A stretch of 43,156 bases of DNA from IMG/VR virus record IMGVR_UViG_2802429223_000002; one strand, written 5' to 3'. The translations under genes were made by a program, and so were the position numbers. A model generated the notes under the pieces. It was not told where the DNA came from. It worked only from the letters and a program-made list of their open reading frames with translations, and did no database searches. This stretch comes from a virus (taxonomy: Duplodnaviria; Heunggongvirae; Uroviricota; Caudoviricetes). Below are positions 1 through 43,156 of this stretch, piece after piece; positions within the stretch are counted from its first letter, which is position 1, and the number at the start of each line of letters is the position of its first letter.

Positions 1-762
1 TCACTGACGTGTTCTTGCCTCAACTACTTTCTGGTATATAGCGATAGCTTCATCAACCAAAGCTAATGGATAGCAAGAATTTATATTCAATCCGGAGGGG
101 CACTTAATTCTTTCTGCTCCACGTTCACTACGCAATTTTTCACACCATTGCCAAAGTTCCTCAACTGAATAGGTATCCAAACCTAACTCCATCAATCGTT
201 GAGGAACACTTCTGAACTGAGACAAATCTCTTAAACTTTCTAACGAGTTAACTTTTAGTTCAACTTGGTTTACTCTACTTTCTAACTCTTCACGTTTTTC
301 TATTTCCATTACCAATGCTTGAACCGTCTGCTGCAGACTGTTAGCAAAAGCACTCAGTTCTGAACGTTCTTGTTTAGGTGGCGGAGGATATACACCAAAT
401 TCACGAATAGACGGAAGGACCTGATGAAAAAGCCAGCGTTGGAATTTTTTCCCCGCAGCAGTAGTATCCTGAGCAAGTACTCTATATAGACCTGGTTCAG
501 TAAGAAATACCTCAGAGATAGTTTCACCATCCACGACAAGAGAAACATTCCTAAACTCATCTGGATCTAAAGTTTTTATTACCGCTCTTATTACAGTGAG
601 CAAGCTTTGAGAAGTCTTTCCATCCAGTTTTCTGTTCTCAGCAGAAAGCGTTCTTAGCACATCTGAAAGTGAAACAAAAATCTGCCCTTTTTCATTCATG
701 CTACGGATATAATTTTCTCCACACTCTCCTTCGTAGCATAATTGTAACAAATTCTTTTGCAC
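1..762 (-). CDS. BRO-N domain protein (phage antirepressor-like) with C-terminal coiled-coil region
   Basis: 253-aa ORF; N-terminal part fits the Bro-N signature as I recall it (GQIFVSLSDV ... PGLYRVLAQ ... FQRWLFHQVLPSIREFGVY); AT-rich; stop codon is window positions 1-3. Confidence 0.6.
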   Translation of the reverse strand: MQKNLLQLCYEGECGENYIRSMNEKGQIFVSLSDVLRTLSAENRKLDGKTSQSLLTVIRAVIKTLDPDEFRNVSLVVDGETISEVFLTEPGLYRVLAQDTTAAGKKFQRWLFHQVLPSIREFGVYPPPPKQERSELSAFANSLQQTVQALVMEIEKREELESRVNQVELKVNSLESLRDLSQFRSVPQRLMELGLDTYSVEELWQWCEKLRSERGAERIKCPSGLNINSCYPLALVDEAIAIYQKVVEARTRQ

Positions 763-1040
763 GCCATCCCCTCCTTTTTTTATGGATTATACATCCTATA
801 AACATGTTGTCACCGAAAGGGAAAAGCATAAACCCAATTTATGTTCCACAAGATGTTCAAAAATCAAACAACCATATAGCTGAGGAGCACAAAAGAGCAA
901 AAGTTTACCAACCCCATATATCCATACAGCACATAAAATTGACACTACATGTGGTATTTTTTAAGTTACGCCTTGCACCATTTCATGATTTTATGTAGAT
1001 TGTCATCACACGCTGAGATTAAAAAATTCTACAATTTTTG

Positions 1041-1069
1041 TTGATCTTGAGTTTGGTTTTTAGTATAAG
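1041..1069 (+). promoter_or_regulatory. candidate sigma70 promoter for the HTH gene (TTGATC, 17-nt spacer, TATAAG)
   Basis: -35-like TTGATC at 1041-1046 and -10-like TATAAG at 1064-1069, about 25 nt upstream of the SD/ATG at 1084-1098. Confidence 0.35.
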
Positions 1070-1095
1070 TGAGCATGGATTGTAGGAGGCGCAAC

Positions 1096-1446
1096 ATGGT
1101 AACTAGCTTTGGTAAGACTCTCAGAAAAATGAGAATAGACCGGGGTATGGTGCTCAAAAATATGGCTGATCTGTTAGGCGTTAGTTCGGCTTACTTATCC
1201 GCCATTGAATTAGGCAAAAGAGCTATACCGGACTCATTAGTAAATACGATTGCAACAACTTTTGAGCTTAGCGGACAAGACATCATCAATCTCAAGAAAC
1301 AGGCAGAGATTTCTCAACCGTCCATTAAGGTTGATATGTCGGATGCAAATGAGCAGAACAAAGAACTAATGCTTGTTTTTGCTCGTAAATTTAAGGACCT
1401 GAGTCCAGAGCAACTCGATAAGCTTAATAAAATGTTAAAGGACTGA
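1096..1446 (+). CDS. XRE-family helix-turn-helix transcriptional regulator
   Basis: HTH_XRE signature (LRKMRIDRGMVLKNMADLLGVSSAYLSAIELGKR); ATG 1096 chosen because AGGAGG lies 6 nt upstream (ORF track starts at GTG 1069); stop is 3 nt before the next gene. Confidence 0.8.
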   Translation: MVTSFGKTLRKMRIDRGMVLKNMADLLGVSSAYLSAIELGKRAIPDSLVNTIATTFELSGQDIINLKKQAEISQPSIKVDMSDANEQNKELMLVFARKFKDLSPEQLDKLNKMLKD

Positions 1447-1449
1447 ATA

Positions 1450-1983
1450 ATGATTGCGAAACGAGAACTTGGCCATCGCGTTTCACCTCTCAGCACCAGC
1501 ATGATTAAATCATACGCTCATCGTCTGAGAGACGTTCTTCAGATATCAAATCACACATATCTGAGACTGGATGTATTACTAGAAGGTCTTATGGCCTCAG
1601 AAAGCATTGAGCTAGAAATTGTTGAAGATCATGAACTGCCCAAACGCTATGCAGTGACTTATCCAGATAAGAACAAAATTGTTTTACAGCGATCTGTTTA
1701 CGATGCAGTGTGCAATGGTGAGAACCATGCGAGATTCACTGTTGCGCATGAACTTGGTCATTTAGTCATGCATCGCAATCAAAGTATCTATGCACGTAAT
1801 AAGACTAGTGGAGGGCATAAAATCTATGAAGACAGCGAATGGCAAGCAGATGTTTTTGCAAGCCACTTCTTAATTGACTCAAGACTAGTTTTGCCCACAA
1901 TGACTGTTGAAGATATAAGCAAAACATTTGGTGTCAGTCAACAAGCGGCTGAAACCTGGATGAGAAAAAATGCAAAAAGATAA
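1450..1983 (+). CDS. ImmA/IrrE-family zinc metallopeptidase
   Basis: HEXXH motif in FTVAHELGHLVMH plus downstream EWQADVFASHFL, typical of ImmA/IrrE peptidases; tightly coupled to the preceding HTH gene. Confidence 0.8.
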   Translation: MIAKRELGHRVSPLSTSMIKSYAHRLRDVLQISNHTYLRLDVLLEGLMASESIELEIVEDHELPKRYAVTYPDKNKIVLQRSVYDAVCNGENHARFTVAHELGHLVMHRNQSIYARNKTSGGHKIYEDSEWQADVFASHFLIDSRLVLPTMTVEDISKTFGVSQQAAETWMRKNAKR

Positions 1984-1989
1984 CGAAAA

Positions 1990-2014
1990 AGCCAGCGAAC
2001 CGCTGTCGCTGGCT
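1990..2014. terminator. hairpin downstream of the HTH-peptidase operon
   Basis: 9-bp perfect stem AGCCAGCGA / TCGCTGGCT with 7-nt loop; A-run on 5' side, weak T-tract on 3' side. Confidence 0.4.
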
Positions 2015-2108
2015 TCTCCTATCGTAAGCAAATACGAAAAACTTGGCGGTTGTGAGTATACGCTTACCTTAGGTTTTGTCAACAGCGAAACTTTACAGGT
2101 AACACGAT

Positions 2109-2252
2109 ATGACCATTGAAAAAGCTGTATCTGAGGAATACATCACAATTTACCGTCCTTTTATTACGGTCAAAGGTAAACGGATCTTTGCTCGTCAAAA
2201 AGGCTTGGCAGCCTTTCCTATCAAAATTCCTGCCTCTAAGTATCGAGGATAA
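2109..2252 (+). CDS. possible small ORF (47 aa, basic C-terminus)
   Basis: ATG 2109 to TAA 2250-2252, MTIEKAVSEEYITIYRPFITVKGKRIFARQKGLAAFPIKIPASKYRG; weak RBS; not in ORF track (under 60 aa); may be a gene remnant. Confidence 0.2.
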   Translation: MTIEKAVSEEYITIYRPFITVKGKRIFARQKGLAAFPIKIPASKYRG

Positions 2253-2454
2253 TCTTTGCTAATCTTAGGCCCTTTTCTAGGGCCTTTTATTACACTTCTG
2301 TTACGCGCACCACAGATAGAGTTTCAGCTAAAACTTTTGTTCATACCTAGGAGTCTGCTGACGAGTGGTTTGTTCACTAATAAACACGTAAAAACGGTAA
2401 CGGCTGGACATCATTCAATATTCGCACTATTGGAAGTTCACCAGCCAGCCACAG

Positions 2455-2500
2455 CACGTTCTTGCATACAACGTGCCTGCGGTTTTTGAGACCGGTCCGA
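2455..2500 (+). terminator. terminator-like hairpin plus T5, degenerate copy of the element at 3469-3512
   Basis: GCACGT...ACGTGC stem extended by CAG/CTG, then GGTTTTT; about 80 percent identical to the hairpin after the GIY-YIG gene. Confidence 0.35.
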
Positions 2501-2577
2501 TCATCAAACGAAACATAAAATTAGCTCACACTATGAGGAAAAGTATCTTTTTTTACTATGTAAATTCAAAGAATTAG

Positions 2578-3447
<870 letters not shown>

Positions 3448-3468
3448 GTCTTTAAGTGATAAGCATAA

Positions 3469-3512
3469 ACCGCAGCACGTCATGCATACGTCGTGTCTGC
3501 GGTTTTTCTTTT
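3469..3512. terminator. bidirectional rho-independent terminator between convergent GIY-YIG gene and tfa
   Basis: CCGCAG...CTGCGG stem with extended pairing, followed by TTTTTCTTTTTT on plus strand and an A/T run on the other side. Confidence 0.6.
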
Positions 3513-3516
3513 TTGC

Positions 3517-4101
3517 TTACACGGTGTCTGGTTCTTCTGGCCACTCAATATCAGGTGCAGTTGATGTATCAACACGGTTCAGCAACACCCGATACTTCTT
3601 CCAGGCTTCCAGCAACGAGGTTTCTTCCTCCGTTGCAATTTCCAGATCTGCAGCATCCTGAAGCGGCGCAATATGCTCACTGGCTACCTGCATCAGGTTG
3701 TTTTTTGTTTCTTCCGCCTCCCGGATCCGGAACAGTTTTTCTGCTTCCGTATCCTTCACCCAGGCTGTGCCGTTCCACTTCTGAAACTCCCCTTCCGGCG
3801 ATAACCAGGTAACATTTTCCGGTAACGGACCGAGTTCAGAAATAAATAACGCGTCGCCGGAAGCCACGTCATAAACCGTTTTACCCCGATGATCTTCAAC
3901 GAGATGCCACGATGACTCATCACTGTTGAAAACAGCCACGAAGCCAGCCGGAATATCTGGCGGTGCAATATCGGTACTGTTTGCAGGCAGACCTGTATGA
4001 GGTGGAATATATGCGTCACCTTCACCAATAAATTCATTAGTTCCGGCCAGCAGATTATAAATTTTTATGGTCCGTGGTTGTTCACTCATTCTGAATGCCA
4101 T
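3517..4101 (-). CDS. tfa: tail fiber assembly protein Tfa
   Basis: 194 aa, near-identical along its length to lambda Tfa as I recall it ([44 protein letters not shown]...). Confidence 0.95.
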
Positions 4102-7061
4102 TATGCAAGCCTCACAATGTAGTTAAATGCGATGTTTTTGACGGTGTTTTCCGCGTTACCAGCAGCGTTAACGGTGATGGTGTGTCCATGTGAGCCAATC
4201 GCAACAGAGTGCGTATGAGCACCAATACCGACAGTATGCGCGTGTGCACCTGCAGATGCTGCTGTGCCGGACAGTGAGTGGCTATGATTACCATCTGTAC
4301 TGGTATTAGCTAACCACCCCGTAGACATACCTACTGAGCCTTGTACCCCCCAGGTATTTTGACCTGAGCTTGTATAACCATATTGATAAGTATCTTTAAA
4401 AACACTGGGGTTAAATCGACGGCCATCTCTATGGCTGTGATTACCAGCTGCATTCGTGCTGCCACTTAAACTATGGGTATGCGCCCCGGTGTTATTCGTG
4501 GATTTAGTGCCGTAATCAAACGACGATGTGGTTTTCGTACCCAAATCCGTACTGGATGCGCTGGCGCTGTGGGTGTGCGATTTAATGCCGTCCTGTTCCT
4601 GAGACAATACGGCACGACCACTGGCGGGTTTGCCCTTAATCGTCCAGCCACGCATATCAGGGATCACGCCTGACGGATAAGCGGCTGCAAGTTTCGGGTA
4701 TGCAGATTTGTCAAAAGTCTGCCCCTGCATCAGGGCATAGCCAGACGGAACGGTATCTGATGGCCACGGGATTGGTGCGCCAGGCGGATAAAACTGCTCT
4801 GATGGCGTATAGAGTGAATAAACTGTACCGTCCGTTAACCCTTCCGGCTTATTAGCAGAATATGCTGGTGACGTATGAATCGTCACGCTGGCATTACTGG
4901 TATAATCCCATTGAATATTTACACCAGTCGCATAATTTCCGATTGCAACGTAAATATCGTAAGTATCACCAGATGTATTGACCCAGGCAAAATTTGTAAA
5001 CCCTGTCGATGTGCGCTGCCATAAAGCACCAGTAATCCCCTTCGGATTACCATTACCTGCACGTAAAACAAGTTCAGATATACCTGCCTGTTGAGGTGAC
5101 CCCACGTTAAATCCAGCGCCACCAATCAACGTAATTGAAACAACAGAACTCGCCTGTGGCATGGTTACCGTTGCTAATTTGAACCAACCAGCACCACCGC
5201 TGAATGACATTGTTGTTGAGTTAAGCGTACCAATATCTTTCGGCGTCAGTGTTATATCCGCTGAAAGCGCCTTACCATTCACCTTACGGGCAGAAGGTAC
5301 CCGACCATTCGCATTGTCATTAGCTGCTTTCACTGCTTTCGGTGTCGCAGCAAGCGTTTCAGATGTGCTGTTGGTTGCACTACTGAGCTGGACAATTCCT
5401 TTTTGTGCTGTCGTAGCGTCCTGTGCGGTGTATTTCCCGTTAGCCAGGTCATACGCGGCCTTAACGGCTTTTGGCGTTGCCGCCTGTGACTCGGAAGTGC
5501 TGTTAGTCGCACTGCTGAGCTGAACTATCCCTTTCTGTGCTGTCGTTGCATCCTGTGCGGTGTATTTCCCGTTAGCCAGGTCATACGCGGCCTTAACGGC
5601 TTTTGGCGTTGCCGCCTGTGACTCGGAAGTGCTGTTGGTCGCACTGCTGAGCTGTACTATCCCCTTTTTCGTCGTGCTCGCATCCTCAAGCGCCACGGCG
5701 GATGCAATATCCTCTGCCCGTTTTGCTGCTGTCTCGGCGCGCGTTGCCGCGGATTCCGCCGTACTTTTGCTCTGTGCTGCCGCTGCCGCACTGCCAGCAG
5801 CCTCTGTCGCCTTCGTGGATGCCGTCGTGGCGCTGCCCCTCGCTGCTGACGCCTGTCTGGTCGCCTCATCTTTTGAAGCAGACGCAGATGATGCCGATGA
5901 CGCCGCCGAACTGGCGGACGATGCGGCAGCCGTTTTTGAGGATTCTGCGCTGGTTTCCGACGCTTTCGCGTTCGTTTCGGATGTCTTCGCTGCGGAAGCA
6001 GACCTCGCTGCTGCGCTGGCCTGTTCAGTGGCTTCGCCAGCCTTCGTTGTGGCTGTTGAAGCGGATGATGCGGCGCTTTCTGCCGATTTTCCGGCGGCGG
6101 TGGCACTGACTGCTGCCTCCTCTGCCTTAATGGACGCCTCACGGGCCGATGATGCAGCTGCTGTCTCAGAGTCTGCCGCAGCTGAGGCGCTCTGTTCCGC
6201 TGCCGTTTCAGAAGACCTGGCATTCGTCTCGGACGTTTTTGCCGCCTTCACGGAATTTCCTGCCGCCGTTGCCGAGGAGGCTGCACTGCTGGCGCTTGTG
6301 GAGGCGTTCGTTTCTGATGATTTTGCCGCCTCTTTGGAGGCCGCCGCATCTCTGGCTGAAGTGGCGGCTTCTGACGCTTTCGTCGTCGCAGTGGATGCAG
6401 AAGTGGCTGCTGATTTTTGTGACGCTGCAGCATTCGTTTCTGACGTTTTCGCCGCACCGGCACTGGTGGCCGCCGCGCTTTTTGAGGACTCTGCAGCGGC
6501 AGCACTTTTTGATGCTTCAGTGGCCTTTGTTGATGCCGTTCCTGCGCTGGAAGACGCCTCCTGAGCCGAAGTCGCGGCCTGTCCGGCTGACGTGCTGGCT
6601 GCACGCGCTGAGCCTGCAGCATCAGTCGCATGGGTTGCCGCCTCACGGGCAGATGTGCCGGCATCACTGGCTGACTTCTTCGCGGCTGCCGTGTTCTGTG
6701 CCACCGCGGACGCGTTACGCGTCACCTCTTCCACCATCAGTTCAAAACGGCGCAGAGCCTCCGGACGGGCATCATCCTCCGTCATGGCACCGAGAAAATC
6801 ATTCAGCGTACCGGGTCGGGAATCTTCATACACGGTGATGGTCCCGGCATGTGACGGCGGGAATCCTTCCACCAACAGAATAACGCTGTACTGACCGTAC
6901 TCAACGTCCATGCTGTAACGCCCGGCTTCATCCGGATTTTCTGAGGCCAGCGTGTTCACCACCACCGTGGTGCTGTTACGTTTTGCTTTCAGCTGGATTG
7001 TGCAGTTCTGTACCGGTTTTCCTGTGCCGTCTTTCAGTACACCTGAAATCTTTACTGCCAT
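4101..7061 (-). CDS. stf: side tail fiber protein Stf with expanded internal repeats
   Basis: N-terminus [32 protein letters not shown] matches lambda Stf; long Ala/Ser-rich region; ATG 7059-7061 preferred over GTG 7067. Confidence 0.9.
5275..5670. repeat. three tandem ~132-bp repeats inside stf (two near-perfect, one degenerate)
   Basis: DNA repeat visible by eye; encodes [44 protein letters not shown] three times. Confidence 0.85.
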
Positions 7062-7072
7062 ATTCACCCCAC

Positions 7073-7098
7073 AAAAAAGCCCGCCTGAACCGGCGGGC
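7073..7098 (-). terminator. rho-independent terminator downstream of lom, just upstream of stf
   Basis: 7-bp GC stem GCCCGCC / GGCGGGC, 6-nt loop, followed on minus strand by TTTTTT. Confidence 0.5.
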
Positions 7099-7125
7099 TG
7101 TCATAACACTGTGTTACCTGGCTAA

Positions 7126-7725
7126 TCAGAACTTATAACCGACACCCACGATGAAACCGTCAGTGCGCCAGTCGCCACTGCCGGAGCCTTCATAAGCAAT
7201 ATCAATGGCCACGGATTCGGTCGGGTTAAACTGCACGCCAGCTCCCCACGCCAGAGACGTGTTGCTGTGGCGACCGTCATCACTTCCGGTCAGCACGTCG
7301 TGCGTTTTCCCCTTGTTGTCAGTTACGCGGAGATAATCCCCGGAGAAAGTCGACACACGGCTGTAAGCCACACCCGCCATCGCATACGCGCTGAACCATT
7401 CATTCACGCGCACAGACGGCCCCGCCATTACGCTGAACCAGCGGTTACGAACGGAATCTTCATGCCAGCGGGTATCGCTGTAACGGGTCAGCTGGCGATT
7501 CTTGTCTCCTGCATAGCTGAAAGACGTCACCATCCCCAGTGTGTCCGTAAACTCATAACGGTATTTCACGTTAATCCCGTTCAGATCATCACTGCCGGGA
7601 ACGTTCGTCCGGGCATGAAGATACCCCGCGCTCAGCGTGGACTGATGTTCAGACGCCCATACAGGCGCACCGGATACGGCCAGACAAATGGCTGCGGACA
7701 AAATTGCTGCACAAACTTTACGCAT
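7126..7725 (-). CDS. lom: Lom outer-membrane protein (Ail/Lom family)
   Basis: 199 aa with signal peptide (MRKVCAAILSAAICLAVSGAPVWA) and beta-barrel-like sequence ending GYKF; position between J and stf as in lambda. Confidence 0.9.
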   Translation of the reverse strand: MRKVCAAILSAAICLAVSGAPVWASEHQSTLSAGYLHARTNVPGSDDLNGINVKYRYEFTDTLGMVTSFSYAGDKNRQLTRYSDTRWHEDSVRNRWFSVMAGPSVRVNEWFSAYAMAGVAYSRVSTFSGDYLRVTDNKGKTHDVLTGSDDGRHSNTSLAWGAGVQFNPTESVAIDIAYEGSGSGDWRTDGFIVGVGYKF

Positions 7726-7749
7726 AATTACCTCTCGCTTTTCTGCAAT

Positions 7750-7773
7750 AAAAAAGGCGTCATTCCTGACGCC
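7750..7773 (-). terminator. rho-independent terminator downstream of J (tJ-like)
   Basis: GGCGTCA / TGACGCC 7-bp stem, 4-nt loop, followed on minus strand by TTTTTTATT. Confidence 0.6.
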
Positions 7774-7795
7774 CTTTATTGGGGTTATAAATATT

Positions 7796-10700
7796 TCAAC
7801 GAATACTGATGCCGGAAGCAGCTTTTTTGGTCACAATCACCGTACAGTCGGTGATATTGCCTGCCCCCTGATTGCCTTTCTGGAAAATCTTAAACTCCAG
7901 AGTGACGCTACCACCACCACTAGGCATATCAATAACTGCACTGTAACTACCGGGAATGGCCCCTTTAGTTTCTCTGGATGCGATTAATACGCCGTTTTTG
8001 CGAACTTCAAAACCATAACCCGTGTATCGCGTGCCTCCTGGGTTATTTCCGCTCCCCGGATCGTCATACGCTATACCGTTAAAAATAATGGGCGGAATAA
8101 TAATCTGGCGGTCAAAGTTATGATCATCGCTGATGGTGACTGTAACCGTACCGTTTGGTGTTTCCGTGTTACCCCACGTACCGACTTTTTTCGGGAAGGC
8201 TTTTGATACAGCTTTAACGAAATCCCCTCTGACCTGGGTCGCCTCCAGCATGCCCTTAATCGTACAGTTCTGGTTAATCGTGACATTGTTGAGCGTTCCT
8301 GAGTTCGCATTCACACTGCCACTGATATCCGCATTTTTCGCCGTCAGTCGCCCGTCTGGTGTCAGGGAAAATGCCGGAGGATTACCGCCGCTGGTAATGG
8401 TGGGAGCCGTCAGATATTTCAGGAACACTTCATTCATGAATATCTGATCGCCCTGACCAACAAACATCGGTTTTGTGTTGCCATTCGCAGGATTAACCAT
8501 CGCAATCCTGTCCGCCGCCAGCAGCACCTGACTCTGCATGCCGTCAGGGGTATTCTCAATACCGGCACCGATACCCGCAATATAAAGGCGTCCGTCCTGC
8601 ATCTGCTGCAGCTTCACTGCCCACATGCTGTTCAGGTTATTATTTGTATCAACCTGAACCTTCTGTATCTGCTGGATCGCTGCACTCTGGTCTTCCAGTT
8701 TCTTATTGACGGTCTGTGTTATTTCATTGCTGACATCCGTTATGGACGTCCTGATTTCAGTCAGGTCAGGCGCAAGCTGACCGTTATCAATCTGCGTCCA
8801 CAGCTCCTGAGCCAGATGGGTTTTCCCTATCTCGCCTTTGAAAAAATCCAGATAGCCTGATGCATCATCACTCGGCTGACCGACAGCCTCCACGAATGCC
8901 GATTTGCCAACGGTGTTCACACTGCGAACGTAAAAATAATAATCATGGCCCGGTTTGATATTGATACTGGCGGCTATCCAGTACAGCGCCGTACCAAGAT
9001 AACGCGCGCTGGTTTCAACCTGCCTGATATCCGCAATCCGTTTTTCCGAGAACCAGAACTCAAACTGTACCGTCGGATCATAAACCGCAAGATGCGGTGT
9101 GGCGGTTATCTGAAAATAGCCCGGCGTCAGCTCAATCCGCGACGGTGCTGCCGGTGCGGCAATCCGGAATGATACCGACGCCGGATCACCCTGCTGCCCC
9201 CAGGCATTTACCGCCCTGACTGTCAGCCTGTAGTTCCCCAGCGCCAGCTGCCTGAAGCGGTATGTGGTTTCCGTCGTCCGGGCCGTGCTGACCAGCCGCT
9301 CACTGCCGTCATCCGCTGTTACGGTCAGACGGAGCAGGAAGCTCACGCCCTTCACCACCTTCGGCGTGTCCCAGCGGGCCAGTACCTGATACTCCCCGCT
9401 GTCTGCAGTGACTTCGGCGGTCAGATGCTGCACTGCTGGCGGCGTGACACCATTCACCGTGCCGCTCTGGTCACCGTCAAAGTGCGCCCCGTTATCCACG
9501 ATGGCCTCTTTCTCCGGCACATGCTGCACGGCAGTGATGGCATACGTGCCGTCGTCGTTCTCACGGATACTCACGCAGCGGAACAGGCGCTGGCGCAGCG
9601 TCGGCAGCTTAAGCCCCCACACGCTGTATTCAGCAACACCGTCAGGAACCCGGCTCACTTTTACCTTCACGCCGTCGGTGACGGACTGGACCTCCACGCT
9701 GACCGGATTGCCACTTCCGTCAACCAGGCTTATCAGCGTGGTACCGGAGGATAGCAGCGTGATTTCACGGTCGAGCGTCAGCGTCCGGGTCTGGCTGTTC
9801 ACCGCCAGCACGCGCCCGCCGATGCTGATACCGGCATAGTCATCATCGCAGATTTCAATGACATCGCCCGGTACATGGCGAAGCCCTTCAGCACCCACGC
9901 TGAAGTCCACGGTCTGCGTCTCCAGCAGCTCCGTTTTAATCAGCCACAGCCCGGCGCGGTGTGCCTGCCCCCGACTGGTACAACCAAAGGCATCCATCTT
10001 CGTGACATTACGACCGTAACGGGCAATGGCCTGCGTATCTTCAACAAGCTCTGTCGCCGTCTCCCAGCCGTTGTTCGGGTCAATCCAGTTCACCTCAACG
10101 GCATTATGGCGGTCCTTCAGGGCGCTGAAGCTGTAGCGGAACGGCGCGCCATCATCCGGCATCACCACATTACTGCGGTTATAGGTCCACACCTTATCCG
10201 ATGACCGGTCCTGCACAAACGTCAGCGTCTGCCCGTTCCATACCGGCATACAGCGCATCGCCGAGCAGAAATCACTGAGCACATCCCACGCCTTGCGCTG
10301 TGTGGTCAGGTATGCATTACAGGTGATGCGCGGCTCCGTGCCGCCAAAGCCGTCCGGTACTGACTGGTCGCAGTACTGGCCGATGACATACAGCGCCCAT
10401 TTGTCCACATCCGCCGCACCAAGACGTTTCCCCATGCCGTAGCGTGGATGGGTCAGCATATCCCACAGACACCAGGCCATGTTGTTGCTGTATGCCGGTT
10501 TAAACGTTCCGTCCCAGATACCGCTGTATTGCCGCGTCTGCGGGTTATAGTTCGACGGCACCTGCAGAATGCGCCCGCGAAGATGATAATTACGGCTCAC
10601 CTGCTGACTGCCGAACTGCTCCGAGTCCACCTGCACGCCGACCAGTGCCGTGTTCGGGTAGCACTGTTTCACATCGATAATTTCGGTGTATGACGACCAG

Positions 10701-11293
10701 AGCGTTTTGTTCTGCAGCTGGTCTGTGGTGCTGTCCGGCGTCATCCTGCACATCCGGATATTAAACGGGCGCGGCGGCAGGTTATCCACCACCACTGAGG
10801 CCAGATACTGCGACGTGGTTTTGCCCTTAATGGTGATGTCTTTTTCTGTCACCCAGCCACCATTACGCTGTATCTGAACCAGCAGGCGGACTTCCGACGG
10901 ATTCCTGTCCCCCTTTGAGGTGGTTTCCACCAGTGCCTGCACACCGAAGGTAAAGCGCAGACGGTCGATATTTGCAGACGTGATGGTCCGGGTGATCGGC
11001 GTGTCATATTTCACTTCCGTACCCAGCACCGTCTCGGAGCCGGAGGATTCAAATCCCTCCGGCGGAGTCTGCTCCTGCTCACCTGCCCGGAACACCACCG
11101 TGACACCGGAGATGTTGGTATTCCCCTCAGTGTCCAGCACCGGCGTACTGTTCAGCAGCACGCTTTTTAATCCATCCACCGGACCTTCAATCGGCCCTTC
11201 ACTGATGGCATCAATCACACTCAGCAACTGCGTGGATTTCAGGTTGTCCTTCGCTTCGCGCGGGGTATGCCCCTTACTGCTGCCTTTACCCAT
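7796..11293 (-). CDS. J: tail tip / host specificity protein J
   Basis: 1165 aa; N-terminal several hundred residues match lambda J as recalled ([44 protein letters not shown]...). Confidence 0.95.
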
Positions 11294-11353
11294 TCGTCAT
11301 GCTCCATAAACGACAAAACCGCCCGGAGGCGGTTTCACATAAAACATTTTGCA

Positions 11354-12001
11354 TCAGCGACCAATCACCACAACCTGACCACCGTCCCCTTCGTCTGCCG
11401 TGCTGATCTCCTGAGAAACCACCCGCGACCCCACACGCATTTCACCGTACAGAACAGGCAAAACATTGCCCTGAGCAACCATGTTATCCAGTGAGGAAAA
11501 ATAGGTGTTCTGTTTGCCGTTATCTGTACTGGCTGCCGTGGACGTCCTGGCTTTCGGTGCCAGCATCTGCGCCACACCGCCCAGGATCATACTGGCCCCT
11601 GCCGCATACATGCCCGATACAGCCGCGGCACCCAGCCAGCCCACAGGGTTCCACCATGCCACCGCAATCAACGCCGCTCCCAGCACCACCTGAAATACAC
11701 CGCCACTTTTAGCTCCCGCCAGACGCGGCACGATATGGATCACGGCACCATTTGCCAGCGGCTCATTAAGACGGGCAGATAATTCGGTTTCACCTGCATC
11801 ACGCCCGGCAATGCGCACCTGATACCAGCCGTCATTCAGTTTCTGACGAAACGCCGGGAGCTGTGTGGCCAGCGCCCGGATGGCTTCGGCCCCCGTTTTC
11901 ACACGAAGGTCGATGCGGCGGCCAAATCGTTGCAAATCCCCGTAAAGGCAGATGCGTGCCATGCCCGGTGACGCCAGAGGGAGTGTGTGCGTCGCTGCCA
12001 T
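11354..12001 (-). CDS. I: tail assembly protein I
   Basis: 215 aa, hydrophobic Gly/Ala-rich C-terminal half; position and sequence consistent with lambda gpI; overlaps K 3' end. Confidence 0.85.
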   Translation of the reverse strand: MAATHTLPLASPGMARICLYGDLQRFGRRIDLRVKTGAEAIRALATQLPAFRQKLNDGWYQVRIAGRDAGETELSARLNEPLANGAVIHIVPRLAGAKSGGVFQVVLGAALIAVAWWNPVGWLGAAAVSGMYAAGASMILGGVAQMLAPKARTSTAASTDNGKQNTYFSSLDNMVAQGNVLPVLYGEMRVGSRVVSQEISTADEGDGGQVVVIGR

Positions 12002-12642
12002 TTGTCGGTATACCTCTCTCGTTTGCTCAGTTGTTCAGGAATATGGTGCAGCAGCTCGCCGTCACCACAGTAAATGGCGGCATGATTCGGCACCGATGAA
12101 CCAAAACAGCACAGCAGCACATCGCCCGGCTGCGCCGCTGACAACGGCACCTGATACAGCCCTGTGGCCTCCAGATTATCCAGATAGAGATTCTGACCGT
12201 GACGCCACCAGTCATCCCCGCGATGAAAATCCGGCATCTCAATCCCCGCCAGATGATAAGCATCCCGGAACAGCGTGTAACAGTCCGTCACCCCGTGCTC
12301 AAAGCGCCGCCCGGTAAGATGCGGCACACTGCGGAATTTATGAATCTCACCCCGGCAGACCAGCCACCAAGGCAAATCGCTCTGCACCTGCAGCCGCCTG
12401 TCAGCCTCACTCAGCCAGGGCAGACCACCGGGGTGGCTGTGGACCAGCGCCACAATCTCACCCTGCATCTCTGCCCGCAGCCAGTCCTCCGGCGACATCC
12501 GGAAATACGCCTCCGGCTCACCGGAGATATTCACGCTGGGAAAATATCTTTCCCCCTCCGGCGTTCTCACCACGAAGCCGCACGATTCCGCTGGCGCACA
12601 TCGCCGGGCGTGCGCCAGAATCGCTGATTCTGTCTGTGTCAT
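11899..12642 (-). CDS. K: tail assembly protein K (NlpC/P60 and JAB-like domains)
   Basis: From internal ATG (MTQTESAILAHARRCAPAESCGFVV...) the protein matches lambda K as recalled; ORF-track start 12717 is upstream of the true start. Confidence 0.9.
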   Translation of the reverse strand: MTQTESAILAHARRCAPAESCGFVVRTPEGERYFPSVNISGEPEAYFRMSPEDWLRAEMQGEIVALVHSHPGGLPWLSEADRRLQVQSDLPWWLVCRGEIHKFRSVPHLTGRRFEHGVTDCYTLFRDAYHLAGIEMPDFHRGDDWWRHGQNLYLDNLEATGLYQVPLSAAQPGDVLLCCFGSSVPNHAAIYCGDGELLHHIPEQLSKRERYTDKWQRRTHSLWRHRAWHASAFTGICNDLAAASTFV

Positions 12643-12646
12643 GGGA

Positions 12647-13345
12647 TTACTGCGAAAGTTTGTTAATGGAAAGGAAGCCGCCAAAGTTGCCGACGTTATT
12701 GCGAAACTTACAACCACTCAGGCATTTGCTGCATTTATCCTTCGTGATATCGGACGTCGGCTGGTCATATTCATCAGCGACAGCCGGACCGCTATAACCG
12801 CACTCATCACCGCGATAGGTCCAGGTGCAGGTGTTGGCCAGCATGATGCGCCCCGGAAAAACAGCACCATCCGTTTCCGTCGGTGTGGAGAGCACAAAGG
12901 AGGCACTGACCGCACTCAGTTCGCTACACTGCTCGATGCGCCAGCGGCTGATCACCTCCTGCTCCGGATCGGCGTCGCTGTTTCCGTTGACGAAGTTCAC
13001 CGCATCCAGAAAACGGGCGTAAACCTTACGCCTGACCACCGTTCCGCCGACCAGACTCTGCAGGTCTTCCGCCATCCCGGTGACCATGCCGTGCAGGTTA
13101 GAGACCGTCAGTGTCGGACGGGCAGCACTGCCCTTACCGTTCAGTTCAAATCCCGTCCCCTGAATGGGGTATGCCTGATACTGCCGCCCCTGCCAGGTGA
13201 CCGGCTCACCTTTTTCGTTCTGCTCATTACAGAAAAAATAACGTTCACCACCGACCTCTGTCAGATCGATTTCCCAGAGCACCACCTGGGCTGACTGAGT
13301 AAGGCGTGTCGTCTCATGATGTGTTTCCTGTGGAATATCCTGCAT
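12647..13345 (-). CDS. L: minor tail protein L
   Basis: 232 aa, same length and sequence family as lambda L (MQDIPQETHHETTRLTQSAQVVLWEIDLTEVGGERYFFCNE...). Confidence 0.95.
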   Translation of the reverse strand: MQDIPQETHHETTRLTQSAQVVLWEIDLTEVGGERYFFCNEQNEKGEPVTWQGRQYQAYPIQGTGFELNGKGSAARPTLTVSNLHGMVTGMAEDLQSLVGGTVVRRKVYARFLDAVNFVNGNSDADPEQEVISRWRIEQCSELSAVSASFVLSTPTETDGAVFPGRIMLANTCTWTYRGDECGYSGPAVADEYDQPTSDITKDKCSKCLSGCKFRNNVGNFGGFLSINKLSQ

Positions 13346-13354
13346 CAGGGCCTC

Positions 13355-13684
13355 CTATGCCACGACCTGTTCAAAATCTGCCGTTATGGTTACCCACAGC
13401 GCCCCCACGCTTGCCGACCATTTACGACAAACCACCCTGATCGGCTTCCAGTCATAAGGTGGCGTCCACTGAAATGCGCGGACGCCACCGTGCCGTTCCA
13501 GAAAGGCTTTCAAAGATGGGTGTTCACATTTACGAACACGTATCGTCACGCTGTAAGTCGACAACTGGTTATTCAGTCCCGCCGCACGACGCTGTTCATA
13601 ACCATCGCCCAGCTTCACTGTCACCACTTTCGGCTCTGATACCACATTCATATCCGGGCGCACTTTCCAGTGAAACGTCTCCAT
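13355..13684 (-). CDS. M: minor tail protein M
   Basis: 109 aa, lambda M-like (METFHWKVRPDMNVVSEPKVVTVKLGDGYEQRRAAGLN...). Confidence 0.95.
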   Translation of the reverse strand: METFHWKVRPDMNVVSEPKVVTVKLGDGYEQRRAAGLNNQLSTYSVTIRVRKCEHPSLKAFLERHGGVRAFQWTPPYDWKPIRVVCRKWSASVGALWVTITADFEQVVA

Positions 13685-16600
13685 TACCGATATGCTCCAC
13701 TTAACCGACCACCATCACGGGCCTGCTGTTGCATAAAGTCCGCTGCCGCTTTTTTCCCGAGGTCATAAACCACCTTCAGGGCAGCCGGACCTATCTGCCC
13801 GTTCGTGCCATCGTTATTGATCTCGATGTTGTACTGCGGGGCAAACATCGCCATACCTGAACCACCAATATCCGCCACAACCCCCAGCTTACCGTCAGCA
13901 CCACGACGCAGAGGCAGAATGGCTTCAGGCCCAGCTTCCCCCATCACACCTGCACCTTTTGCAAAAGCAAAAAACGTCGGACGGTTAACCACCGTGCCAC
14001 TGTAGCGACTCAAATCAGCAGACTGATAAACACCACCATCAGCATTGGGCGTCACACTGGCAGTTGCTGCACTCCCCCAGCCAAACGCCGAACCAATCCC
14101 CTTAACTGCCTGCATCATGGACATCTGAGCCATGATTTTTGCCAGATCAGAAAGGAGCGAGGCGGTAAAAGATTTGAAGTTCAGTTTTCCGGTGGTACAG
14201 AATGTTGCCAGTGCATTACCTGCACTATTAAATGCCGCTGTAAGCATCTGCTCCGCAGTGCCTGCCGCATTATCCGCATCTGCCGTGAAATTCTGAAACG
14301 CCCGCATGGCACCGTTTTTCCAGTTACCCTGAGCAATTTCAAGCTGTTGCCAGTAACGGCGATTCTCATTCAGTTGCCTGTTCAGGCTCTCCGTCAGCGC
14401 CTGCTCGGCCTTTCTGTAGTCATCCGTGTTATATGTCCCTTTCTGCTCACTATCCCGCCTCAACTGCTCCAGCTGTTGCTGGTATTTCTGGCGAAGGCTC
14501 AGTTGTACCTGATATCGCTGCCGCTGCTGATCACCCATACCCACCGTGGCGATATCCAGGTCATGTTGCTGACGCTGAGCGCGCTCTTCTTCAGCCAGTT
14601 GACTGGTCAGCTGAATTGTTTTTTTCTTCAGATCGTTGAGTGCCGTCTGTTTCTGAAGCTCCTGCTGTTTTACATCCAGCAGCGTCAGTGCCTGAATCAG
14701 TTCATCTTTACGGGCCAGCACACTCTTTTCATCTGCCGTCAGTTTTTTCCCGTCCAGGTCGCTGATGCGCTGCTGCAGAGCCAGAAGCTGTTTATGCGCT
14801 TCTGTCATCCTGTCAGTGGCAATGCCTGCTGACTGTCTGGCAGCAGCAATCTGCCCTTCCACCTGTGCCTGTTGCTGGCTGTACTGCAGCAATAACCGGG
14901 TGGCCTCATCATTACGGGTTTCGCGTGTTTTTTTCTTACCGGATGCCAGGGCTTTCTCGTAACGTTCATTTTCACGTTGTATCGCCGCATCCCTGACAGC
15001 CTGATCGGCGTACTGCATGGCATTAATACGCGCAATTTCACGCTGATGTCGTGCTGCTTCCGTTTCATTCATCCGGTTCAGTGCAGCATTTTCAGCATTA
15101 CGGCGTTTCTGTTGCTCCTGATAATTCCGCTCTGCCTGCTCTTTTGCATCCTGCAAATCCTTCTGGCGTTTTTTCTCCTGAAGCTCGTTAAGACGCTGCT
15201 GATCGTACTCAACCTGAGAAGATGATGCCGTCCAGGGGAGTCTTTTCGCCCGCGACACTTTCTCCTGTAAAGCGGAAATCTGTTCATCCAGCGAGTCTTC
15301 ACGACCAATATTCATGGCCGCATCCCAGAAACGACTCCATAAATCAGACAGATACTTCAGCGTACTGCCCAGCGCATTGAGGTTATTATCAATATCCGCA
15401 GTACGCCGACCGGTTTCCTCTGCCAGTGCAGACATGGCTATCCGTGCCGCATCACTGGACCGCCCCTGTTCCCCAAGGACGCGTATCTGTTCAAGCTGAG
15501 TGGCAGTAAGAAAATGCAGCTCATTGTCCAGAGCCTTCGCGGCATTTACAGGATCATCCTTCAGCCGCTTAAACTGATTTATGGTATCGCTGACCGACTG
15601 GCCAACCGATCGCTCCATCTGTGCGGCAGCTCTCGCCACCATACCGATATCGTTTCCACGAAATGCACCACTCCCCACCACCTGAGCCAGCGCACCGGCT
15701 GCAGCATGTTGCGTAATACCATTCCCGGAAATAGCACGACTGAGCGTCCACAGCTGCCCGGCAGTGACTCCGGCATAATGCCCCGTCAGCGACAACTGGC
15801 GGTTAAATTCTTCCCCCTCCTTCTGACCATCATACCAGGCTTTACCCAGACCATAGACGGCCGCGGCAATACCGCCAATAACCCCGCCCAGCATCATGCC
15901 TTTCGGTGACATCAGTGTGTCTATCCATCCGGCACGGTTAGCCAGCGTTATCCCGGATCCCCTCAGCGCACCTAAATTGCCGCGAGCCAGTTCACCTATC
16001 AGAACGCCTATCTCCTGGCGGGCCGCTGCACTTTTCAGACCCAGCGAATGCGTGGCTTTTCCTGCCTGCTCCATTTTGCGGATATACACTTCTGCAGCAC
16101 TGCTTACCCCCAGCTGGGTAGCCTTAGCACGAAGCAACTCAGAAGAAGAAAGATTCTGGCGGGTTGCCTGCTCTTTAAGCTGACGGATAAACGCCACTTT
16201 CTGTCGGGTAGCCTCTGCCTCAGCCTGCGTAAGAACACGGGTTTTCGCCGTAACCTCAGAAATCAGCGCCAGATAATCCTGCTGACCAATCCCGCCACTG
16301 TTTCTGGCCTGTCGGATCTGCTGCTGAATACGCTGTAATTCCTGCAGCCCCGCACTGGCCTGTTTCACACTGTCAATCTGACGATAAAACGCAGCAGCCG
16401 CTTTATCCTGAGCCTCCGCCAGAGCCATGGCCTGCGCCTGTTCCTCGCGCATTTTCTGGCTCAGTGCCTCCATACGCTGGCGGGTTTGCTCCACCTCGCG
16501 GGCCATGCGTTCATGAGCCTGTGCGCTCTTCTCCACCGTCTGCGCATGGACGGATGCGGCTGTTGCAGCCGAAGAAGCCGCCTGCATTGTCTGCCGGGCG

Positions 16601-16758
16601 GCCTGAGTCTGACGCTCCATAAAACGCTGCATACGGGCAGAAGACCGTTCTGCATCGCTGGCTGCACCATTCAGAAGGTTTTTGATACGGGGAATTTCAT
16701 TTTTAAACTCTGCCGCATCAATCCCCAAATCAATGACCAGGTTGGCTATCTGGTCCAT
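13684..16758 (-). CDS. H: tail tape measure protein
   Basis: About 1024 aa, coiled-coil rich; C-terminal NNDGTNGQIGPAALKVVYD...DGGRLSGAYR resembles lambda H C-terminus; ATG 16758 with GGAGG SD preferred over TTG 16788. Confidence 0.9.
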   Translation of the reverse strand: MDQIANLVIDLGIDAAEFKNEIPRIKNLLNGAASDAERSSARMQRFMERQTQAARQTMQAASSAATAASVHAQTVEKSAQAHERMAREVEQTRQRMEALSQKMREEQAQAMALAEAQDKAAAAFYRQIDSVKQASAGLQELQRIQQQIRQARNSGGIGQQDYLALISEVTAKTRVLTQAEAEATRQKVAFIRQLKEQATRQNLSSSELLRAKATQLGVSSAAEVYIRKMEQAGKATHSLGLKSAAARQEIGVLIGELARGNLGALRGSGITLANRAGWIDTLMSPKGMMLGGVIGGIAAAVYGLGKAWYDGQKEGEEFNRQLSLTGHYAGVTAGQLWTLSRAISGNGITQHAAAGALAQVVGSGAFRGNDIGMVARAAAQMERSVGQSVSDTINQFKRLKDDPVNAAKALDNELHFLTATQLEQIRVLGEQGRSSDAARIAMSALAEETGRRTADIDNNLNALGSTLKYLSDLWSRFWDAAMNIGREDSLDEQISALQEKVSRAKRLPWTASSSQVEYDQQRLNELQEKKRQKDLQDAKEQAERNYQEQQKRRNAENAALNRMNETEAARHQREIARINAMQYADQAVRDAAIQRENERYEKALASGKKKTRETRNDEATRLLLQYSQQQAQVEGQIAAARQSAGIATDRMTEAHKQLLALQQRISDLDGKKLTADEKSVLARKDELIQALTLLDVKQQELQKQTALNDLKKKTIQLTSQLAEEERAQRQQHDLDIATVGMGDQQRQRYQVQLSLRQKYQQQLEQLRRDSEQKGTYNTDDYRKAEQALTESLNRQLNENRRYWQQLEIAQGNWKNGAMRAFQNFTADADNAAGTAEQMLTAAFNSAGNALATFCTTGKLNFKSFTASLLSDLAKIMAQMSMMQAVKGIGSAFGWGSAATASVTPNADGGVYQSADLSRYSGTVVNRPTFFAFAKGAGVMGEAGPEAILPLRRGADGKLGVVADIGGSGMAMFAPQYNIEINNDGTNGQIGPAALKVVYDLGKKAAADFMQQQARDGGRLSGAYR

Positions 16759-17090
16759 AACGCACACCTCCGGAAATACCTTCCCCAAGATGCATCAGTT
16801 CTTCGTCCGTTCGCTCCGGTATCCCGTTCTCTTCCGGTAAAAGGCTGAAATCAGCCACCTCAGCATCACTGCTACCGGACACCATTCTCACGATCAATGC
16901 CTTCAGCGAGGCAAACTGCGCATCCATCCACACATCACTGAAGCTCTGCATCCGGAAATAATCGCCCCACTCACCAAGCTCAGTGGCCGACATTTCCGAC
17001 AGCATCCGCCGCCAGTCTGCCCGCCGGAACTCCCGGGCAAGCCGCATGACAAACTGCATTTCCCGCGTCAGGACTTTTCCGGCGTCAGCA
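16730..17090 (-). CDS. T: T segment of the G-T tail assembly chaperone, reached by programmed -1 frameshift from G
   Basis: ORF in the -1 frame relative to G, open only from about 17090 and overlapping the G 3' end; arrangement equals lambda G/G-T; frameshift site not canonical (CCGGAAAAG near 17072-17080). Confidence 0.6.
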
Positions 17091-17457
17091 CCTCATGCTC
17101 CAAATCCCCGGCATTCTCAATGGCTCCCATACCGCTCAGCGACAGAACCATCTCCGCCCCCGCTCCCAGGGCATCATACGACCATGTTGTAATAACGGAT
17201 GCGCAAAGCGTCTCAACATCCTGAGACTGTTCCGCATTCCACAGTGAGCGGGAAACCAGCCAGGCATTGATATCCATCCCCATCCGCAGAAAAGCAATCT
17301 GTCGTTCAGCCTCCGGCAGTTCTCCCTCTTCGGCATCAAACTTTGCCGTTCGCTGCTGAACAAACGCCAGATATTCAATTCTCTGCAGCCCGGACAGCTC
17401 ACTGAGCACCACGGACTGCTTTTCATAATTAAACGTGCCCTGTTTCAGAAACATCAT
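17068..17457 (-). CDS. G: tail assembly chaperone G
   Basis: MMFLKQGTFNYEKQSVVLSELSGLQRIEYLAF resembles lambda G (MFLKTESFEHNGVTVTLSELSALQRIEHLA); start moved to internal ATG with GGTGGAG SD. Confidence 0.8.
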   Translation of the reverse strand: MMFLKQGTFNYEKQSVVLSELSGLQRIEYLAFVQQRTAKFDAEEGELPEAERQIAFLRMGMDINAWLVSRSLWNAEQSQDVETLCASVITTWSYDALGAGAEMVLSLSGMGAIENAGDLEHEVLTPEKS

Positions 17458-17470
17458 GTTCTCCACCTGC

Positions 17471-17494
17471 AAAAAAGCCCCGGATAACCGGGGC
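17471..17494 (-). terminator. rho-independent terminator between V and G
   Basis: GCCCCGG / CCGGGGC 7-bp stem with ATAA loop, followed on minus strand by TTTTTT (plus-strand A-run 17471-17476). Confidence 0.55.
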
Positions 17495-17514
17495 AAATGA
17501 TGAGTATCGTCCTG

Positions 17515-18258
17515 TTAACCTGCGGCGCTGACAGCCACCGCAGCCACTGCCACAAAATCGCCGTCAGAAGTCATGCCCACAATGCTGACACTGCCCTGCT
17601 TCACGCCTTTCACCGTGGCCACAAGCCCGTTCAGGGTCACCGTGGCAGTCTGTGGATCTGTCGAATGCACACTGATCGCTTTGTCACTGGCTCCGTCAGG
17701 TTTTACTGTAAAGGTCAGCGTGGTGGTTGCTCCCACTTTTATACTGGCAGATGCCGGTGATACTGTCAGCCCGGTAACGCTCACGGTTTCAGTGCCTTCC
17801 TCTGCCAGATACGGACGCCCCACACCGCTGATTTTCACTGTGCGGGTCATCACGTCTTTTGAGGCAATGGTTTTACCCAGTGAGCTCAGCCAGCCACGGA
17901 AAACATCAACAGTGCCGTTGGGATATTTGATACGAAACGCGCAGACTTCACCGGAGTCGAACAACTGAACCAGTTTTTTCTGCCCGCTGTCACCCGGACG
18001 CCAGGCCAGCGTCGCCGAAGTATCACCGACGGATTTCTGCCCCTGGGTTGTCGTTTTCCAGTCTGCATCTTCATCATCGAGATAAGTGTCATCTTCTGCA
18101 TCAGCGGTCATTTCGCCAGGCTGCAGATCCTTCACCATCGCAAGACGCAGCCAGTCAGTGTCCGATAAAGGGTTCGCAAACGCATCGCCCTTGCCGGTGT
18201 ACATCCAGAACGTCGTTCCCGCACCTTTCGTTTTTGCCAGTGGATTTGGTGTGGTCAT
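17515..18258 (-). CDS. V: major tail protein V
   Basis: From MTTPNPLAKTKGAGTTFWMYTGKGDAFANPLSD the protein parallels lambda V including YLDDEDADW and the C-terminal Ig-like region; strong SD AAGGAGGTGG before ATG 18258. Confidence 0.9.
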   Translation of the reverse strand: MTTPNPLAKTKGAGTTFWMYTGKGDAFANPLSDTDWLRLAMVKDLQPGEMTADAEDDTYLDDEDADWKTTTQGQKSVGDTSATLAWRPGDSGQKKLVQLFDSGEVCAFRIKYPNGTVDVFRGWLSSLGKTIASKDVMTRTVKISGVGRPYLAEEGTETVSVTGLTVSPASASIKVGATTTLTFTVKPDGASDKAISVHSTDPQTATVTLNGLVATVKGVKQGSVSIVGMTSDGDFVAVAAVAVSAAG

Positions 18259-18268
18259 TGCCACCTCC

Positions 18269-18670
18269 TTAATTCGTGTACGTGATCTGGTACGTGATTT
18301 CCGCCATCGCCCAGGTGGCCATCTCATTATCACGTTGATAGTTAAAACCGAGTGGGATCAGGGTGTCGATGAGTCCGGAAAGTGCCGGTACATCATTCAG
18401 GGCCGGGAAAATGGTGCTCTCCATCCACATATCCAGCTCTGAATCCGGTGCCTGTGCCCGGATGAAGACGGCAATATGCAGAACAGCCTGCCAGTCATCT
18501 TCATCCGTCATTTTTCCGGTGTACTGAGCATCACTCAGCCACACCGCCACGGCAGGCAGTTCCTGCGCATCAATAAATGCCGGAAGCCCGTCAAAAAATG
18601 TGGCGCTGTCTCCACACTGTTCCCGAAGGCGTGCCAGTACGGCCTGGCGGATTTGTGTATGTCGGTTCAT
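18269..18670 (-). CDS. U: tail terminator protein U
   Basis: Matches lambda U as recalled (ATFFDG...PAVAVWLSDAQYTG...PDSELDMWMES...ITYQITY); start ATG 18670 overlaps Z stop (ATGA). Confidence 0.85.
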   Translation of the reverse strand: MNRHTQIRQAVLARLREQCGDSATFFDGLPAFIDAQELPAVAVWLSDAQYTGKMTDEDDWQAVLHIAVFIRAQAPDSELDMWMESTIFPALNDVPALSGLIDTLIPLGFNYQRDNEMATWAMAEITYQITYTN

Positions 18671-19245
18671 CGGGTCAGCCATAACCTCAGTTGTTGTTTC
18701 AGTGCATACCCCAGCTGTTTCGGCATTTCCGCAGCAATGATGCGATCGCGGGCATCTTCAAATGCCTGTGTCAGCGGTCCGGACAGCGGGATTTTCACCA
18801 CATCAATGGGGTAACGATTTTTGCCATCAATACGCCGCATCACATGCCAGCGACCATTCGCCAGTTGCTGAATAAACGCATCCCGGAAAAGATATTTACC
18901 CACCTTCAGCACGCTGCCACGGTACTGCAGTTTTCCACCACGCCGGGCCAGTCTGACCCGGGCTGTCCCCAGCTTAATGGCGGGCAGATTGCCCCGGTTA
19001 ACGCGGATCCTGGCCGTCATTTTTCCTGACGGACTGGCTTTAAACACCCGGACACGCTGACGTACCAGTTTCAGGGGGATCCCTTTCACCTGGTTATCTC
19101 CCGCAACGGTATTCCCGGCAACCTGCCGGGTGGCAACCGAGACCGCTTTCTGTGCCACACGGTTTATCGCCCATGCGCTGGCCTGTGGCACCATACGGGT
19201 ATCAAGGCTGTTCAGATTGCGGATGGCATTCTCAAGCCCCTTCAT
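18667..19245 (-). CDS. Z: tail completion protein Z
   Basis: 192 aa, same size and position as lambda Z. Confidence 0.85.
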   Translation of the reverse strand: MKGLENAIRNLNSLDTRMVPQASAWAINRVAQKAVSVATRQVAGNTVAGDNQVKGIPLKLVRQRVRVFKASPSGKMTARIRVNRGNLPAIKLGTARVRLARRGGKLQYRGSVLKVGKYLFRDAFIQQLANGRWHVMRRIDGKNRYPIDVVKIPLSGPLTQAFEDARDRIIAAEMPKQLGYALKQQLRLWLTR

Positions 19246-19256
19246 CCCACACCTCT

Positions 19257-19532
19257 TTACTCAATAAAGATCATTGGCTTACCGTTAAAGCGTTCATGCC
19301 GTGTGACCGTCCATTGTTGTCCGTCATAAACAACGCGATCCCCGCGCCGTGGGCGGTATCCCGAAGAAAACACCACCAGAGAGACCGCAGGTCCGGACAG
19401 AGCATTCAGCTCTGCCAGTGTTTCTCCCGGGATCACGGTCATATCGACATCATTAATCGAGGCTGTCTTTCCCATCTTTCTGACCGTGATAGCATCCATA
19501 CGCGCTGCCAGCCGGGAAAAGGGATCAGACAT
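19257..19532 (-). CDS. head-tail joining protein (FII-like)
   Basis: 91 aa; position between head genes and Z; weak resemblance to lambda FII (RRGD motif). Confidence 0.5.
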   Translation of the reverse strand: MSDPFSRLAARMDAITVRKMGKTASINDVDMTVIPGETLAELNALSGPAVSLVVFSSGYRPRRGDRVVYDGQQWTVTRHERFNGKPMIFIE

Positions 19533-19848
19533 TGAGTTTTACCGGCACTTCTTCTGCACTGGTTCCGGCATCTGCCCAGACAACCCCGACCAGCGGATCA
19601 GAGCCGCTGTTAGTCAGCTGAACTTTTCCGGACTTCAGATAAACCTTCTTACCCGTTTTCATGTCATCCGTTTTCAGCTTAGGCAGCATAAACACACCTT
19701 CGGTCATACCGTCGCCTGTTTCACCTTGTGGAATATCGGTCAGCGCCACCGCAAAAACATCACCCACCTGCACCAGATCTCCGCTGCTGATGGCTGCACT
19801 GGCAACAATCGCCACCGTTTTTCCTTCTTCTACAAAATTCTTTGCCAT
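19525..19848 (-). CDS. small head protein, possibly DUF2190-type decoration/cement protein
   Basis: About 107 aa from ATG 19848 with GGAGA SD; Gly/Val-rich; sits directly downstream of the capsid gene. Confidence 0.4.
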   Translation of the reverse strand: MAKNFVEEGKTVAIVASAAISSGDLVQVGDVFAVALTDIPQGETGDGMTEGVFMLPKLKTDDMKTGKKVYLKSGKVQLTNSGSDPLVGVVWADAGTSAEEVPVKLNV

Positions 19849-19934
19849 AACTGTCTCCACACAGCCCCGTTCAGGGGCTGATTTCAGGTACAAAAAAAGC
19901 CCTTACGGGCCATCAGAGTTGTTGTCTGCGATGT

Positions 19935-21893
19935 TTACGCCGTACATTTCACCAGACCGCGGTGATCAACTGGCGCGACACCAGCGTCAATACGCACTTT
20001 CGTTGTCACGCCATCCACACTGAAGCCCTCCATCTGATCAATATATGGCGTATCCACACCGTTGAGATAAGCCACTTCAATCGTATCGGAGCCTTTTGAC
20101 GCAGCCAGGTAGAAGGTGGTCTGGCTGTTATCATCAAGACGAGGCTCTGCAATAACGGTCGCAAAATCTTTCACCGGGTTAATAATACCGGCGTTAATGT
20201 CAGCCCCCTTGACACTTGAGGAGCGAATGACCTGGTTAGCAACAGACTCCATCGCCGTCGGTACCAGTACGAACGCAGGACGAATATTCAGATGACGCTC
20301 CCCCTCTTTCTGAACACGCATCAACTGGCGGGCTTTATCCAGCGATGCCACGTCCATTGCAGCGTCCTCCAGTACGTTTGCATGTTTCGCTTTATCGAAC
20401 AGACTTACATTATCTGTGGAGATTTTCGGGTTAGACGTCAGAATGGCATAAACCAGATCGGCAATAGTGGATTTCGCCGCACGGCCCAGCTTCATCGGGA
20501 CATCGGTCAGCATATTCAGATCATCATTGATAATGGCCTGACGGGTGATACTGAACAGCTCGCCATAGGTCGCCAGTGCAATAGTGGCCTGTTTATCTCC
20601 GGTGGTGACGTATTTATATTCCGCCCCTTCACGCACCTGACGCAGAGCACTGAAGCCCCCCATACCCACGCGATGGGCAATTTTAAAATCAGACAACTGA
20701 CCTTTCCGCGTCCACTGTTCATAGGTTTCAGGGGCATCCTCCCAGCCCTGCAGAATGGCTTTGTTCGCAACATCCAGCAGAATATTACCGAAGTCAGACG
20801 TACTGTGTGTGAACGCCGCACCGACCATCTGCATCGGGTTATAACCGGAAACCCCAATACCCCGTTCAGTCAGTGACATACGGGCATATTCACGCAGGGT
20901 CATCCCGTTGTAGACATTATCACGTTCGGTTTTTTCAAATCCGGCACGCGCCATCAGCGCCTGGCGGATCCCGTCCCCCACAAAATTACCGTTACCGGCA
21001 TAAATATGAGCCGGGGTATTTTTATTGGATGGCGTGGACTCGCGCCCCATCTCGTTCAACAGCTTTTCGCGGGCCTGCTCCAGCGAACATTCAGGATCGG
21101 CAAGACACTGAGCCTGCAGCATCTGATAACGCCCGCCAAACATGGCAAACAGATCATTAATACCGTTTACACGCGCTTTTTGCTCTGCCAGTACCTGCGC
21201 ACGGATACTGTTTTCATCCACCACGGGTGCTGCTGCCTGCACTGGCGTCCGGGAGGCTGCAGGTTCATTATCCTGTACGCGTGGAGCACTGTTGCGTGGC
21301 GGAGTAATCATGTTTCGAATGGATTCCGGCATCTTTTTAAATTCCTCTGTACGTTTTGACTGAATACATGCCATTGCCTTAACGGCTGGCGTCACCTGAT
21401 CAGCAAATCCATGTGCCAGACATTCGGCACCGGACATCCAGGTCTCATCCGCCAGCATGGCAGCAATTTCATCGGTGGTTTTCCCGGTTTTCTGTGCATA
21501 AGCGGGTAACAGAACCGCCTCAACCTTATCGAGCAGGTCGGCATAGGTGCGCATGTCCTCCGCATCACCGCCCGTAAAGCCAAATGGTTTATGAATCATC
21601 ATGAAGGTGTTTTCCGGCATAATGACCGGTTTTCCCACCATCGCAATGACCGACGCCATTGACGCCGCCACACCGTCGACATAAACGGTAATGGACGCAC
21701 CATGTGTTTTCAGCGCATTAAAAATGGCGATGCCTTCAAAGACATCGCCACCCGGTGAATTGATATGGAGATTAATGTGGGTGATATCGCCCAGTGCATT
21801 CAGATCACTGATAAACTGCTTCGCTGTAACACCCCAGAAACCAATCTCGTCATAAATATAAATATCCGCGTCACTCTGGTGACCAGCCTGCAT
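19935..21893 (-). CDS. fused prohead protease (ClpP-like) - scaffold - HK97-fold major capsid protein
   Basis: Single ORF; N-terminal ClpP/S14-like block (IYIYDEIGFWG...INSPGGDVFEG...ASMASVIAMVG) and C-terminal capsid-like region; start set at ATG 21893 just after portal stop (ORF track extends to 22154). Confidence 0.8.
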   Translation of the reverse strand: MQAGHQSDADIYIYDEIGFWGVTAKQFISDLNALGDITHINLHINSPGGDVFEGIAIFNALKTHGASITVYVDGVAASMASVIAMVGKPVIMPENTFMMIHKPFGFTGGDAEDMRTYADLLDKVEAVLLPAYAQKTGKTTDEIAAMLADETWMSGAECLAHGFADQVTPAVKAMACIQSKRTEEFKKMPESIRNMITPPRNSAPRVQDNEPAASRTPVQAAAPVVDENSIRAQVLAEQKARVNGINDLFAMFGGRYQMLQAQCLADPECSLEQAREKLLNEMGRESTPSNKNTPAHIYAGNGNFVGDGIRQALMARAGFEKTERDNVYNGMTLREYARMSLTERGIGVSGYNPMQMVGAAFTHSTSDFGNILLDVANKAILQGWEDAPETYEQWTRKGQLSDFKIAHRVGMGGFSALRQVREGAEYKYVTTGDKQATIALATYGELFSITRQAIINDDLNMLTDVPMKLGRAAKSTIADLVYAILTSNPKISTDNVSLFDKAKHANVLEDAAMDVASLDKARQLMRVQKEGERHLNIRPAFVLVPTAMESVANQVIRSSSVKGADINAGIINPVKDFATVIAEPRLDDNSQTTFYLAASKGSDTIEVAYLNGVDTPYIDQMEGFSVDGVTTKVRIDAGVAPVDHRGLVKCTA

Positions 21894-21906
21894 CCTGAAC
21901 CAGGAA

Positions 21907-23415
21907 TTATTCTTCGGACTGGTCGTCGGTGTGCTGCGGCTCCTGTCGTTTCGTTGCGGCACTGCTGCCTCCTTTATCACTGGCCGGATCGGTATCAAAT
22001 ACCAGATCCAGCTTGCGGTTTTCATCAATTTCGGCCTTGCGCCGACGTTTGACATCATCCGGATTACGACCACCTGCACGTACCCAGTCTGATTCTGTCG
22101 CCGCTCCACCACGAATCTGGATTTTCCAGGCCTCAGCCTCCTTAACAGGGTCAATCCACGGCATCACCGGTCCGGAATACACCGCGGTATACAGTGAAGA
22201 ACGGTCAAGATCGCGGGGTAGCCTGATAACACCGGATGCCACAGCCTGTTTCAGCCAGGCACGGTACATCGGGCGGGTGACGGCACCAATAAACCAGTCC
22301 TGCAGGATCAGGTAGCCATCAGTGGATTCAACCAGCTCCTGACGCTGGGCGCTGTAAGTGCCGTTATAGTTGCGCGCTGTACTGGAAAAACTCAGACGAC
22401 TGCCAGCCGCCACTGCACGCAACTGACCATTACGAAAAGTTTCAAGATTAGGATTGGGGCGATCCGACTTCACCATTCCGATTTCTTCGCCGGGTTTCAG
22501 ATCGTCGTAAATAATGCCTGGCTGAATGGTAAGCTCGCGTTCCTTATCCTTGCTGCCATTACCATCCGGTTCATAGCTCTGCCCGTCGCCTTTGCGGATG
22601 TACATCCCCAGAGCAGCGGCGATCCTTGCTGCAGTCAGCTCATAATCTTCATAATCTTTCAGGGCACTGAGGCGGATCAGCACACCGGACAACAAAGACG
22701 TCCCGCGCATCTGGTGCAGACGGCGAACAAATTTAAGATGCAGCATTCGCTCTGCATCCACTTCTTTGGTTTCCATCTGCCGTCCGGATACGGGACGGCT
22801 TTTATACACCAGATATTTTTCGGGACGCCCCCAGTCATCAACAAACACGCCCTGATTCAGCCTGTTGGTCTCATCACTGGTCATGGGAATAAAGTCTGGC
22901 TCGAGCGCCTCCAGCCAGAAATGAACACCGGCAGAAGGCGTCAGGCTGTTTATGCGCCCGGAAACCATCTGGGCAAACACCTCACCATCGCGCAGCCAGG
23001 TACGCAGCATCAGACGTTCCAGCATCGGACGGGTAAACTGCCCGGTGACTTCCGGGCTGACAGACCATTCACTCCATCGGGTGCGAATCTCCGCTGCCAG
23101 ATCACGGGCAATGGCCCCATTGCGTAATACCGGATGTGGCTCGACAATAATCCCGTTTTTCCCCACCACCCGTTCTTCCAGCTTGTCAAATACACCAATA
23201 ACCAGATCGTGGTTGTTATCAAGGTAACGGGCCTGCTCACGTAACGACACGGCCCCGTACTGGCTTAGCTGGTCGGCAGTTCGGTTCTCCCGTCGGGCTT
23301 TGTGTGTCCGCGTCGTTTTTACGGCTTCATAAGCCTGGATCACCGCACGGGAACGCAGCCTTGCCGCTTTCCATCCAGGTGAAAAAACGCCAATCACATC
23401 ATCAAGAATTGCCAT
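21907..23415 (-). CDS. portal protein
   Basis: About 502 aa from MAILDDVIGVFSPGW; position between W and protease as in lambda; start ATG overlaps W stop (ATGA). Confidence 0.85.
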   Translation of the reverse strand: MAILDDVIGVFSPGWKAARLRSRAVIQAYEAVKTTRTHKARRENRTADQLSQYGAVSLREQARYLDNNHDLVIGVFDKLEERVVGKNGIIVEPHPVLRNGAIARDLAAEIRTRWSEWSVSPEVTGQFTRPMLERLMLRTWLRDGEVFAQMVSGRINSLTPSAGVHFWLEALEPDFIPMTSDETNRLNQGVFVDDWGRPEKYLVYKSRPVSGRQMETKEVDAERMLHLKFVRRLHQMRGTSLLSGVLIRLSALKDYEDYELTAARIAAALGMYIRKGDGQSYEPDGNGSKDKERELTIQPGIIYDDLKPGEEIGMVKSDRPNPNLETFRNGQLRAVAAGSRLSFSSTARNYNGTYSAQRQELVESTDGYLILQDWFIGAVTRPMYRAWLKQAVASGVIRLPRDLDRSSLYTAVYSGPVMPWIDPVKEAEAWKIQIRGGAATESDWVRAGGRNPDDVKRRRKAEIDENRKLDLVFDTDPASDKGGSSAATKRQEPQHTDDQSEE

Positions 23416-23633
23416 CAGAACCTCGCCAGCCGGTACCCGGGATGCCCCCGTCGTCGTGTAATCAGAGCCGCAAGGCGGCGCTCCCACTCCTGCCGTCCCT
23501 GCCGGATCTCAGATAAGTTTTCCATGGTCATCTGCTGACCATTAAAGGTGACGGATTTTCCGTCCAGCACCGCCATTTCAGCTTCCATATAACGCTGAAT
23601 CATGGCTTCGATATCATTCTGGTTCATAACCAT
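23415..23633 (-). CDS. W: head-tail joining protein W (gpW family)
   Basis: 72 aa; C-terminal ...RRRGHPGYRLARF resembles lambda W C-terminus; canonical position between terminase large subunit and portal. Confidence 0.7.
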   Translation of the reverse strand: MVMNQNDIEAMIQRYMEAEMAVLDGKSVTFNGQQMTMENLSEIRQGRQEWERRLAALITRRRGHPGYRLARF

Positions 23634-25726
23634 CCTCCGGAAGTCAGCCAGGGGTTAACATCGTCAGTTACTGTTTTCTTCCGTTTTTGTTTTTTAACAG
23701 GCGTGGATACCGGTTCCGGTGAGGATGACGGTTCGGTACTGTCCTGGACACACTCCAGCCAGGTTTCCCGGCTCGCCCACTCCGGTGCATCCGGCCAGCG
23801 GATCTTTTCGTATCCATGCAGAATGACCAGAGCCTCGGCATACACCATCAGGTCAAAAGCTTCGTTGGCACCGCGACCCGGCTTACTCCATTTCCCGTCA
23901 CTGCTCCGCTCTTCATACGTCAGTTCGTCGTAAAACCAGCTCCCCAGCCAGTCAGGGAAATGCACATAGCCGGGACCTGGCGAGTCACGCCATAACGCGT
24001 TATTCACCCGGTCTTTCAGTGCATCCGTCTGAAGAAGCCAGAGCGGCACATCACCTGCGGCCTGCGCCCGTCGGCCCGTTCGTCCGGTGTTATCAGGGAA
24101 TGTACGGGTGATCAGTTTTGCGCGCCGGATGCTGTCGCCCTTAAACAGGTAAATACGTTTACCAAGGCCATCACGACGGCAACGACGCCAGAATTTATAG
24201 GCATTATCAGTGACCCCGTCTTCACCGCCGGAGTCCACCGCCATTGCCATCAGTCGCATTTGTTGAGAAGGATCGGAGGCCAGCGGCCAGCTTTTATGAA
24301 AAACATCCGTCAGCAGGACATCCCAGTCTTCCGGATAGCTGGCCGGATCAATTCGCTGGCTCTCCCCGTCGCTGTCACCGCGCAATGACTGCGTGATGTT
24401 GTAACGATCAATAATCCAGCGTTCGCCACGGCTGCCATAGCCCGTTACCTGAACCACAAAACGGCGATGACGTCCCGCCTGCACATCCACTGTCGCCACA
24501 AGGAAATTAACGCCATCCGGCACACTGCGGGAAGGAACTGGCTCTGCCCGCTGCTCAAGCAGTTCACTTTTTCGTTGCTCCATGCTGGCGCGGGGAAGAT
24601 AAGGTAATCCCCAGTCGGTATTGATAACCGTCTTGAGTGTTTCTTCACTTCCGGTTGTCTCGTATTCCTGTTCTGCAGTAAGCAGTTTGTAAACGAGTTG
24701 CGAGAGTGTCTGGTAAGCAGCTGCCGGACCCTCCATCCAGAATGACGCAATACGTGAGCGTCGGGGATCACCATAACGACTGCCATCCGCATTGATGGAT
24801 TCACCATCCCGCAACCAGACCCCACGTCCGTTCAGCTCACGTTTGTGTTCAGGCATAATCCGTCCTGAACAGGAAGGACACTGAATATAAGCCGCCTCAC
24901 TTGCCAGCACGGGATCGGCAATATCACGGAAACCAGCAACCACATCGCCGCAGGGCTGAAAATACTCACCACAGTGTGGACAGGGCCAGTACCAGCGACG
25001 GCGATCACCACGGTTATAGAGCGACAGGATCCCCGTGGTTGGTGGAGCCTCATGCGGTGAAGTCCGTCGCCATTTCACATCCTTCACATCCCTGCCGGGG
25101 GAACTCTCCACCAACGTCATACCGCTGGACATAAATGTGGTGGTACGTTTTGAGGCAAGAGAGAAGGCATCCCCCTCGCCATCAATATCTTCCGGAAAAC
25201 GGTCATAATCCGTCAGCGCGACGCATTTATAATCTGATGAGGACATGATATTGACTGACGGCCAGCCGATTTTCAGGTAGTTGCCAGCAAGGAATGTTCT
25301 GTCATAAACGTTGTTGTCATTTTTGTTCGGACTCAGGCGACTGACCACTTCCGGGCTGACGCGAAACGTTCTGGCGAGTCGTTTTTTGGAGTGTTCGCGG
25401 GCTTTTTCCTCCGTCATCTGAATAATCAGCATATCAGCAGGATCGCAAATCACGTTGTAAATCACCCAACCGTCAATCAGGCCGATAGTCTTGCCGGTTC
25501 GTGCCGGGCCAACAAATATCACTGCGTCGTATTCACGCGAGGCCAGGCAGTTCATCGGCTCAATAACATACGGTGCCACCAGCGGATCCCACGGGACTGA
25601 GTTCCCGGCCCCCATGGGCACCCGCATATACTGAGCAACGGCATCAGCAACCCGCATTCGTCTCGGTGCGCGAAGGATATAACCTGAATCGGTTCGTGCT
25701 GCCTTTGCGGTTTCCTGATTCAGCAT
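23624..25726 (-). CDS. terminase large subunit (GpA family)
   Basis: 700 aa; Walker A-like GPARTGKT; size and position as lambda A. Confidence 0.9.
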   Translation of the reverse strand: MLNQETAKAARTDSGYILRAPRRMRVADAVAQYMRVPMGAGNSVPWDPLVAPYVIEPMNCLASREYDAVIFVGPARTGKTIGLIDGWVIYNVICDPADMLIIQMTEEKAREHSKKRLARTFRVSPEVVSRLSPNKNDNNVYDRTFLAGNYLKIGWPSVNIMSSSDYKCVALTDYDRFPEDIDGEGDAFSLASKRTTTFMSSGMTLVESSPGRDVKDVKWRRTSPHEAPPTTGILSLYNRGDRRRWYWPCPHCGEYFQPCGDVVAGFRDIADPVLASEAAYIQCPSCSGRIMPEHKRELNGRGVWLRDGESINADGSRYGDPRRSRIASFWMEGPAAAYQTLSQLVYKLLTAEQEYETTGSEETLKTVINTDWGLPYLPRASMEQRKSELLEQRAEPVPSRSVPDGVNFLVATVDVQAGRHRRFVVQVTGYGSRGERWIIDRYNITQSLRGDSDGESQRIDPASYPEDWDVLLTDVFHKSWPLASDPSQQMRLMAMAVDSGGEDGVTDNAYKFWRRCRRDGLGKRIYLFKGDSIRRAKLITRTFPDNTGRTGRRAQAAGDVPLWLLQTDALKDRVNNALWRDSPGPGYVHFPDWLGSWFYDELTYEERSSDGKWSKPGRGANEAFDLMVYAEALVILHGYEKIRWPDAPEWASRETWLECVQDSTEPSSSPEPVSTPVKKQKRKKTVTDDVNPWLTSGGWL

Positions 25727-26220
25727 TACTCCTCCTGCTGTAATTCCTCCTCATCATCCGCACCTGCTTCAGTCACCCGCAGGGCTATCTGATCGCGCAG
25801 ATCATCAATAATGGACTGAACACGGCTCACAGCGGCAGGCTGCAGACCGCAGTCACGTTCAAGAATATCCGGTAATGTCTCCAGCACCTGCACGACCGCT
25901 TTTGCCCAGATGGCAAACTCCCGTCTGACATCACTGGCCGGAATGAGTTGTGCCGTTTCCTGTTCGAACTTAAGACGCTCACGTTCAGACTGATACCAGG
26001 CTTTGCGCTCATGCGCGTCCATTTCGCCTTCTGCAACCGGCGGTGGTAATGCCAGAAATGCCGACACAATATCAACCACCCGATAAAGCTTGAGGTTGCT
26101 TTCATGCCCCCCTGCAACGGGTAGATTTTGCAGCCTTGCCGCAGCAGTCTGGCGATGTACACCTGACAGTGCCGCCAGTTGACTGATATTAAGCGTCAGA
26201 TTTTTTAACTCTCGATCCAT
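25726..26220 (-). CDS. terminase small subunit (Nu1-like)
   Basis: 164 aa, N-terminal HTH-like region and acidic C-terminus; immediately upstream of and overlapping the large subunit start. Confidence 0.75.
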   Translation of the reverse strand: MDRELKNLTLNISQLAALSGVHRQTAAARLQNLPVAGGHESNLKLYRVVDIVSAFLALPPPVAEGEMDAHERKAWYQSERERLKFEQETAQLIPASDVRREFAIWAKAVVQVLETLPDILERDCGLQPAAVSRVQSIIDDLRDQIALRVTEAGADDEEELQQEE

Positions 26221-26384
26221 ACCCGCTCCAGAATGTTTTAAACATGCATCTTGCGAACAACTTTAGGCAAACGGTGTTAGTGATGAACAAAAAACAATCA
26301 AAATCGACACTACAAAAATAAAACCACTGTAATATCAATCTATTACAGTAGTGGTGATGACGAATGAAATTTCAAAAACTAGCC

Positions 26385-26415
26385 TTTTTCCGCGACGCTC
26401 CCGCCCCGTGAGAGC
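26385..26415 (-). other. putative cos site (cosN-like)
   Basis: Minus-strand reading GGGGCGGGAGCGTCGCGGAAAAAG resembles lambda cosN GGGCGGCGACCTCGCGGGTTTTCG; located about 180 nt upstream of the small terminase start, as in lambda. Confidence 0.4.
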
Positions 26416-26554
26416 TCAGGTCATCAGAAGGACCCACATTAAAGGCAGAATATTCACTCTGATATTACGCATTGTTTTGCTTTTGTAGATTCGCAATTTA
26501 CGGTAAAAATACTTTTGCTATTTCTTCGTACCATAAATGCACAGGAGTATCTTC

Positions 26555-26875
26555 ATGTCCATAAAGGTATTCAGAAGTGACCTTCAGACTGAGAGTGAAT
26601 CAGACTATCGTAATTGGCTTGGCGATAATCCAGACGGATATGTTGTCAATGCATTGAAGCGAACCAGAGGTAAAGGTAATAAATCTGACGAACGCTTTAC
26701 CAGAATCCATAGAGCATCTTGCAAAACGATTAATCCCTTGAAACGCAAGATCGATAAAACAGGATTCACAACTGGAGATTATCAAAAAATATGCTCAACC
26801 AACTTCCTCAATGTTGAAAATGAAGCAAAGAAAATGACAGGTCTGACAAGCATCATCAAATGTCGATGCATCTAA
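26555..26875 (+). CDS. hypothetical protein (AT-rich moron candidate)
   Basis: 106 aa from ATG 26555 with AGGAG SD; opposite strand to the late genes; no family recognised. Confidence 0.5.
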   Translation: MSIKVFRSDLQTESESDYRNWLGDNPDGYVVNALKRTRGKGNKSDERFTRIHRASCKTINPLKRKIDKTGFTTGDYQKICSTNFLNVENEAKKMTGLTSIIKCRCI

Positions 26876-27092
26876 AGCGTCATGTAATTAACATGTTCAC
26901 AACACTCTCCGGGTGACCGCTAATGCTGTTGTCAGCCAAAAACTCTACGTTTCGATTATGCCAATTTTGCACCGCCCGATGCCGATAAATGCGAAAATCC
27001 GGCGACTATGTAGCGTAATCAAATCAACGAGATACCACTTTCATGAAATAATTATCATCTGTCAGTTCAATATCAATGTTGAGAGAGAATAA

Positions 27093-27245
27093 ATGAGAGG
27101 AATGCCAAGAGGAAGTCGAGGACAGAGGGCTGTCCAATCAACTGCAAGAAGAGCAAGACGATCAAATGCCAGCCATTCTGACCAATTAGGATGCCTGGCA
27201 CTAATCATCGTTGGCCTGATATTTATCTATTTCATGGCTAATTAG
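27093..27245 (+). CDS. possible small membrane protein (50 aa, Arg-rich N-terminus, C-terminal TM helix)
   Basis: MRGMPRGSRGQRAVQSTARRARRSNASHSDQLGCLALIIVGLIFIYFMAN; many rare AGA/AGG/CGA codons; below ORF-track size cutoff. Confidence 0.25.
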   Translation: MRGMPRGSRGQRAVQSTARRARRSNASHSDQLGCLALIIVGLIFIYFMAN

Positions 27246-27255
27246 CAAAGATTGC

Positions 27256-27699
27256 TCATCTTACACACTGCGTGCGAATGTATTGCTGCAAGCCTCGGAT
27301 CATTTTATCACTGGTTTCAATCCGCTTTCTAAGGGTGAAATAATCCCGTTGAGCGGTGTCAGTAAGTCTGGGGCTGGTGCCATCATCCACGCCGGAGGCG
27401 GCGGTGATTTTATGCATGTCTGGACAGACAGCTTTGACGCGCAGCCACTTACGCCCAGCAGAAACATCAGCACGAAGACTTTCGATAGTCGCGTTAGCAT
27501 CAGCAAGCTCCTTTGTGTATCTGGCGTCGAGTTCTGCTACATCACGTTGACGCTTCTGCATATCAGCGATAGTGGATGCGGCTTTGTCGCGTTGCTCTTT
27601 GTAGGCGATGGCGTTATCACGGTAATGATTAACAGCCCATAACAGGCAGACGATGATGCAGATAATCAGAGCGGAGATAATCGCGGTTACTCTGCTCAT
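27256..27699 (-). CDS. Rz: i-spanin Rz
   Basis: [34 protein letters not shown]... matches lambda Rz as recalled; start ATG 27699 abuts endolysin stop. Confidence 0.9.
27300..27506 (-). CDS. Rz1: o-spanin Rz1 (lipoprotein, embedded in Rz in another frame)
   Basis: Lipobox LLGVSGC followed by the proline-rich [24 protein letters not shown], as in lambda Rz1. Confidence 0.8.
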
Positions 27700-28193
27700 T
27701 GCTGCCCCCACAAACAGACTTCACGCTCAATCTCACGACGAGTCATCAGTCCTTTCCATTGCTTACCTCCAGCGTATGTCCAGCGACGTAGCTGATCACA
27801 TGCGCCTTTGATATCGCCATGGTTTATTTTGCGAAGAAGCGTCGATGTTCTGAAATTGCCAGCACCCACGTTGTAGACGAACGAGTAAAGAGCGCCGCGC
27901 GTTGTTTCCGGTATATCGACTTTGATGTACGGGTTAATTTGTCTGGCGACCGTGGCAAGGTCTTTATTCAGGAGGGCTTTGCATTCTGCTTCGGTATACG
28001 TTTTACCGAGCATGATGTCTTTTCCGGTGTGTCCGTGGCATACAGTCCATACACCAACAATATCTTTGTATGGTATGTAGCTGACACCTTCCAGACCATC
28101 GTTACCACTTGGGCCAGTGATTAACACTGATGCTATAGCAATTGCTCCGCCACCAATAGCAGCAGCAACTGCTTTTCGTAATGATGGAGGCAT
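27696..28193 (-). CDS. R: SAR endolysin (phage 21 R-type lysozyme)
   Basis: N-terminal signal-anchor-release segment [20 protein letters not shown] followed by lysozyme domain; matches phage 21 R as recalled. Confidence 0.9.
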
Positions 28194-28408
28194 TATTCAC
28201 CTCTCGCAGCCTTGCGCTTATCTTCTTTAATCTTGAAATAAAGGTTTGTCAGATACGTCAGCAAGCCAAATACCAGACTACCCAGCACACCTATTGCCGC
28301 CCACTGTGAGGGCGTGACTTTATCGAGCAACTGTAAAAACCAGTACCCGGCACTACCTGCTGAGGTGCCATAGGCGACACCCGTTGTTAACTTATCCATG
28401 GATTTCAT
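28193..28408 (-). CDS. S: pinholin S (phage 21 S-type) with dual-start motif
   Basis: [71 protein letters not shown]; two in-frame Met (M1, M4); GAGGTGGAG SD. Confidence 0.9.
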
Positions 28409-28446
28409 AACTCCACCTCGCAGATGCGGGTGCAAATTGAGAGAAT

Positions 28447-28478
28447 AAAAAATCCCCGACAATTCCAGATGTCAGCGG
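28447..28478 (-). terminator. possible tR'-like hairpin and U-tract just upstream of S
   Basis: Minus-strand CTGACA...TGTCGG imperfect stem followed by GGATTTTTTATT. Confidence 0.3.
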
Positions 28479-28675
28479 CCTTAAATATAAAAACAGGCAA
28501 ATGCCGAGGTCCGCTAATCGTTGCCACTATGAGCGCTGCGACGCCATTTCATCCAGCCAAGCTATCAGATACGGAAGCCGTGCTGCCGCTTTTACGGCAT
28601 TGTATTCACTATACTTATCTATTCTGATATCGTTAAATCAACAGAAATAACCAATATCAGAAGGAACGCATTAAT

Positions 28676-29224
28676 ATGGCGAACAATCTTTTTTATACAC
28701 TTGACAGGCAGCGCACACTGAAGTCAGGCATGAAAATTGAATTAGCAGAACCGTACTGCCCAATCGTTCCACTTCAGGCTCATACGAGCTCATTGTTTTC
28801 CGACGGTGTATCCCGGCATGCAAATAATCTTTTTTTCAACTACCACATAAACCTCGTCAGCTCAGACGAACGATTTGGAGCAATAATAGAAATACTACTG
28901 GAAGAACGAAGGAAATCACACTTCCCTGAAAAACCATCGCGCTTCCAATCAATTTTTGCATGTGAGTCTGTAAAAGAAACCGCCTGGTTCAGAGGCTTTT
29001 CAAAATCCCCACTTGACACCCCAATATTTCAAGTCAGCTCATCGTCGAACTATCATAGAGGTGATATGAATTTGTTAAATCTGAACTGCTCCCCAGTAGA
29101 AGTATCTCAGAGGCTGGATCTTTACTGGAAGGGTGAAACAACACAGATTTACGAAGGGTATCAACCATTCTGGGAAGTGCTCATTCCATTGCCAGTTATT
29201 ATTGGTGAAAGAATTATCGAATAA
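28676..29224 (+). CDS. hypothetical protein (Q-S island gene 1)
   Basis: 182 aa, AGGAA SD before ATG; AT-rich; antisense to the late transcript; no family recognised. Confidence 0.55.
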   Translation: MANNLFYTLDRQRTLKSGMKIELAEPYCPIVPLQAHTSSLFSDGVSRHANNLFFNYHINLVSSDERFGAIIEILLEERRKSHFPEKPSRFQSIFACESVKETAWFRGFSKSPLDTPIFQVSSSSNYHRGDMNLLNLNCSPVEVSQRLDLYWKGETTQIYEGYQPFWEVLIPLPVIIGERIIE

Positions 29225-29519
29225 TGGCTCTGACACCAGAATCATTTCCATAGCCGAACTGACGCTGACAGATTTTTAATTCGCTTATGGCTTTCTCCAT
29301 TGCTAATAGCGCGTCTTCAGTACGGTAGCAATCAACCTCAAGAACAAACGTTTTGAGATTGCTACTATCATTCCCGGCGAAAAGCGCATAGCTGGGTTGA
29401 CCAGTCTGATTCATCCCCCCCCCCTCAAACGACGAAACCCGCTCGACGGCGGGTTTAAGCCACGTGACAAAGTAACCACTCTTAACACGATACAATAGTT
29501 TTTGCGTACGCGTTAGCAT
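29214..29519 (-). CDS. hypothetical protein containing a G10 homopolymer tract (Q-S island gene 2)
   Basis: 101 aa ORF; the run of 10 C on the plus strand (29415-29424) encodes E-G-G-G; reading frame depends on tract length. Confidence 0.4.
   Translation of the reverse strand: MLTRTQKLLYRVKSGYFVTWLKPAVERVSSFEGGGMNQTGQPSYALFAGNDSSNLKTFVLEVDCYRTEDALLAMEKAISELKICQRQFGYGNDSGVRAIIR
29415..29424. repeat. C10/G10 homopolymer tract
   Basis: Ten consecutive C at 29415-29424 inside ORF 29214-29519. Confidence 0.95.
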
Positions 29520-29567
29520 TTTTGTTAAAGTATAAAAATGTAATTAAACCAGTATGTCATCACTACA

Positions 29568-30452
29568 ATGAAATGCATCCGAAAACATCCAGCAATAGCT
29601 TATACAGTAATTATTTTAGTTTTTGCCTTAATATACAATTTCACTTGGAGCGTCAATCCAGATTCTTTCATTAAAAACAACGTTCTCAACTCTACACCTG
29701 TATATGATGCCGTTAATTTAGCATATGCGAACAATGAGGTAAAAAAAGAAGCTCCTGTCAGTGTTTCGAGGGAAGTATTTGCAGAGCAAATTTTAACACT
29801 TACAAATCAATTCAATAAGATAATAATTGAAAACTTAGAACTTGAAAAAACATTATCTCAGCAGCAAGAAAAATTAAAACAAATTAGTGAAAGACAATCA
29901 ATAAAGTGGGGCGAAAACACCAAAAAATACATAGCAGACAGTTTGAAAGATTTACACAAAACGCTTATCACTAAAAATAGTGAACGTACTGCCATAGCAT
30001 CTTTAAAAAACAAAACAAATGAAAGTCAGATTAACATTATGCTGGCCGACAAAGATGAAGAAATAGCCAAAATAAACCTTGAAATAGCGTATAAAGAGAA
30101 TGATGCTAATGTCTATATCTTATCTCATGTCGGCGACTTTAACGATCCAATAATCGTTAATGAGCTTGACGCAATCAATAAAGAAATTGAGAAAACAAGA
30201 ACAAAAATAATAAACAATAAAAAGAAAATAATGGAGATAAGGAGTAAATCTCAATCTATGCTGGAGAAACTCAAAAAAGATGACCTTAACTTTTGGGATT
30301 TCTTATTTTATAGCATAGGAATATCTACAACGACCACCTTTGGTGATTTGTTAGCAAATTCAAGACTTATCAGACTGATAGTTTGCGTGCAACTTTTACT
30401 ATCAATTATAGTTTTAGCTAACGTAACTCAAAGATTTTTATCAAAAAAATAA
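29568..30452 (+). CDS. membrane protein: N-terminal TM helix, long coiled-coil, C-terminal pore-loop-like motif (Q-S island gene 3)
   Basis: 294 aa; TM segment AIAYTVIILVFALIYNFTW; Lys/Glu-rich heptad region; C-terminus FLFYSIGISTTTTFGDL then hydrophobic helix RLIVCVQLLLSIIVLANV; very AT-rich. Confidence 0.55.
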   Translation: MKCIRKHPAIAYTVIILVFALIYNFTWSVNPDSFIKNNVLNSTPVYDAVNLAYANNEVKKEAPVSVSREVFAEQILTLTNQFNKIIIENLELEKTLSQQQEKLKQISERQSIKWGENTKKYIADSLKDLHKTLITKNSERTAIASLKNKTNESQINIMLADKDEEIAKINLEIAYKENDANVYILSHVGDFNDPIIVNELDAINKEIEKTRTKIINNKKKIMEIRSKSQSMLEKLKKDDLNFWDFLFYSIGISTTTTFGDLLANSRLIRLIVCVQLLLSIIVLANVTQRFLSKK

Positions 30453-30460
30453 AAAACAAA

Positions 30461-30478
30461 GCCCTCAAAAATGAGGGC
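30461..30478. terminator. bidirectional terminator between island gene 3 and Q
   Basis: GCCCTCA / TGAGGGC 7-bp stem with AAAA loop, flanked by an A-run upstream and TAATTT downstream. Confidence 0.6.
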
Positions 30479-30489
30479 TAATTTAAACC

Positions 30490-30834
30490 TTAAGATAAGA
30501 ACGATAAAATCCCGTCCAAAAATCCTAGTGCAGTTTGCAATTCCTTTCTAATCGTGCCATCTGAACACCTTCTCTTCTTGGCAATAGTGCGTAATGAGAT
30601 ACCAATAACAAAGTGGGCAATTAGTAGCTCATATTCTTCTGGCTTATATTTACGCAACCTCGCCACACATCCATCAATCATAAGACCTTCATCATCATCA
30701 CACTGCATCCGGGACTTTTTGCCATGAGGTAAAAGCCCCTTGAAGCCTGCTGCTATCGGCTGCCAATCCACACTACTGTTATCTGCTGCAGCCCATGCTC
30801 CCCAGCGGTCCAAAACTTCATACATGTCACGCAT
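30490..30834 (-). CDS. late-gene antiterminator Q (QuuD / phage 82-type family)
   Basis: [35 protein letters not shown]...[20 protein letters not shown] resembles E. coli QuuD as recalled ([35 protein letters not shown]...); lies upstream of the lysis cassette. Confidence 0.85.
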   Translation of the reverse strand: [114 protein letters not shown]

Positions 30835-30851
30835 CAACTTTCTCCACAAAA

Positions 30852-31847
30852 TCAGGCCAGCACGCCAATTGCCAGCGCACGATCGATAAAACGAAATATC
30901 AACTCCAGCTGGGAGCCATACTTCTCTTCAAATGCCACGGTATCCGCATGCAGCTCGTCGTGATGCTTTCTGCACAAAGGCAACACAAAGAGGTCATGTG
31001 CTTTTGTACCCATTCCACCCTGACCGTGGCCTATCAGGTGGTGGGGATCATCAGCAGGCTTTCCACAACATGCACACGGCTGAGTCTTAACCCAGCGCGT
31101 GTACTTTTCATTAACCCAACGGCGACGTTTGGGGCGTAACATAAAAGACTCCGGCGACTCCGGATCCACTTCCAGCGACAGCACATTTTTCGCTTTATCC
31201 TGGATGATGCTGGTGGCAGGAACCGAAGGAACAAGGTCACTTTCCCGGGTGACAGACGGCACAACAGGCTTCGGTAATCTCAGTGCCTTACGGGCTGCAC
31301 TTTCCGGTAAGGCATCCGCCAGATCATTACGAATCAGCCACCAGCACAGTTCCGGCATTGTCACAACGTGACTATCATCAAAACCGAGAGCCCGACGCAC
31401 AACAGACAACACCCAGCGGGCACAGTTATCCGTTGCCATTGATTCCAGCCGTTCCGTGAACTGATCGCGCAGTTGGTTATCGCAGTGCCAGCACAGACGG
31501 ATTGCGCCAGGCGCGTGTCGCATTGTGGTCATGTTCTCGCTGTGCCAGTTGGAATGAGGCCACTGGCAGCCTTTTTCACGAAGTAACCAGCTTTCAAGAC
31601 ATTCCACGCCACCAGCACGACGGATCACTGCCTCATTGCGGAACACGGCCCGAACGGCAGGATCATCCGCAAGCGGTTGTGACGCCGCGGGAACGGCACC
31701 ACTGGCGAAAGATGAATAATGCTCCGGCTCAGGCTCCAGCAGGACACGCCCCTGCATAAACAGGGGCATCAGCTCTGAACCGGGCCTGAACAATACGATC
31801 CCCATACGCGGGGCAATTTCAGGGGTCAGTAGTGCTCTCACGGTCAC
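30852..31847 (-). CDS. DUF968-like phage protein with C-terminal HNH-like zinc-ribbon motif
   Basis: 331 aa; C-terminal CACCGKPADDPHHLIGHGQGGMGTKAHDLFVLPLCRKHHDELH; position between nin-region genes and Q. Confidence 0.55.
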   Translation of the reverse strand: MTVRALLTPEIAPRMGIVLFRPGSELMPLFMQGRVLLEPEPEHYSSFASGAVPAASQPLADDPAVRAVFRNEAVIRRAGGVECLESWLLREKGCQWPHSNWHSENMTTMRHAPGAIRLCWHCDNQLRDQFTERLESMATDNCARWVLSVVRRALGFDDSHVVTMPELCWWLIRNDLADALPESAARKALRLPKPVVPSVTRESDLVPSVPATSIIQDKAKNVLSLEVDPESPESFMLRPKRRRWVNEKYTRWVKTQPCACCGKPADDPHHLIGHGQGGMGTKAHDLFVLPLCRKHHDELHADTVAFEEKYGSQLELIFRFIDRALAIGVLA

Positions 31848-31848
31848 C

Positions 31849-32658
31849 TCAATGAACGGTATCGAGCAGCTTTAACAGCTCAGGGAATCGGGATTCGAAG
31901 AAATGCGGCTGCGTCTCGCGCGGATTTGCGGGAGTGGTGATGTTTTTGCCGAACATGCAGCCTTTCGCCGTCAGCGACCAGAATTTTTTAATGTTGTTAA
32001 TTGCGGTACGGCTGTATCGTTCGCGTTGTTCAACGATCCCCAGCTTCACCATCTGGTGATATGCCTGATTAGCCGTCAGGCGGATACCATACTGCTTCAG
32101 CAGTGCACTCAGCGACAGCGTGGGACGACTTGAGCCATCGTGTGCATCAGCAGGAGCATCAATGGCATAGCGCGGTGCCAGATTCGGTAAGCCAACAGCC
32201 TCCTGGAGTTTCTGACAGGCCCCAAGCACAGATGAGTTAGACAGGTTTAACTCCCGACGCATAAAGTCCAGCAGAATCACACCAGCCTGCATCTTGTCAG
32301 CAGCCTGTCCGGATAATTTTTCCGGTGCGCTGGTTACCATATCGAAAGTACGGATCACCTTCAGATGGAATGACGGGCTGATCCACATTGCATAGGCATA
32401 CACCAGTTCCTTGCAGACATACGTTCCCCGTTCATTTCCCCCATGAATCACACTCACCGGGTCAACACCCAAATTCTGGGTGTTGGTCAATTCATGAACA
32501 AGCTCAACAGTTTGTTGGCTGGAAAGAAACTTTCCTGGCTCCTTGGTTCTGGCATTTGCACCAGATGCTACTGCTGCGCGATGCAGATCGTTCAGGCTGT
32601 AACGCCCATAAGCATCACGACGAACTTCAATACCATCAATGACCATCAGATTATTCAT
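31849..32658 (-). CDS. KilA-N domain protein
   Basis: N-terminal MVIDGIEVRRDAYGRYSLNDLHRAAV ... fits KilA-N; ATG 32658 preceded by AAGAGGAG SD. Confidence 0.7.
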   Translation of the reverse strand: MNNLMVIDGIEVRRDAYGRYSLNDLHRAAVASGANARTKEPGKFLSSQQTVELVHELTNTQNLGVDPVSVIHGGNERGTYVCKELVYAYAMWISPSFHLKVIRTFDMVTSAPEKLSGQAADKMQAGVILLDFMRRELNLSNSSVLGACQKLQEAVGLPNLAPRYAIDAPADAHDGSSRPTLSLSALLKQYGIRLTANQAYHQMVKLGIVEQRERYSRTAINNIKKFWSLTAKGCMFGKNITTPANPRETQPHFFESRFPELLKLLDTVH

Positions 32659-32677
32659 ACTTCGTTTCTCCTCTTGA

Positions 32678-33067
32678 TCAGGCGGCTGCACCCGCCGTTT
32701 TCTCGTACTTACTGATAGTGATCTCGACCTTCCCTTCCGGGATAACCGGTCCCCACTCCACCAGCATTCTTTTCACCTGACTGTCGTCTTCCCACACCCC
32801 CGCGTGGGTCAGGGCGTCAAACAGCGCCTTGTTATAGTTGTCCAGATCGCGGATCCGGTTATCCGGAGGAAACAACACGATCTCCACTGAAGCAGGTGCC
32901 GACGTTGGTTTTGGCAGACGACGTAACTGTTCAACTATTGCTGCGCACGCCGCGCTCTGAAATTTTCGTCCCGCCGCGCTTATCAGGCTCTTACCTGCAA
33001 ACGCCCCTTTGTTGGGGTGTCGCCAGTACGTGTTCACGCTGGGCGGAAAAGGCAGGATCAGCTTCAT
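32678..33067 (-). CDS. rusA: RusA-family Holliday junction resolvase
   Basis: 129 aa; PPSVNTYWRH...RDLDNYNKALFDALTHAGVWEDDSQV resembles E. coli RusA motifs. Confidence 0.85.
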   Translation of the reverse strand: MKLILPFPPSVNTYWRHPNKGAFAGKSLISAAGRKFQSAACAAIVEQLRRLPKPTSAPASVEIVLFPPDNRIRDLDNYNKALFDALTHAGVWEDDSQVKRMLVEWGPVIPEGKVEITISKYEKTAGAAA

Positions 33068-33390
33068 ACTTTCAGGCCCCTCTCATGTAACCAGTGGGTT
33101 GCACGCAGCCTTGCGTTTTCCTCACCGGCAAGCAGTGCGCGGATAATCCCGACCGCCTCGCTGTCGTCGTCCTTCACCGCGGTATGAAGCGTTATCCCCC
33201 GGGCCACGCCACGCTTTATCGTGATGACGCCTTTTTTCTCCAGTGCGCGAAGATGCTCTACCGCTGCATTCACTGAACGGTATCCCAGCATGGTTGCCAC
33301 CTCCTGATTGGTTGGCGGAAAGCCACGCTCTTTCTGGTAAGAAATCAGCATATCCAGCACCTGCTGCTGGCATTGAGTTAACGTCGTCAT
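33064..33390 (-). CDS. small winged-helix DNA-binding protein (LexA N-terminal-domain-like), no peptidase domain
   Basis: QQQVLDMLISYQKERGFPPTNQEVATMLGYRSVNAAVEHLRALEKKGVI resembles the LexA DNA-binding domain; TAATG overlap with upstream gene. Confidence 0.5.
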   Translation of the reverse strand: MTTLTQCQQQVLDMLISYQKERGFPPTNQEVATMLGYRSVNAAVEHLRALEKKGVITIKRGVARGITLHTAVKDDDSEAVGIIRALLAGEENARLRATHWLHERGLKV

Positions 33391-33884
33391 TACGCCCCCA
33401 CGTAATTCCCTGACAGATACCACTCATCACTCGATACAGCGCGCTTGCTGCTTTTCCGTAAACACTGCTCACGACGCGCCAGAAAATTGTTTCGTTCTGG
33501 CTGGGAGTGGCTTTCACGGAATGCCGCCATCCACACGGTTGCAGCACGACGGTATAAGCCCCTGGACTCCAGTTCTTCAGCCTGGCGGGTCAGGCACAAA
33601 ATCACCCGTGGATCGTTAGTGCCGACATAGAAATTGCGCACAGGTCTGGTTTCACGAACTGGTTGTGGTTCCGACTCCTGCGCTCTCTCAGTCAGGCGCG
33701 GGAAATGTCTGCGTGTATCTCCTTCACAACGGTGAGCCACACGCCCACTCTGACGTAACTTGCTTGCTGACTGCAGAACGCGCTGCCGTGAGTAACCTGC
33801 AAAAGCATCCGCAATGTCTCCGGAAGTACACCCCGGATGGGCTTCAATGAATTTCTGAACGTCATTCAAAAGACTCATGATCAC
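33390..33884 (-). CDS. hypothetical phage protein, possible PerC/ANR-like regulator motif in C-terminal half
   Basis: 164 aa; EELESRGLYRRAATVWMAAF resembles the PerC-family core as I recall it; low certainty. Confidence 0.35.
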   Translation of the reverse strand: MIMSLLNDVQKFIEAHPGCTSGDIADAFAGYSRQRVLQSASKLRQSGRVAHRCEGDTRRHFPRLTERAQESEPQPVRETRPVRNFYVGTNDPRVILCLTRQAEELESRGLYRRAATVWMAAFRESHSQPERNNFLARREQCLRKSSKRAVSSDEWYLSGNYVGA

Positions 33885-34822
33885 CCCCTGAATCCTGCCG
33901 GGATCTGGCTGTAGTCCACGTTGTCGTAACTGGATTTGAAGTACGGGTCTTCGCGTTTTTCGGTGTACGTGCTGACGGACGGCGATAAGCGCAGGGAAAG
34001 CTCATCCCATTTTTCCCGCAACTTCGACGGGCTGAGCACGTTACGGCACCAGAACGGATCGCGGCTGACGCGGCTGTACATCTCGCAGATTTGTTTGTGA
34101 GTACGACCATCCTGCACACACATCAGGCGAATTTCGTTTGCCCAGGCTGTCCAGTTCGGTTCTTTGGGACGAACCACCTCGCCGTCACATTCGGCAGCCT
34201 GCTCGTACAGGGCGATGATTTTTTTCCAGAGCCACTGTGCGCAGGTCAAATCATCCTGCGTTCCCCACTGGCGCTTTTTAGGGCTGAATACAACCGCATC
34301 AGGATGGCGAGTTAAAAAATCCTGTTCATCCGTCTGCGTGTCCGGTTGCGAAGCGTCCGGACGAGAAGGTTTTTTATCTGACGGATCATGTTTTGATTTT
34401 ACTGACGGATCCCCGCCAGATTCTGACGGGTGAAAACCCGCTTTTTTGCCAGATTTCGACGCATCAAATTTTGACGGGTCAGATTTTGATGCGTCAGATT
34501 TTGACGGGTCAGAATCTGACAGTTGAGAAAATGCCGCTGCCTGAAGCTTCGCAACGTTAAGCTGATAAACATTCGACGCATTGCGGTTACCCTGGCGACG
34601 CGCCTTACGCGTTAACCAGCCTTCTGCTTCCAGCCGTGCGATAGCCGTTCTGACGGTACTCATCCCCGCGCCAATCTGACGGGCAATGGTTTCAATTGAT
34701 GGCCAGCACACACCTTCGTCATTACTGAAATCAGCCAGGCGGGCCATAATTGCCACGCTGGATAATTTCATGCCTGACGCAGCGCAACCATCCCATACAT
34801 AGCCGGTTAATTTAGTGCTCAT
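33881..34822 (-). CDS. replication initiator (lambda O-like) with origin iterons inside the coding region
   Basis: N-terminal winged-helix region; central low-complexity DPSKSDASKSDPSKFDASKS encoded by direct DNA repeats; location after cro/cII. Confidence 0.6.
   Translation of the reverse strand: MSTKLTGYVWDGCAASGMKLSSVAIMARLADFSNDEGVCWPSIETIARQIGAGMSTVRTAIARLEAEGWLTRKARRQGNRNASNVYQLNVAKLQAAAFSQLSDSDPSKSDASKSDPSKFDASKSGKKAGFHPSESGGDPSVKSKHDPSDKKPSRPDASQPDTQTDEQDFLTRHPDAVVFSPKKRQWGTQDDLTCAQWLWKKIIALYEQAAECDGEVVRPKEPNWTAWANEIRLMCVQDGRTHKQICEMYSRVSRDPFWCRNVLSPSKLREKWDELSLRLSPSVSTYTEKREDPYFKSSYDNVDYSQIPAGFRG
34390..34527. repeat. origin iterons (at least 5-6 copies of about 15-17 bp, consensus AGATTTTGACGGGTCAG)
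   Basis: Direct repeats gattttgacgggtcag / gattttgatgcgtcag / gattttgacgggtcag / gaatctgacag and upstream variants. Confidence 0.7.
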
Positions 34823-34831
34823 GACCGACCT

Positions 34832-35170
34832 CTATTTCCCTGAATTTACGACGAAACTGTTCGAGCGGGCTGAAGCACTCATGCTCATAGCCTTCACGGA
34901 GGTAGATAACCCGTTGTGTTTCCGGCTCCCAACGAATGACTCTGACGGGCACTCCGTAGTGATCTTTGAACCAGCGGTTAACTTGTCGCAAAGGACTGTC
35001 TCCTTCTGCCGGTTGAAATCACCCACAGCCCACTCTGCAAAGCTGTGGGTTACAATTTCCCTGTCACCTGGTACATTTACTGCATAGCAATACTCCACCT
35101 TCGCTTTTCCACCTGGTACAGGAAGTGCAATCAGTTGCGAGCGACGGTAGTGTGTTGTTAAACTGTTCAT
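34832..35170 (-). CDS. hypothetical protein
   Basis: 112 aa; ATG overlaps upstream gene stop (ATGA), GGAG SD; preferred over the antisense ORF 34815-35087. Confidence 0.45.
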
Positions 35171-35757
35171 GCGTTAGTTTCTCCACAACCAGAAGCAATC
35201 GACGCCACGACGCCCGGAGCTGCACACTCGCGGGCGTCATTACTTTCTGAAATGCAAAAAATTTTGTAGACAAGTGCTGCATGCTCCTGCAGTTTCGAAA
35301 TTGAGAGATACAGCTCGTCGTTAATTGCTGTCTTCTCATGCGGTTCCACCACACCGTCTTCGATTGCCGAACGAATCTGTTTGGAATAACTGCCAATCTG
35401 TTCAATGACTTCCAGCAGGCGCTGGTTAATATCGGCGTTATCCACATCCTCGACGTCAGGAAGAGACACAAAGACGCCATTTGCAGACTGCGCCACAGCG
35501 TCAGCAATGAAGTGAGTGCCACCAGCACGTTGTAAAATCATCGCCCATCCCAGCGGGAAAATTTGATCGCCATCGGCACGAAGGCGGTTAAATAATGCGT
35601 TCTCTGTTACATCCAGCCAGTCAGCTGCTTCAGCGTAACCCCCCGGCAACGCTGCGATAGTTTTTCTGACAGCTTTCACGTACCACTTAGGCTGTTTTTC
35701 TACTTTCCAGTGATGCTTACCCACGGCTATCTCCTTAAAACTGTGGTTACTTTTCAT
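35167..35757 (-). CDS. phage early regulatory protein, possibly CII-like (CP76-type)
   Basis: About 196 aa from ATG 35757; position directly downstream of the cro-like gene; family assignment uncertain. Confidence 0.35.
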
Positions 35758-35995
35758 CTGATGAATCTTTAATCTTTTGAAAAATATCTGGACGTAATTT
35801 TTCTTTTGATATGCCAGTGGTCTTTTCAATGAATATCGAGAGCTTTGCAGGGGGACGCTTTTCTCTGTTCAACCAGTTCCAGACATGTTGTTGCTTTACT
35901 AAATGACCGCTGCTGGCTGTGAGCTTCCGAGCCAATTCTGATTGACCACCAGCCAGAGCGATTGCCTCCGATAAGGCTAATTGCTCAGGTGTCAT
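35747..35995 (-). CDS. Cro-like HTH regulator
   Basis: 82 aa with HTH (SEAIALAGGQSELARKLTASSGHLVKQQHVWNW); divergent from cI across an operator-rich 135-bp spacer; AGGAG SD. Confidence 0.6.
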   Translation of the reverse strand: MTPEQLALSEAIALAGGQSELARKLTASSGHLVKQQHVWNWLNREKRPPAKLSIFIEKTTGISKEKLRPDIFQKIKDSSDEK

Positions 35996-36130
35996 AGCTT
36001 TCTCCTTTTTAGGTAGTTAAGTTGTTACAAGTTGCAAGAATACAACATTAACAACTTTTATCACAACTTTTAGGTGTTGGAAAGCTAAAACATAAAGTTG
36101 TAACCTCATCAAAAAAGAGAGGGATATGTT
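35996..36130. promoter_or_regulatory. OR-like operator/promoter region between cro-like and cI-like genes
   Basis: Repeated half-sites AAGTTGT (36019, 36030, 36104) and ACAACTT (36052, 36065); 9-bp palindrome TTGTTACAA at 36022-36030; tandem ACAACTTTTA at 36051 and 36064. Confidence 0.6.
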
Positions 36131-36817
36131 GTGAAAACACTGGCAGAACGATTAAAGATAGGTAGAGAGAAAGCTGGCATGAGCCAAGCTCAACTAGCTG
36201 AAAAAATTGGACTTTCACAACAATCTGTAGCCAAAATAGAGAATGGCGAAACTCTACAACCGCGCAAAATTAAAGAAATTGCAAAAGTTTTAGGTGTATC
36301 ACAAAAGTGGTTACAACTTGGTATTGAAGACAACGCATCCATACCTGATCTTGTTGTAAAAGAAGCAGAAAGCACCGCATTAGACCCCGATATTTTCGTA
36401 AACATTCCTGTTTTAGATGTCGAGTTATCGGCAGGTAACGGATGTCTGGCTGAAATAGTTGAATCAGCTATTGACTGGTTTCCGTTAAGAAGAGCAGATT
36501 TGAGAAAATCTGGCGTATGTGCATCTAATGCCAAGATCGTAAAAATATGGGGGAACAGTTTATTACCAGTTCTCAATAATGGAGATCTTGTTGCCGTTGA
36601 TATTTCTCAAACCGTTCCTATTCGTGATGGCGATCTTTATGCCGTACGAGATGGTGTATTGCTAAGGGTTAAAATACTTATCAACTTACCTGACGGTGGC
36701 TTGATTCTTAGAAGCTTCAACAAAGATGAGTACCCAGATGAAATACTCACCTTTGAAGATAGACGAGCCAGAATTCATGTTATAGGTAGGGTATTCTGGT
36801 CATCGCGAACTTGGTAA
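36131..36817 (+). CDS. CI-like prophage repressor (HTH_XRE N-terminus, S24 LexA-like peptidase C-terminus)
   Basis: GTG start with AGAGAGGG SD; HTH (MSQAQLAEKIGLSQQSVAKIENGE) and C-terminal S24-like autocleavage domain. Confidence 0.85.
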   Translation: MKTLAERLKIGREKAGMSQAQLAEKIGLSQQSVAKIENGETLQPRKIKEIAKVLGVSQKWLQLGIEDNASIPDLVVKEAESTALDPDIFVNIPVLDVELSAGNGCLAEIVESAIDWFPLRRADLRKSGVCASNAKIVKIWGNSLLPVLNNGDLVAVDISQTVPIRDGDLYAVRDGVLLRVKILINLPDGGLILRSFNKDEYPDEILTFEDRRARIHVIGRVFWSSRTW

Positions 36818-37690
36818 TGCATCGAAAAGCATTTCTTCAGAAATAATTTTAAGTTTTGCACCATTATCATCCCTATAAGATATAGCTTTTTCGATCTTCC
36901 TTCCGTGACTTGAGAATTTCCAATCACGGGAGGAAAGCGTCCCAATTACTAAAAAATCCAACTTTTGAGTAATTCCACTACTGATGTTCCCACCAGCATT
37001 TTTAATCAAATTTTCAACTACGGCTCTCTTTCCTGCAACAAAAGTGCCTGTAAGACAATAGGTTTTACCCTCTAACTCTATCGAAGCCCCTACATCAATA
37101 GGCAGCCTGGTCGCCAAACCATCCACCACCCCACTTTCCAAGTCACATCCTGTGAAGTCTACTAATGCCTTATGTAGAGTTAAACTCTCATCTTCAGTAA
37201 TAACCCCATCTTTAAGAATTTCCTTTACAAGTGCATAAAGTTTTTTTCCTGGGTAGTTGTTCTTCAAAGCTCCATTTTGCTCAAGCCACCAATTAAGATA
37301 TCTTATTTCTTCTTGAGTTAAGTTCCGATCAGCAATTAATCCTTTACATAGTCCATTAAGTAAATGGACATCTACATCCTTGGAGTAAAAATCAATTTCA
37401 GGGATATCAAGAATTTCCCTCTGTATTTGGAGAAGGCTATTTTTAAGGTCATCACGTTCTTCTGATGTGATTATTCCATCCGCAAGAATATCCGACACCC
37501 GTGCTGATAGACTTTTTATAACTCCATTATTGATAATCTGCTTTGCTTCAAGTACCCATGTATCTAAGTAAAGAACCTCCTCTTCACGGACAACTCCATC
37601 TGCAATGATTCCATCAATGATGCTAATCAAGTTAGCAAATAACTTGTCCCGGTTCTGTGTGTAATTAAAAGCGTAAAGCGCGTCTTCCAT
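36800..37690 (-). CDS. tandem-repeat protein with C-terminal BRCT-like domain (rex-slot cargo gene)
   Basis: 296 aa from ATG 37690 (AGGAGG SD); four ~40-aa repeats (IADGVVREEEVLYL / LADGIITSEERDDL / IADRNLTQEEIRYL / LKDGVITEDESLTL) then GKTYCLTGTFVAGKRAVVENLIKNAGGNISSGITQKLDFLVIG, which resembles NAD-ligase BRCT domains; AT-rich. Confidence 0.6.
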   Translation of the reverse strand: MEDALYAFNYTQNRDKLFANLISIIDGIIADGVVREEEVLYLDTWVLEAKQIINNGVIKSLSARVSDILADGIITSEERDDLKNSLLQIQREILDIPEIDFYSKDVDVHLLNGLCKGLIADRNLTQEEIRYLNWWLEQNGALKNNYPGKKLYALVKEILKDGVITEDESLTLHKALVDFTGCDLESGVVDGLATRLPIDVGASIELEGKTYCLTGTFVAGKRAVVENLIKNAGGNISSGITQKLDFLVIGTLSSRDWKFSSHGRKIEKAISYRDDNGAKLKIISEEMLFDALPSSR

Positions 37691-37744
37691 ACAACCTCCT
37701 TTTTTTGATAATCCTTGCACTCCTTGGCTACTCGTTCAAACCAC

Positions 37745-37800
37745 ATAAAGTTGTTGACAACATTCAAAACCACAACTAAATTACAACTTAAAGGTGTTAA
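37745..37800 (+). promoter_or_regulatory. OL/pL-like operator-promoter: -35 TTGACA inside 11-bp palindrome TGTTGACAACA, -10 TAAATT
   Basis: Palindrome 37752-37762; -35 37754-37759; 17-nt spacer; -10 37777-37782; operator half-sites AAGTTGT / ACAACTT shared with the OR region. Confidence 0.55.
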
Positions 37801-37898
37801 AACAACGAACAGGCAGGACGCCCACGAAGTAGCCGCCTAGGGCATATGAAGTCCAGGATGATTCGTTAGCAACAAAAAAGCGCCCTACAGGACGCTTA

Positions 37899-37910
37899 GC
37901 TCTTTAACAA
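37899..37910 (+). promoter_or_regulatory. boxA-like antitermination element (GCTCTTTAACAA)
   Basis: 12-nt match to the rrn-type boxA core, about 110 nt downstream of the pL-like promoter and 45 nt upstream of the first early-left gene. Confidence 0.45.
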
Positions 37911-37955
37911 TCTGGTCCCCATCAACAAGTAACTGATAACTTGAGGAGGTGTGAA

Positions 37956-38162
37956 ATGCACAAAACAGAACCAAAAATCGTCGCACCCGGATACACAAAT
38001 GAGGAAATTTACGAGTGGATGGCAAAGAAGCTGGCAGCTATAAACCAGCTTCGTGAAGTGCTGTCTTATCGACAGGAAACAATAGACTCCTTAAAAAAAC
38101 TGGATCAGGAAATCACGGTTTTATCACAGGATGTTACTTTAGATATTGTGCAGACAAATTAG
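37956..38162 (+). CDS. hypothetical small protein, first gene of early-left operon
   Basis: 68 aa from ATG 37956 with GAGGAGG SD 5 nt upstream; not Arg-rich, so not recognisably N-like. Confidence 0.5.
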   Translation: MHKTEPKIVAPGYTNEEIYEWMAKKLAAINQLREVLSYRQETIDSLKKLDQEITVLSQDVTLDIVQTN

Positions 38163-38568
38163 GATCCCATTCATTTTCGTCAAAATCATCAAAGTGATGA
38201 ATTTGTGATCTCCAGTCTCGATAATCTAAAAATTTCTGGGCGGTTACGCTTATTTTATCAAGCGTGAGTTCATCCTGAATTGAAAGAAGAAGTTCATCAA
38301 ATTTCATCTCATTAATCTGTTTTGGCATCCAGTGATGCTTCATCAGAATAAGGTGAACCAGAGCTTTTTTCCCATTCAACTGATTATAGGGAGTGCCGAA
38401 TTTCTTCCGGTGCTCATGTAAGACAAGGTCCAGAAGAGTAAGTAATGTTGCCCTTGATTCAACTTTGCTTATTTCGACTGATGACACTACCCCACTGATT
38501 TCAATGCCCCGATACTTTCCAACATTTTCACAGTGGGATTTGTACAGCGTATAGATATTACCGGACAT
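38134..38568 (-). CDS. hypothetical protein, antisense to the early-left operon (moron candidate)
   Basis: 144 aa, AAGGA SD before ATG 38568; AT-rich; own upstream region carries tandem direct repeats. Confidence 0.5.
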   Translation of the reverse strand: MSGNIYTLYKSHCENVGKYRGIEISGVVSSVEISKVESRATLLTLLDLVLHEHRKKFGTPYNQLNGKKALVHLILMKHHWMPKQINEMKFDELLLSIQDELTLDKISVTAQKFLDYRDWRSQIHHFDDFDENEWDPNLSAQYLK

Positions 38569-38584
38569 TTCTTTTCCTTTTGCG

Positions 38585-38635
38585 TTGTTGGGGATAACCA
38601 GATTAACCGAATCCTTGTTGTTGGGGAATAACCAG
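38585..38635. repeat. two direct repeats TTGTTGGGGA(A)TAACCAG, 33 bp apart
   Basis: Copies at 38585-38601 and 38618-38635, 20-70 nt upstream of the minus-strand gene start at 38568. Confidence 0.8.
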
Positions 38636-38854
38636 GTCCACCTCGCCTGATGTGGCTAAAAGCAGGCACATAACAGCTAAGTATTTTCAACCAGAGAGAA
38701 TTCTTAGCGTTGTGGTGAATGCGGCTCAGCGCACGCGGGTTAAGGTTGAGGCTGACAGTCGACCTTCTGTGGATACCCACCCGTCTGGTGTGCAACCTTC
38801 GCCAGGCACCGGGAGGCACCCGGCACCACAACTTTATGCTGTGTGTAGTCCTGG

Positions 38855-38899
38855 CGGTACCAGTTTGTACCCTTGCTTCCGGCTGGTACCGTCCTTTTT
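38855..38899 (+). terminator. terminator-like hairpin and T5 in early-left operon
   Basis: 9-bp stem CGGTACCAG / CTGGTACCG with 19-nt loop followed by TCCTTTTTA. Confidence 0.45.
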
Positions 38900-39020
38900 A
38901 CAAAACAGAGAAGAGCATCACCGGACGACGGGCTCATAACCCAATCCATCCGGGCGGCTACCACCGCAGGTGTTCTTCTCTGTTTTGTGGAGAAACTAAC
39001 CGCCCCTACGGGGGCATTTA
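38900..39020 (+). other. hairpin-dense non-coding stretch (15-bp perfect inverted repeat plus GC tetraloop hairpin); candidate structured RNA or regulatory site
   Basis: ACAAAACAGAGAAGA (38900-38914) pairs perfectly with TCTTCTCTGTTTTGT (38974-38988); GCCCC-TACG-GGGGC hairpin at 39002-39015; overlapping ORFs lack RBS. Confidence 0.4.
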
Positions 39021-39111
39021 TGGAAATGTAATTGACTCAATAATCGCCGGACGGTGAGGGCTTCCTTTTACCCGAATTCAGCGCGGTGCAGCGCATATAC
39101 GTGGAGAACAA

Positions 39112-39649
39112 AATGTCATTTATTAAAACTTTTTCCGGGAAGCATTTTTATTATGACAGGATAAATAAAGACGACATCGTTATTAACGATATCGCGGTTT
39201 CCCTTTCAAATATCTGTCGCTTTGCAGGACATCTTTCACACTTCTACAGTGTCGCCCAACATGCGGTGCTTTGCAGCCAGCTGGTGCCGCAGGAATTTGC
39301 TTTTGAAGCTTTAATGCATGATGCAACAGAAGCATATTGCCAGGACATCCCCGCACCACTGAAACGACTTCTTCCTGACTATAAACGGATGGAAGAAAAA
39401 ATAGACGCCGTAATCCGTGAGAAATACGGGTTACCTCCTGTTATGAGCACGCCAGTGAAATATGCCGATCTCATTATGCTGGCAACCGAACGCCGCGATC
39501 TCGGGCTTGATGATGGCTCTTTCTGGCCTGTACTGGAAGGTATCCCGGAAACAGAGATGTTCAAAGTGATTCCACAGGCACCGGGCCATGCCTACGGGAT
39601 GTTTATGGAACGTTTTAACGAGTTATCGGAGTTACGCAAATGCGCATGA
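39112..39649 (+). CDS. HD-domain phosphohydrolase
   Basis: H...HD metal-binding pattern (HLSHFYSVAQHAVLCSQLV ... ALMHDATEAY); ATG 39112 with GGAGA SD. Confidence 0.7.
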
Positions 39650-40005
39650 ATGTTTTCGAAATGGAAGGGTTTCTTCGTGGGAGATGTGTACCGCGAGATC
39701 TGAAAGTGAATGAAACAGATGCTGAATACCTGGTGCGTAAATTCGATGCGCTTGAAGCTAAATGTGCAGCACAGGAAAACAAAGTAATACCAGTGTCAAC
39801 TGAACTGCCACCAGCAAATGAAAGTGTTTTGTTATTCGATGCTAACGGAGAAGGCTGGCTAATTGGCTGGCGTTCTCTCTGGTACACCTGGGGACAAAAA
39901 GAAACCGGAGAATGGCAGTGGACATTTCAGGTCGGGGACCTTGAAAACGTCAATATCACTCACTGGGCAGTAATGCCAAAAGCACCGGAGGCTGGAGCAA
40001 AATGA
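39640..40005 (+). CDS. DUF551-like phage protein
   Basis: C-terminal Trp-rich segment (GWLIGWRSLWYTWGQKETGEWQW...ITHWAVMP) typical of DUF551 as recalled. Confidence 0.55.
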   Translation: MRMNVFEMEGFLRGRCVPRDLKVNETDAEYLVRKFDALEAKCAAQENKVIPVSTELPPANESVLLFDANGEGWLIGWRSLWYTWGQKETGEWQWTFQVGDLENVNITHWAVMPKAPEAGAK

Positions 40006-40307
40006 CCACTTTTACCGACAAAGAACTGATTAAAGAAATTAAAGAGCGTATCAGCAGTCTTGACGTGCGAGACGATATTGAGCGCCGTGCTTATGAAATC
40101 GCACTCCTATCTCTGGAAGTAGAACCAGATGAACGCGAAGCTTATGAATTATTCATGGAAAAGCGTTTCGGTGACTTAGTAGATCGTCGGAGAGCAAAAA
40201 ACGGCGATAACGAATACATGGCATGGGATATGACTCTCGGTTGGATCGTCTGGCAGCAACGAGCTGGTATCCATTTTTCAACAATGTCACAACAAGAGGT
40301 GAAATAA
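40002..40307 (+). CDS. hypothetical protein
   Basis: 101 aa; overlapping start/stop with flanking genes in the same operon. Confidence 0.5.
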   Translation: MTTFTDKELIKEIKERISSLDVRDDIERRAYEIALLSLEVEPDEREAYELFMEKRFGDLVDRRRAKNGDNEYMAWDMTLGWIVWQQRAGIHFSTMSQQEVK

Positions 40308-40657
40308 TGGAGCCATACAGCCTCACACTCGATGAGGCCTGTCATTTTCTCAAGATATCCAGACCGACTGCCATTAACTGGATACGCACAGGGCGTCTTC
40401 AGGCAACACGCAAAGATCCCACTAAGAATAAATCTCCTTACCTCACTACACGACAAGCCTGCATTGCGGCTCTTCAGTCTCCGCTGCATACTGTCCAGGT
40501 GAGCGCGGGTGATGGCATAACAGAGGAAAGAAAATGTCACTCTTCCGCAGAGGTGAAATATGGTACGCCAGTTTCACATTGCCGAACGGTAAAAGATTTA
40601 AACAGTCTCTTGGAACAAAGGACAAAAGGCAGGCGACAGAACTCCATGACAAGCTAA
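40307..40657 (+). CDS. xis: excisionase-like HTH protein (AlpA/Xis family)
   Basis: N-terminal [26 protein letters not shown]; TAATG overlap with upstream gene; ORF runs 124 nt into the int reading frame. Confidence 0.55.
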
Positions 40658-41697
40658 AGGCTGAAGCATGGCGGGTCAGCAAACTTGGTGAAATACCTGA
40701 TATAACATTCGAGGAAGCGTGTGTCAGGTGGCTTGAAGAGAAAGCACATAAAAAATCACTGGACGATGACAAAAGCCGGATCGGATTCTGGCTTCAACAT
40801 TTCGCAGGAATGCAACTAAGAGACATTACTGAATCAAAAATTTATTCAGCAATGCAGAAAATGACGAACCGGCGTCATGAGGAAAACTGGAAACTCAGGG
40901 CAGAAGCATGCAGAAAAAAAGGGAAACCTGTTCCAGAATACACGCCAAAACCAGCGTCCGTTGCAACGAAGGCTACGCATCTTTCATTTATAAAGGCCCT
41001 ACTAAGAGCCGCAGAGCGTGAATGGAAAATGCTGGATAAGGCACCAATTATTAAAGTGCCTCAACCAAAGAATAAACGGATCCGCTGGCTGGAGCCCCAT
41101 GAAGCACAAAGGCTGATTGATGAATGTCCGGAGCCATTAAAGTCTGTTGTTGAATTTGCACTGGCAACAGGCTTAAGACGCTCGAACATCATCAACCTTG
41201 AATGGCAACAAATAGATATGCAGCGCCGGGTGGCATGGATAAACCCGGAAGAGAGTAAATCAAACCGCGCAATTGGCGTTGCGCTGAATGATACTGCATG
41301 TCGCGTATTGAAAAAACAAATCGGGAATCATCACCGTTGGGTATTTGTGTACAAGGAAAGCTGTACCAAACCAGACGGAACGAAAGCGCCAACAGTAAGG
41401 AAGATGCGGTATGACGCAAACACAGCCTGGAAAGCGGCGCTGAGACGGGCTGGTATTGATGATTTCAGATTTCACGACTTGAGACACACCTGGGCAAGTT
41501 GGCTGGTTCAAGCCGGAGTCCCGTTGTCAGTGTTACAGGAAATGGGAGGCTGGGAGTCTATCGAAATGGTTCGTCGATATGCTCACCTTGCACCTAATCA
41601 CCTTACCGAACACGCACGGCAAATAGACTCGATCCTGAACCCATCGGTCCCAAATTTGTCCCAGTCAAAAAATAAGGAAGGTACTAATGATGTGTAA
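40534..41697 (+). CDS. int: tyrosine integrase (P4-type, tRNA-targeting)
   Basis: [15 protein letters not shown]-terminus typical of P4-like integrases; C-terminal catalytic region [15 protein letters not shown]...VRRYAHL; ends 15 nt from the tRNA 3' end. Confidence 0.9.
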
Positions 41698-41711
41698 CTT
41701 ATTGATTTAAA

Positions 41712-41787
41712 TGGTGCCGATAATAGGAGTCGAACCTACGACCTTCGCATTACGAATGCGCTGCTCTACCAACTGAGCTATATCGGC
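41712..41787 (-). tRNA. thrW: tRNA-Thr (anticodon CGU)
   Basis: Reverse complement reads GCCGATATAGCTCAGTTGGTAGAGCAGCGCATTCGTAATGCGAAGGTCGTAGGTTCGACTCCTATTATCGGCACCA: cloverleaf with CGT anticodon and 3' CCA; matches E. coli thrW as recalled. Confidence 0.95.
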
Positions 41788-41902
41788 CCTGAAAAGGACA
41801 TGTTCACGAACGTGAATCACGGTGGACAAGGTTAAAACTAACCGGGCGATGCGTCAATGGCCTTGTGAATCAAATGGCTACTTTTGCATCACCCGGTTTT
41901 AT

Positions 41903-43156
41903 TTACGCACGAACGGTGTAATCACCAATACCGATCCACTTGTAGGTGGTCAGCGCTTCCAGCCCCATTGGTCCGCGTGCGTGGAGTTTTTGCGTGCTTA
42001 CCGCCACTTCTGCGCCAAGACCAAACTGGCCGCCGTCGGTGAAACGTGTAGACGCGTTAACGTAAACAGCAGAGGAGTCCACTTCATTGACAAAACGCTG
42101 GGCATTGCGCATATCACGCGTCAGGATCGCATCGGAGTGTTGCGTCCCGTGTTCACGAATATGGGCGATGGCGTCGTCAAGATCGCTGACGATTTTGACG
42201 TTCAAATCTAACGACAGGAATTCATCGTCATACTCTTCCGCCTTAACAGCCACCACTTTCGCAGATCCTGCCTGCAACTGCGCCAGTGCCGCAGCATCGG
42301 CGTGTAACGTCACGCCGCTTTCCGCCATTTGCTTGCTTAACGCAGGCAGGAAGTTATCAGCGATGTTTTTATTCACCAGCAACGTTTCTACCGTATTGCA
42401 GGTACTCGGACGCTGGGTTTTCGCGTTGACGATCACTTTCAGGGCTGCAGAAATGTCAGCACTTTCATCAACGTAAATATGGCAGACGCCAATGCCGCCA
42501 GTGATCACCGGAATTGTCGACTGCTCGCGGCACAGCTTATGCAAACCAGCACCACCACGCGGGATCAGCATGTCGATGTATTTATCCATGCGCAGCATTT
42601 CACTCACCAGCGCGCGATCCGGATTATCAATCGCCTGCACTGCGCCTGCCGGTAAACCGCAGGATTTCAGGGCGTCCTGAATCACCGCTACCGTTGCAGC
42701 GTTAGTGCGACAGGTTTCTTTGCCGCCGCGCAGGATCACCGCGTTACCGGTTTTCAGACACAGCGAAGCGACATCAACTGTCACGTTCGGACGCGCTTCA
42801 TAAATTACACCTATAACACCCAGCGGCACGCGGCGACGCTCCAGACGCAGGCCGCTGTCCAGCACACCTCCATCAATCACCTGCCCTACCGGATCGGCAA
42901 GATTACACACCTGCCGCACATCGTCGGCAATGCCTTTCAGGCGCGCGGGCGTTAACGCCAGACGGTCAAGCATCGCTTCGCTAAGGCCATTGGCACGCGC
43001 GTCAGCAACATCCTGGGCGTTAGCATCGAGGATGCTTTCGCTCTGTGCTTCCAGCTCATCAGCGATCTTTTCCAGCACGCGATTTTTTTCGCGGCTGGAG
43101 AGTTGCGCTAATTTATACGAGGCTTGCTTCGCAGCAATGCCCATTTGTTCCAGCAT
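41903..43156 (-). CDS. proA: gamma-glutamyl phosphate reductase
   Basis: 417 aa, full length; starts [40 protein letters not shown], matching E. coli ProA as recalled; host gene flanking the prophage. Confidence 0.95.

Follow-up and report, generated by a model that had tools for sequence, protein, structure and literature searches.

Our analysis of a 43,156-nucleotide stretch of Caudoviricetes DNA (IMG/VR record IMGVR_UViG_2802429223_000002), which is referred to below as the window, indicates that positions 34370-34520 are very probably the replication origin of a lambdoid prophage, that this origin lies, as in phage lambda, within the linker-coding part of the initiator gene, and that DnaB would be recruited to it without a phage-encoded loader. 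The prophage is of the SfIV/SfII/mEp460/CPS-53 type, which is very common in E. coli and Shigella. It had originally been predicted that origin iterons are embedded in the initiator gene in the way that lambda ori is embedded in O. This reading is supported by the clustering of the repeats, by constraint at synonymous positions, by the layout of the region and by the homology of the protein's C-terminal domain, and every prediction following from it that can be tested at the sequence level was borne out.

The initiator gene and its repeat array

The initiator gene (33881-34822, minus strand) encodes a 313-aa protein, which the NCBI pipeline names only as a 'helix-turn-helix domain-containing protein'. 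Its C-domain (aa ~172-278; 33989-34309, minus strand) is homologous to the C-domain of lambda O (BLASTP E 7e-26, covering aa ~178-270 of lambda O), has the motifs WGT.EDLT.A.W, WAN[DE]IRLM..DGR.H and FW..NVLSP.KLR.KW in common with it, and is predicted to be helical with a pLDDT of 85-92. The N-domain (aa 1-99; 34526-34822, minus strand) is a winged helix; in a Pfam search it matched HTH_36 and generic winged-helix families only and not Phage_rep_O (PF04492), which lambda O itself matches with an E value of 5.7e-36. The earlier description of the initiator as O-like is therefore correct for the C-domain but not for the N-domain, and the protein is best described as a chimera of an HTH_36 winged-helix N-domain and a lambda-O-type C-domain. 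The two are connected by a linker (aa 103-163) predicted to be disordered (pLDDT <40), a property that may give it the freedom to carry DNA signals.

Six repeat units of 12 nt each (coding strand TCAAAATCTGAC) are located within the part of the gene that encodes this linker. Five of them are arranged in tandem at a spacing of 15 bp (34448-34519, minus strand; TCAGATTCTGAC, two copies of TCAAAATCTGAC, TCAAAATTTGAT and TCGAAATCTGGC), occupying plus-strand coordinates 34508-34519, 34493-34504, 34478-34489, 34463-34474 and 34448-34459, and they encode the peptide SDSDPSKSDASKSDPSKFDASKS, the low-complexity linker that had been expected from their translation. The sixth unit (TCAGAATCTGGC; 34415-34426, minus strand) is located 33 bp from the fifth and opens a conserved putative ori box of about 65 bp (34370-34435, minus strand; coding strand TTTCACCCGTCAGAATCTGGCGGGGATCCGTCAGTAAAATCAAAACATGATCCGTCAGATAAAAAA). 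Tandem Repeats Finder reports the array at 34450-34513 with a period of 15, 4.3 copies and 81% matches, or with a period of 30, 2.1 copies and 88% matches. When the 43-kb window was scanned with the 12-mer GTCAGATTTTGA, allowing up to two mismatches, 12 matches were found compared with 3.97 expected, a number that was reached in none of 100 shuffles; eight of these matches fall within the 106 bp from 34415 to 34520 and correspond to the six sites, since a pair of these is matched on both strands, while the remaining four are scattered singles. As regards dyad symmetry, unit 1 (TCAGATTCTGA) forms a perfect palindrome (5+1+5), and in the other units 8 of 11 positions match.

The box contains two GATCCGTCAG motifs 24 bp apart (34402-34411 and 34378-34387, both minus strand), each with a Dam site (GATC at 34408-34411 and 34384-34387), and these are the two copies of CTGACGGATC in the window, compared with 0.18 expected. 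The six units lie where repeats had been predicted, the lower CTGACGGATC copy being placed just outside the start assumed at the time (34390). The search for an adjoining AT-rich element, which had been proposed as a check, identified the gene's least stable 30-mer (34372-34401) on the C-domain side of the array, and we regard this unstranded segment as a candidate DNA-unwinding element. Its nearest-neighbour dG is -34.1, compared with a mean of -42.4 for the gene and -41.3 (sd 3.7) for the window, and the 40 bp at 34360-34399 have a GC content of 0.35; the effect is modest, placing the segment among approximately the 5% least stable of the window. According to the mechanism that we propose, the N-domain, which is presumed to be the iteron reader, would bind to the array of partly palindromic units, five at 15-bp spacing plus the sixth, with TCAGAnTCTGA as its best site. 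By analogy with the lambda O-some, the resulting nucleoprotein complex would then destabilise the AT-rich segment at approximately 34372-34401, which carries GATC sites.

The layout resembles that of lambda, where the iterons likewise lie midway along the initiator gene, in the part that encodes the linker, with an AT-rich segment on the C-domain side. The lambda iterons occupy nt 349-433 of the gene and the least stable 30-mer nt 445-476, while the corresponding positions in the window are nt 304-408 and nt 422-451. However, the lambda units are 18-19 bp long and spaced at 20-24 bp, whereas those in the window are 12 nt long, spaced at 15 bp and in frame, and this 15-bp spacing is, unlike that in lambda, out of helical phase. 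Lambda also differs in having a P gene and a Phage_rep_O N-domain.

An alternative explanation is that the conserved DNA acts in cis in another capacity than as an origin, functioning in initiator autoregulation or copy control, or as a Dam/SeqA site, a promoter or an antisense RNA, with the origin located elsewhere. It is known that plasmid iteron arrays have control functions, both GATC sites of the box are invariant in the homologous genes described below, and an antisense terminator-like hairpin is present at 34427-34440. However, this hairpin falls within the spacer, which is variable, and lacks conservation, for which reason we rejected it as a functional element; no internal promoter or promoter-like site was found within 33800-35300, and Rfam gave no real match to an RNA element, only sub-threshold matches to mir-5880 that arise because the repeats are palindromic. 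In addition, no second motif cluster is present in the window, the position and order of the elements match those of lambda ori, and control and origin functions can coexist. We therefore consider it unlikely that the site serves such functions instead of replication initiation. A DnaA-dependent origin was also considered and rejected; the single perfect DnaA box (35438-35446) is inside cII, and DnaA boxes (TTWTNCACA) number three in the window compared with 4.2 expected, that is, they occur at chance level, with none in or adjoining the repeat region of the gene.

Constraint on the units and box as DNA

All spacings in the window are multiples of 3 (15, 33 and 24 bp), and therefore the window alone cannot distinguish peptide repeats from DNA repeats. 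This leaves room for the view that the array is a slippage-prone low-complexity peptide linker, (DxSKS)n, which is selected at the protein level and has no cis role. The predicted disorder of the linker is consistent with this view, as is the finding that the number of units varies among close homologues from 1-2 to 9 copies, as would be expected from slippage. We compared 55 homologous initiator genes, which together represent more than 25 genera of enterobacteria. The original prediction had been made dependent on conservation of the repeats in such genes, and a common plan of 3-9 units, a variable spacer and the box was present in all 55. The sixth unit shows about 90-100% nucleotide conservation across these genes, and the box has a column consensus of 90% or more at the majority of its positions, among them third codon positions.

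Codon choice within the units differs from that elsewhere in the same genes: the Ser3 codon is TCA in 87% of cases inside the units vs 18% elsewhere, the Ser5 codon is TCT in 78% vs 8%, AAA is used in 100% vs 61% and GAC in 80% vs 49%. For the box, the top-codon fraction is 0.91, compared with 0.54 for the N-domain, and the pairwise codon identity at positions with the same residue is 0.81-1.00 in the box but 0.31-0.53 when the N-domain is compared in the same pairs of genes. Position 2 of the unit peptide, on the other hand, is free (A/P/T/G/R/V), and substitutions in the units (for instance S to F or K to E) result from changes of a single base and are non-conservative at the protein level. 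Judged by these codon patterns, the units and the box are constrained as DNA and not merely as peptide, while the flanking N-domain is synonymously scrambled. Four natural variants have only one or two units and the box, which suggests that the tandem part may be dispensable or just modulatory, and the box is common to types with different tandem units.

Relatives with other N-domains bear on the same question. Type-B N-domains go together with units of the sequence CCAAATATTGAC/TTAACGGTTGAC, whose translation is PPNID/GLTVD, so that the 15-bp plan of the DNA is kept with a different peptide. Five relatives (L016, L067, L075, L076 and L079) have the same C-domain but other N-domains, and contain at the same place in the gene four to five dyad repeats with a spacing of 22-23 bp, which are spread over all three reading frames and hence cannot be peptide repeats. 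The repeat of L018 is GTTCAGATTCTGAAC, and each of the distinct N-domains of type A, type B, L018, L016, L067 and L075 is accompanied by its own distinct repeats; the repeat type thus changes together with the type of the N-terminal DNA-binding domain in the genes compared. Taken together with the nearly fixed synonymous positions, these findings make selection on the linker peptide a highly improbable explanation for the array. We favour instead the reading of the units as origin iterons, in which case overlapping codes would be seen here in a natural setting, with a disordered linker shaped by the constraint on a DNA-binding site that is visible at synonymous sites.

The N-domain and the repeats travel as one unit, which is joined either to a lambda-O-type or to a Phg_2220_C C-domain. 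Breakpoints in E. coli genomes are found at gene nt ~235 and ~443, and in one relative (P0037) a type-B N-domain with its repeats is fused to the C-domain of the window protein. Of ten representative genes, eight have the least stable 30-mer after the array.

Proposed helicase loading without a phage loader

The C-terminal domain of lambda O binds P. No P, DnaC or DnaB gene was found in the window, tblastn searches with lambda P, the P-like protein of a relative and a DnaC-like protein giving no credible match, and a Walker A motif is present only in the terminase; the lack of a P/DnaC-like gene, previously noted for the region downstream of the initiator, applies to the window as a whole. A P gene is present in some relatives (PF06992, E 3e-58). 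The place of P in these relatives is occupied here by a 164-aa gene (33390-33884, minus strand) that overlaps the initiator stop codon. Its product, previously described as being of unclear function, belongs to the PerC family (Pfam PF06069, E 7.7e-10; phrog_1324; PGAP name yfdN), and a gene of this family follows the initiator in 20 of 80 loci. We considered whether it could be a disguised P and rejected this, since it does not resemble lambda P in sequence, occurs next to initiators with either type of C-domain and is missing from the majority of loci. On the upstream side, a 112-aa gene (34832-35170, minus strand; phrog_1170, DUF4222 by PGAP) is a frequent but not universal neighbour. By its gene content, the module of the window is of the 'O-only' lambdoid type, with a single O homologue and no helicase or loader; this type has been reported for 34 of 314 lambdoid phages, and its replication has been described as 'not yet understood' (PMC12315714, 2025).

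The initiator ends in a disordered C-terminal tail (33884-33940, minus strand; ...VDYSQIPAGFRG) that it has in common with host DnaT. The end of the protein (...SQIPAGFRG) is identical to the C-terminus of DnaT at 8 of 9 positions, the respective ends being ...NVDYSQIPAGFRG and RDVNTVSEPDSQIPPGFRG; closer still to DnaT is the end of one relative (L043; KRERDINAISRPDTSIPPGFRG), and some DnaT orthologues end in DINAISQPDSQIPPGFRG. The tail is conserved in DnaT orthologues. The extreme C-terminal peptide is all that the window protein and E. coli DnaT (primosomal protein i) have in common: hhalign aligns the last 19 residues/columns and nothing else, and Pfam finds no match to PF17948, the three-helix-bundle ssDNA-binding domain of DnaT, in the initiator. 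Homology at the domain level between the C-domains of lambda O and DnaT was rejected: a weak BLAST patch (PNWTAWANEIRL vs PDWQPDADFIRL) was not supported by hhalign, which aligned the tail only, and there is no solved relative.

Lambda O, which is paired with P, ends differently (...NTDWIYGVDL vs ...IPAGFRG in the window). Among 81 relatives, the GFRG tail and a lambda-P-like next gene are mutually exclusive (0 of 52 with the tail vs 8 of 29 without it; Fisher p = 1.3e-4, uncorrected for phylogeny), and a third tail class (...WN.IWK.C.QR...) is likewise found without a P-like neighbour. Two different C-domain families have retained the GFRG tail. No mention of the tail motif was found in the literature searched. 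In DnaT, residues 154-179 add to the cooperativity of ssDNA binding (PMC4132743), and it has been stated that how DnaT recruits DnaB/DnaC 'remains unknown' (PMC13377028).

Based on these observations we suggest, as a tentative idea, that 'O-only' initiators may have captured the C-terminal peptide of host DnaT (...D[IV]N..S.PD..IP.GFRG), which would plug the origin complex into host helicase loading, so that no loader is needed. In this last and least certain step of the proposed mechanism, host DnaB would be brought in without a phage loader, the protein retaining the lambda-O-type C-domain while the DnaT-like peptide takes the place of the P partner and docks it to DnaB-DnaC or to PriA/PriB. 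DnaT acts at forks via PriA/PriB, whereas for the window initiator a sequence-specific origin is proposed. If the idea is correct, the same peptide would be the long-sought DnaT element that hands the preprimosome to DnaB-DnaC, or that contacts PriA/PriB, and the partner of an O protein could be predicted from its tail type, GFRG pointing to the host route and W..[ED][ND][TV]L to a P-type loader. The tail and its exclusion with P bear on DnaB/DnaC recruitment by DnaT (PMC13377028) and on helicase loading by 'O-only' phages (PMC12315714).

That the module is instead incomplete, with a P/DnaC-type loader supplied by a co-resident prophage or with recombination-dependent restart, and the O-like protein and repeats being a relic, we regard as scarcely credible: the window lacks a loader gene and an obvious recombination module and contains 9 Chi sites vs 2 expected (8 on one strand), a pattern resembling that of the RecBCD-aided phages of PMC12315714, and the CPS-53 copy in K-12 is truncated, but the gene and the ori box are under purifying selection, the tail is kept as described above, and the same module is carried by isolated phages, the serotype-converting Shigella phages SfII and SfIV. 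The gene of SfIV, an isolated serotype-converting phage (PMC3851460), differs from that in the window at 8 positions out of 942 nt, all outside nt 290-453, which indicates that the module works. No origin is mentioned in the SfIV and SfI genome papers, and the repeats may have been described earlier in further literature. A match to the gene was found in 2724 of 5426 complete E. coli genomes, 1576 of which have an almost full-length, intact copy, and the region analysed here provides a testable origin for a prophage replication module that roughly every second complete E. coli genome contains.

Relation to other replicons

In iteron plasmids such as pSC101, P1, F, R6K and RK2, the initiator is a winged-helix protein, direct repeats adjoin an AT-rich region, and the host helicase is used without a dedicated plasmid loader. 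The window differs from these plasmids in that its repeats are located inside the initiator ORF, are spaced at 15 bp and are not accompanied by a DnaA-box cluster. In Stx phages there are six iterons, and O is paired with P. The initiator types of P22, L and Stx lambdoid phages have their own repeats in their own coding region with varying numbers, as is the case in the window. P22 has four repeats of ~20 bp and phage L six of 11 bp, and in both phages the gene 18 initiator is paired with a DnaB-type helicase encoded by gene 12 (PMC8022706), for which the window has no counterpart. Neither iterons nor a DnaT-like tail are described for 'O-only' modules in the accessible part of PMC12315714. 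The 'O-only' phage mEp460_4F5 matches this region with 97% identity, and LLS is another phage of this type.

The repeats and their place in the initiator gene

The repeats lie inside the gene of the O-like initiator, a 313 aa ORF on the minus strand (33881-34822), as the original prediction of lambda-like origin iterons had claimed, and this is borne out by Tandem Repeats Finder, motif clustering and translation. Tandem Repeats Finder describes the array at 34450-34513 with a period of 15 (4.3 copies, 81% matches) or of 30 (2.1 copies, 88% matches). On the coding strand, here the minus strand, the unit reads TCAAAATCTGAC followed by three variable bases, and a motif search places six copies at 34508-34519, 34493-34504, 34478-34489, 34463-34474, 34448-34459 and 34415-34426. 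The window holds 12 unit matches where 3.97 are expected, a number reached in 0 of 100 shuffles, and 8 of the 12 in these 43 kb fall inside one 106-bp stretch. The region is translated as SDSDPSKSDASKSDPSKFDASKS...HPSESGGDPSVKSKHDPSDKK, and the 15-bp spacing is off helical phase.

GATCCGTCAG occurs twice after the units (34402-34411 and 34378-34387; 0.18 expected in the window), and its copies overlap the 30-mer of lowest stability in the gene (34372-34401). The iterons are followed by the AT-rich segment that had been proposed as a feature to look for, the effect being modest. In lambda, the four annotated iterons occupy gene nt 349-433 and the least stable 30-mer nt 445-476; in the window the units occupy gene nt 304-408 and the corresponding 30-mer nt 422-451. 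Among 10 representative relatives of several repeat types, 8 have their gene's least stable 30-mer at the array end or at most about 70 nt beyond it.

In the spacer that separates unit 5 from unit 6, antisense to the initiator gene, lies a terminator-like hairpin (CGGGTGAAAACCCG and then a T-run; 34427-34440, plus strand); its conservation was looked for in relatives and was absent. Rfam matches to mir-5880 at 34447-34521, on both strands, were sub-threshold (30.7 bits; gathering score 97) and were rejected as artefacts that the palindromic repeats produce. Inside the cII gene, some 600 bp upstream of the initiator gene, there is a perfect DnaA box, TTATCCACA (35438-35446, plus strand); DnaA boxes are no more numerous in the window than expected by chance.

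Constraint on the DNA and covariation with the N-domain

The whole initiator matches phrog_391 'replication initiation O-like' (E 1.2e-135). It carries an HTH_36 winged helix at aa 23-70 (E 4.3e-11), in an N-domain that is not of the Phage_rep_O family, and a helical C-domain at aa 189-278 (pLDDT 85-92) homologous to the lambda O C-terminal domain (E 7e-26); the protein is a chimera of an HTH_36 N-domain and a lambda-O C-domain. Residues 103-163 are unstructured (pLDDT <40), the C-terminal tail is disordered, and the repeats together with a conserved box (34370-34435) encode aa 102-151, wholly within the disordered linker.

In a scan limited to one genome per species, 80 loci were found. A common plan unites 55 genes, drawn from more than 25 genera of enterobacteria: 3-9 units spaced at 15 bp, a variable spacer, and a box about 65 bp long. 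The repeats are indeed kept in homologous initiators. Within the units, Ser3 is encoded by TCA in 87% of cases (18% elsewhere in the same genes), Ser5 by TCT in 78% (8%), Lys by AAA in 100% (61%) and Asp by GAC in 80% (49%). AGC is never used at Ser5, though it is the commonest Ser codon in the rest of these genes, and position 2 of the unit peptide is unconstrained (A/P/T/G/R/V). Conserved residues of the box use a mean of 1.8 different codons (top-codon fraction 0.91), compared with 3.6 (0.54) in the N-domain of the same genes. Compared pairwise with the window, residues in common have a codon identity of 0.81-1.00 in the box, against 0.31-0.53 in the N-domain. Together with the codon bias in the units, this places the constraint on the DNA.

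Relatives that combine a lambda-O-type C-domain with other N-domains have other repeats at the same place: CCGCAGAATCGCGGAAC in locus L075 (5 copies, 22-bp spacing), TCCATCGGGTCAAAATG in L067 (5 copies, 23-24 bp) and in L076 and L079 (4 copies; 23, 46 and 24 bp), and CCGCAAACAAGAATGCGG in L016 (5 copies; 62 bp, then three times 23 bp). These occur in all three reading frames and therefore cannot be peptide repeats; spacings of the window-type repeats are all multiples of three. A second class of HTH_36 N-domains, type B (Edwardsiella, Erwinia, Mixta and E. coli variant P0037), goes with CCAAATATTGAC/TTAACGGTTGAC units at 15/30-bp spacing, which encode a different peptide (PPNID/GLTVD) on an unchanged DNA plan, and the repeat of L018 is the palindrome GTTCAGATTCTGAAC. 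N-domain and repeats travel as a single module, joined to either a lambda-O-type C-domain or a Phg_2220_C domain, and recombination breakpoints in E. coli genomes lie at gene nt ~235 and ~443, the latter just past the box. Types that differ in their tandem units have the box in common, so that its role may be a general one (unwinding, Dam/SeqA control) and not one of specificity.

Codon constraint, covariation with the N-domain and the lambda-like order all support the proposal of origin iterons within the initiator gene. Judged from sequence comparison, the region is very probably a lambda-style origin, in an initiator of the published, unexplained class with O only.

The box GATC (Dam) sites at 34384-34387 and 34408-34411 are essentially invariant in the 55 genes, and GATC is also present in the AT-rich segments of other repeat types (L013, L018 and L075). 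In many relatives the gene right after the initiator gene codes for a methyltransferase (Dam-type, MT-A70 or C5); a dam gene of this kind is present in SfII and absent from SfIV and the window. It is possible that the origin is under methylation control.

The CPS-53-type copy (K-12-type strains, E. coli genome hits H54-H58; L003 and L004) keeps gene nt 234-942, and hence repeats, box, C-domain and tail, but lacks the winged helix, and so would be an origin deprived of its presumed reader. In-frame deletion variants (P0015, P0018, P0034, P0063 and P0069) retain just 1-2 units and the box, P0034 being found in 128 Salmonella contigs, and others have up to 9 units (P0048), so that iteron number is polymorphic.

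A prophage without a helicase loader

The window is a lambdoid prophage; its identity to Shigella phages SfIV and SfII, and to several E. coli phages, is about 98%. The minus-strand gene order is YdaS-type Cro-like, CII (CP76), a 112-aa DUF4222/phrog_1170 protein (34832-35170), the initiator, a PerC-family 164-aa protein (yfdN-like; 33390-33884), a LexA-DNA-binding-domain protein, RusA, a KilA-N protein and a DUF968 protein. The DUF4222 gene stands just before the initiator gene in 27 of 80 loci, and in 20 of 80 a winged-helix/PerC-family gene comes just after it, its start codon overlapping the initiator's stop codon; to our knowledge neither neighbour has a known role in replication. SfIV, which was isolated as a phage and characterised as serotype-converting (PMC3851460), has an initiator gene with 8 differences in 942 nt, all of them outside nt 290-453; the module therefore belongs to a characterised phage.

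The absence of a helicase-loader gene, originally noted only downstream of the initiator, holds for the whole window: tblastn searches for lambda P, for the P-like protein of a relative and for a DnaC-like protein found no P/DnaC loader, and the sole Walker A motif is that of the terminase. The PerC-family gene overlaps the initiator stop codon in the exact place of a lambda P homologue in some relatives (39% identical to lambda P; PF06992, E 3e-58); it is unrelated to lambda P and was rejected as its equivalent. A 2025 paper (PMC12315714) describes phage LLS and 34 of 314 lambdoid phages as having an O homologue only, and states that 'replication of this type ... is not yet understood'; mEp460_4F5, the nearest LLS relative for CI and Cro, matches the initiator region at 97%.

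Nine Chi sites (GCTGGTGG), eight on the minus strand, lie at 25576-39815 (2.0 expected; 0 of 100 shuffles reach nine), and the early-left region (37.7-40.5 kb) holds small ORFs only, with no obvious exo/bet/erf/recT gene. This resembles the Chi-rich lambdoid class, lacking a Rec module, that PMC12315714 describes.

A DnaT-like tail

The initiator ends in ...NVDYSQIPAGFRG and E. coli DnaT in ...NTVSEPDSQIPPGFRG. Closer tails are found in relatives (L067 ends VNHISEPDTEIPPGFRG, L043 KRERDINAISRPDTSIPPGFRG), and some DnaT orthologues end DINAISQPDSQIPPGFRG; the tail is kept among the retrieved DnaT orthologues, which all share 71% identity or more with the E. coli protein. In a profile comparison of initiator and DnaT only these ~19 residues align, so that at the sequence level the likeness is a shared short motif and not a shared domain, which probably explains the label 'primosomal protein (I)' given to the initiator gene in some phage records.

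Among 81 initiators, 52 have a GFR[GSTVC] ending, on both kinds of C-domain, and in 0 of these 52 is the next gene P-like or DnaC-like. A P-like gene follows 8 initiators, all 8 with a lambda-like aromatic-acidic tail (...W..ENTL, ...WIDGIENDL); the association of tail type with a P-like neighbour has a Fisher p of 1.3e-4, phylogeny being ignored. We suggest that the tail would take the place of P in connecting the initiator to the helicase machinery of the host. According to PMC13377028, the manner in which DnaT brings in DnaB/DnaC is unknown, and for the last residues of DnaT we found in the literature only a contribution to ssDNA-binding cooperativity (PMC4132743). As an origin this is another case of a well-known kind; the loaderless design and the apparently DnaT-derived tail set it apart as a variant that merits some straightforward experiments.

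Another, third class of tail, likewise without P, may represent another way to reach the host helicase. It has a ~70-aa extension ending ...WN.IWK.C.QR... or ...AW.GIWQQA.EQAA, lacks DnaC and the GFRG tail as well, and is found at L011, L014, L015, L017, L019-L021, L050, L056, L063, L064, L069, L072-L074, L080 and L081. At L071 an IstB/DnaC-like ATPase gene follows, and the initiator tail, ...IPEGFNQNL..., is a GFRG-like motif that is extended or disrupted.

Follow-up and report, generated by a model that had tools for sequence, protein, structure and literature searches.

The DNA analysed here, a window of 43,156 nucleotides from a virus of the Caudoviricetes, encodes a protein with a BRCT domain between its cI-like repressor gene and an OL/pL-like operator-promoter region. 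This raises the question of what such a protein does in the immunity region of a temperate phage. Temperate phages keep functions for the lysogenic state in the genes that adjoin the repressor, and this position has been the place of first discovery for many defence systems. The BRCT domain is a hallmark module of the eukaryotic DNA-damage response. The elements of the region are listed below with their positions in the window.

36131 to 36817, plus strand: cI-like repressor of 228 aa with HTH and S24 peptidase domains, as HTH_3 and Peptidase_S24 in its orthologue, convergent with the BRCT gene
36800 to 37690, minus strand: coding sequence of the BRCT protein, 296 aa, with the ATG at 37688-37690; RefSeq WP_000389078.1, 'BRCT domain-containing protein'
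37695 to 37700, minus strand: Shine-Dalgarno sequence AGGAGG, 4 nt before the ATG of the BRCT gene
37711 to 37739, minus strand: putative weak promoter of the BRCT gene, read manually, with -35 TTGAAC at 37734-37739, a 17-nt spacer and an extended -10 TGC-AAGGAT at 37711-37719; transcription is predicted to start near 37704
37743 to 37798, no strand assigned: OL-like operator repeats D1 (37780-37798), D9 (37757-37770) and D11 (37743-37754)
37754 to 37782, plus strand: pL-like promoter TTGACA-17-TAAATT with 10 of 12 consensus matches, divergent from the BRCT gene
37878 to 37897, minus strand: intrinsic-terminator-like hairpin with T-run, an 8-pair stem including 5 G-C pairs and the tail TTTTGTTGCT

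These coordinates bear out the preliminary description, which had placed the gene inside the immunity region between cI and OL/pL, divergent from pL and convergent with cI, the 3' ends of the two genes sharing 18 nt (36800-36817). Its coordinates, strand, AGGAGG Shine-Dalgarno sequence and AT-richness had likewise been given correctly, as the open reading frame call and a GC content of 38.2%, against 50.2% for the whole window, confirm. The low-GC tract around the gene extends from about 35800 to 38600 and includes cI (39.9%), and the BRCT gene is AT-rich in the same way as the rest of the immunity region. With homologues down to an E-value of 5e-188 it is not a chance reading frame. The profile phrog_3989, a family of unknown function, matches the protein over its full length (E 4e-128).

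The signals around the gene are conserved as well. The OL-like repeats, 12-19 nt long and common to the OR region at 36019-36105, flank and overlap pL and form conserved blocks in the alignment of homologous loci, where both pL-like hexamers are also retained. The Shine-Dalgarno sequence of the BRCT gene is kept across 9 aligned homologous loci. In the putative promoter of the gene, whose -35 element is abutted by one copy of the OL-like repeats, T-T-T-G-A and T-G-n-A-A-n-n-A-T are invariant in these 9 loci, the proteins of which are 68-100% identical. A consensus promoter scanner called no minus-strand promoter at the BRCT gene, and we infer this promoter only from manual reading and conservation. 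The terminator-like hairpin upstream is predicted to insulate the gene from the preceding minus-strand gene of the ECs1072 family. In one E. coli genome an IS3 element lies inside the first pL gene and leaves the BRCT gene unaffected; it is irrelevant to the locus described here.

The protein itself begins with a helical module and its duplicate, ends in a genuine BRCT domain and is devoid of an enzymatic domain. Its parts are encoded as follows.

37397 to 37669, minus strand: helical module 1, residues 8-98, a pair of helix-loop-helix units whose ADG-h-h-x-x-E-E cores lie at D31 and D71
37133 to 37384, minus strand: helical module 2, residues 103-186, a copy of module 1
36821 to 37075, minus strand: BRCT domain, residues 206-290, Pfam PF00533

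The BRCT domain, which the preliminary description had read from the sequence and placed nearest to that of NAD-dependent ligase, is recognised by PF00533 with 29.0 bits against a gathering score of 21.3 (E 1.3e-6), and the same profile matches 134 of 149 diverse relatives. LigA and RFC1 are indeed its nearest named relatives; the closest solved domains by sequence are those of RFC1, Rad4/TopBP1 and LigA. The C-terminal part has the beta-alpha-beta-beta-alpha-beta-alpha order of the fold, a conserved T214-G215, R222 and K265-x-x-K-A motif and a family-specific insertion, S-R-D-W-x-F-S-S-H-G-R-K-I-E. In an alignment with RFC1, T214-G215 and R222 fall on V-I-T-G...R, and K265-I-E-K-A parallels S-K-S-D-K-A. 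The domain thus carries the sequence features of the 5'-phosphate-binding subclass, namely T-G after strand 1, an arginine eight positions further on in helix 1 and a lysine at the start of helix 2, and these positions are at least 90% conserved among the 149 diverse representatives. It differs from RFC1 and LigA by the insertion of about 8 residues (S-R-D-W-x-F-S-S) before helix 2, and the phage protein is without a ligase or clamp-loader catalytic core. Kobayashi and co-workers reportedly found, in 2006 and 2010, that the BRCT domain of the RFC1 subclass binds 5'-phosphorylated DNA ends. The functional meaning of T214-G215, R222 and K265 is presumably that of their counterparts in this RFC1 work, carried over by alignment; a literature search for the RFC1 residue numbers returned nothing relevant.

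Two names that databases attach to such proteins have to be rejected because the BRCT region alone matches. 'NAD-dependent DNA ligase' is not applicable, since the LigA models score 20-28 bits against cut-offs of 369-1051 and the protein has none of the adenylation, OB, Zn-finger and HhH domains of LigA. 'DNA polymerase III epsilon' (PRK06195) fails likewise, with 30 bits against a cut-off of 373 and a match confined to profile positions 217-303 of 309. No catalytic family matched the protein in Pfam, PADLOC, PHROG and NCBIfam-type profile searches.

The N-terminal part had been described as four tandem repeats of about 40 residues. The repeats are real, with acidic cores at D31, D71, D121 and D161. 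They do not form four equal units, however, but two duplicated modules of two hairpins each in an A-B-A-B arrangement, as hhalign aligns residues 8-98 with residues 103-186 at a probability of 99.4% (E 9e-22). The helices of module 1 comprise residues 10-28, 36-50, 56-69 and 76-94, and module 2 is the best-conserved N-terminal part (G113, G117, D121, E128, D161, E168). A TerB-like model, which had been suggested for testing on residues 20-190, was not recovered: the protein has no match to Pfam TerB (PF05099) at E<=1, and a comparison with a TerB-domain neighbour protein by hhalign gave E 0.26. We therefore reject TerB as a classification and keep it as a lead. The likeness to the TerB-like clan (TerB, DUF533) lies in paired hairpins of the type helix-A-D-G-x-h-x-x-x-E-helix, and weak, sub-threshold matches to TerB occur in 21 of the 149 diverse relatives (best 9.5e-5) and to DUF533 in 9. 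On IncHI2 plasmids, the ter operon brings about inhibition of phages. SHOCT is rejected too (SHOCT_2 at E 0.14 over 16 residues; the SHOCT-like DUF1707 in 2 of the 149 relatives).

The family defined by this pairing, a BRCT domain plus a duplicated helical module of no known class, is large (1591 clusters at E<1e-10, 2854 representative clusters at E<=1e-3) and entirely uncharacterised; our literature search found no functional study of, or experiment on, any member. It includes the classic Vibrio cholerae phages K139/Kappa. Orf2 of K139, for which the search returned no reported function, shares the domain architecture from end to end (E 2e-38, with 32% identity across 95% of the query), is a member of phrog_3989 and adjoins the repressor. 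The two differ in orientation: orf2 runs in the same direction as cI, the order being cI, orf2, glo, int, whereas the present gene is convergent. The GenBank record of K139 annotates this arrangement as the lysogenic operon and describes Glo as involved in exclusion. Prophages of Aeromonas and Aliivibrio have the same layout as K139, with a Kv-type K+ channel gene following the homologue in Aliivibrio.

The location inside the immunity region between cI and OL/pL is that of RexA/RexB in phage lambda. Two features of the P2-like relatives strengthen the likeness to Rex, as the homologue is co-transcribed with cI and, in Aliivibrio, is followed by an ion channel that loosely recalls RexB. Unlike Rex, the system described here is a single soluble protein, and its gene is convergent to cI instead of being part of the cI operon. 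From the K139-type operons and the conserved putative promoter we infer that the gene is expressed in the lysogen.

What the helical modules and the BRCT domain may do together is suggested by their company in other genomes. A DEDDh exonuclease is fused to the module-plus-BRCT part in three relatives (P0184, P0219, P0259), and in one locus (L114) a DEDDh exonuclease is encoded separately, by a gene that shares 7 nt with the start of the BRCT gene. Another relative (P0236) is fused to a DUF4011 SF1 helicase with an MTES_1575 nuclease domain, a giant helicase-nuclease of the PDC-S37/Hhe-like type, and in two loci (L115, L133) a gene of this type lies immediately downstream of the BRCT gene. In Sulfurimonas phage SNW-1 an SNase gene follows the homologue at a distance of 2 nt. 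Further neighbours of homologues, in surroundings of the defence type, are Lamassu LmuB, HerA and a KAP NTPase (PDC-S20). From these fusions and neighbours with nucleases, helicase-nucleases and defence islands we predict that the cassette targets or regulates DNA-degrading effectors, and its association with nucleases elsewhere makes the protein a candidate for a new prophage-encoded anti-phage or lysogeny-control factor. The protein carries no effector domain of its own, and there is no partner gene within the window.

The preliminary description had recognised no named exclusion or defence protein in this combination of domains, and PADLOC returned only a partial match to one candidate family, PDC-S48, with no other at E<=1. 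The PDC families originate in genes located inside BREX, DISARM and type I RM loci. Residues 119-251, extending from module 2 across the linker through the first half of the BRCT domain, match positions 239-377 of the 411 of the PDC-S48 profile (E 2.3e-7), and the protein shares the C-terminal helical module and BRCT domain of that family. The DEDDh exonuclease at the N-terminus of PDC-S48 is absent here (no RNase_T/DEDDh match) and a second helical module takes its place; the exonuclease fusions mentioned above, by comparison, match almost the whole length of PDC-S48. The genomic setting differs as well: PDC-S48 was proposed from BREX, DISARM and RM loci, whereas the present gene lies in a prophage immunity region.

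Our preferred, though tentative, reading is a role in exclusion or defence: the protein, expressed in the lysogen and itself not catalytic, would sense DNA ends and nicks or serve as an adaptor for them. Transcription would start at the weak putative promoter (TTGAAC-17-TGcAAGGAT) abutting the OL operator, and repressor bound at OL may allow or stimulate expression in lysogens, for which the homologues in the cI operon of K139 and Aeromonas prophages offer a possible parallel. The BRCT domain, being of the RFC1/LigA subclass, is predicted to grip a 5'-phosphorylated DNA terminus through T214-G215, R222 and K265; this terminus could be a nick, a recessed 5' end or a cohesive end. During superinfection the protein would bind termini or nicks of incoming or replicating foreign DNA, and infection by other phages would be excluded or aborted. 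The helical modules would represent the output side, which in relatives appears to be wired to an exonuclease, a helicase-nuclease or an SNase. Without a fused effector, the protein might hide ends from ligase and the replication machinery or recruit a host nuclease. The score of the BRCT domain above the gathering threshold, its conserved T-G, R and K, the lack of a catalytic domain, the lysogenic context and the nuclease fusions and nuclease or defence neighbours in other genomes all count in favour of this reading. Against it count a promoter that is weak and was missed by the scanner, the lack of an effector domain and of a partner gene in the window, the co-divergence of the gene with cI, which is not the behaviour of swappable cargo, and the chromosomal synteny of homologues in about 30 genomes of the SAR86/Pseudohongiella type. 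Moreover, a protein that occupied all nicks with a 5'-phosphate might interfere with lagging-strand ligation in the host itself. If the protein is indeed an end or nick sensor for exclusion, the BRCT domain joins the repertoire of bacterial immune sensors.

The linkage to the repressor just mentioned is also a ground for a different explanation. The preliminary description had viewed the locus as a slot for exclusion or defence cargo, but the gene is no hotspot cargo that is exchanged freely: it is tied strictly to a single cI lineage and diverges together with it. As to whether homologues elsewhere adjoin phage repressors, a check that had been proposed, a convergent and overlapping cI is present in all 80 close viral (lambdoid) loci, and a detectable cI lies within three genes of the homologue in at least 36 of 48 further viral loci. 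In E. coli the gene co-occurs strictly with one cI allele: among 5426 complete genomes this allele is present in 48 and the BRCT gene in 47, which is about 1% of them. In P2-like prophages, with the order cI, BRCT gene, variable gene, int, the BRCT gene stays constant beside cI while the following gene varies. So tight and wide a linkage in unrelated temperate lineages would fit an accessory component of the lysis-lysogeny switch, in which the BRCT domain senses DNA damage (nicks, 5' junctions of gaps) and tunes induction or lysogen stability, possibly by modulating the loading of RecA at gaps or through contacts of the helical hairpins with a phage regulator. In Roseobacter prophages, modules encoding cI and a BRCT protein replace quorum-sensing modules at a regulatory locus, and the authors of this independent preprint speculate in a passing remark on DNA-damage sensing by such modules (PMC13345283). 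One repeat also shares a 26-residue motif with the YmfL/CII-like regulator of the phage (NCBIfam YmfL E 1.5e-4; hhalign E 0.002).

We nevertheless regard this role in the switch as rather unlikely, although it is the main competitor of the preferred reading. The gene is accessory, since the relative SfIV, which runs the same switch, carries nothing in the interval from cI to pL, and the physical overlap of the BRCT gene with cI suffices to explain their linkage. In K139 the repressor belongs to the 186 type (Phage_CI_repr and Phage_CI_C) and is not a self-cleaving S24 protein, and a mechanism specific for RecA and S24 therefore cannot be general; such a coupling to cI is weakened accordingly. 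The similarity to YmfL is limited to the short motif, which the CII of K139 lacks, and homology to this regulator is rejected. Finally, homologues without a nearby repressor exist in an integrase/resolvase islet of V. parahaemolyticus, in defence-type neighbourhoods and in chromosomal synteny. Should the protein tune induction after all, it would constitute a new input to the lysis-lysogeny switch.

Yet another view, to which we assign a low probability, takes the module-plus-BRCT part for the conserved, sensing half of a modular prophage immunity system akin to Rex, a half that would activate an interchangeable effector. The sensor would recognise phage DNA termini or replication intermediates. 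Its effectors might be the exonuclease, helicase-nuclease or SNase to which it is fused or adjacent in cellular loci and in some phages, the product of the variable next gene in P2-like prophages (Glo in K139, the Kv-type K+ channel in Aliivibrio) and a host protein in the lambdoid version of E. coli. If true, bacterial antiviral immunity would gain its first nucleic-acid sensor built on a BRCT domain, and a gene present in the K139 immunity operon since the 1990s would have a function.

Unlikely to a similar degree is that the gene stems from the cell and encodes an accessory factor of DNA repair or replication that the phage carries as a lysogenic-conversion gene. Such a protein could be a scaffold by which host enzymes such as ligase, exonucleases or the clamp reach nicks and gaps, and it would thereby improve the tolerance of the lysogen to DNA damage. 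The synteny noted above is relevant here: in about 30 marine gammaproteobacterial genomes the homologue has a conserved non-phage chromosomal neighbourhood, which suggests, at least in this branch, a housekeeping-type function in the DNA metabolism of the cell. The membership of the domain in the LigA/RFC1 class is compatible with this, as are the fusions of two relatives (P0159, P0207) to HhH and a second BRCT domain, which resemble the C-terminus of LigA, the DnaQ-like exonucleases with BRCT that exist in normal bacterial DNA metabolism (PRK06195) and scattered single neighbours such as RdgC, RecX and Fapy glycosylase. In Enterobacterales, Vibrionaceae and Aeromonas, however, the gene is essentially confined to prophage immunity modules, its presence in only 47 of the 5426 complete E. 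coli genomes does not speak for a repair function, and several of the non-phage neighbourhoods are of the defence type and not of the repair type.

Least probable by our estimate is an anti-defence function. The phage-borne protein has no effector domain, and its homology is restricted to the part of PDC-S48 that is not catalytic and to the C-terminal cassette in the PDC-S37/Hhe-like giant. It would be the captured sensor half of a nuclease defence protein that competes for the DNA ligand or poisons the oligomer and so shields phage DNA from such systems or from end-dependent nucleases. Against this, a gene that is placed in a lysogenic operon or within the immunity region should be expressed in the lysogen and not early in infection, and the standalone forms directly beside nuclease genes in cellular loci (L114, L115, L133) point to a partner of these nucleases, not to an antagonist.

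A lambdoid prophage of SfIV/SfV type makes up the window; it is inserted beside tRNA-Thr(CGT), a tRNA gene that is likely both the attachment site and the prophage end. The features considered here are the following.

36131..36817 (+), cI-like repressor gene, 228 aa, named XRE-family regulator in RefSeq
36800..37690 (-), BRCT gene, 296 codons, ATG at 37688-37690
37695-37700 (-), AGGAGG Shine-Dalgarno sequence of the BRCT gene, 4 nt before the ATG
37734-37739 (-), -35 element of a putative weak extended -10 promoter of the BRCT gene, proposed from conservation in nine loci
37743-37754, operator copy abutting this -35 element
37754-37782 (+), strong pL-like promoter site TTGACA-17-TAAATT from the promoter scan, upstream of the BRCT gene on the opposite strand
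37878-37897 (-), good terminator, insulating the BRCT gene from the upstream minus-strand gene
40534-41697 (+), integrase gene adjoining tRNA-Thr(CGT)
41712-41787 (-), tRNA-Thr(CGT), immediately past the integrase gene

The G+C content is 38.2% in the BRCT gene, 39.9% in the neighbouring repressor gene and 50.2% in the window, with a low-GC tract at ~35800-38600. The location assigned in the preliminary description is correct, because the pL-like site is surrounded by 12-19-nt repeats (D1, D9, D11) that are found again between cro and cI; the order is cro and cII-like genes, OR, cI, the BRCT gene, OL/pL. The described 18-nt 3' overlap with the convergent repressor gene (36800-36817) and the AGGAGG Shine-Dalgarno sequence were both found. 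Orthologues of the repressor carry HTH_3 and Peptidase_S24. A second AT-rich minus-strand gene, 38134-38568 (-), runs counter to the pL operon with a strong terminator of its own (37878-37897) and encodes an ECs1072-family phage-associated protein of 144 aa with no Pfam match; it looks like another moron.

No minus-strand promoter was called by the promoter scanner. In nine loci with proteins of 68-100% identity, the pattern TTGA-n-n, 17 nt, T-G-n-A-A-G-G-A-T is kept ahead of the Shine-Dalgarno sequence, and the two hexamers of pL are conserved as well, together with the operator blocks. If transcription starts near 37704, the centre of the operator copy would lie at about -43, a position like that of OR2 relative to lambda PRM. 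From this placement we infer that repressor bound at OL may permit or stimulate expression of the BRCT gene in lysogens, which would agree with the operonic arrangement in P2-like relatives.

The BRCT domain that had been read from the sequence is borne out by Pfam (residues 206-290, above the gathering score); its likeness to the NAD-ligase BRCT holds too, LigA being among the solved BRCT domains nearest by sequence together with RFC1 and Rad4/TopBP1. NCBIfam and PHROG matches of this domain cover only the BRCT end of LigA or that of an epsilon-like exonuclease and score far under the full-length cut-offs, and an identity of the protein as ligase or epsilon subunit is rejected. No catalytic domain is present in the window protein. 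The RFC1 motif aligns with T214-G215 and with R222, eight residues further on, and RFC1 S-K-S-D-K-A is paralleled by K265-x-x-K-A; each of these elements is at least 90% conserved among 149 diverse relatives. The corresponding RFC1 residues are said by Kobayashi et al. to bind the 5'-phosphate of a DNA end.

The N-terminal half consists of eight helices. The four repeats of the preliminary description are real but differ from one another: hhalign matches residues 8-98 to 103-186 as a duplicated pair (probability 99.4%, E 9e-22), and within each copy there are two helix-ADG-h-h-x-x-E-E-helix units that are more distantly related. For the TerB-like models suggested in the same description, profile search gave no TerB match in the window protein and only weak ones in 21 of 149 relatives (weak DUF533 matches in 9 of 149); support for a putative TerB identity is faint. 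A dedicated N-terminal model gave no specific match in fold searches. In a related prophage on a contig labelled Pseudomonas lundensis (L096), the gene immediately upstream of the BRCT gene, in divergent orientation, encodes a 141-aa protein matching Pfam TerB (4272-4697 (-), E 7e-7). The YmfL/CII-like regulator of the window, 35170-35757 (-), contains one copy of a D-G-V-V-x-x-x-E hairpin motif as in the BRCT-protein repeats (hhalign E 0.002 over 26 residues); K139 CII has no similarity to this motif.

In other genomes the unit of helical module plus BRCT domain occurs at the C-terminus of a DEDDh exonuclease (P0184, P0219, P0259, matching the PADLOC candidate family PDC-S48) and of a 2042-aa DUF4011 SF1 helicase with MTES_1575 nuclease (P0236, PDC-S37/Hhe-like), or is followed by HhH and a second BRCT domain (P0159, P0207). 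As separate genes, an exonuclease gene shares 7 nt with the 5' end of the BRCT gene (L114), standalone BRCT proteins are encoded directly upstream of a giant helicase-nuclease (L115, L133), and a short form in Sulfurimonas phage SNW-1 has an SNase gene 2 nt after it. That three different DNases occur fused or next to the cassette is an argument for its targeting or regulating enzymes that degrade DNA. The window protein aligns with the non-catalytic part of PDC-S48 (E 2.3e-7), but the exonuclease is absent and it thus lacks the defining feature of this nearest candidate family; PDC families are a candidate set, drawn from genes that lie within BREX, DISARM and type I RM loci.

Our preferred, still tentative reading is that the BRCT protein, expressed in the lysogen and itself non-catalytic, acts as a sensor of DNA ends and nicks, or as an adaptor for them, in superinfection exclusion or defence. 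Its BRCT domain would grip nicks in foreign DNA or termini with a 5'-phosphate, and the duplicated helical modules would form the output side, which in the window protein, having no fused effector, may work by occlusion or by recruitment of a host nuclease. The family is large and clean and lends itself to testing; its fusion and neighbourhood links are suggestive. Along its full length the protein matches phrog_3989, a family of unknown function, and 1591 representative clusters match it at E<1e-10. Members are named only 'BRCT domain-containing protein' or 'NAD-dependent DNA ligase', the latter name being wrong; the gene is already annotated, and a function for it is not reported.

We classify the BRCT gene as a repressor-adjacent prophage accessory or immunity gene. 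Homologues do adjoin phage repressors, with a convergent, mostly overlapping cI in 80/80 IMG/VR loci (BRCT proteins 68-100% identical) whose cI changes in step with the BRCT protein, and a recognisable cI within three genes in at least 36/48 further viral loci, for which a limited set of seed sequences was used. Among 5426 complete E. coli genomes the cI allele is found in 48 and the BRCT gene in 47, always co-occurring, and in many of them the common block stops just past OL/pL, so that the gene is part of the immunity module. A role as DNA-damage-sensing modulator of the lysis-lysogeny switch is rather unlikely: modules encoding cI and BRCT proteins are described for the regulatory locus of Roseobacter prophages in an independent preprint, which speculates likewise (PMC13345283), yet the K139 repressor is of a type other than S24, many homologues lack a neighbouring repressor, and SfIV does without the gene. 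In SfIV the neighbouring left-operon genes are the same and the cI-pL interval is empty; the gene is therefore dispensable for this phage type. On two viral contigs (L042:2237-3121 and L043:5001-5885) the BRCT frame is cut to 241 aa with similarity running on to the normal end, probably a pseudogene, and cI is intact beside it. In E. coli PS1Thumoskin9 (L178:2452-3614) an IS3 sits in the first pL-operon gene, just outside the immunity module, and the BRCT gene is intact.

In P2-like prophages (K139/Kappa, Aeromonas, Aliivibrio) cI, the BRCT gene, a variable gene and int lie on one strand, annotated in K139 (L002) as 'lysogenic operon'. Across L002 and the IMG/VR loci L179-L192 and L248, cI and the BRCT gene are unchanging, whereas the following gene is glo (145 aa; in K139, annotated as involved in exclusion), a K+ channel or an unknown protein of 232, 286, 301, 306, 415 or 452 aa; the true cargo hotspot appears to be the slot that follows the BRCT gene. 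Kv-type K+ channel genes directly adjoin the BRCT gene in two independent lineages.

L173:6852-7607 (+), Kv-type K+ channel gene
L181, Kv-type K+ channel gene
L118:6877-7587, Kv-type K+ channel gene
L131:1006-1722, Kv-type K+ channel gene
L133:5218-5934, Kv-type K+ channel gene

Their products have a TVGYGD selectivity filter, an S4-like arginine repeat and a Pfam Ion_trans match, and the order in an Aliivibrio logei P2-like prophage is cI, BRCT gene, K+ channel, int. The arrangement loosely resembles the lambda RexB channel; a Rex-like system, in which a BRCT-based sensor has interchangeable effectors including the K+ channel and Glo, is doubtful.

Outside phages, the BRCT gene occurs in a small integrase/resolvase islet of V. 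parahaemolyticus and beside Lamassu LmuB, HerA or KAP NTPase genes. Two loci (L116:72-5807 and L117:485-4445) share the BRCT gene and, downstream of it, a gene of 339 aa; upstream lies a Lamassu-type LmuB cluster in one and a HerA-type system in the other, so that the gene borders a defence hotspot there. In ~30 SAR86/Pseudohongiella-type genomes (L121-L169), full-length homologues sit in a conserved chromosomal gene order that includes no phage genes, which suggests a cellular function of this branch; one flank has ORFs of ~486 aa and 114 aa and the other ORFs of 149 aa or 282 aa, with ABA4-like and Band_7 proteins among them. That the window protein is a DNA-repair scaffold of cellular type, brought along as a conversion gene, is improbable, and that it is an anti-defence decoy more so. 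For the sensor or adaptor, a simple 'defence cargo' reading has counting against it the co-divergence with cI, the constancy of the BRCT gene beside a variable next gene in P2-like prophages, and this chromosomal, syntenic branch. Elsewhere in the window, an Rfam IS009 match at 3560-3758 (-) (225.9 bits, gathering score 117) falls within the minus-strand ORF 3517-4101 of the tail-fibre region.

Follow-up and report, generated by a model that had tools for sequence, protein, structure and literature searches.

A conserved structured RNA at the 5′ end of the early-left transcript of lambdoid prophages, often followed by boxA: a candidate N-independent antitermination site

Results

Organisation of the locus

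The window (the whole stretch of 43,156 nt analysed here, IMG/VR record IMGVR_UViG_2802429223_000002) is a lambdoid prophage of SfV/SfIV-like type, integrated at the thrW tRNA adjoining proA, and its nearest deposited phages in BLAST searches were Shigella SfIV, SfV and SfII together with several E. coli phages. Positions 37745-37910 make up the early-left promoter and operator (pL/OL) and then a leader, with int and xis further downstream. The features of the immunity region and the early-left operon are as follows, in window coordinates.

35995..35747, minus strand: cro, YdaS-type HTH
35996-36130: OR region between cro and cI, carrying operator words found at pL
36131-36817, plus strand (the same strand as pL): cI, HTH_3 and Peptidase_S24
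37690..36803, minus strand: reverse-oriented BRCT-domain gene, 296 aa, between cI and the pL region
37745..37800, plus strand: pL/OL region (promoter scan, operator words)
37802..37869, plus strand: conserved structured leader RNA, 68 nt (covariance model R1, 86.8 bits)
37874..37897, minus strand: hairpin AAGCGCCCUACAGGACGCUU (stem-loop 37878-37897), preceded by an A6 run on the plus strand
37899-37910, plus strand: rrn-type boxA GCTCTTTAACAA, followed by TCTGG
37956..38162, plus strand: first open reading frame (ORF), 68 aa, phrog_1744, with a strong GAGGAGG Shine-Dalgarno sequence; not N-like
38134..38568, minus strand: reverse-oriented gene, 144 aa, phrog_5286
38679..38901, plus strand: STnc100-like RNA, 41.9 bits, under the gathering score of 47
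40307-40657: excisionase (xis)
40534-41697: P22/SfV-type integrase (int)
41715-41787, minus strand: thrW tRNA

Promoter and operators

An earlier note on this DNA had proposed a pL-like promoter with TTGACA inside a perfect 11-bp palindrome, a 17-nt spacer and TAAATT, and each of these elements was located. The -35 hexamer TTGACA (37754-37759) is embedded in TGTTGACAACA (37751-37761), an inverted repeat of 5+1+5 nt (TGTTG-A-CAACA), and is separated by 17 nt from the -10 hexamer TAAATT (37777-37782), giving a sigma-70 match of 10/12 and a predicted transcription start at about 37789-37790. This was the best of four promoter-like sites found by the promoter scan in 35600-39300. The shuffled expectation for that region was 7.9 sites, so that promoter-like sites were not in excess over chance and the case for pL rests on position and comparative data, not on the match alone.

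The operator half-sites AAGTTGT and ACAACTT, which the same note had seen to recur at OR, occur ten times in the 43-kb window, and six of these copies lie either at pL (AAGTTGT at 37748, ACAACTT at 37783) or at OR and the start of cI (36019, 36051, 36063 and 36095). The word ACAACTA is also present at pL (37772), and two longer words, ACATAAAGTTGT and ACAACTTnnAGGTGTT, are common to pL and OR. Since operator words are shared between OL and OR, it is plausible that one repressor acts on both. A sigma-70 promoter overlapped by OR-shared repeats, which are predicted repressor sites, thus lies close to cI and cro and upstream of int and xis, and this supports its identity as a lambdoid pL/OL. The promoter and its operators are ordinary.

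A conserved 68-nt RNA directly downstream of pL

Between the promoter and boxA, beginning about 13 nt past the predicted start site, lies a 68-nt element that the earlier note had overlooked in taking boxA for the whole device; this covarying RNA (37802-37869) is the universally kept part of the leader. A BLAST search with the leader showed positions 37800-37867 kept at 80–98% identity among about 50 deposited phages, with divergent sequence on either side. Among these are SfV, SfII, SfIV, ST64B, ZF40, YeP1-3, phiNP, mEp460, mEp237, SEN34 and SPN3UB, Gifsy-like phages of Klebsiella and Citrobacter, Pantoea phage AH07 and others. Pattern scans matched the element in at least 120 IMG/VR contigs of viral sequence and in 112 stretches of species-representative genomes, nearly all of Enterobacterales and covering more than 100 species of that order. 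The host genera include Kosakonia, Kluyvera, Leclercia, Enterobacter, Klebsiella, Citrobacter, Yersinia, Serratia, Xenorhabdus, Photorhabdus, Atlantibacter, Buttiauxella and Mixta. A megablast search with 37740-37960 gave a match in 1,524 of 5,426 complete E. coli genomes (28%), and among the matches listed no annotated RNA gene lay under the element.

In all 19 annotated records the element lies directly past the repressor gene or repressor cassette, in the direction of pL and ahead of early genes that are unrelated between records. Among relatives whose promoter scored 9/12 or better, the -10 hexamer ended 12–23 nt before the first helix, P1, in 49 of 55 cases (21 nt in the window), so that the early-left transcript opens with the element. 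Downstream sequence diverges across loci immediately after P1, and the element is therefore independent of its local context. The covariance model R1 found exactly one copy in each phage; no second copy was seen on the pR side, either here or in the 18 phages of which 3 kb of that side were searched.

The element is also present in a virulent phage, the T5-like Providencia phage PR1 (67.9 bits with R1), with compensatory changes in P1 and in helix P3. There it lies past a promoter in the terminal repeat and ahead of the pre-early genes A2/A1, and the proteins encoded next to it have no relatives in the lambdoid loci. The occurrence of the element in a T5-like phage that shares no neighbouring protein with those loci argues for a target in the host.

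It appears that this 68-nt RNA has so far gone undescribed. A scan of 35500-41900 against Rfam gave no match on 37790-37930 at E up to 5, the element was unannotated in every record examined, including those deposited by research groups that did annotate putL in other phages (HK75, HK639), and a full-text literature search, whose coverage does not extend to King et al. 2011, gave no match to its core sequence. The element is absent from the Rac prophage of K-12, including its annotated sRNA KilS.

Structure of the leader RNA

The structure was derived from alignment A1, which holds 62 distinct sequences, is free of gaps, and has its column n at window position 37801+n. Its parts are the following.

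37804-37809 with 37862-37867: helix P1 (columns 3-8 with 61-66)
37812-37814 with 37820-37822: small hairpin P2′, with a variable loop
37823-37835: invariant linker CACGAAGUAGCCG
37836-37840 with 37853-37857: helix P3 (columns 35-39 with 52-56), closing a conserved loop of 12 nt, GGCAUAUGAAGU
37858-37861: invariant AUGA, before the 3′ strand of P1

P1 and P3 covary strongly: 94.2% of the cells are paired and ten pairs have changed on both sides. Neither the paired percentage nor the covariation score was matched in any of 500 shuffles, and when the 3′ partners were slid by 1–3 columns as a control, pairing dropped to 20–50%. The same P1 and P3 pairs were obtained with RNAalifold and with mutual information. 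A third, small hairpin, P2′, is suggested by the alignment, its loop of 5–7 nt being variable in sequence and lying between invariant GGC and GCC. The element contains 26 invariant nucleotides, mostly unpaired, and in the alignment the P3 loop, GGCAUAUGAA, is invariant or nearly so, as are the linker and the AUGA. Single-sequence folding of 37790-37925 was uninformative (z = 0.23), and the structure is seen by comparative analysis only. The strand of the element was assigned from the promoter context; counts of G·U against A·C in the helices do not settle it by themselves. The copy in the window has an A37839/C37854 mismatch in P3, at a pair that is G-C in 74 of 97 relatives, and may on that account be weakened.

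boxA as a partner of the leader RNA

As the earlier note had proposed, a perfect rrn-type boxA lies downstream of pL. The sequence GCTCTTTAACAA at 37899-37910 is identical in 12 of 12 positions to the boxA of the E. coli rrnB leader and has no other exact match in the window, where a 12-mer has a chance expectation of about 0.005. The functional boxA consensus is GYTCTTTAANA (PMC5725501), and 37899-37909 fits it on the transcribed strand. When 219 distinct loci harbouring the element were searched, 43 (about 20%) had this consensus on the sense strand in the 250 nt that follow the element, as against none of 219 when these stretches were read in antisense and none of 219 in the 250 nt upstream, with a chance expectation of about 0.1. 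Hence the pairing of boxA with the leader RNA is genuine, strand-specific and frequent. It is not obligate, since about 80% of the loci lack a strict boxA over that distance.

In the window, boxA is preceded by the hairpin AAGCGCCCUACAGGACGCUU. Folded as minus-strand RNA it gives -11.0 kcal/mol with a U6 tail, a canonical intrinsic terminator, whereas the plus-strand fold is weaker (-6.5 kcal/mol), with a C·A mismatch and a poor U tract. The combined module, AAAAAAGCGCCC..GGACGCTT-N-GCTCTTTAACAAT, was present in about 17% of the first 137 loci (23 loci), with boxA exact in 20 of the 23. Two further loci of the 23 have GCTCTTTAAAAA, the form found in the boxA of the E. coli 16S-23S spacer, so that the only variants seen, AACAA and AAAAA, are both natural E. 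coli rrn forms. Within the module boxA is more conserved than either the hairpin loop or the linker. In 8 of the 9 distinct contexts a reverse-oriented ORF ends next to the hairpin-boxA module, compared with 24 of 87 contexts without boxA, and the hairpin is best read as mainly a minus-strand terminator of reverse-oriented inserted genes. It is absent from 13 of the 43 boxA-positive loci, which have unrelated flanks and belong mainly to Xenorhabdus and Photorhabdus. In PR1, GCTCTTTAAAAA follows the element after 9 nt, with neither hairpin nor reverse gene.

The earlier note had further stated that no boxB hairpin follows boxA. This holds for the sequence 3′ of boxA, as 37911-37955 contains no hairpin, but a hairpin does precede boxA, at the place that boxB takes in the leaders and spacers of rrn operons. 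The resemblance to rrn flanks is partial: the hairpin folds better on the minus strand and is dispensed with in the 13 loci mentioned, and the TCTGG after boxA resembles the rrn 16S-23S spacer, with no clear boxC found there.

The early-left operon downstream of boxA

The first ORF of the operon (68 aa, phrog_1744) is not N-like, in agreement with the earlier note, and searches against Pfam and PHROGs found no N family among the early-left ORFs. It is the only translated ORF, and a short one, in the first 1.3 kb of the early-left transcript. The transcript then crosses the reverse-oriented gene at 38134..38568 as untranslated antisense RNA and continues into the STnc100-like RNA, which ends in a strong sense-strand intrinsic terminator at about 38892 (stem CGGUACCAG...CUGGUACCG, -15.7 kcal/mol, then UCCUUUUU). 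This terminator, which is also present in SfV and mEp460, lies upstream of all conserved early-left genes, from 39086 to int. With a strict terminator finder, strong sense terminators were found in the window, in SfV and in mEp460; a lenient finder was noisy, returning 40 sense against 90 antisense terminators. Across the family, strong sense terminators downstream of the element are clear in loci of the SfV/ST64B/ZF40 type and few or absent in the Gifsy type, and the census favours a requirement for read-through in some of its members only.

Discussion

Here, we report a compact, covarying RNA that stands at the head of the early-left transcript in hundreds of prophages without the classic N protein and is frequently followed by boxA on the transcribed strand. 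A boxA in the leader of a phage without N is unusual, and is now well supported. To our knowledge, all known roles of boxA concern the elongation complex, and the coupling of boxA to the leader RNA thus places this RNA in the control of elongation. As boxA is coupled to the RNA on the sense strand in unrelated contexts and an N-like gene is lacking, it is reasonable to infer a mechanism that is independent of N and uses Nus factors. Because the element lies next to the promoter, is autonomous of downstream sequence, has invariant unpaired bases and occurs in unrelated phages that have no protein in common, its target would be a host component, most simply RNA polymerase.

We consider it somewhat probable, from the comparative evidence, that the leader is a composite, N-independent nut-like antitermination site, made of an RNA directed at the polymerase and an optional Nus-factor boxA. 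Transcription would start at about 37789, and the first 80 nt or so of the RNA would fold into the three-helix element at 37802-37869. Its 26 invariant and mostly unpaired nucleotides may bind the host elongation complex directly, in the manner of HK022 put, and the complex so bound would become resistant to pausing and intrinsic termination. Thirty nucleotides further on, boxA (37899-37910) would be expected from known boxA biology to recruit NusB and NusE, and the resulting complex with NusA, NusG and SuhB could shield the polymerase from Rho. Such shielding could matter over the next 1.1 kb or so, which by prediction are largely untranslated, being antisense to the 144-aa gene and then STnc100-like RNA. 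Element and boxA together would carry the polymerase past the terminator at about 38892 into the genes for an HD-phosphatase, xis and int, while the hairpin terminator on the other strand may stop antisense transcripts from running into pL and the immunity region. On this reading the locus would belong among the cis-acting, N-independent early antitermination sites.

A wider claim may be put forward tentatively, and we hold it to be possible and short of probable: that the element represents a second class of polymerase-binding RNA for processive antitermination, structurally unrelated to put, which together with boxA would form a protein-free nut site that recruits Nus factors without N, and on which a large share of N-less lambdoid prophages across Enterobacterales would rely, as would virulent phages of the T5 type for expressing their pre-early genes. 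For delayed-early expression in many lambdoid phages without N, comparative work has only guessed at a 'put-like' RNA (PMC12315714). The leader described here is a specific candidate for this role, and a very widespread one: a small folded RNA, in many cases accompanied by boxA, that occurs in prophages of E. coli, Shigella, Salmonella, Klebsiella, Yersinia, Xenorhabdus and others. If the proposal is true, the known classes of polymerase-modifying RNAs would be doubled, the put and N/nut strategies would be bridged by a naturally occurring combination of RNA and Nus factors, and the element could serve as a short module, transferable to other constructs, for expression that terminators do not stop. 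It would also bear on prophage induction and on the cargo genes of these phages, such as those for serotype conversion in SfV, SfII and SfIV and for virulence in the Gifsy family.

Other explanations of the same observations have to be weighed. One of them gives all antitermination to boxA, through a Nus complex like that of rrn operons, and assigns the RNA an unrelated task as a processing site or as protection of the 5′ end against RNase E and 5′-end-dependent decay. Structures at 5′ termini commonly stabilise mRNAs, and the element does occupy the very 5′ terminus of the transcript; boxA, for its part, is exact and strongly enriched on the sense strand. However, the four-fifths of loci that have the element but no strict boxA show that boxA is not the general device, and a stem that did no more than stabilise would hardly require 26 nucleotides, most of them unpaired, to stay invariant between Escherichia and Aeromonas and in a T5-like phage as well. 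This explanation is therefore regarded as unlikely.

Improbable too is the view that the element, with boxA, is the nut analogue of an unrecognised phage antiterminator or regulator and works as boxB does with N in lambda. A structured RNA beside boxA resembles a nut site, and there are many small uncharacterised ORFs nearby. Yet the first downstream ORFs vary from phage to phage and none is consistently Arg-rich or N-like, no N family of Pfam or PHROGs is present in the window, and the T5-like phage has both the element and boxA with no neighbouring protein in common with the lambdoid loci, as judged by comparison of neighbourhoods.

A three-way junction whose junction nucleotides are conserved is typical of aptamers and ribozymes, and might suggest a riboswitch or a ribozyme that cleaves itself; and since a strong sense terminator follows at 100–240 nt in some relatives (Eeyore, AH07, ST64B and SfV), the element might also be the 5′ portion of a short sRNA that acts in trans and stops at such terminators. 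A hammerhead or other ribozyme was rejected, since the junction strands (CA, CACGAAGUAGCCG and AUGA) misfit the hammerhead core and no Rfam match was obtained at E up to 5 with all known ribozymes and riboswitches included. The divergence directly after P1 leaves no conserved expression platform, the placement of terminators is inconsistent across loci, and the coupling to boxA points to control of elongation; RNA classes of this kind are accordingly quite unlikely.

It is very unlikely that boxA acts negatively here, as in the suhB leader, with a Nus complex repressing translation of the first ORF and promoting termination by Rho. Targets of the suhB type are defined by a boxA within a 50-nt range (PMC5725501), and in the window boxA lies 45 nt upstream of the ATG of the 68-aa ORF, inside that range, but at other loci it precedes reverse-oriented genes or unrelated sequence with no conserved start codon, and an early phage operon needs read-through. 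Lastly, the idea that hairpin and boxA form a 3′ terminator cassette of reverse-oriented genes in which boxA is a fortuitous passenger, which would fit the minus-strand-only terminator and the adjoining minus-strand stop codon in 8 of 9 contexts, has been largely refuted by the 219-locus count (43 against 0 antisense and 0 upstream), by the boxA loci without hairpin, PR1 with no reverse gene among them, and by the stronger conservation of boxA than of hairpin loop or linker, and is now highly improbable.

The composite antitermination site proposed here may be compared with the known systems. Mutations in the zinc-binding domain of the polymerase β′ subunit, such as rpoC Y75N, block the action of put, and a stalled complex with putL has been studied by cryo-EM. 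The put RNAs of HK022 are about 70 nt long, with putL just past pL, and put RNA alone binds the polymerase near this domain and suppresses pausing and termination (PMC9378689). The element likewise lies right after pL in lambdoid phages without N, and both are RNAs of about 65–75 nt with adjacent stem-loops and many conserved unpaired bases, indifferent to the downstream sequence. In both, the region of the first stem-loop has a conserved A before it and a conserved G after it (A37811 and G37835 in the element, A9 and G35 for putL), and in HK639 too only a left-operon copy of put is annotated. The element differs from put in being closed by an outer helix, P1, in having a short P3 with a conserved 12-nt loop, in lacking a copy at pR, where HK022 has putR, and in being often followed by boxA, which is no described part of put sites. 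No homology was found to the features that mark put, namely stem I with its triplex, G35, and a long stem II with a GGAUGA tip. When putL and putR were inspected by eye against the element, only short words were seen in common (CGAAC.GGC, GGAUGA). Searches of HK022 and HK639 with R1 gave no match at E up to 10, and BLAST with putL retrieved HK022, HK75, O276, phiEt88, HK639 and others, with no overlap with the set of phages that carry the element. Membership of the put family was ruled out by the lack of R1 matches and the disjoint phage sets. HK022 put itself went undetected by Rfam, which thus holds no put model.

With the nut sites of lambda, P22 and phi21 the leader shares its position behind pL, the presence of boxA and the presumed purpose of expressing delayed-early genes. 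It differs from them in having no boxB 3′ of boxA and no Arg-rich N protein; its structured RNA precedes boxA and greatly exceeds boxB in size. [quoted passage not shown] The likeness to rrn operons lies in boxA itself, which equals that of the rrnB leader and has the spacer form as its alternative in relatives, in a hairpin before boxA and TCTGG after it as in the spacer, and in a transcribed region that is largely untranslated. Unlike the rrn leaders, the present one belongs to a phage early operon, its hairpin is really a terminator of the minus strand, and a large conserved RNA lies upstream of boxA. CRISPR array leaders are reportedly a case of a stand-alone boxA upstream of Rho-sensitive RNA. 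The 5′ UTR of suhB similarly has an exact consensus boxA outside rrn operons and upstream of Rho-sensitive RNA (PMC5725501). The boxA studied here differs from these stand-alone leaders in being phage-borne and coupled to a conserved structured RNA.

The leader element in related loci

In Xenorhabdus and Photorhabdus the 68-nt leader RNA element is present in up to four or more copies per genome, exemplified by loci L164, L165, L216 and L220 of Xenorhabdus sp. TCT-1 together with several Photorhabdus cinerea contigs, and this multiplicity suggests that these insect pathogens harbour many related prophages or phage-derived loci. Here the element is often accompanied by boxA in the absence of the hairpin which separates the two in the window. 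The arrangement of promoter, leader RNA and boxA was also found in the virulent, T5-like Providencia phage PR1, where it is positioned 5' of the pre-early genes in both terminal repeats (2380-2640 of locus L142); a BLAST search gave no match to this arrangement in T5 itself.

Helix P3 of the window's own copy has an A.C mismatch (37839 / 37854) at a pair that is G-C in 74 of 97 relatives. The mismatch is common to only one other locus, L044, and might leave this prophage with a weaker element. Directly 3' of the leader RNA, about 10-70 nt after the element, the Gifsy/Rac-like members mEp237, SEN34, SPN3UB, ST846phi9.2, Chris1 and PHB10 (L013-L018) have a further conserved non-coding block in common, TTAACGCGCAGCAGGT...AACGTTCCGCYGGCCDGGCGA, and a covarying hairpin inside this block is possible.

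Features on either side of the leader

Two features of the window flank the leader region:

36803-37690, - strand: reverse-oriented 296-aa gene between cI and pL (phrog_3989, function unknown)
38679-38901, + strand: STnc100-like RNA (Rfam sRNA family), 41.9 bits, E 1e-6, slightly under the gathering score of 47

The 296-aa product carries a BRCT domain at its C-terminus (Pfam, 1.3e-6) and may be a cargo or defence protein expressed in the lysogen; the promoter of its gene would have to lie inside or next to the pL leader. The STnc100-like RNA ends in a strong intrinsic terminator within the early-left operon; SfV and mEp460 have this same terminator. A number of the ORFs predicted across this RNA, MRLSARGLRLRL... 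among them, are probably spurious.

Other RNAs in related phages

P1/P7-type C4 antisense RNA and isrK RNA scored over the Rfam gathering thresholds in three phage records:

L002, 817-1005, - strand
L004, 745-933, - strand
L012, 745-933, - strand

Their site is the pR-side operon of SfV, ST64B and 118970_sal3, and these RNAs point to an ant/C4-type secondary immunity system in the three phages. The HK639 record (L019) has an annotated 'M3-like RNA' hairpin 3' of cII in the pR operon (37910-37969), in the position where putR stands in HK022; its sequence is unrelated to that of the leader element. In SPN3UB, isrB is antisense to the early-left region (L015, 3763-3850).

Follow-up and report, generated by a model that had tools for sequence, protein, structure and literature searches.

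What are the two direct repeats that precede a short gene lying against the direction of the early-left operon in a lambdoid prophage, and what do they imply for the control and the role of that gene? The window, by which we mean the whole 43,156-nucleotide stretch analyzed here, is an SfIV/SfV-like lambdoid prophage with 98.6% identity to Shigella phage SfIV across the region. At least 80% of the window is present in 404 complete E. coli genomes, and the prophage integration site adjoins tRNA-Thr. A gene for a CI-type repressor (36131-36817, plus strand) is followed by a pL-like promoter, TTGACA-17-TAAATT (37754-37782, plus strand), found by promoter scan and flanked by operator-like inverted repeats (ACCACATAAAGTTGT / ACAACTTAAAGGTGT), and then by the first early-left gene (37956-38162, plus strand, ATG at 37956), which encodes a 68-aa protein of PHROG 1744; yfdR-like genes, xis and int lie further downstream on the same strand. 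The plus strand, which carries all these features, is therefore the early-left direction. Early transcription from the pL-like promoter crosses the cassette of the gene in question (ORF144), which is counter-oriented within this repressor-controlled operon in the layout known for sieB of P22 and lambda.

The 144-aa CDS of ORF144 (38134-38568, minus strand, from the ORF list) starts with ATG, is preceded at a distance of 6 nt by the Shine-Dalgarno sequence AAGGA (38579-38575, minus strand, read from the sequence) and was also called by NCBI PGAP in an E. coli prophage of 99% identity, under the name 'ECs1072 family phage-associated protein'. The minus-strand reading frame with a good ribosome-binding site proposed in the initial annotation was thereby confirmed, as was its AT-rich character (38.2% GC against 50.2% for the whole window). 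The 3' ends of ORF144 and of the convergent 68-aa gene overlap by 29 nt, which agrees with the earlier placement of the gene antisense to the pL operon and across the end of the first early gene. A terminator scan identified an intrinsic terminator closing the minus-strand unit (AAGCGTCCTGTAGGGCGCTT then TTTTTGTTGCT, at about 37868-37897, minus strand), located at the left edge of the variable cassette and kept, with changes in its stem, in a relative from E. albertii (locus L005). In SfV and SfII, the conserved pL leader on the left (to about 37866) and a GC-rich block on the right (from about 38660) enclose other minus-strand genes in place of ORF144. The flanks stay and the unit between them is swapped, so that ORF144 has the character of an exchangeable moron. 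The slot and orientation of P22 and lambda sieB, the terminator of its own and the replacement in SfV and SfII all bear out the earlier description of a counter-transcribed moron; in this SfIV-like lambdoid prophage, ORF144 is a true accessory gene. The terminator, running from 37897 to 37878, had been missed in the initial annotation.

The product of ORF144 is a full-length member of the ECs1072 family. It matched NCBIfam NF033230 with 157.8 bits (cutoff 70, E=1.7e-46) over profile positions 2-142 of 142, and PHROG 5286 with E=1.5e-90. NF033230 is described as a 'hypothetical equivalog' without assigned function, in keeping with the 'function unknown' given earlier, and a literature search on ECs1072 returned a single microarray table entry, which records differential expression of ECs1072 in O157 Sakai cultures (PMC2241611); the family is catalogued and uncharacterised. 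A word-indexed search recovered few relatives of ORF144 and a search for related loci with a narrow protein alignment returned one distant locus only. A full HMMER scan of 1.84 billion representatives gave 76 clusters at E<=0.001, mostly of about 145-155 aa. The relatives came from Escherichia, Salmonella, Yersinia, Pectobacterium, Proteus, Morganella, Pantoea and Serratia, and hundreds of the E. coli and Shigella prophages sequenced so far carry a protein of the ECs1072 family. The family gene was counter-oriented in the early operon in each of the seven distinct contexts examined, P2-like phages included: in lambdoid prophages it lay between the repressor and RdgC/YfdP/exonuclease genes, and in P2-like prophages inside the cox-to-gpA operon. 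The AF2 model of ORF144, built with 48 sequences, was all alpha-helical with a pLDDT of 94.1 and a pTM of 0.88, and had no structural relative in PDB or BFVD. Neither Pfam nor PADLOC models matched the protein and no PADLOC, Pfam, PDB or BFVD match backed a defence role.

The two copies of TTGTTGGGGA(A)TAACCAG reported upstream of ORF144, with starts 33 nt apart, were located at 38585-38601 (proximal repeat, TTGTTGGGGATAACCAG, or CTGGTTATCCCCAACAA on the minus strand) and 38618-38635 (distal repeat, TTGTTGGGGAATAACCAG). They have an exact 11-mer in common (GTTGTTGGGGA), and 0.08 chance matches to the 18-mer repeat pattern would be expected in the window. Both copies belong to a sas-type antisense-RNA module of about 109 nt (38562-38670, plus strand), delimited by a covariance model, an nhmmer profile and alignment to P22, which is the complement of the ORF144 start codon, Shine-Dalgarno sequence, 5' UTR and promoter. 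Covariance model R1 scored the window at 91.3 bits (E=2e-19), lambda at 91.0 and P22 at 94.8, its training alignment having included the window and P22 and left out lambda. The nhmmer profile, made from 19 double-loop elements in the same alignment that underlies R1, detected exactly one copy of the module in the window (38569-38670, plus strand, E=1e-23). Direct alignment of the module with the P22 sas RNA was full-length. The extension of the element beyond the repeats, to 38670, had gone unnoticed in the initial annotation.

In the P22 record, sieB lies next to gene 24 and runs against the pL operon that contains it, and the annotated sieB promoter (29690-29720), RNA start (29727) and CDS (29758) all lie inside the element, promoter and RNA start falling within and between the two repeats. 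The P22 element reads GTGCCTG TCTTTTAA CCACGTCAGGCTCGGTGG TTCTCG TGTACCCCTACAG CGAGAA ATCGGATAAA CTCT ATTCACCCCTACAG AGAG ... ATG, and in lambda the element is likewise present in front of sieB. The sequence of the sas RNA, reported in a 2026 small-RNA survey of P22-infected Salmonella, corresponds to the complementary strand of this element and is its exact complement, extending from the sieB start codon, across the two repeats and the hairpin, as far as CAGGCAC (PMC13397905). According to reviews, the sas antisense RNA switches sieB translation from SieB to Esc, a switch that lets P22 escape its own exclusion system (PMC12197685, PMC7067206). The ORF144 locus has in common with P22 and lambda sieB a gene counter-oriented inside the pL operon near its start, about 110 nt of homologous upstream sequence (the twin CCCC/GGGG repeats, the hairpin and the CAGGCA end) and, by alignment, a promoter and an RNA start on the same features. 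The twin repeats with their invariant GGGG/CCCC core occur in heteroimmune phages, among them lambda, P22 and SfIV-like phages. On this homology, the ORF144 repeats are the two loops of a double-loop sieB leader, or sas element.

The cargo, in contrast, is unrelated to that of P22 and lambda. ORF144 did not match the SieB domain PF14163 and is not a SieB homologue, it has no long hydrophobic or membrane segments when the sequence is read by eye, and its predicted fold is different and unmatched. Unlike P22 sieB/esc, it lacks an in-frame internal start from which an Esc-like product might arise: across 48 relatives, no internal Met is conserved near the N-terminus. Given the lack of PF14163 and of a conserved internal Met, the locus is therefore read as the same control system with a different cargo. 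The early neighbour also differs, being a 68-aa non-basic protein and not N or gp24, with a gene that overlaps the 3' end of the cargo, and the stems are weaker in the window's copy than in P22 sas.

Alignment to the P22 annotation places a predicted -35 (TATTCC, 38630-38625, minus strand) inside the distal repeat and a predicted -10 (GTTAAT, 38607-38602, minus strand) between the repeats, aligned with GATAAA of P22 and separated from the -35 by a 17-nt spacer. ORF144 RNA would then start at about 38593-38595, which would put the proximal repeat at the 5' end of the mRNA and give a 5' UTR of about 27 nt. The two hexamers are poor matches to consensus, and a generic promoter scan reported no minus-strand promoter at their positions. 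In the E. albertii relative, whose protein is 72% identical to ORF144, the upstream element is nearly identical. Neither the repeats nor the module were covered by an Rfam family, whether at gathering thresholds or at E<=5; the nearest Rfam match was a sub-threshold STnc100 in the adjacent GC-rich block. Readings of the CCACC hairpin as a sigma-54 promoter or as a terminator were discarded, as its spacing varies across loci and it is not followed by a U-run on either strand (by eye). STMMW_20121 of ST64B has been described as an expressed antisense moron (PMC7067206) and was considered as transcript evidence, but gives no such support because ST64B lacks the module at the equivalent place.

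We examined which RNA structures the plus strand of the module could form. Stem-loop SL2 (38613-38636, plus strand; CCUUGUUGUU-GGGG-AAUAACCAGG) would contain most of the distal repeat and expose a GGGG tetraloop (38623-38626), the other GGGG loop of the module being at 38590-38593; it has one U-C mismatch in the window, and across the alignment 9 of its 11 pairs are changed on both sides with 90% of cells paired. In the 3' domain (38638-38667, plus strand), helix 2 joins CCAC (38638-38641) with GUGG (38652-38655) and shows double changes in 4 of 5 pairs, and helix 3 joins GCCUG (38645-38649) with CAGGC (38663-38667) and is nearly invariant, with 99.5% pairing. Compensatory GCCGG(G)/(C)CCGGC variants of helix 3 occur in L014, L115, L157 and L256, and G-U variants in L008 and L148. 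Helices 2 and 3 interleave, with a first loop of about 3 nt and a third loop of 7-12 nt in the antisense orientation, which suggests that the 3' domain may be an H-type pseudoknot; because its second stem is almost invariant, that stem rests on these few compensatory variants. Over 44 distinct sequences, 92.6% of cells in the three helices were paired, compared with 37-46% in slid controls whose partners were moved by 1-3 columns. Compensatory changes were present in 14 of 21 pairs and none of 500 shuffles reached any of the measures, although these counts are somewhat inflated, since the alignment was fitted to part of the structure. RNAalifold on a MAFFT alignment gave a poor consensus, and the structure tested here was drawn by hand. 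SL1 is weak or marginal in the window's subfamily, and the minimum free energy of the window's antisense RNA does not surpass that of shuffles (z = +0.98, compared with z = -2.0 for P22 sas). G-U cells outnumbered A-C cells (71 vs 17) and the early-operon strand therefore pairs better than the cargo-sense strand (92.6% vs 86.4%), a bias that favours the early-operon strand as the one selected as a structured antisense RNA.

The upstream element of distant relatives of ORF144 follows the order TGCCTG, T-rich stretch, CCACC..GGTGG, one or more loops and Shine-Dalgarno sequence. Scanning IMG/VR with the pattern TGCCTG-N7-12-CACYTCAGGCGG returned at least 120 loci, and in nearly all the matches listed the element was followed by a Shine-Dalgarno sequence and a start codon at a fixed distance. 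The element exists in single-loop and double-loop forms, many of the loci among the matches listed having one copy only. The open reading frames downstream of the module in IMG/VR contigs fell into at least 33 unrelated clusters, SieB among them; among the matches listed, ECs1072-type proteins made up the largest cluster, SieB and DUF1883 were the only Pfam names, and almost none of the other clusters had a Pfam or PADLOC name.

From the homology, conservation, covariation, strand bias and gene orientation observed at these loci we infer where ORF144 transcription starts, that an antisense RNA is produced in the SfIV-like phage, that this RNA blocks translation, and what role the protein has. 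ORF144 is most likely an accessory gene expressed in the lysogen, and it is probably under sieB/sas-type control, on while pL is repressed and silenced in translation by a complementary RNA once pL fires. In the lysogen, with pL repressed, leftward transcription of ORF144 (in window terms) would be driven by its own weak promoter, whose -35 would fall in the distal repeat and whose -10 would lie between the two copies; the RNA would begin in the proximal repeat and end at the terminator at 37897-37878. During lytic growth, transcription from pL would cross the cassette on the other strand and generate a sas-like antisense RNA of about 110 nt (38562-38670) made of two G-rich stem-loops, which are the reported repeats, and a 3' pseudoknot-like domain. 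Pairing of this RNA with the 5' UTR, Shine-Dalgarno sequence and start codon of the ORF144 mRNA would turn translation off, and convergent transcription may contribute to the shut-off. Because of this sieB/sas-type wiring, and because SieB is among the cargos of the module, we regard it as quite possible, if short of probable, that the ORF144 product harms lytic growth as an exclusion or abortive-infection factor; it would then be a cytoplasmic one, which the phage silences for the sake of its own lytic growth.

The initial annotation had seen in the repeats a plausible regulator-binding array; on this reading they would be operators at which the phage repressor, the 68-aa protein or ORF144 itself binds DNA to control the ORF144 promoter. 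Two direct copies 33 nt apart, or roughly three helical turns, just upstream of ORF144 would suit such an array, the more so as a repressor would be expected to act at the predicted -35 and +1, which they overlap, and as a third, inverted partial copy precedes the convergent 68-aa gene. The phage's own pL operators, however, show no resemblance to TTGTTGGGGA, and lambda, P22, SfIV-type and many other heteroimmune phages retain the repeat core, which also stands before more than 30 unrelated cargos, so that a phage- or cargo-specific regulator is unlikely. Moreover, the sequences on either side of each repeat covary as the arms of helices, and G-U pairs are in excess on one strand, which is what RNA shows and a site bound by protein does not; single copies are common among the matches listed, and ORF144 has no DNA-binding domain recognisable in Pfam and structure searches. 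We consider the operator interpretation very improbable. A small, AT-rich, phage-associated gene with short repeats of tandem appearance immediately before it also calls to mind the RNA antitoxin array of a type III (ToxIN-like) toxin-antitoxin system, placed before an endoribonuclease toxin. We give this next to no credence and rejected it on repeat spacing, on the missing terminator and on the absence of a toxin match: only 17-18 of every 33 nt are repeated, so the copies are not head-to-tail units, the terminator scan found no terminator between repeats and ORF144, and the protein matched no ToxN/AbiQ-type, PADLOC or Pfam model and no solved fold; the many single-copy relatives among the matches listed speak against it as well.

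The proteins of the locus offer a different explanation, in which ORF144 and the 68-aa protein form a toxin/antidote or defence/anti-autoimmunity pair with the small protein neutralising ORF144, an arrangement that may coexist with RNA control. The precedent is Tha/Ith of Staphylococcus aureus prophages, where opposite strands carry a defence-type gene and a small gene that overlaps it, so that lysogenic and lytic expression are mutually exclusive, the purpose being to avoid autoimmunity on induction (PMC11087260). The present layout matches that noncontiguous operon (PMC11087260), including the overlap, and of 33 ECs1072-family genes, from lambdoid as well as P2-like phages, 28 face a convergent homologue of the 68-aa gene that in most cases overlaps at the 3' end. 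In Tha/Ith, however, the defence gene is part of the cI operon and the small antisense gene is the inhibitor, whereas here it is the accessory gene that runs antisense; neither the organisms nor the proteins are related, and the shut-off proposed for ORF144 is RNA-based. The 68-aa family was, moreover, found 26 times without an ECs1072 gene and, in the cases inspected, beside other cargos of the same module, and the ECs1072 genes of L004, L066 and L220 have no 68-aa homologue. As it also stands beside other cargos, the 68-aa family is probably part of the conserved frame and not a cargo-specific partner. A neutralising protein pair appears rather unlikely. Also unlikely, though with more to recommend it, is that the element acts as a portable promoter and 5' UTR only, the complementary RNA being a by-product of pL read-through and the shut-off being due to transcriptional interference alone. 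The annotated P22 promoter and RNA start do lie inside the element, the conserved TGGTATCTT of single-loop relatives resembles an extended -10 (by eye), no unusual stability is predicted for the window's antisense RNA, and a convergent layout is in itself sufficient for interference, as at Tha/Ith (PMC11087260). Yet conservation reaches about 40 nt upstream of the -35 and takes in two interleaved helices with compensatory changes, for which a promoter would have no need, and the G-U excess marks the antisense strand as a selected RNA. In addition, a discrete sas RNA accumulates in P22-infected cells and a switch in sieB translation is reported in reviews (PMC13397905, PMC12197685).

With control by a sas-like antisense RNA as the preferred reading, the ORF144 'promoter repeat' becomes a recognisable element with a testable mechanism. 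The control element as such is known from P22 and present in lambda; its wider occurrence with many cargos is the more interesting lead, and our literature search found no description of the element as a widespread multi-cargo cassette, which does not prove that there is none. We tentatively propose that the sieB/sas element is not confined to sieB and is a portable, self-contained lysogeny-on/lysis-off cassette in which a weak promoter is combined with a structured antisense RNA, the latter bearing G-rich loops and a 3' pseudoknot. The cassette may have spread through lambdoid and P2-like prophages of Enterobacterales with dozens of unrelated small proteins as cargos, nearly all of them uncharacterised, ECs1072 being possibly a new cytoplasmic exclusion or abortive-infection effector with a fold unlike any solved one. 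If this is true, the module sequence would be a direct search handle for prophage genes that a phage must silence in order to grow. Genes that are on in the lysogen and off in lytic growth would be prime candidates for exclusion, abortive infection and other phage-harming functions, and the module could therefore serve as a guilt-by-regulation marker, with ECs1072-family proteins as the first candidates among its cargos.

The inverted copy mentioned above, also overlooked in the initial annotation, is a partial one (AATCTGGTCCCCATCAACAAG, 37909-37929, plus strand) that lies after a boxA-like GCTCTTTAAC and before the Shine-Dalgarno sequence of the 68-aa gene, with 75% complementarity over 20 nt and 93% over 14 nt. 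A mobile cassette bounded by terminal inverted repeats was considered on this account and rejected: the region holds many inverted matches this large (13 pairs listed), and the left copy is part of a leader containing boxA, similarly arranged in locus L004.

At least 33 unrelated clusters of ORFs (58 to 190 aa; L016-L135) were found behind the sas-type module, the sieB/sas-like element of about 109 nt. When 10 representatives of these cargo clusters were scanned, only SieB (PF14163) and DUF1883 were recovered above the Pfam cutoff, and none of the 10 matched in PADLOC. On several IMG/VR contigs (L148, L036, L076, L082, L130 and L030) two sas-type modules lie 0.5-6 kb apart, which indicates that neighbouring moron slots are under the same control element. 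Adjoining the gene borne by the module, in lambdoid and in P2-like prophages and irrespective of the cargo, was found a member of the family of the 68-aa early protein encoded in the window at 37956-38162 (+), which belongs to PHROG 1744, carries the motif EPxIxxG...W[LM] and occurs at many loci. The two genes were convergent in the cases inspected.

Immediately upstream of the Shine-Dalgarno sequence of the 68-aa gene, at 37899-37929 (+), the sequence contains a boxA-like stretch, GCTCTTTAAC, followed by AATCTGGTCCCCATCAACAAG, which is partly complementary to the twin repeats inside the module. A comparable layout was detected in an unrelated prophage downstream of the ECs1072-family gene (L004, at about 4540-4590). 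The complementarity of AATCTGGTCCCCATCAACAAG could permit a sas-like RNA pairing with the early leader, or could be due to chance. The first ~65 nt of the transcript predicted from pL, AACAGGCAGGACGCCCACGAAGTAGCCGCC...GATGATTCG (37801-37866, +), are themselves conserved, with 81-97% identity in SfV, SfII, ST64B, ZF40, YeP1-3, mEp237, mEp460, phiNP and Klebsiella phages, where annotation of the counterparts is mostly absent. Because no N gene is obvious after pL in the phages sharing this leader, a cis-acting leader RNA, for example an antiterminator, is a candidate function worth testing for it.

To the right of the module, a GC-rich block (38671-39005, +; 54.6% GC) is conserved in many phages under varying annotations, namely YfdP (PF27127), a hypothetical protein or a frameshifted pseudogene. 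Against Rfam it gave a sub-threshold match to STnc100 (41.9 bits, gathering score 47, E=2.4e-7), and the block is a candidate for either a coding sequence or a structured RNA.

Between the CI-type repressor gene and pL, the opposite strand (-) encodes at 36800-37720 a protein of 306 aa with a BRCT domain (PF00533, E=1.5e-6; PHROG 3989), whose gene overlaps the 3' end of cI and occupies the slot that holds bstA in BTP1. This protein gave a weak PADLOC match to the candidate system PDC-S48 (E=2.5e-7), and its gene is likely a second lysogeny-expressed accessory gene. The window also has a full-length match to Rfam IS009 RNA (3560-3758, -; 225.9 bits) and a tRNA-Thr at the prophage end (41715-41787, -).

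Follow-up and report, generated by a model that had tools for sequence, protein, structure and literature searches.

The 5'-UTR of E. coli thrS contains an operator that mimics an anticodon arm and is bound by ThrRS, and in phage lambda both the PL leader and the sib site carry RNase III hairpins. The put RNAs of HK022, an N-less lambdoid phage, are cis-acting antiterminators of ∼70 nt with two stems, which lie right after the promoter and upstream of terminators (PMC9378689). Described copies of STnc100 follow closely on the stx2 operon, and PasD is found in the neighbourhood of Q, adjoining holin/lysozyme (Zhu, Shabalina & Storz, bioRxiv 2026, doi 10.64898/2026.05.13.724894); expression of STnc100 is known for the canonical copies in EDL933 only (PMC5331693). 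Here we analyse a hairpin-rich stretch (38850-39020) of a 43,156-nt DNA sequence, which we refer to as the window and in which the leader elements located below are on the + strand. An earlier note on this stretch had listed three hairpins and offered a tL-type terminator cluster, a processing site or a small structured RNA as plausible roles.

The window is a lambdoid prophage of the SfV/SfII/ST64B/e14 type, with the early-left gene order cI, PL, leader, yfdR, xis, int, and no N-like antiterminator was found between PL and int. A putative PL-like early-left promoter, recognised from its sequence, lies at 37754-37782 (−35 TTGACA at 37754-37759, 17-nt spacer, −10 TAAATT at 37777-37782), inside operator-like repeats ∼1.1 kb upstream of the hairpins. 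The operator-like half-site ACAACTTT occurs seven times in the window against 1.7 expected, clustering in the cI-cro region (36051-36101), at 37747-37754 and at 38828-38835. The same layout, from cI terminator to OL/PL, is seen in SfII, mEp460, ST64B and the locus L065; in L065 the STnc100-like domain described below begins ∼10 nt after the PL promoter, and the flanking operator repeats match those of cI-cro. Comparing the region with the rest of the window by blastn returned only its own inverted repeat and an 11-nt operator-like word. Because neither scan nor eye found a sigma-70 promoter before the STnc100-like domain (38679) or before the motif within hairpin 2, we attribute the transcript over the stretch to PL, ∼1.1 kb upstream. 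Judged by gene order and promoter position, the hairpin-rich stretch is the distal part of a long, presumptively untranslated early-left (PL) operon leader. Of 146 related loci, 128 have an upstream cI-like gene in the same orientation, and the first gene downstream is most often YfdP (87 loci), with XisE in 13 and YfdR in 12.

The conserved module of this leader opens, at 38638-38678, with a hairpin, CCACC..GUGG (38638-38655), followed by CUAAAAGCAGGCACAUAACAG. Homology with SfII, SfV, e14, phiES15 and LLS starts at 38638, the Cronobacter phage phiES15 being 97% identical over 38 nt at this point. Next comes an STnc100-like domain (38679-38901), with a closing stem GUUGUGGUG/CACCACAAC and a conserved CACCGGGAGGCACCCGGCACCA, whose 3' end is hairpin 1. 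In a 1-kb search the domain matched Rfam RF02076 (STnc100) over its full length (model positions 1-206; 41.9 bits, E = 1.7e-7), with UGGUGAAU and CACCGGGAGGCACCCGGCACCA conserved and the terminator aligned at 38853-38899; the score falls short of the gathering score of 47 bits, and the domain is absent from a whole-window gathering scan. Matches of similar strength were obtained for phiES15 (40.6 bits) and ST64B (35.1 bits). The likeness to STnc100/PasD (RF02076; doi 10.64898/2026.05.13.724894) extends to the alignment of hairpin 1 and the preceding 170 nt over the entire model, to the closing strands GGUGAAU/CACCGGGAGGCACCCGGCACCA, to the terminator and to carriage by prophages, whereas the sub-threshold score, different interior hairpins and location in a PL leader set the window domain apart. 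Moreover, the STnc100 family leaves out most of what we describe, namely 38900-39015.

Hairpin 1 (38853-38899) had been described as a 9-bp stem with a 19-nt loop and TTTTT. The hairpin is present, but it is larger, with 13 bp (38853-38865/38881-38893, three of them G.U), a 15-nt loop, and a C before UUUUU (38895-38899). By anatomy, a G+C-rich hairpin followed by a U-tract, it is a predicted intrinsic terminator that closes the STnc100-like leader domain, and it aligns with the terminator of the STnc100 model. Its 15-nt loop is atypically large, and a simple terminator scan missed it because the loop limit of that scan was 8 nt. A run of at least four T immediately precedes the next helix in 144 of the 146 related loci. 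Two other readings of this segment were rejected: a DicF match over hairpin 1 (Rfam, 15.7 bits, E = 1.9) was judged to be noise, and an antiterminator pairing of CGCCAGG (38800-38806) with CCUGGCG (38850-38856) can form but is not kept in mEp460-type leaders.

The centre of the stretch is hairpin 2 (38900-38988). The perfect 15-bp inverted repeat enclosing 59 nt that had been noticed here is exactly as described (ACAAAACAGAGAAGA at 38900-38914, TCTTCTCTGTTTTGT at 38974-38988), and G.U pairs extend the helix to 20 bp (P1, 38900-38919/38969-38988), or to 25 bp with pairing of the U-tract to GGAGA. Inside it are two further helices, P2 (38921-38925/38949-38953, 38927-38928/38945-38946 and 38930-38932/38940-38942) and P3 (38954-38957/38964-38967), giving a three-way junction. 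The folding energy of the + strand over 38850-39020 is far beyond that of shuffled controls (−83.7 kcal/mol, where 200 dinucleotide shuffles gave −50.9 ± 4.1; z = −7.98, 0/200). Over 69 distinct variants, the paired fraction of cells is 95.4% and drops to 40-49% once the partners are slid; double changes occur at 11 pairs, and the covariation score of 0.185 (0.099 in shuffles) was attained by none of 500 shuffled controls. Pairing is thus kept through compensatory change. Our conclusion from this comparison of variants is that hairpin 2 is a conserved, covarying predicted RNA structure, of the + strand only, which is the small structured RNA among the roles first proposed. Up to E = 10, Rfam 15 has no family for 38900-39015 (the 18 bits of a miRNA model and the 16 bits of the hairpin ribozyme do not rise above noise), so that an Rfam check is positive, below threshold, for hairpin 1 and its domain and negative for the remainder.

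Could the paired positions instead reflect a site in DNA (a cruciform, a protein-binding palindrome or a recombination linker) or an RNA of the − strand? A perfect 15-bp inverted repeat would suit such a site, the − strand folds well too (−75.7 over 38850-39020, z = −5.17), mosaic boundaries lie at 38852 and at about 39005-39013, and the upstream gene on the − strand needs a promoter somewhere in 38569-38700. However, 5-62 of the 69 variants have G.U on the + strand at pairs 23/133, 36/120, 39/117, 37/119 and 21/135, where a cruciform or the opposite strand would present A.C mismatches; the covariance model prefers the + strand (130.2 bits, against 41.5 bits for the − strand), and P3 varies in length as an RNA hairpin does. 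We regard this explanation as highly improbable.

Even less credible, to the point of being negligible, is a small protein gene. A 112-aa ORF (38719-39057) overlaps the stretch and is annotated in RefSeq and GenBank records, as 'YmfH' in K-12 e14 and as 'hypothetical protein' elsewhere. Against a coding function, the element ranges from 112 to 139 nt among homologues and falls in all mod-3 classes, the common variant GGGTGACGGG introduces a TGA in the frame of the ORF, the changes that occur are compensatory for RNA pairing, neither Pfam nor PHROG has a match for the 112-aa product, and the copy in W12-1, which does not differ from the window in its DNA, is a frameshifted pseudogene in RefSeq. 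Since the lengths of hairpin 2 span all three frame classes, we consider the overlapping ORFs, K-12 ymfH among them, to be artefacts, as the earlier note had proposed. The stretch is at present annotated as nothing or as spurious proteins, and a structured-RNA reading removes false genes such as ymfH, mEp460_036/037 and similar.

The sequences that follow the hairpins bear on the proposed cluster of three tL-type terminators. Hairpin 1 fits that proposal by its anatomy, as the 3' end of an STnc100-like domain, and late leaders related by the motif carry two consecutive terminators ahead of it. The other two hairpins do not fit: neither ends in a U-tract, P1 running into GGAGAAAC and hairpin 3 into AUUUAUGG, and conservation in hairpin 2 is higher in the interior than in the stem, the opposite of what is seen in terminators. 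A cluster of three is therefore very unlikely, and only its first member stands. The tract GGAGAAAC (38989-38996), directly after P1, resembles a Shine-Dalgarno sequence and is conserved; it is present in PL-type variants and also in loci that were gathered without requiring it. The window offers no suitably spaced start codon for it, and no alternative pairing of the motif with the ribosome-binding site was found. Kissing of the CUCAUAA loop with downstream AUG contexts, or with the (G/U)UGCAG loop of the third hairpin, was rejected, the complementarity not being consistent across variants.

Hairpin 2 belongs to a previously undescribed and widely distributed phage RNA motif. Its core is an invariant 21 nt, GAC-GGG-NUCAUAA-CCC-AAUCC, at the end of one arm, with surrounding helices that vary and covary; distant members were collected by anchoring on this core, so that its invariance among them is partly circular. 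The same core within unrelated but still pairing helices was found in late-operon leaders, in gut-metagenome phages and in an Acidobacteria phage. In late leaders of Raoultella, Pantoea and Klebsiella-like phages, the motif lies between a Q-like gene and holin/endolysin, and at two loci (L310 and L317) a canonical STnc100 (84-86 bits) lies ∼240 nt upstream on the same strand, so that STnc100 precedes the new motif in late leaders too. The gut-metagenome phages carry it between cI and an exonuclease/RecT pair, and in the Acidobacteria phage the element ends 3 nt before a Shine-Dalgarno sequence. All classes fold to one architecture, with a P1 of only 5 bp in the late type. The outer P2 helix is 84% paired across classes, against 23-55% when slid, with up to six pair types per position. 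In early-left operons and in Q-dependent late operons, the motif always occupies the sense strand of the leader, behind the terminator(s), with 3-130 nt separating it from the first ribosome-binding site downstream. STnc100/PasD members can thereby be placed in an architecture of promoter, STnc100-type domain, terminator(s), new motif and first gene, in early-left and late operons alike.

The stretch itself is carried by 2812 of 5426 complete E. coli genomes (more than half), by Shigella serotype-converting phages, Salmonella ST64B, Stx2a/Stx2c phages and K-12 e14. Shigella and Salmonella are the hosts of SfII/SfV and ST64B. A degenerate genome scan returned many chance matches (∼70 expected for 17 specified bases in 596 Gb), and a locus was retained only if its flanking helices or the covariance model bore it out; two Saccharibacteria matches (L203 and L289) have a 9-bp flanking helix but lie within a 52-aa ORF, and were left uncounted as ambiguous. 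No named phage with a late-type motif was found in the phage collection, no second copy in the window's own late region and no Rfam match among the distant members. Literature searches on the overlapping ORFs, tRNA mimics, VapC and the core sequence returned nothing describing the motif.

The comparison of classes also bears on a processing or stability module that would owe nothing to mimicry, with an RNase E site in the unpaired AU-rich segment that separates hairpin 1 from P1, an RNase III site in P1, or both. Cleavage would free the mRNA of the STnc100-like RNA, the mRNA retaining a protective 5' stem, and the core would be a tertiary-structure or protein-binding motif with a coincidental resemblance to a tRNA. 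A near-perfect duplex of 20-25 bp directly after a U-tract is what such a module might look like, and the lambda PL RNase III hairpins (the N leader and sib) are likewise long, near-perfect duplexes in an early-left transcript. Unlike those hairpins, however, the motif does not keep its long duplex in other classes and conserves an inner hairpin instead. The late-type P1, at 5 bp, is too short for RNase III, and many members outside the PL type have no neighbouring U-tract. Processing thus cannot be the general function, given that related versions have only a 5-bp outer helix; the helices change freely across classes while the 21-nt core is kept, which points to selection on the core sequence rather than the duplex. 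We consider a processing module possible but unlikely.

The tip of the conserved arm, CGGG-CUCAUAA-CCC (38929-38942; 7-nt loop 38933-38939), is identical to nt 29-42 of E. coli tRNA-fMet, that is, to its distal anticodon stem and loop (14 nt exact, E = 2.9e-4 within 1.3 kb). The earlier note mentions neither this identity nor the leader setting, with its PL promoter ∼1.1 kb upstream. The reference tRNA-fMet sequence is present at 100% identity in all 5426 E. coli genomes, at a median of four copies, annotated as tRNA-Met. Three consecutive G-C pairs close a 7-nt loop of the form N-U-CAU-A-A; the GGG/CCC pairs are invariant (69/69 and 38/38 sequences), and searches that left the loop free recovered CUCAUAA, UUCAUAA, GUCAUAA and CUCAUUA, with UUAAUAA of the defective K-12 e14 as the sole exception. 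At the scale of the whole 43-kb window, matching some tRNA over 14 nt is nothing unusual, a point in favour of coincidence and of the processing module, and tRNA-fMet alone was matched in 1/200 shuffles; the argument for mimicry is that the match coincides with the most conserved hairpin. The likeness is limited to the loop and the distal 3 bp of a 5-bp anticodon stem. ARAGORN finds no cloverleaf at the stretch, the only tRNA reported being tRNA-Thr at 41712-41787, and the Rfam tRNA model has no match in 38300-39300 at E up to 10. An attP remnant of a phage integrating at tRNA-Met was rejected: the prophage sits at tRNA-Thr, the identity ends at 14 nt and the 3' half of the tRNA is absent.

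The most likely function, as we read these sequences, would be that of a cis-acting 5'-UTR element, present on read-through transcripts only, that engages a recogniser of the initiator-tRNA anticodon arm. Hairpin 1 would stop un-modified transcription and yield an STnc100-like short RNA, and we infer from this that only transcripts that read through or are antiterminated include the motif, i.e. those of lytic development. On such transcripts the motif may act in cis as a 5'-UTR element, its copied anticodon arm engaging a component that recognises this arm, with the 30S P site/IF3 as the leading candidate. Engagement could set translation initiation of the first cistron, or load ribosomes such that the untranslated leader is protected. 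The first start codon lies 3 to about 130 nt away and the genes downstream are unrelated, which would suit a general factor without singling one out. We are highly confident of the leader anatomy and the motif family, and only tentative about a cis-acting 5'-UTR mechanism at the 30S P site/IF3 specifically; anatomy, family and specific mechanism taken together we rate at somewhat below an even chance. If P-site docking were correct, it would amount to a bacterial IRES-like or anti-initiation device on the first gene of antiterminated operons (holin, xis/int).

A trans-acting decoy would make different use of the same tip. The motif, freed from abundant early and late lytic transcripts, would sequester a host anticodon nuclease of the VapC/MvpT type, or replace tRNA-fMet as its substrate. 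The early-left and late operons are the most strongly transcribed in lambdoid lytic growth, the motif is at the 5' end of both and appears to be made only after read-through, the long P1 duplex of the PL type could permit excision by RNase III, and the tip is identical to the substrate region of the nuclease, A38-C39 included. According to the account in PMC10264068, which cites Winther & Gerdes 2011 (PMC3088637), VapC/MvpT of Shigella and Salmonella cleaves tRNA-fMet between A38 and C39. Conflict between phages and anticodon nucleases is on record, and phages as a rule avoid a tRNA-fMet gene of their own (PMC10264068); we found no paper proposing such a tRNA-fMet decoy. A decoy, however, needs no fixed sense-strand position just upstream of the first ribosome-binding site, and only 3 of the 5 anticodon-stem bp are copied. 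We therefore think a decoy improbable. That the motif is a natural mimic of the initiator-tRNA anticodon arm in temperate phages of several bacterial phyla, through either P-site docking or nuclease decoying, is a possibility we hold doubtfully; if either is true, it would define a new class of phage RNA, one directed at the translation-initiation machinery of the host. Mimicry could explain the control of excision, recombination and lysis genes in N-less lambdoid phages, or a countering of tRNA-fMet-cleaving toxins, and the 21-nt core, being sharply defined and mutable, gives a biochemical hypothesis of initiator-tRNA mimicry.

The proposed cis-acting element resembles the thrS operator in being a 5'-UTR hairpin near a ribosome-binding site, modelled on the anticodon stem-loop of one particular tRNA. 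It differs in copying the initiator tRNA (three stem pairs and the loop) and in lying before unrelated genes (yfdP, yfdR, xis, holin, exonuclease) rather than a cognate synthetase. With HK022 put it shares an N-less lambdoid context, a structured PL-leader RNA and terminators that need read-through, but the motif is downstream of the terminator and forms a three-way junction, unlike put. Compared by eye with the HK022 putL region, the motif shows no convincing similarity, and its covariance model has no match in the HK022 loci; short words of putL/putR are shared with the PL-proximal part of the leader only. This conserved PL-proximal structure (37804-37867) has two hairpins inside a closing stem AACGAAC/GAUUCGUU, is common to SfII and ST64B although their operators differ (different immunity), and has 16 pairs, three with compensatory changes (RNAalifold, six sequences). 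It may be a better analogue of put than the motif is.

The last hairpin of the stretch, hairpin 3 (39002-39015), is as first described a tetraloop hairpin, GCCCC-UACG-GGGGC. Its C(UACG)G tetraloop is of the UNCG type and stable, and it sits at a mosaic (recombination) junction: in mEp460 and Stx2a_1447 its flanks are ∼1.3 kb apart with yfdP-yfdQ between them, and the homology blocks overlap at 39002-39013. Downstream, a further hairpin, GCGC-GGUGCA-GCGC, is followed by a GGAG ribosome-binding site (39086-39112 together) and by the ATG, at 39113, of the yfdR-like HD-domain gene, which matches phrog_318, deoxyribonucleoside 5'-monophosphate phosphatase (E = 8e-109).

The prophage is lambdoid, with tRNA-Thr as its integration site. 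It carries a cI-type repressor gene (HTH_3 + Peptidase_S24, 36131-36817), a minus-strand gene for a BRCT-domain protein (phrog_3989, 36800-37720) and a consensus-like promoter that resembles the early-left promoter PL (TTGACA 37754-37759, TAAATT 37777-37782, plus strand), surrounded by operator-like repeats that are also found between cI and cro. There follow a minus-strand terminator-like hairpin with T6 (about 37874-37897), a 68-aa ORF (phrog_1744, 37956-38162, plus strand) whose ribosome-binding site is strong, a convergent 144-aa 'ECs1072-family' gene (phrog_5286, 38134-38568, minus strand), 540 nt without a credible gene and a yfdR-like HD-domain phosphatase (39113-39649), beyond which lie, in order, DUF551, a further protein, an excisionase and a P22-like integrase. 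The order cI, cI terminator, OL/PL, long non-coding leader, first leftward-operon gene is shared with SfII, mEp460, Stx2a_1447, ST64B, LLS, phiES15, K-12 e14 and the metagenomic phage L065, and in L065 the operator repeats either side of PL match the OR repeats. Given this shared order and the operator match, sequence comparison places the hairpin-rich stretch 38850-39020 in the early-left operon leader. PL is the presumed promoter of the leader, a scan having found no other on the plus strand. Pfam and PHROG searches found no N-like protein between PL and int. A transcript from PL would be antisense to the 144-aa gene, and the promoter of that gene must fall inside the conserved leader module (38569-38700). 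Just 5' of the conserved leader module is a direct repeat, GTTGTTGGGGATAACCAG / GTTGTTGGGGAATAACCAG (38584-38601 and 38617-38635), which could be a protein-binding site; BLAST finds the 5' piece 38600-38676 in Klebsiella phages also.

An earlier note had described three hairpins in 38850-39020, and proposed a terminator cluster, a processing site or a small structured RNA. The plus strand does fold far better than its shuffles (-83.7 versus -50.9 +/- 4.1 kcal/mol, z = -7.98), the minus strand being less stable at -75.7. Hairpin 1, the first of the three, is where the note put it but its size was underestimated: 13 bp (38853-38865 / 38881-38893) close a 15-nt loop, and C and U5 (38895-38899) come next. 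When 38300-39300 was scanned with Rfam, the one meaningful match was to STnc100 (RF02076) at 38679-38901 on the plus strand (E = 1.7e-7), which at 41.9 bits is below the family's gathering score of 47. The match is full length, with hairpin 1 aligned to the family's terminator. Since the curated threshold is not reached, we read hairpin 1 as the predicted terminator of a leader domain that is STnc100-like but divergent, grouped as a relative with STnc100 and PasD rather than filed as a family member. Both of these are prophage sRNAs; described STnc100 copies lie just downstream of the stx2 operon, and PasD, near the Q gene, adjoins the holin/lysozyme genes (doi 10.64898/2026.05.13.724894). Similar sub-threshold matches occupy the equal leader position in phiES15, directly before kil, and in ST64B.

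Hairpin 2 (38900-38988) has the perfect 15-bp inverted repeat that had been noted (38900-38914 / 38974-38988), with exactly 59 nt enclosed. The helix reaches 20-25 bp when G.U pairs are counted, and the interior forms two more helices, so that the whole is a three-way junction of P1 (outer), P2 and P3. The region is mosaic by BLAST: 38852-39013 travels independently in Stx2a/Stx2c phages, mEp460 and others, and is present in 2812 of the 5426 complete E. coli genomes. A first alignment gave a long stem with compensatory changes around an interior that hardly varies. Scanning IMG/VR by pattern then yielded 146 loci with 69 distinct variants, and in a MAFFT alignment of these 95.4% of cells in P1/P2/P3 are paired, compared with 40-49% for slid partners. 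Eleven pairs show double changes (for example C-G 35 / A-U 29, and G-C 46 / C-G 22), and the covariation score is above all 500 shuffles. Compensatory change has thus kept the paired positions across homologous prophages, and of the note's proposals the small structured RNA is the one borne out here: hairpin 2 is a conserved, covarying RNA, with no matching family in Rfam 15. Frequent G.U pairs, together with a covariance-model score of 130.2 bits on the plus strand versus 41.5 on the minus, show that the selected structure is plus-strand RNA, and a DNA-level site is largely excluded. So, too, is a terminator cluster: hairpin 1 is terminator-like, but hairpins 2 and 3 lack a U-tract.

A protein-coding gene is a further reading that we largely exclude. 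With P3 ranging between 14 and about 40 nt, element lengths are spread over all three frame classes; a common hairpin 2 variant has TGA in the frame of a 112-aa ORF, and that ORF has no relatives in Pfam or PHROG. For these reasons the ORFs annotated here, among them K-12 ymfH, the minus-strand CDSs of mEp460 and various 'hypothetical proteins', are probably spurious, in agreement with the note's view of them as artefacts. Such genes overlap the structured leader RNA on either strand (in locus coordinates, ymfH 2862-3173, mEp460_037/036 3560-3928 and 3970-4113, SfII_35 5083-5421).

The most conserved part of hairpin 2 is the tip of P2, GAC-GGG-CUCAUAA-CCC-AAUCC (38927-38947). Within it, 38929-38942 (CGGGCUCAUAACCC) matches nt 29-42 of E. 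coli tRNA-fMet without a mismatch, the tRNA sequence having been verified across all 5426 E. coli genomes. The shared part is the whole anticodon loop and the anticodon stem's distal three G-C pairs, which are the hallmark of initiator tRNAs. With the loop left free in the scan, true homologues vary at position 32 only (C/U/G); A37U is found in ST64B-type variants, and the CAU anticodon is lost solely in the defective K-12 e14 prophage (loop UUAAUAA). A chance 14-mer match to tRNA-fMet arises in about 0.5-2% of shuffled 43-kb windows, so by itself the match is weak evidence; it carries weight because it coincides with the invariant hairpin. TRNA finders detected no further tRNA-like features.

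By genome scan followed by covariance model, full members of the motif occur in Enterobacterales only (Escherichia, Citrobacter, Enterobacter, Kosakonia, Leclercia, Trabulsiella, Buttiauxella, Mixta, Phytobacter, Pseudescherichia and Pseudocitrobacter). The same search also turned up divergent versions that keep the 21-nt core but have different helices, and scans anchored on this core, with the PL-type flank excluded, then yielded more classes. One class, from Raoultella, Klebsiella-like and Pantoea phages, lies in late-operon leaders, where a Q-like gene is followed by canonical STnc100 (84-86 bits in L310 and L317), then by one or two terminators, the motif and the holin ribosome-binding site. 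In human-gut metagenome phages the motif has a cI/HicAB block on one side and an exonuclease/RecT pair on the other, and in an Acidobacteria bog phage it stops 3 nt 5' of a Shine-Dalgarno sequence. One architecture is predicted for all classes: the outer P2 helix has up to six pair types per position and is 84% paired, versus 23-55% when slid, while the core and its GGG/CCC pairs are constant in this collection, which, being anchored on the core, speaks for helix covariation around the core and not for absence of core variation. Matches in two Saccharibacteria MAGs (L203, 462-482 in locus coordinates, and L289), with the core and a 9-bp flanking helix, were set aside because they lie inside a 52-aa ORF; this ORF precedes aspS and is flanked by a consensus promoter and a terminator, and the locus may encode either a small protein or an RNA. 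In the late-type locus L320, the Q-like gene and the motif are separated by clustered tRNA genes (Met-CAU, an odd one, Thr and Gly; 4635-4943).

The order terminator-like hairpin, conserved sense-strand motif, first cistron is shared by two kinds of phage operons that depend on antitermination. The motif would then be made, and act, on read-through or antiterminated transcripts only. Our favoured reading, held tentatively, is that it may serve as a cis-acting 5'-UTR element through recognition of its initiator-like anticodon arm, the 30S P site/IF3 being the most plausible partner. We favour it because the motif has a fixed orientation and a fixed position relative to the first ribosome-binding site, precedes unrelated genes, and copies an initiator anticodon-arm sequence that is conserved across bacteria. 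That hairpin 2 is instead a processing or stability module is a doubtful alternative: it accounts for the long duplex of PL-type members, but leaves unexplained both the conserved core and a P1 of 5 bp in late-type members. An attractive but unlikely possibility is that the motif is a decoy for tRNA-fMet-specific anticodon nucleases, such as VapC/MvpT of Shigella and Salmonella, which accounts for the fixed position less well than the cis-acting role does. The motif is alike in kind to the thrS operator, a tRNA-anticodon-arm mimic in an mRNA leader, but copies another tRNA, is phage-borne and has no cognate synthetase gene tied to it. Literature searches turned up no account of it, and it would represent a new class of phage-host interaction if the mimicry is functional.

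Hairpin 3 (39002-39015) is the C(UACG)G tetraloop hairpin already described. In mEp460 and Stx2a_1447, yfdP-yfdQ separates sequence up to 39013 from sequence 39002 onward; this prophage therefore has a deletion or recombination junction at hairpin 3. Most variants have an equivalent third hairpin with a (G/U)UGCAG loop ahead of the yfdP ribosome-binding site, and we read hairpin 3 as a putative intercistronic or linker hairpin, not a terminator. Short G+C hairpins with this type of loop are found again in both early operons, 5-15 nt ahead of ribosome-binding sites (39086-39099, plus strand, and 32696-32681, minus strand), and could be intercistronic regulatory or linker hairpins.

Directly downstream of the PL-like promoter is another conserved structured element (37804-37867, plus strand), with a closing stem AACGAAC/GAUUCGUU around two hairpins and three compensatory pairs among six sequences. 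It is common to phages with different operators (SfII, ST64B and metagenomic loci). Because it shares the position of HK022 putL, likewise in an N-less phage, it is a candidate cis-acting antiterminator RNA by analogy, although sequence likeness to putL is limited to short words. In many related leaders (L092, L099, L127 and ST64B, 2735-2890 in the last), the PL-proximal element and the terminator have between them an additional conserved domain of ~150 nt, which CUUCGGGAGGGG...CCCCGCCCGAAG closes; these leaders comprise 350-1100 nt of modular structured RNA. In related phages two known families, C4 antisense RNA and isrK, match side by side on the minus strand within the rightward operon's antirepressor region (in locus coordinates, mEp460 1323-1511, Stx2a_1447 2268-2456, ST64B 409-597). 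At the tail-fibre end of the prophage, a full-length IS009 RNA (RF02111, 225.9 bits) lies at 3560-3758 on the minus strand.
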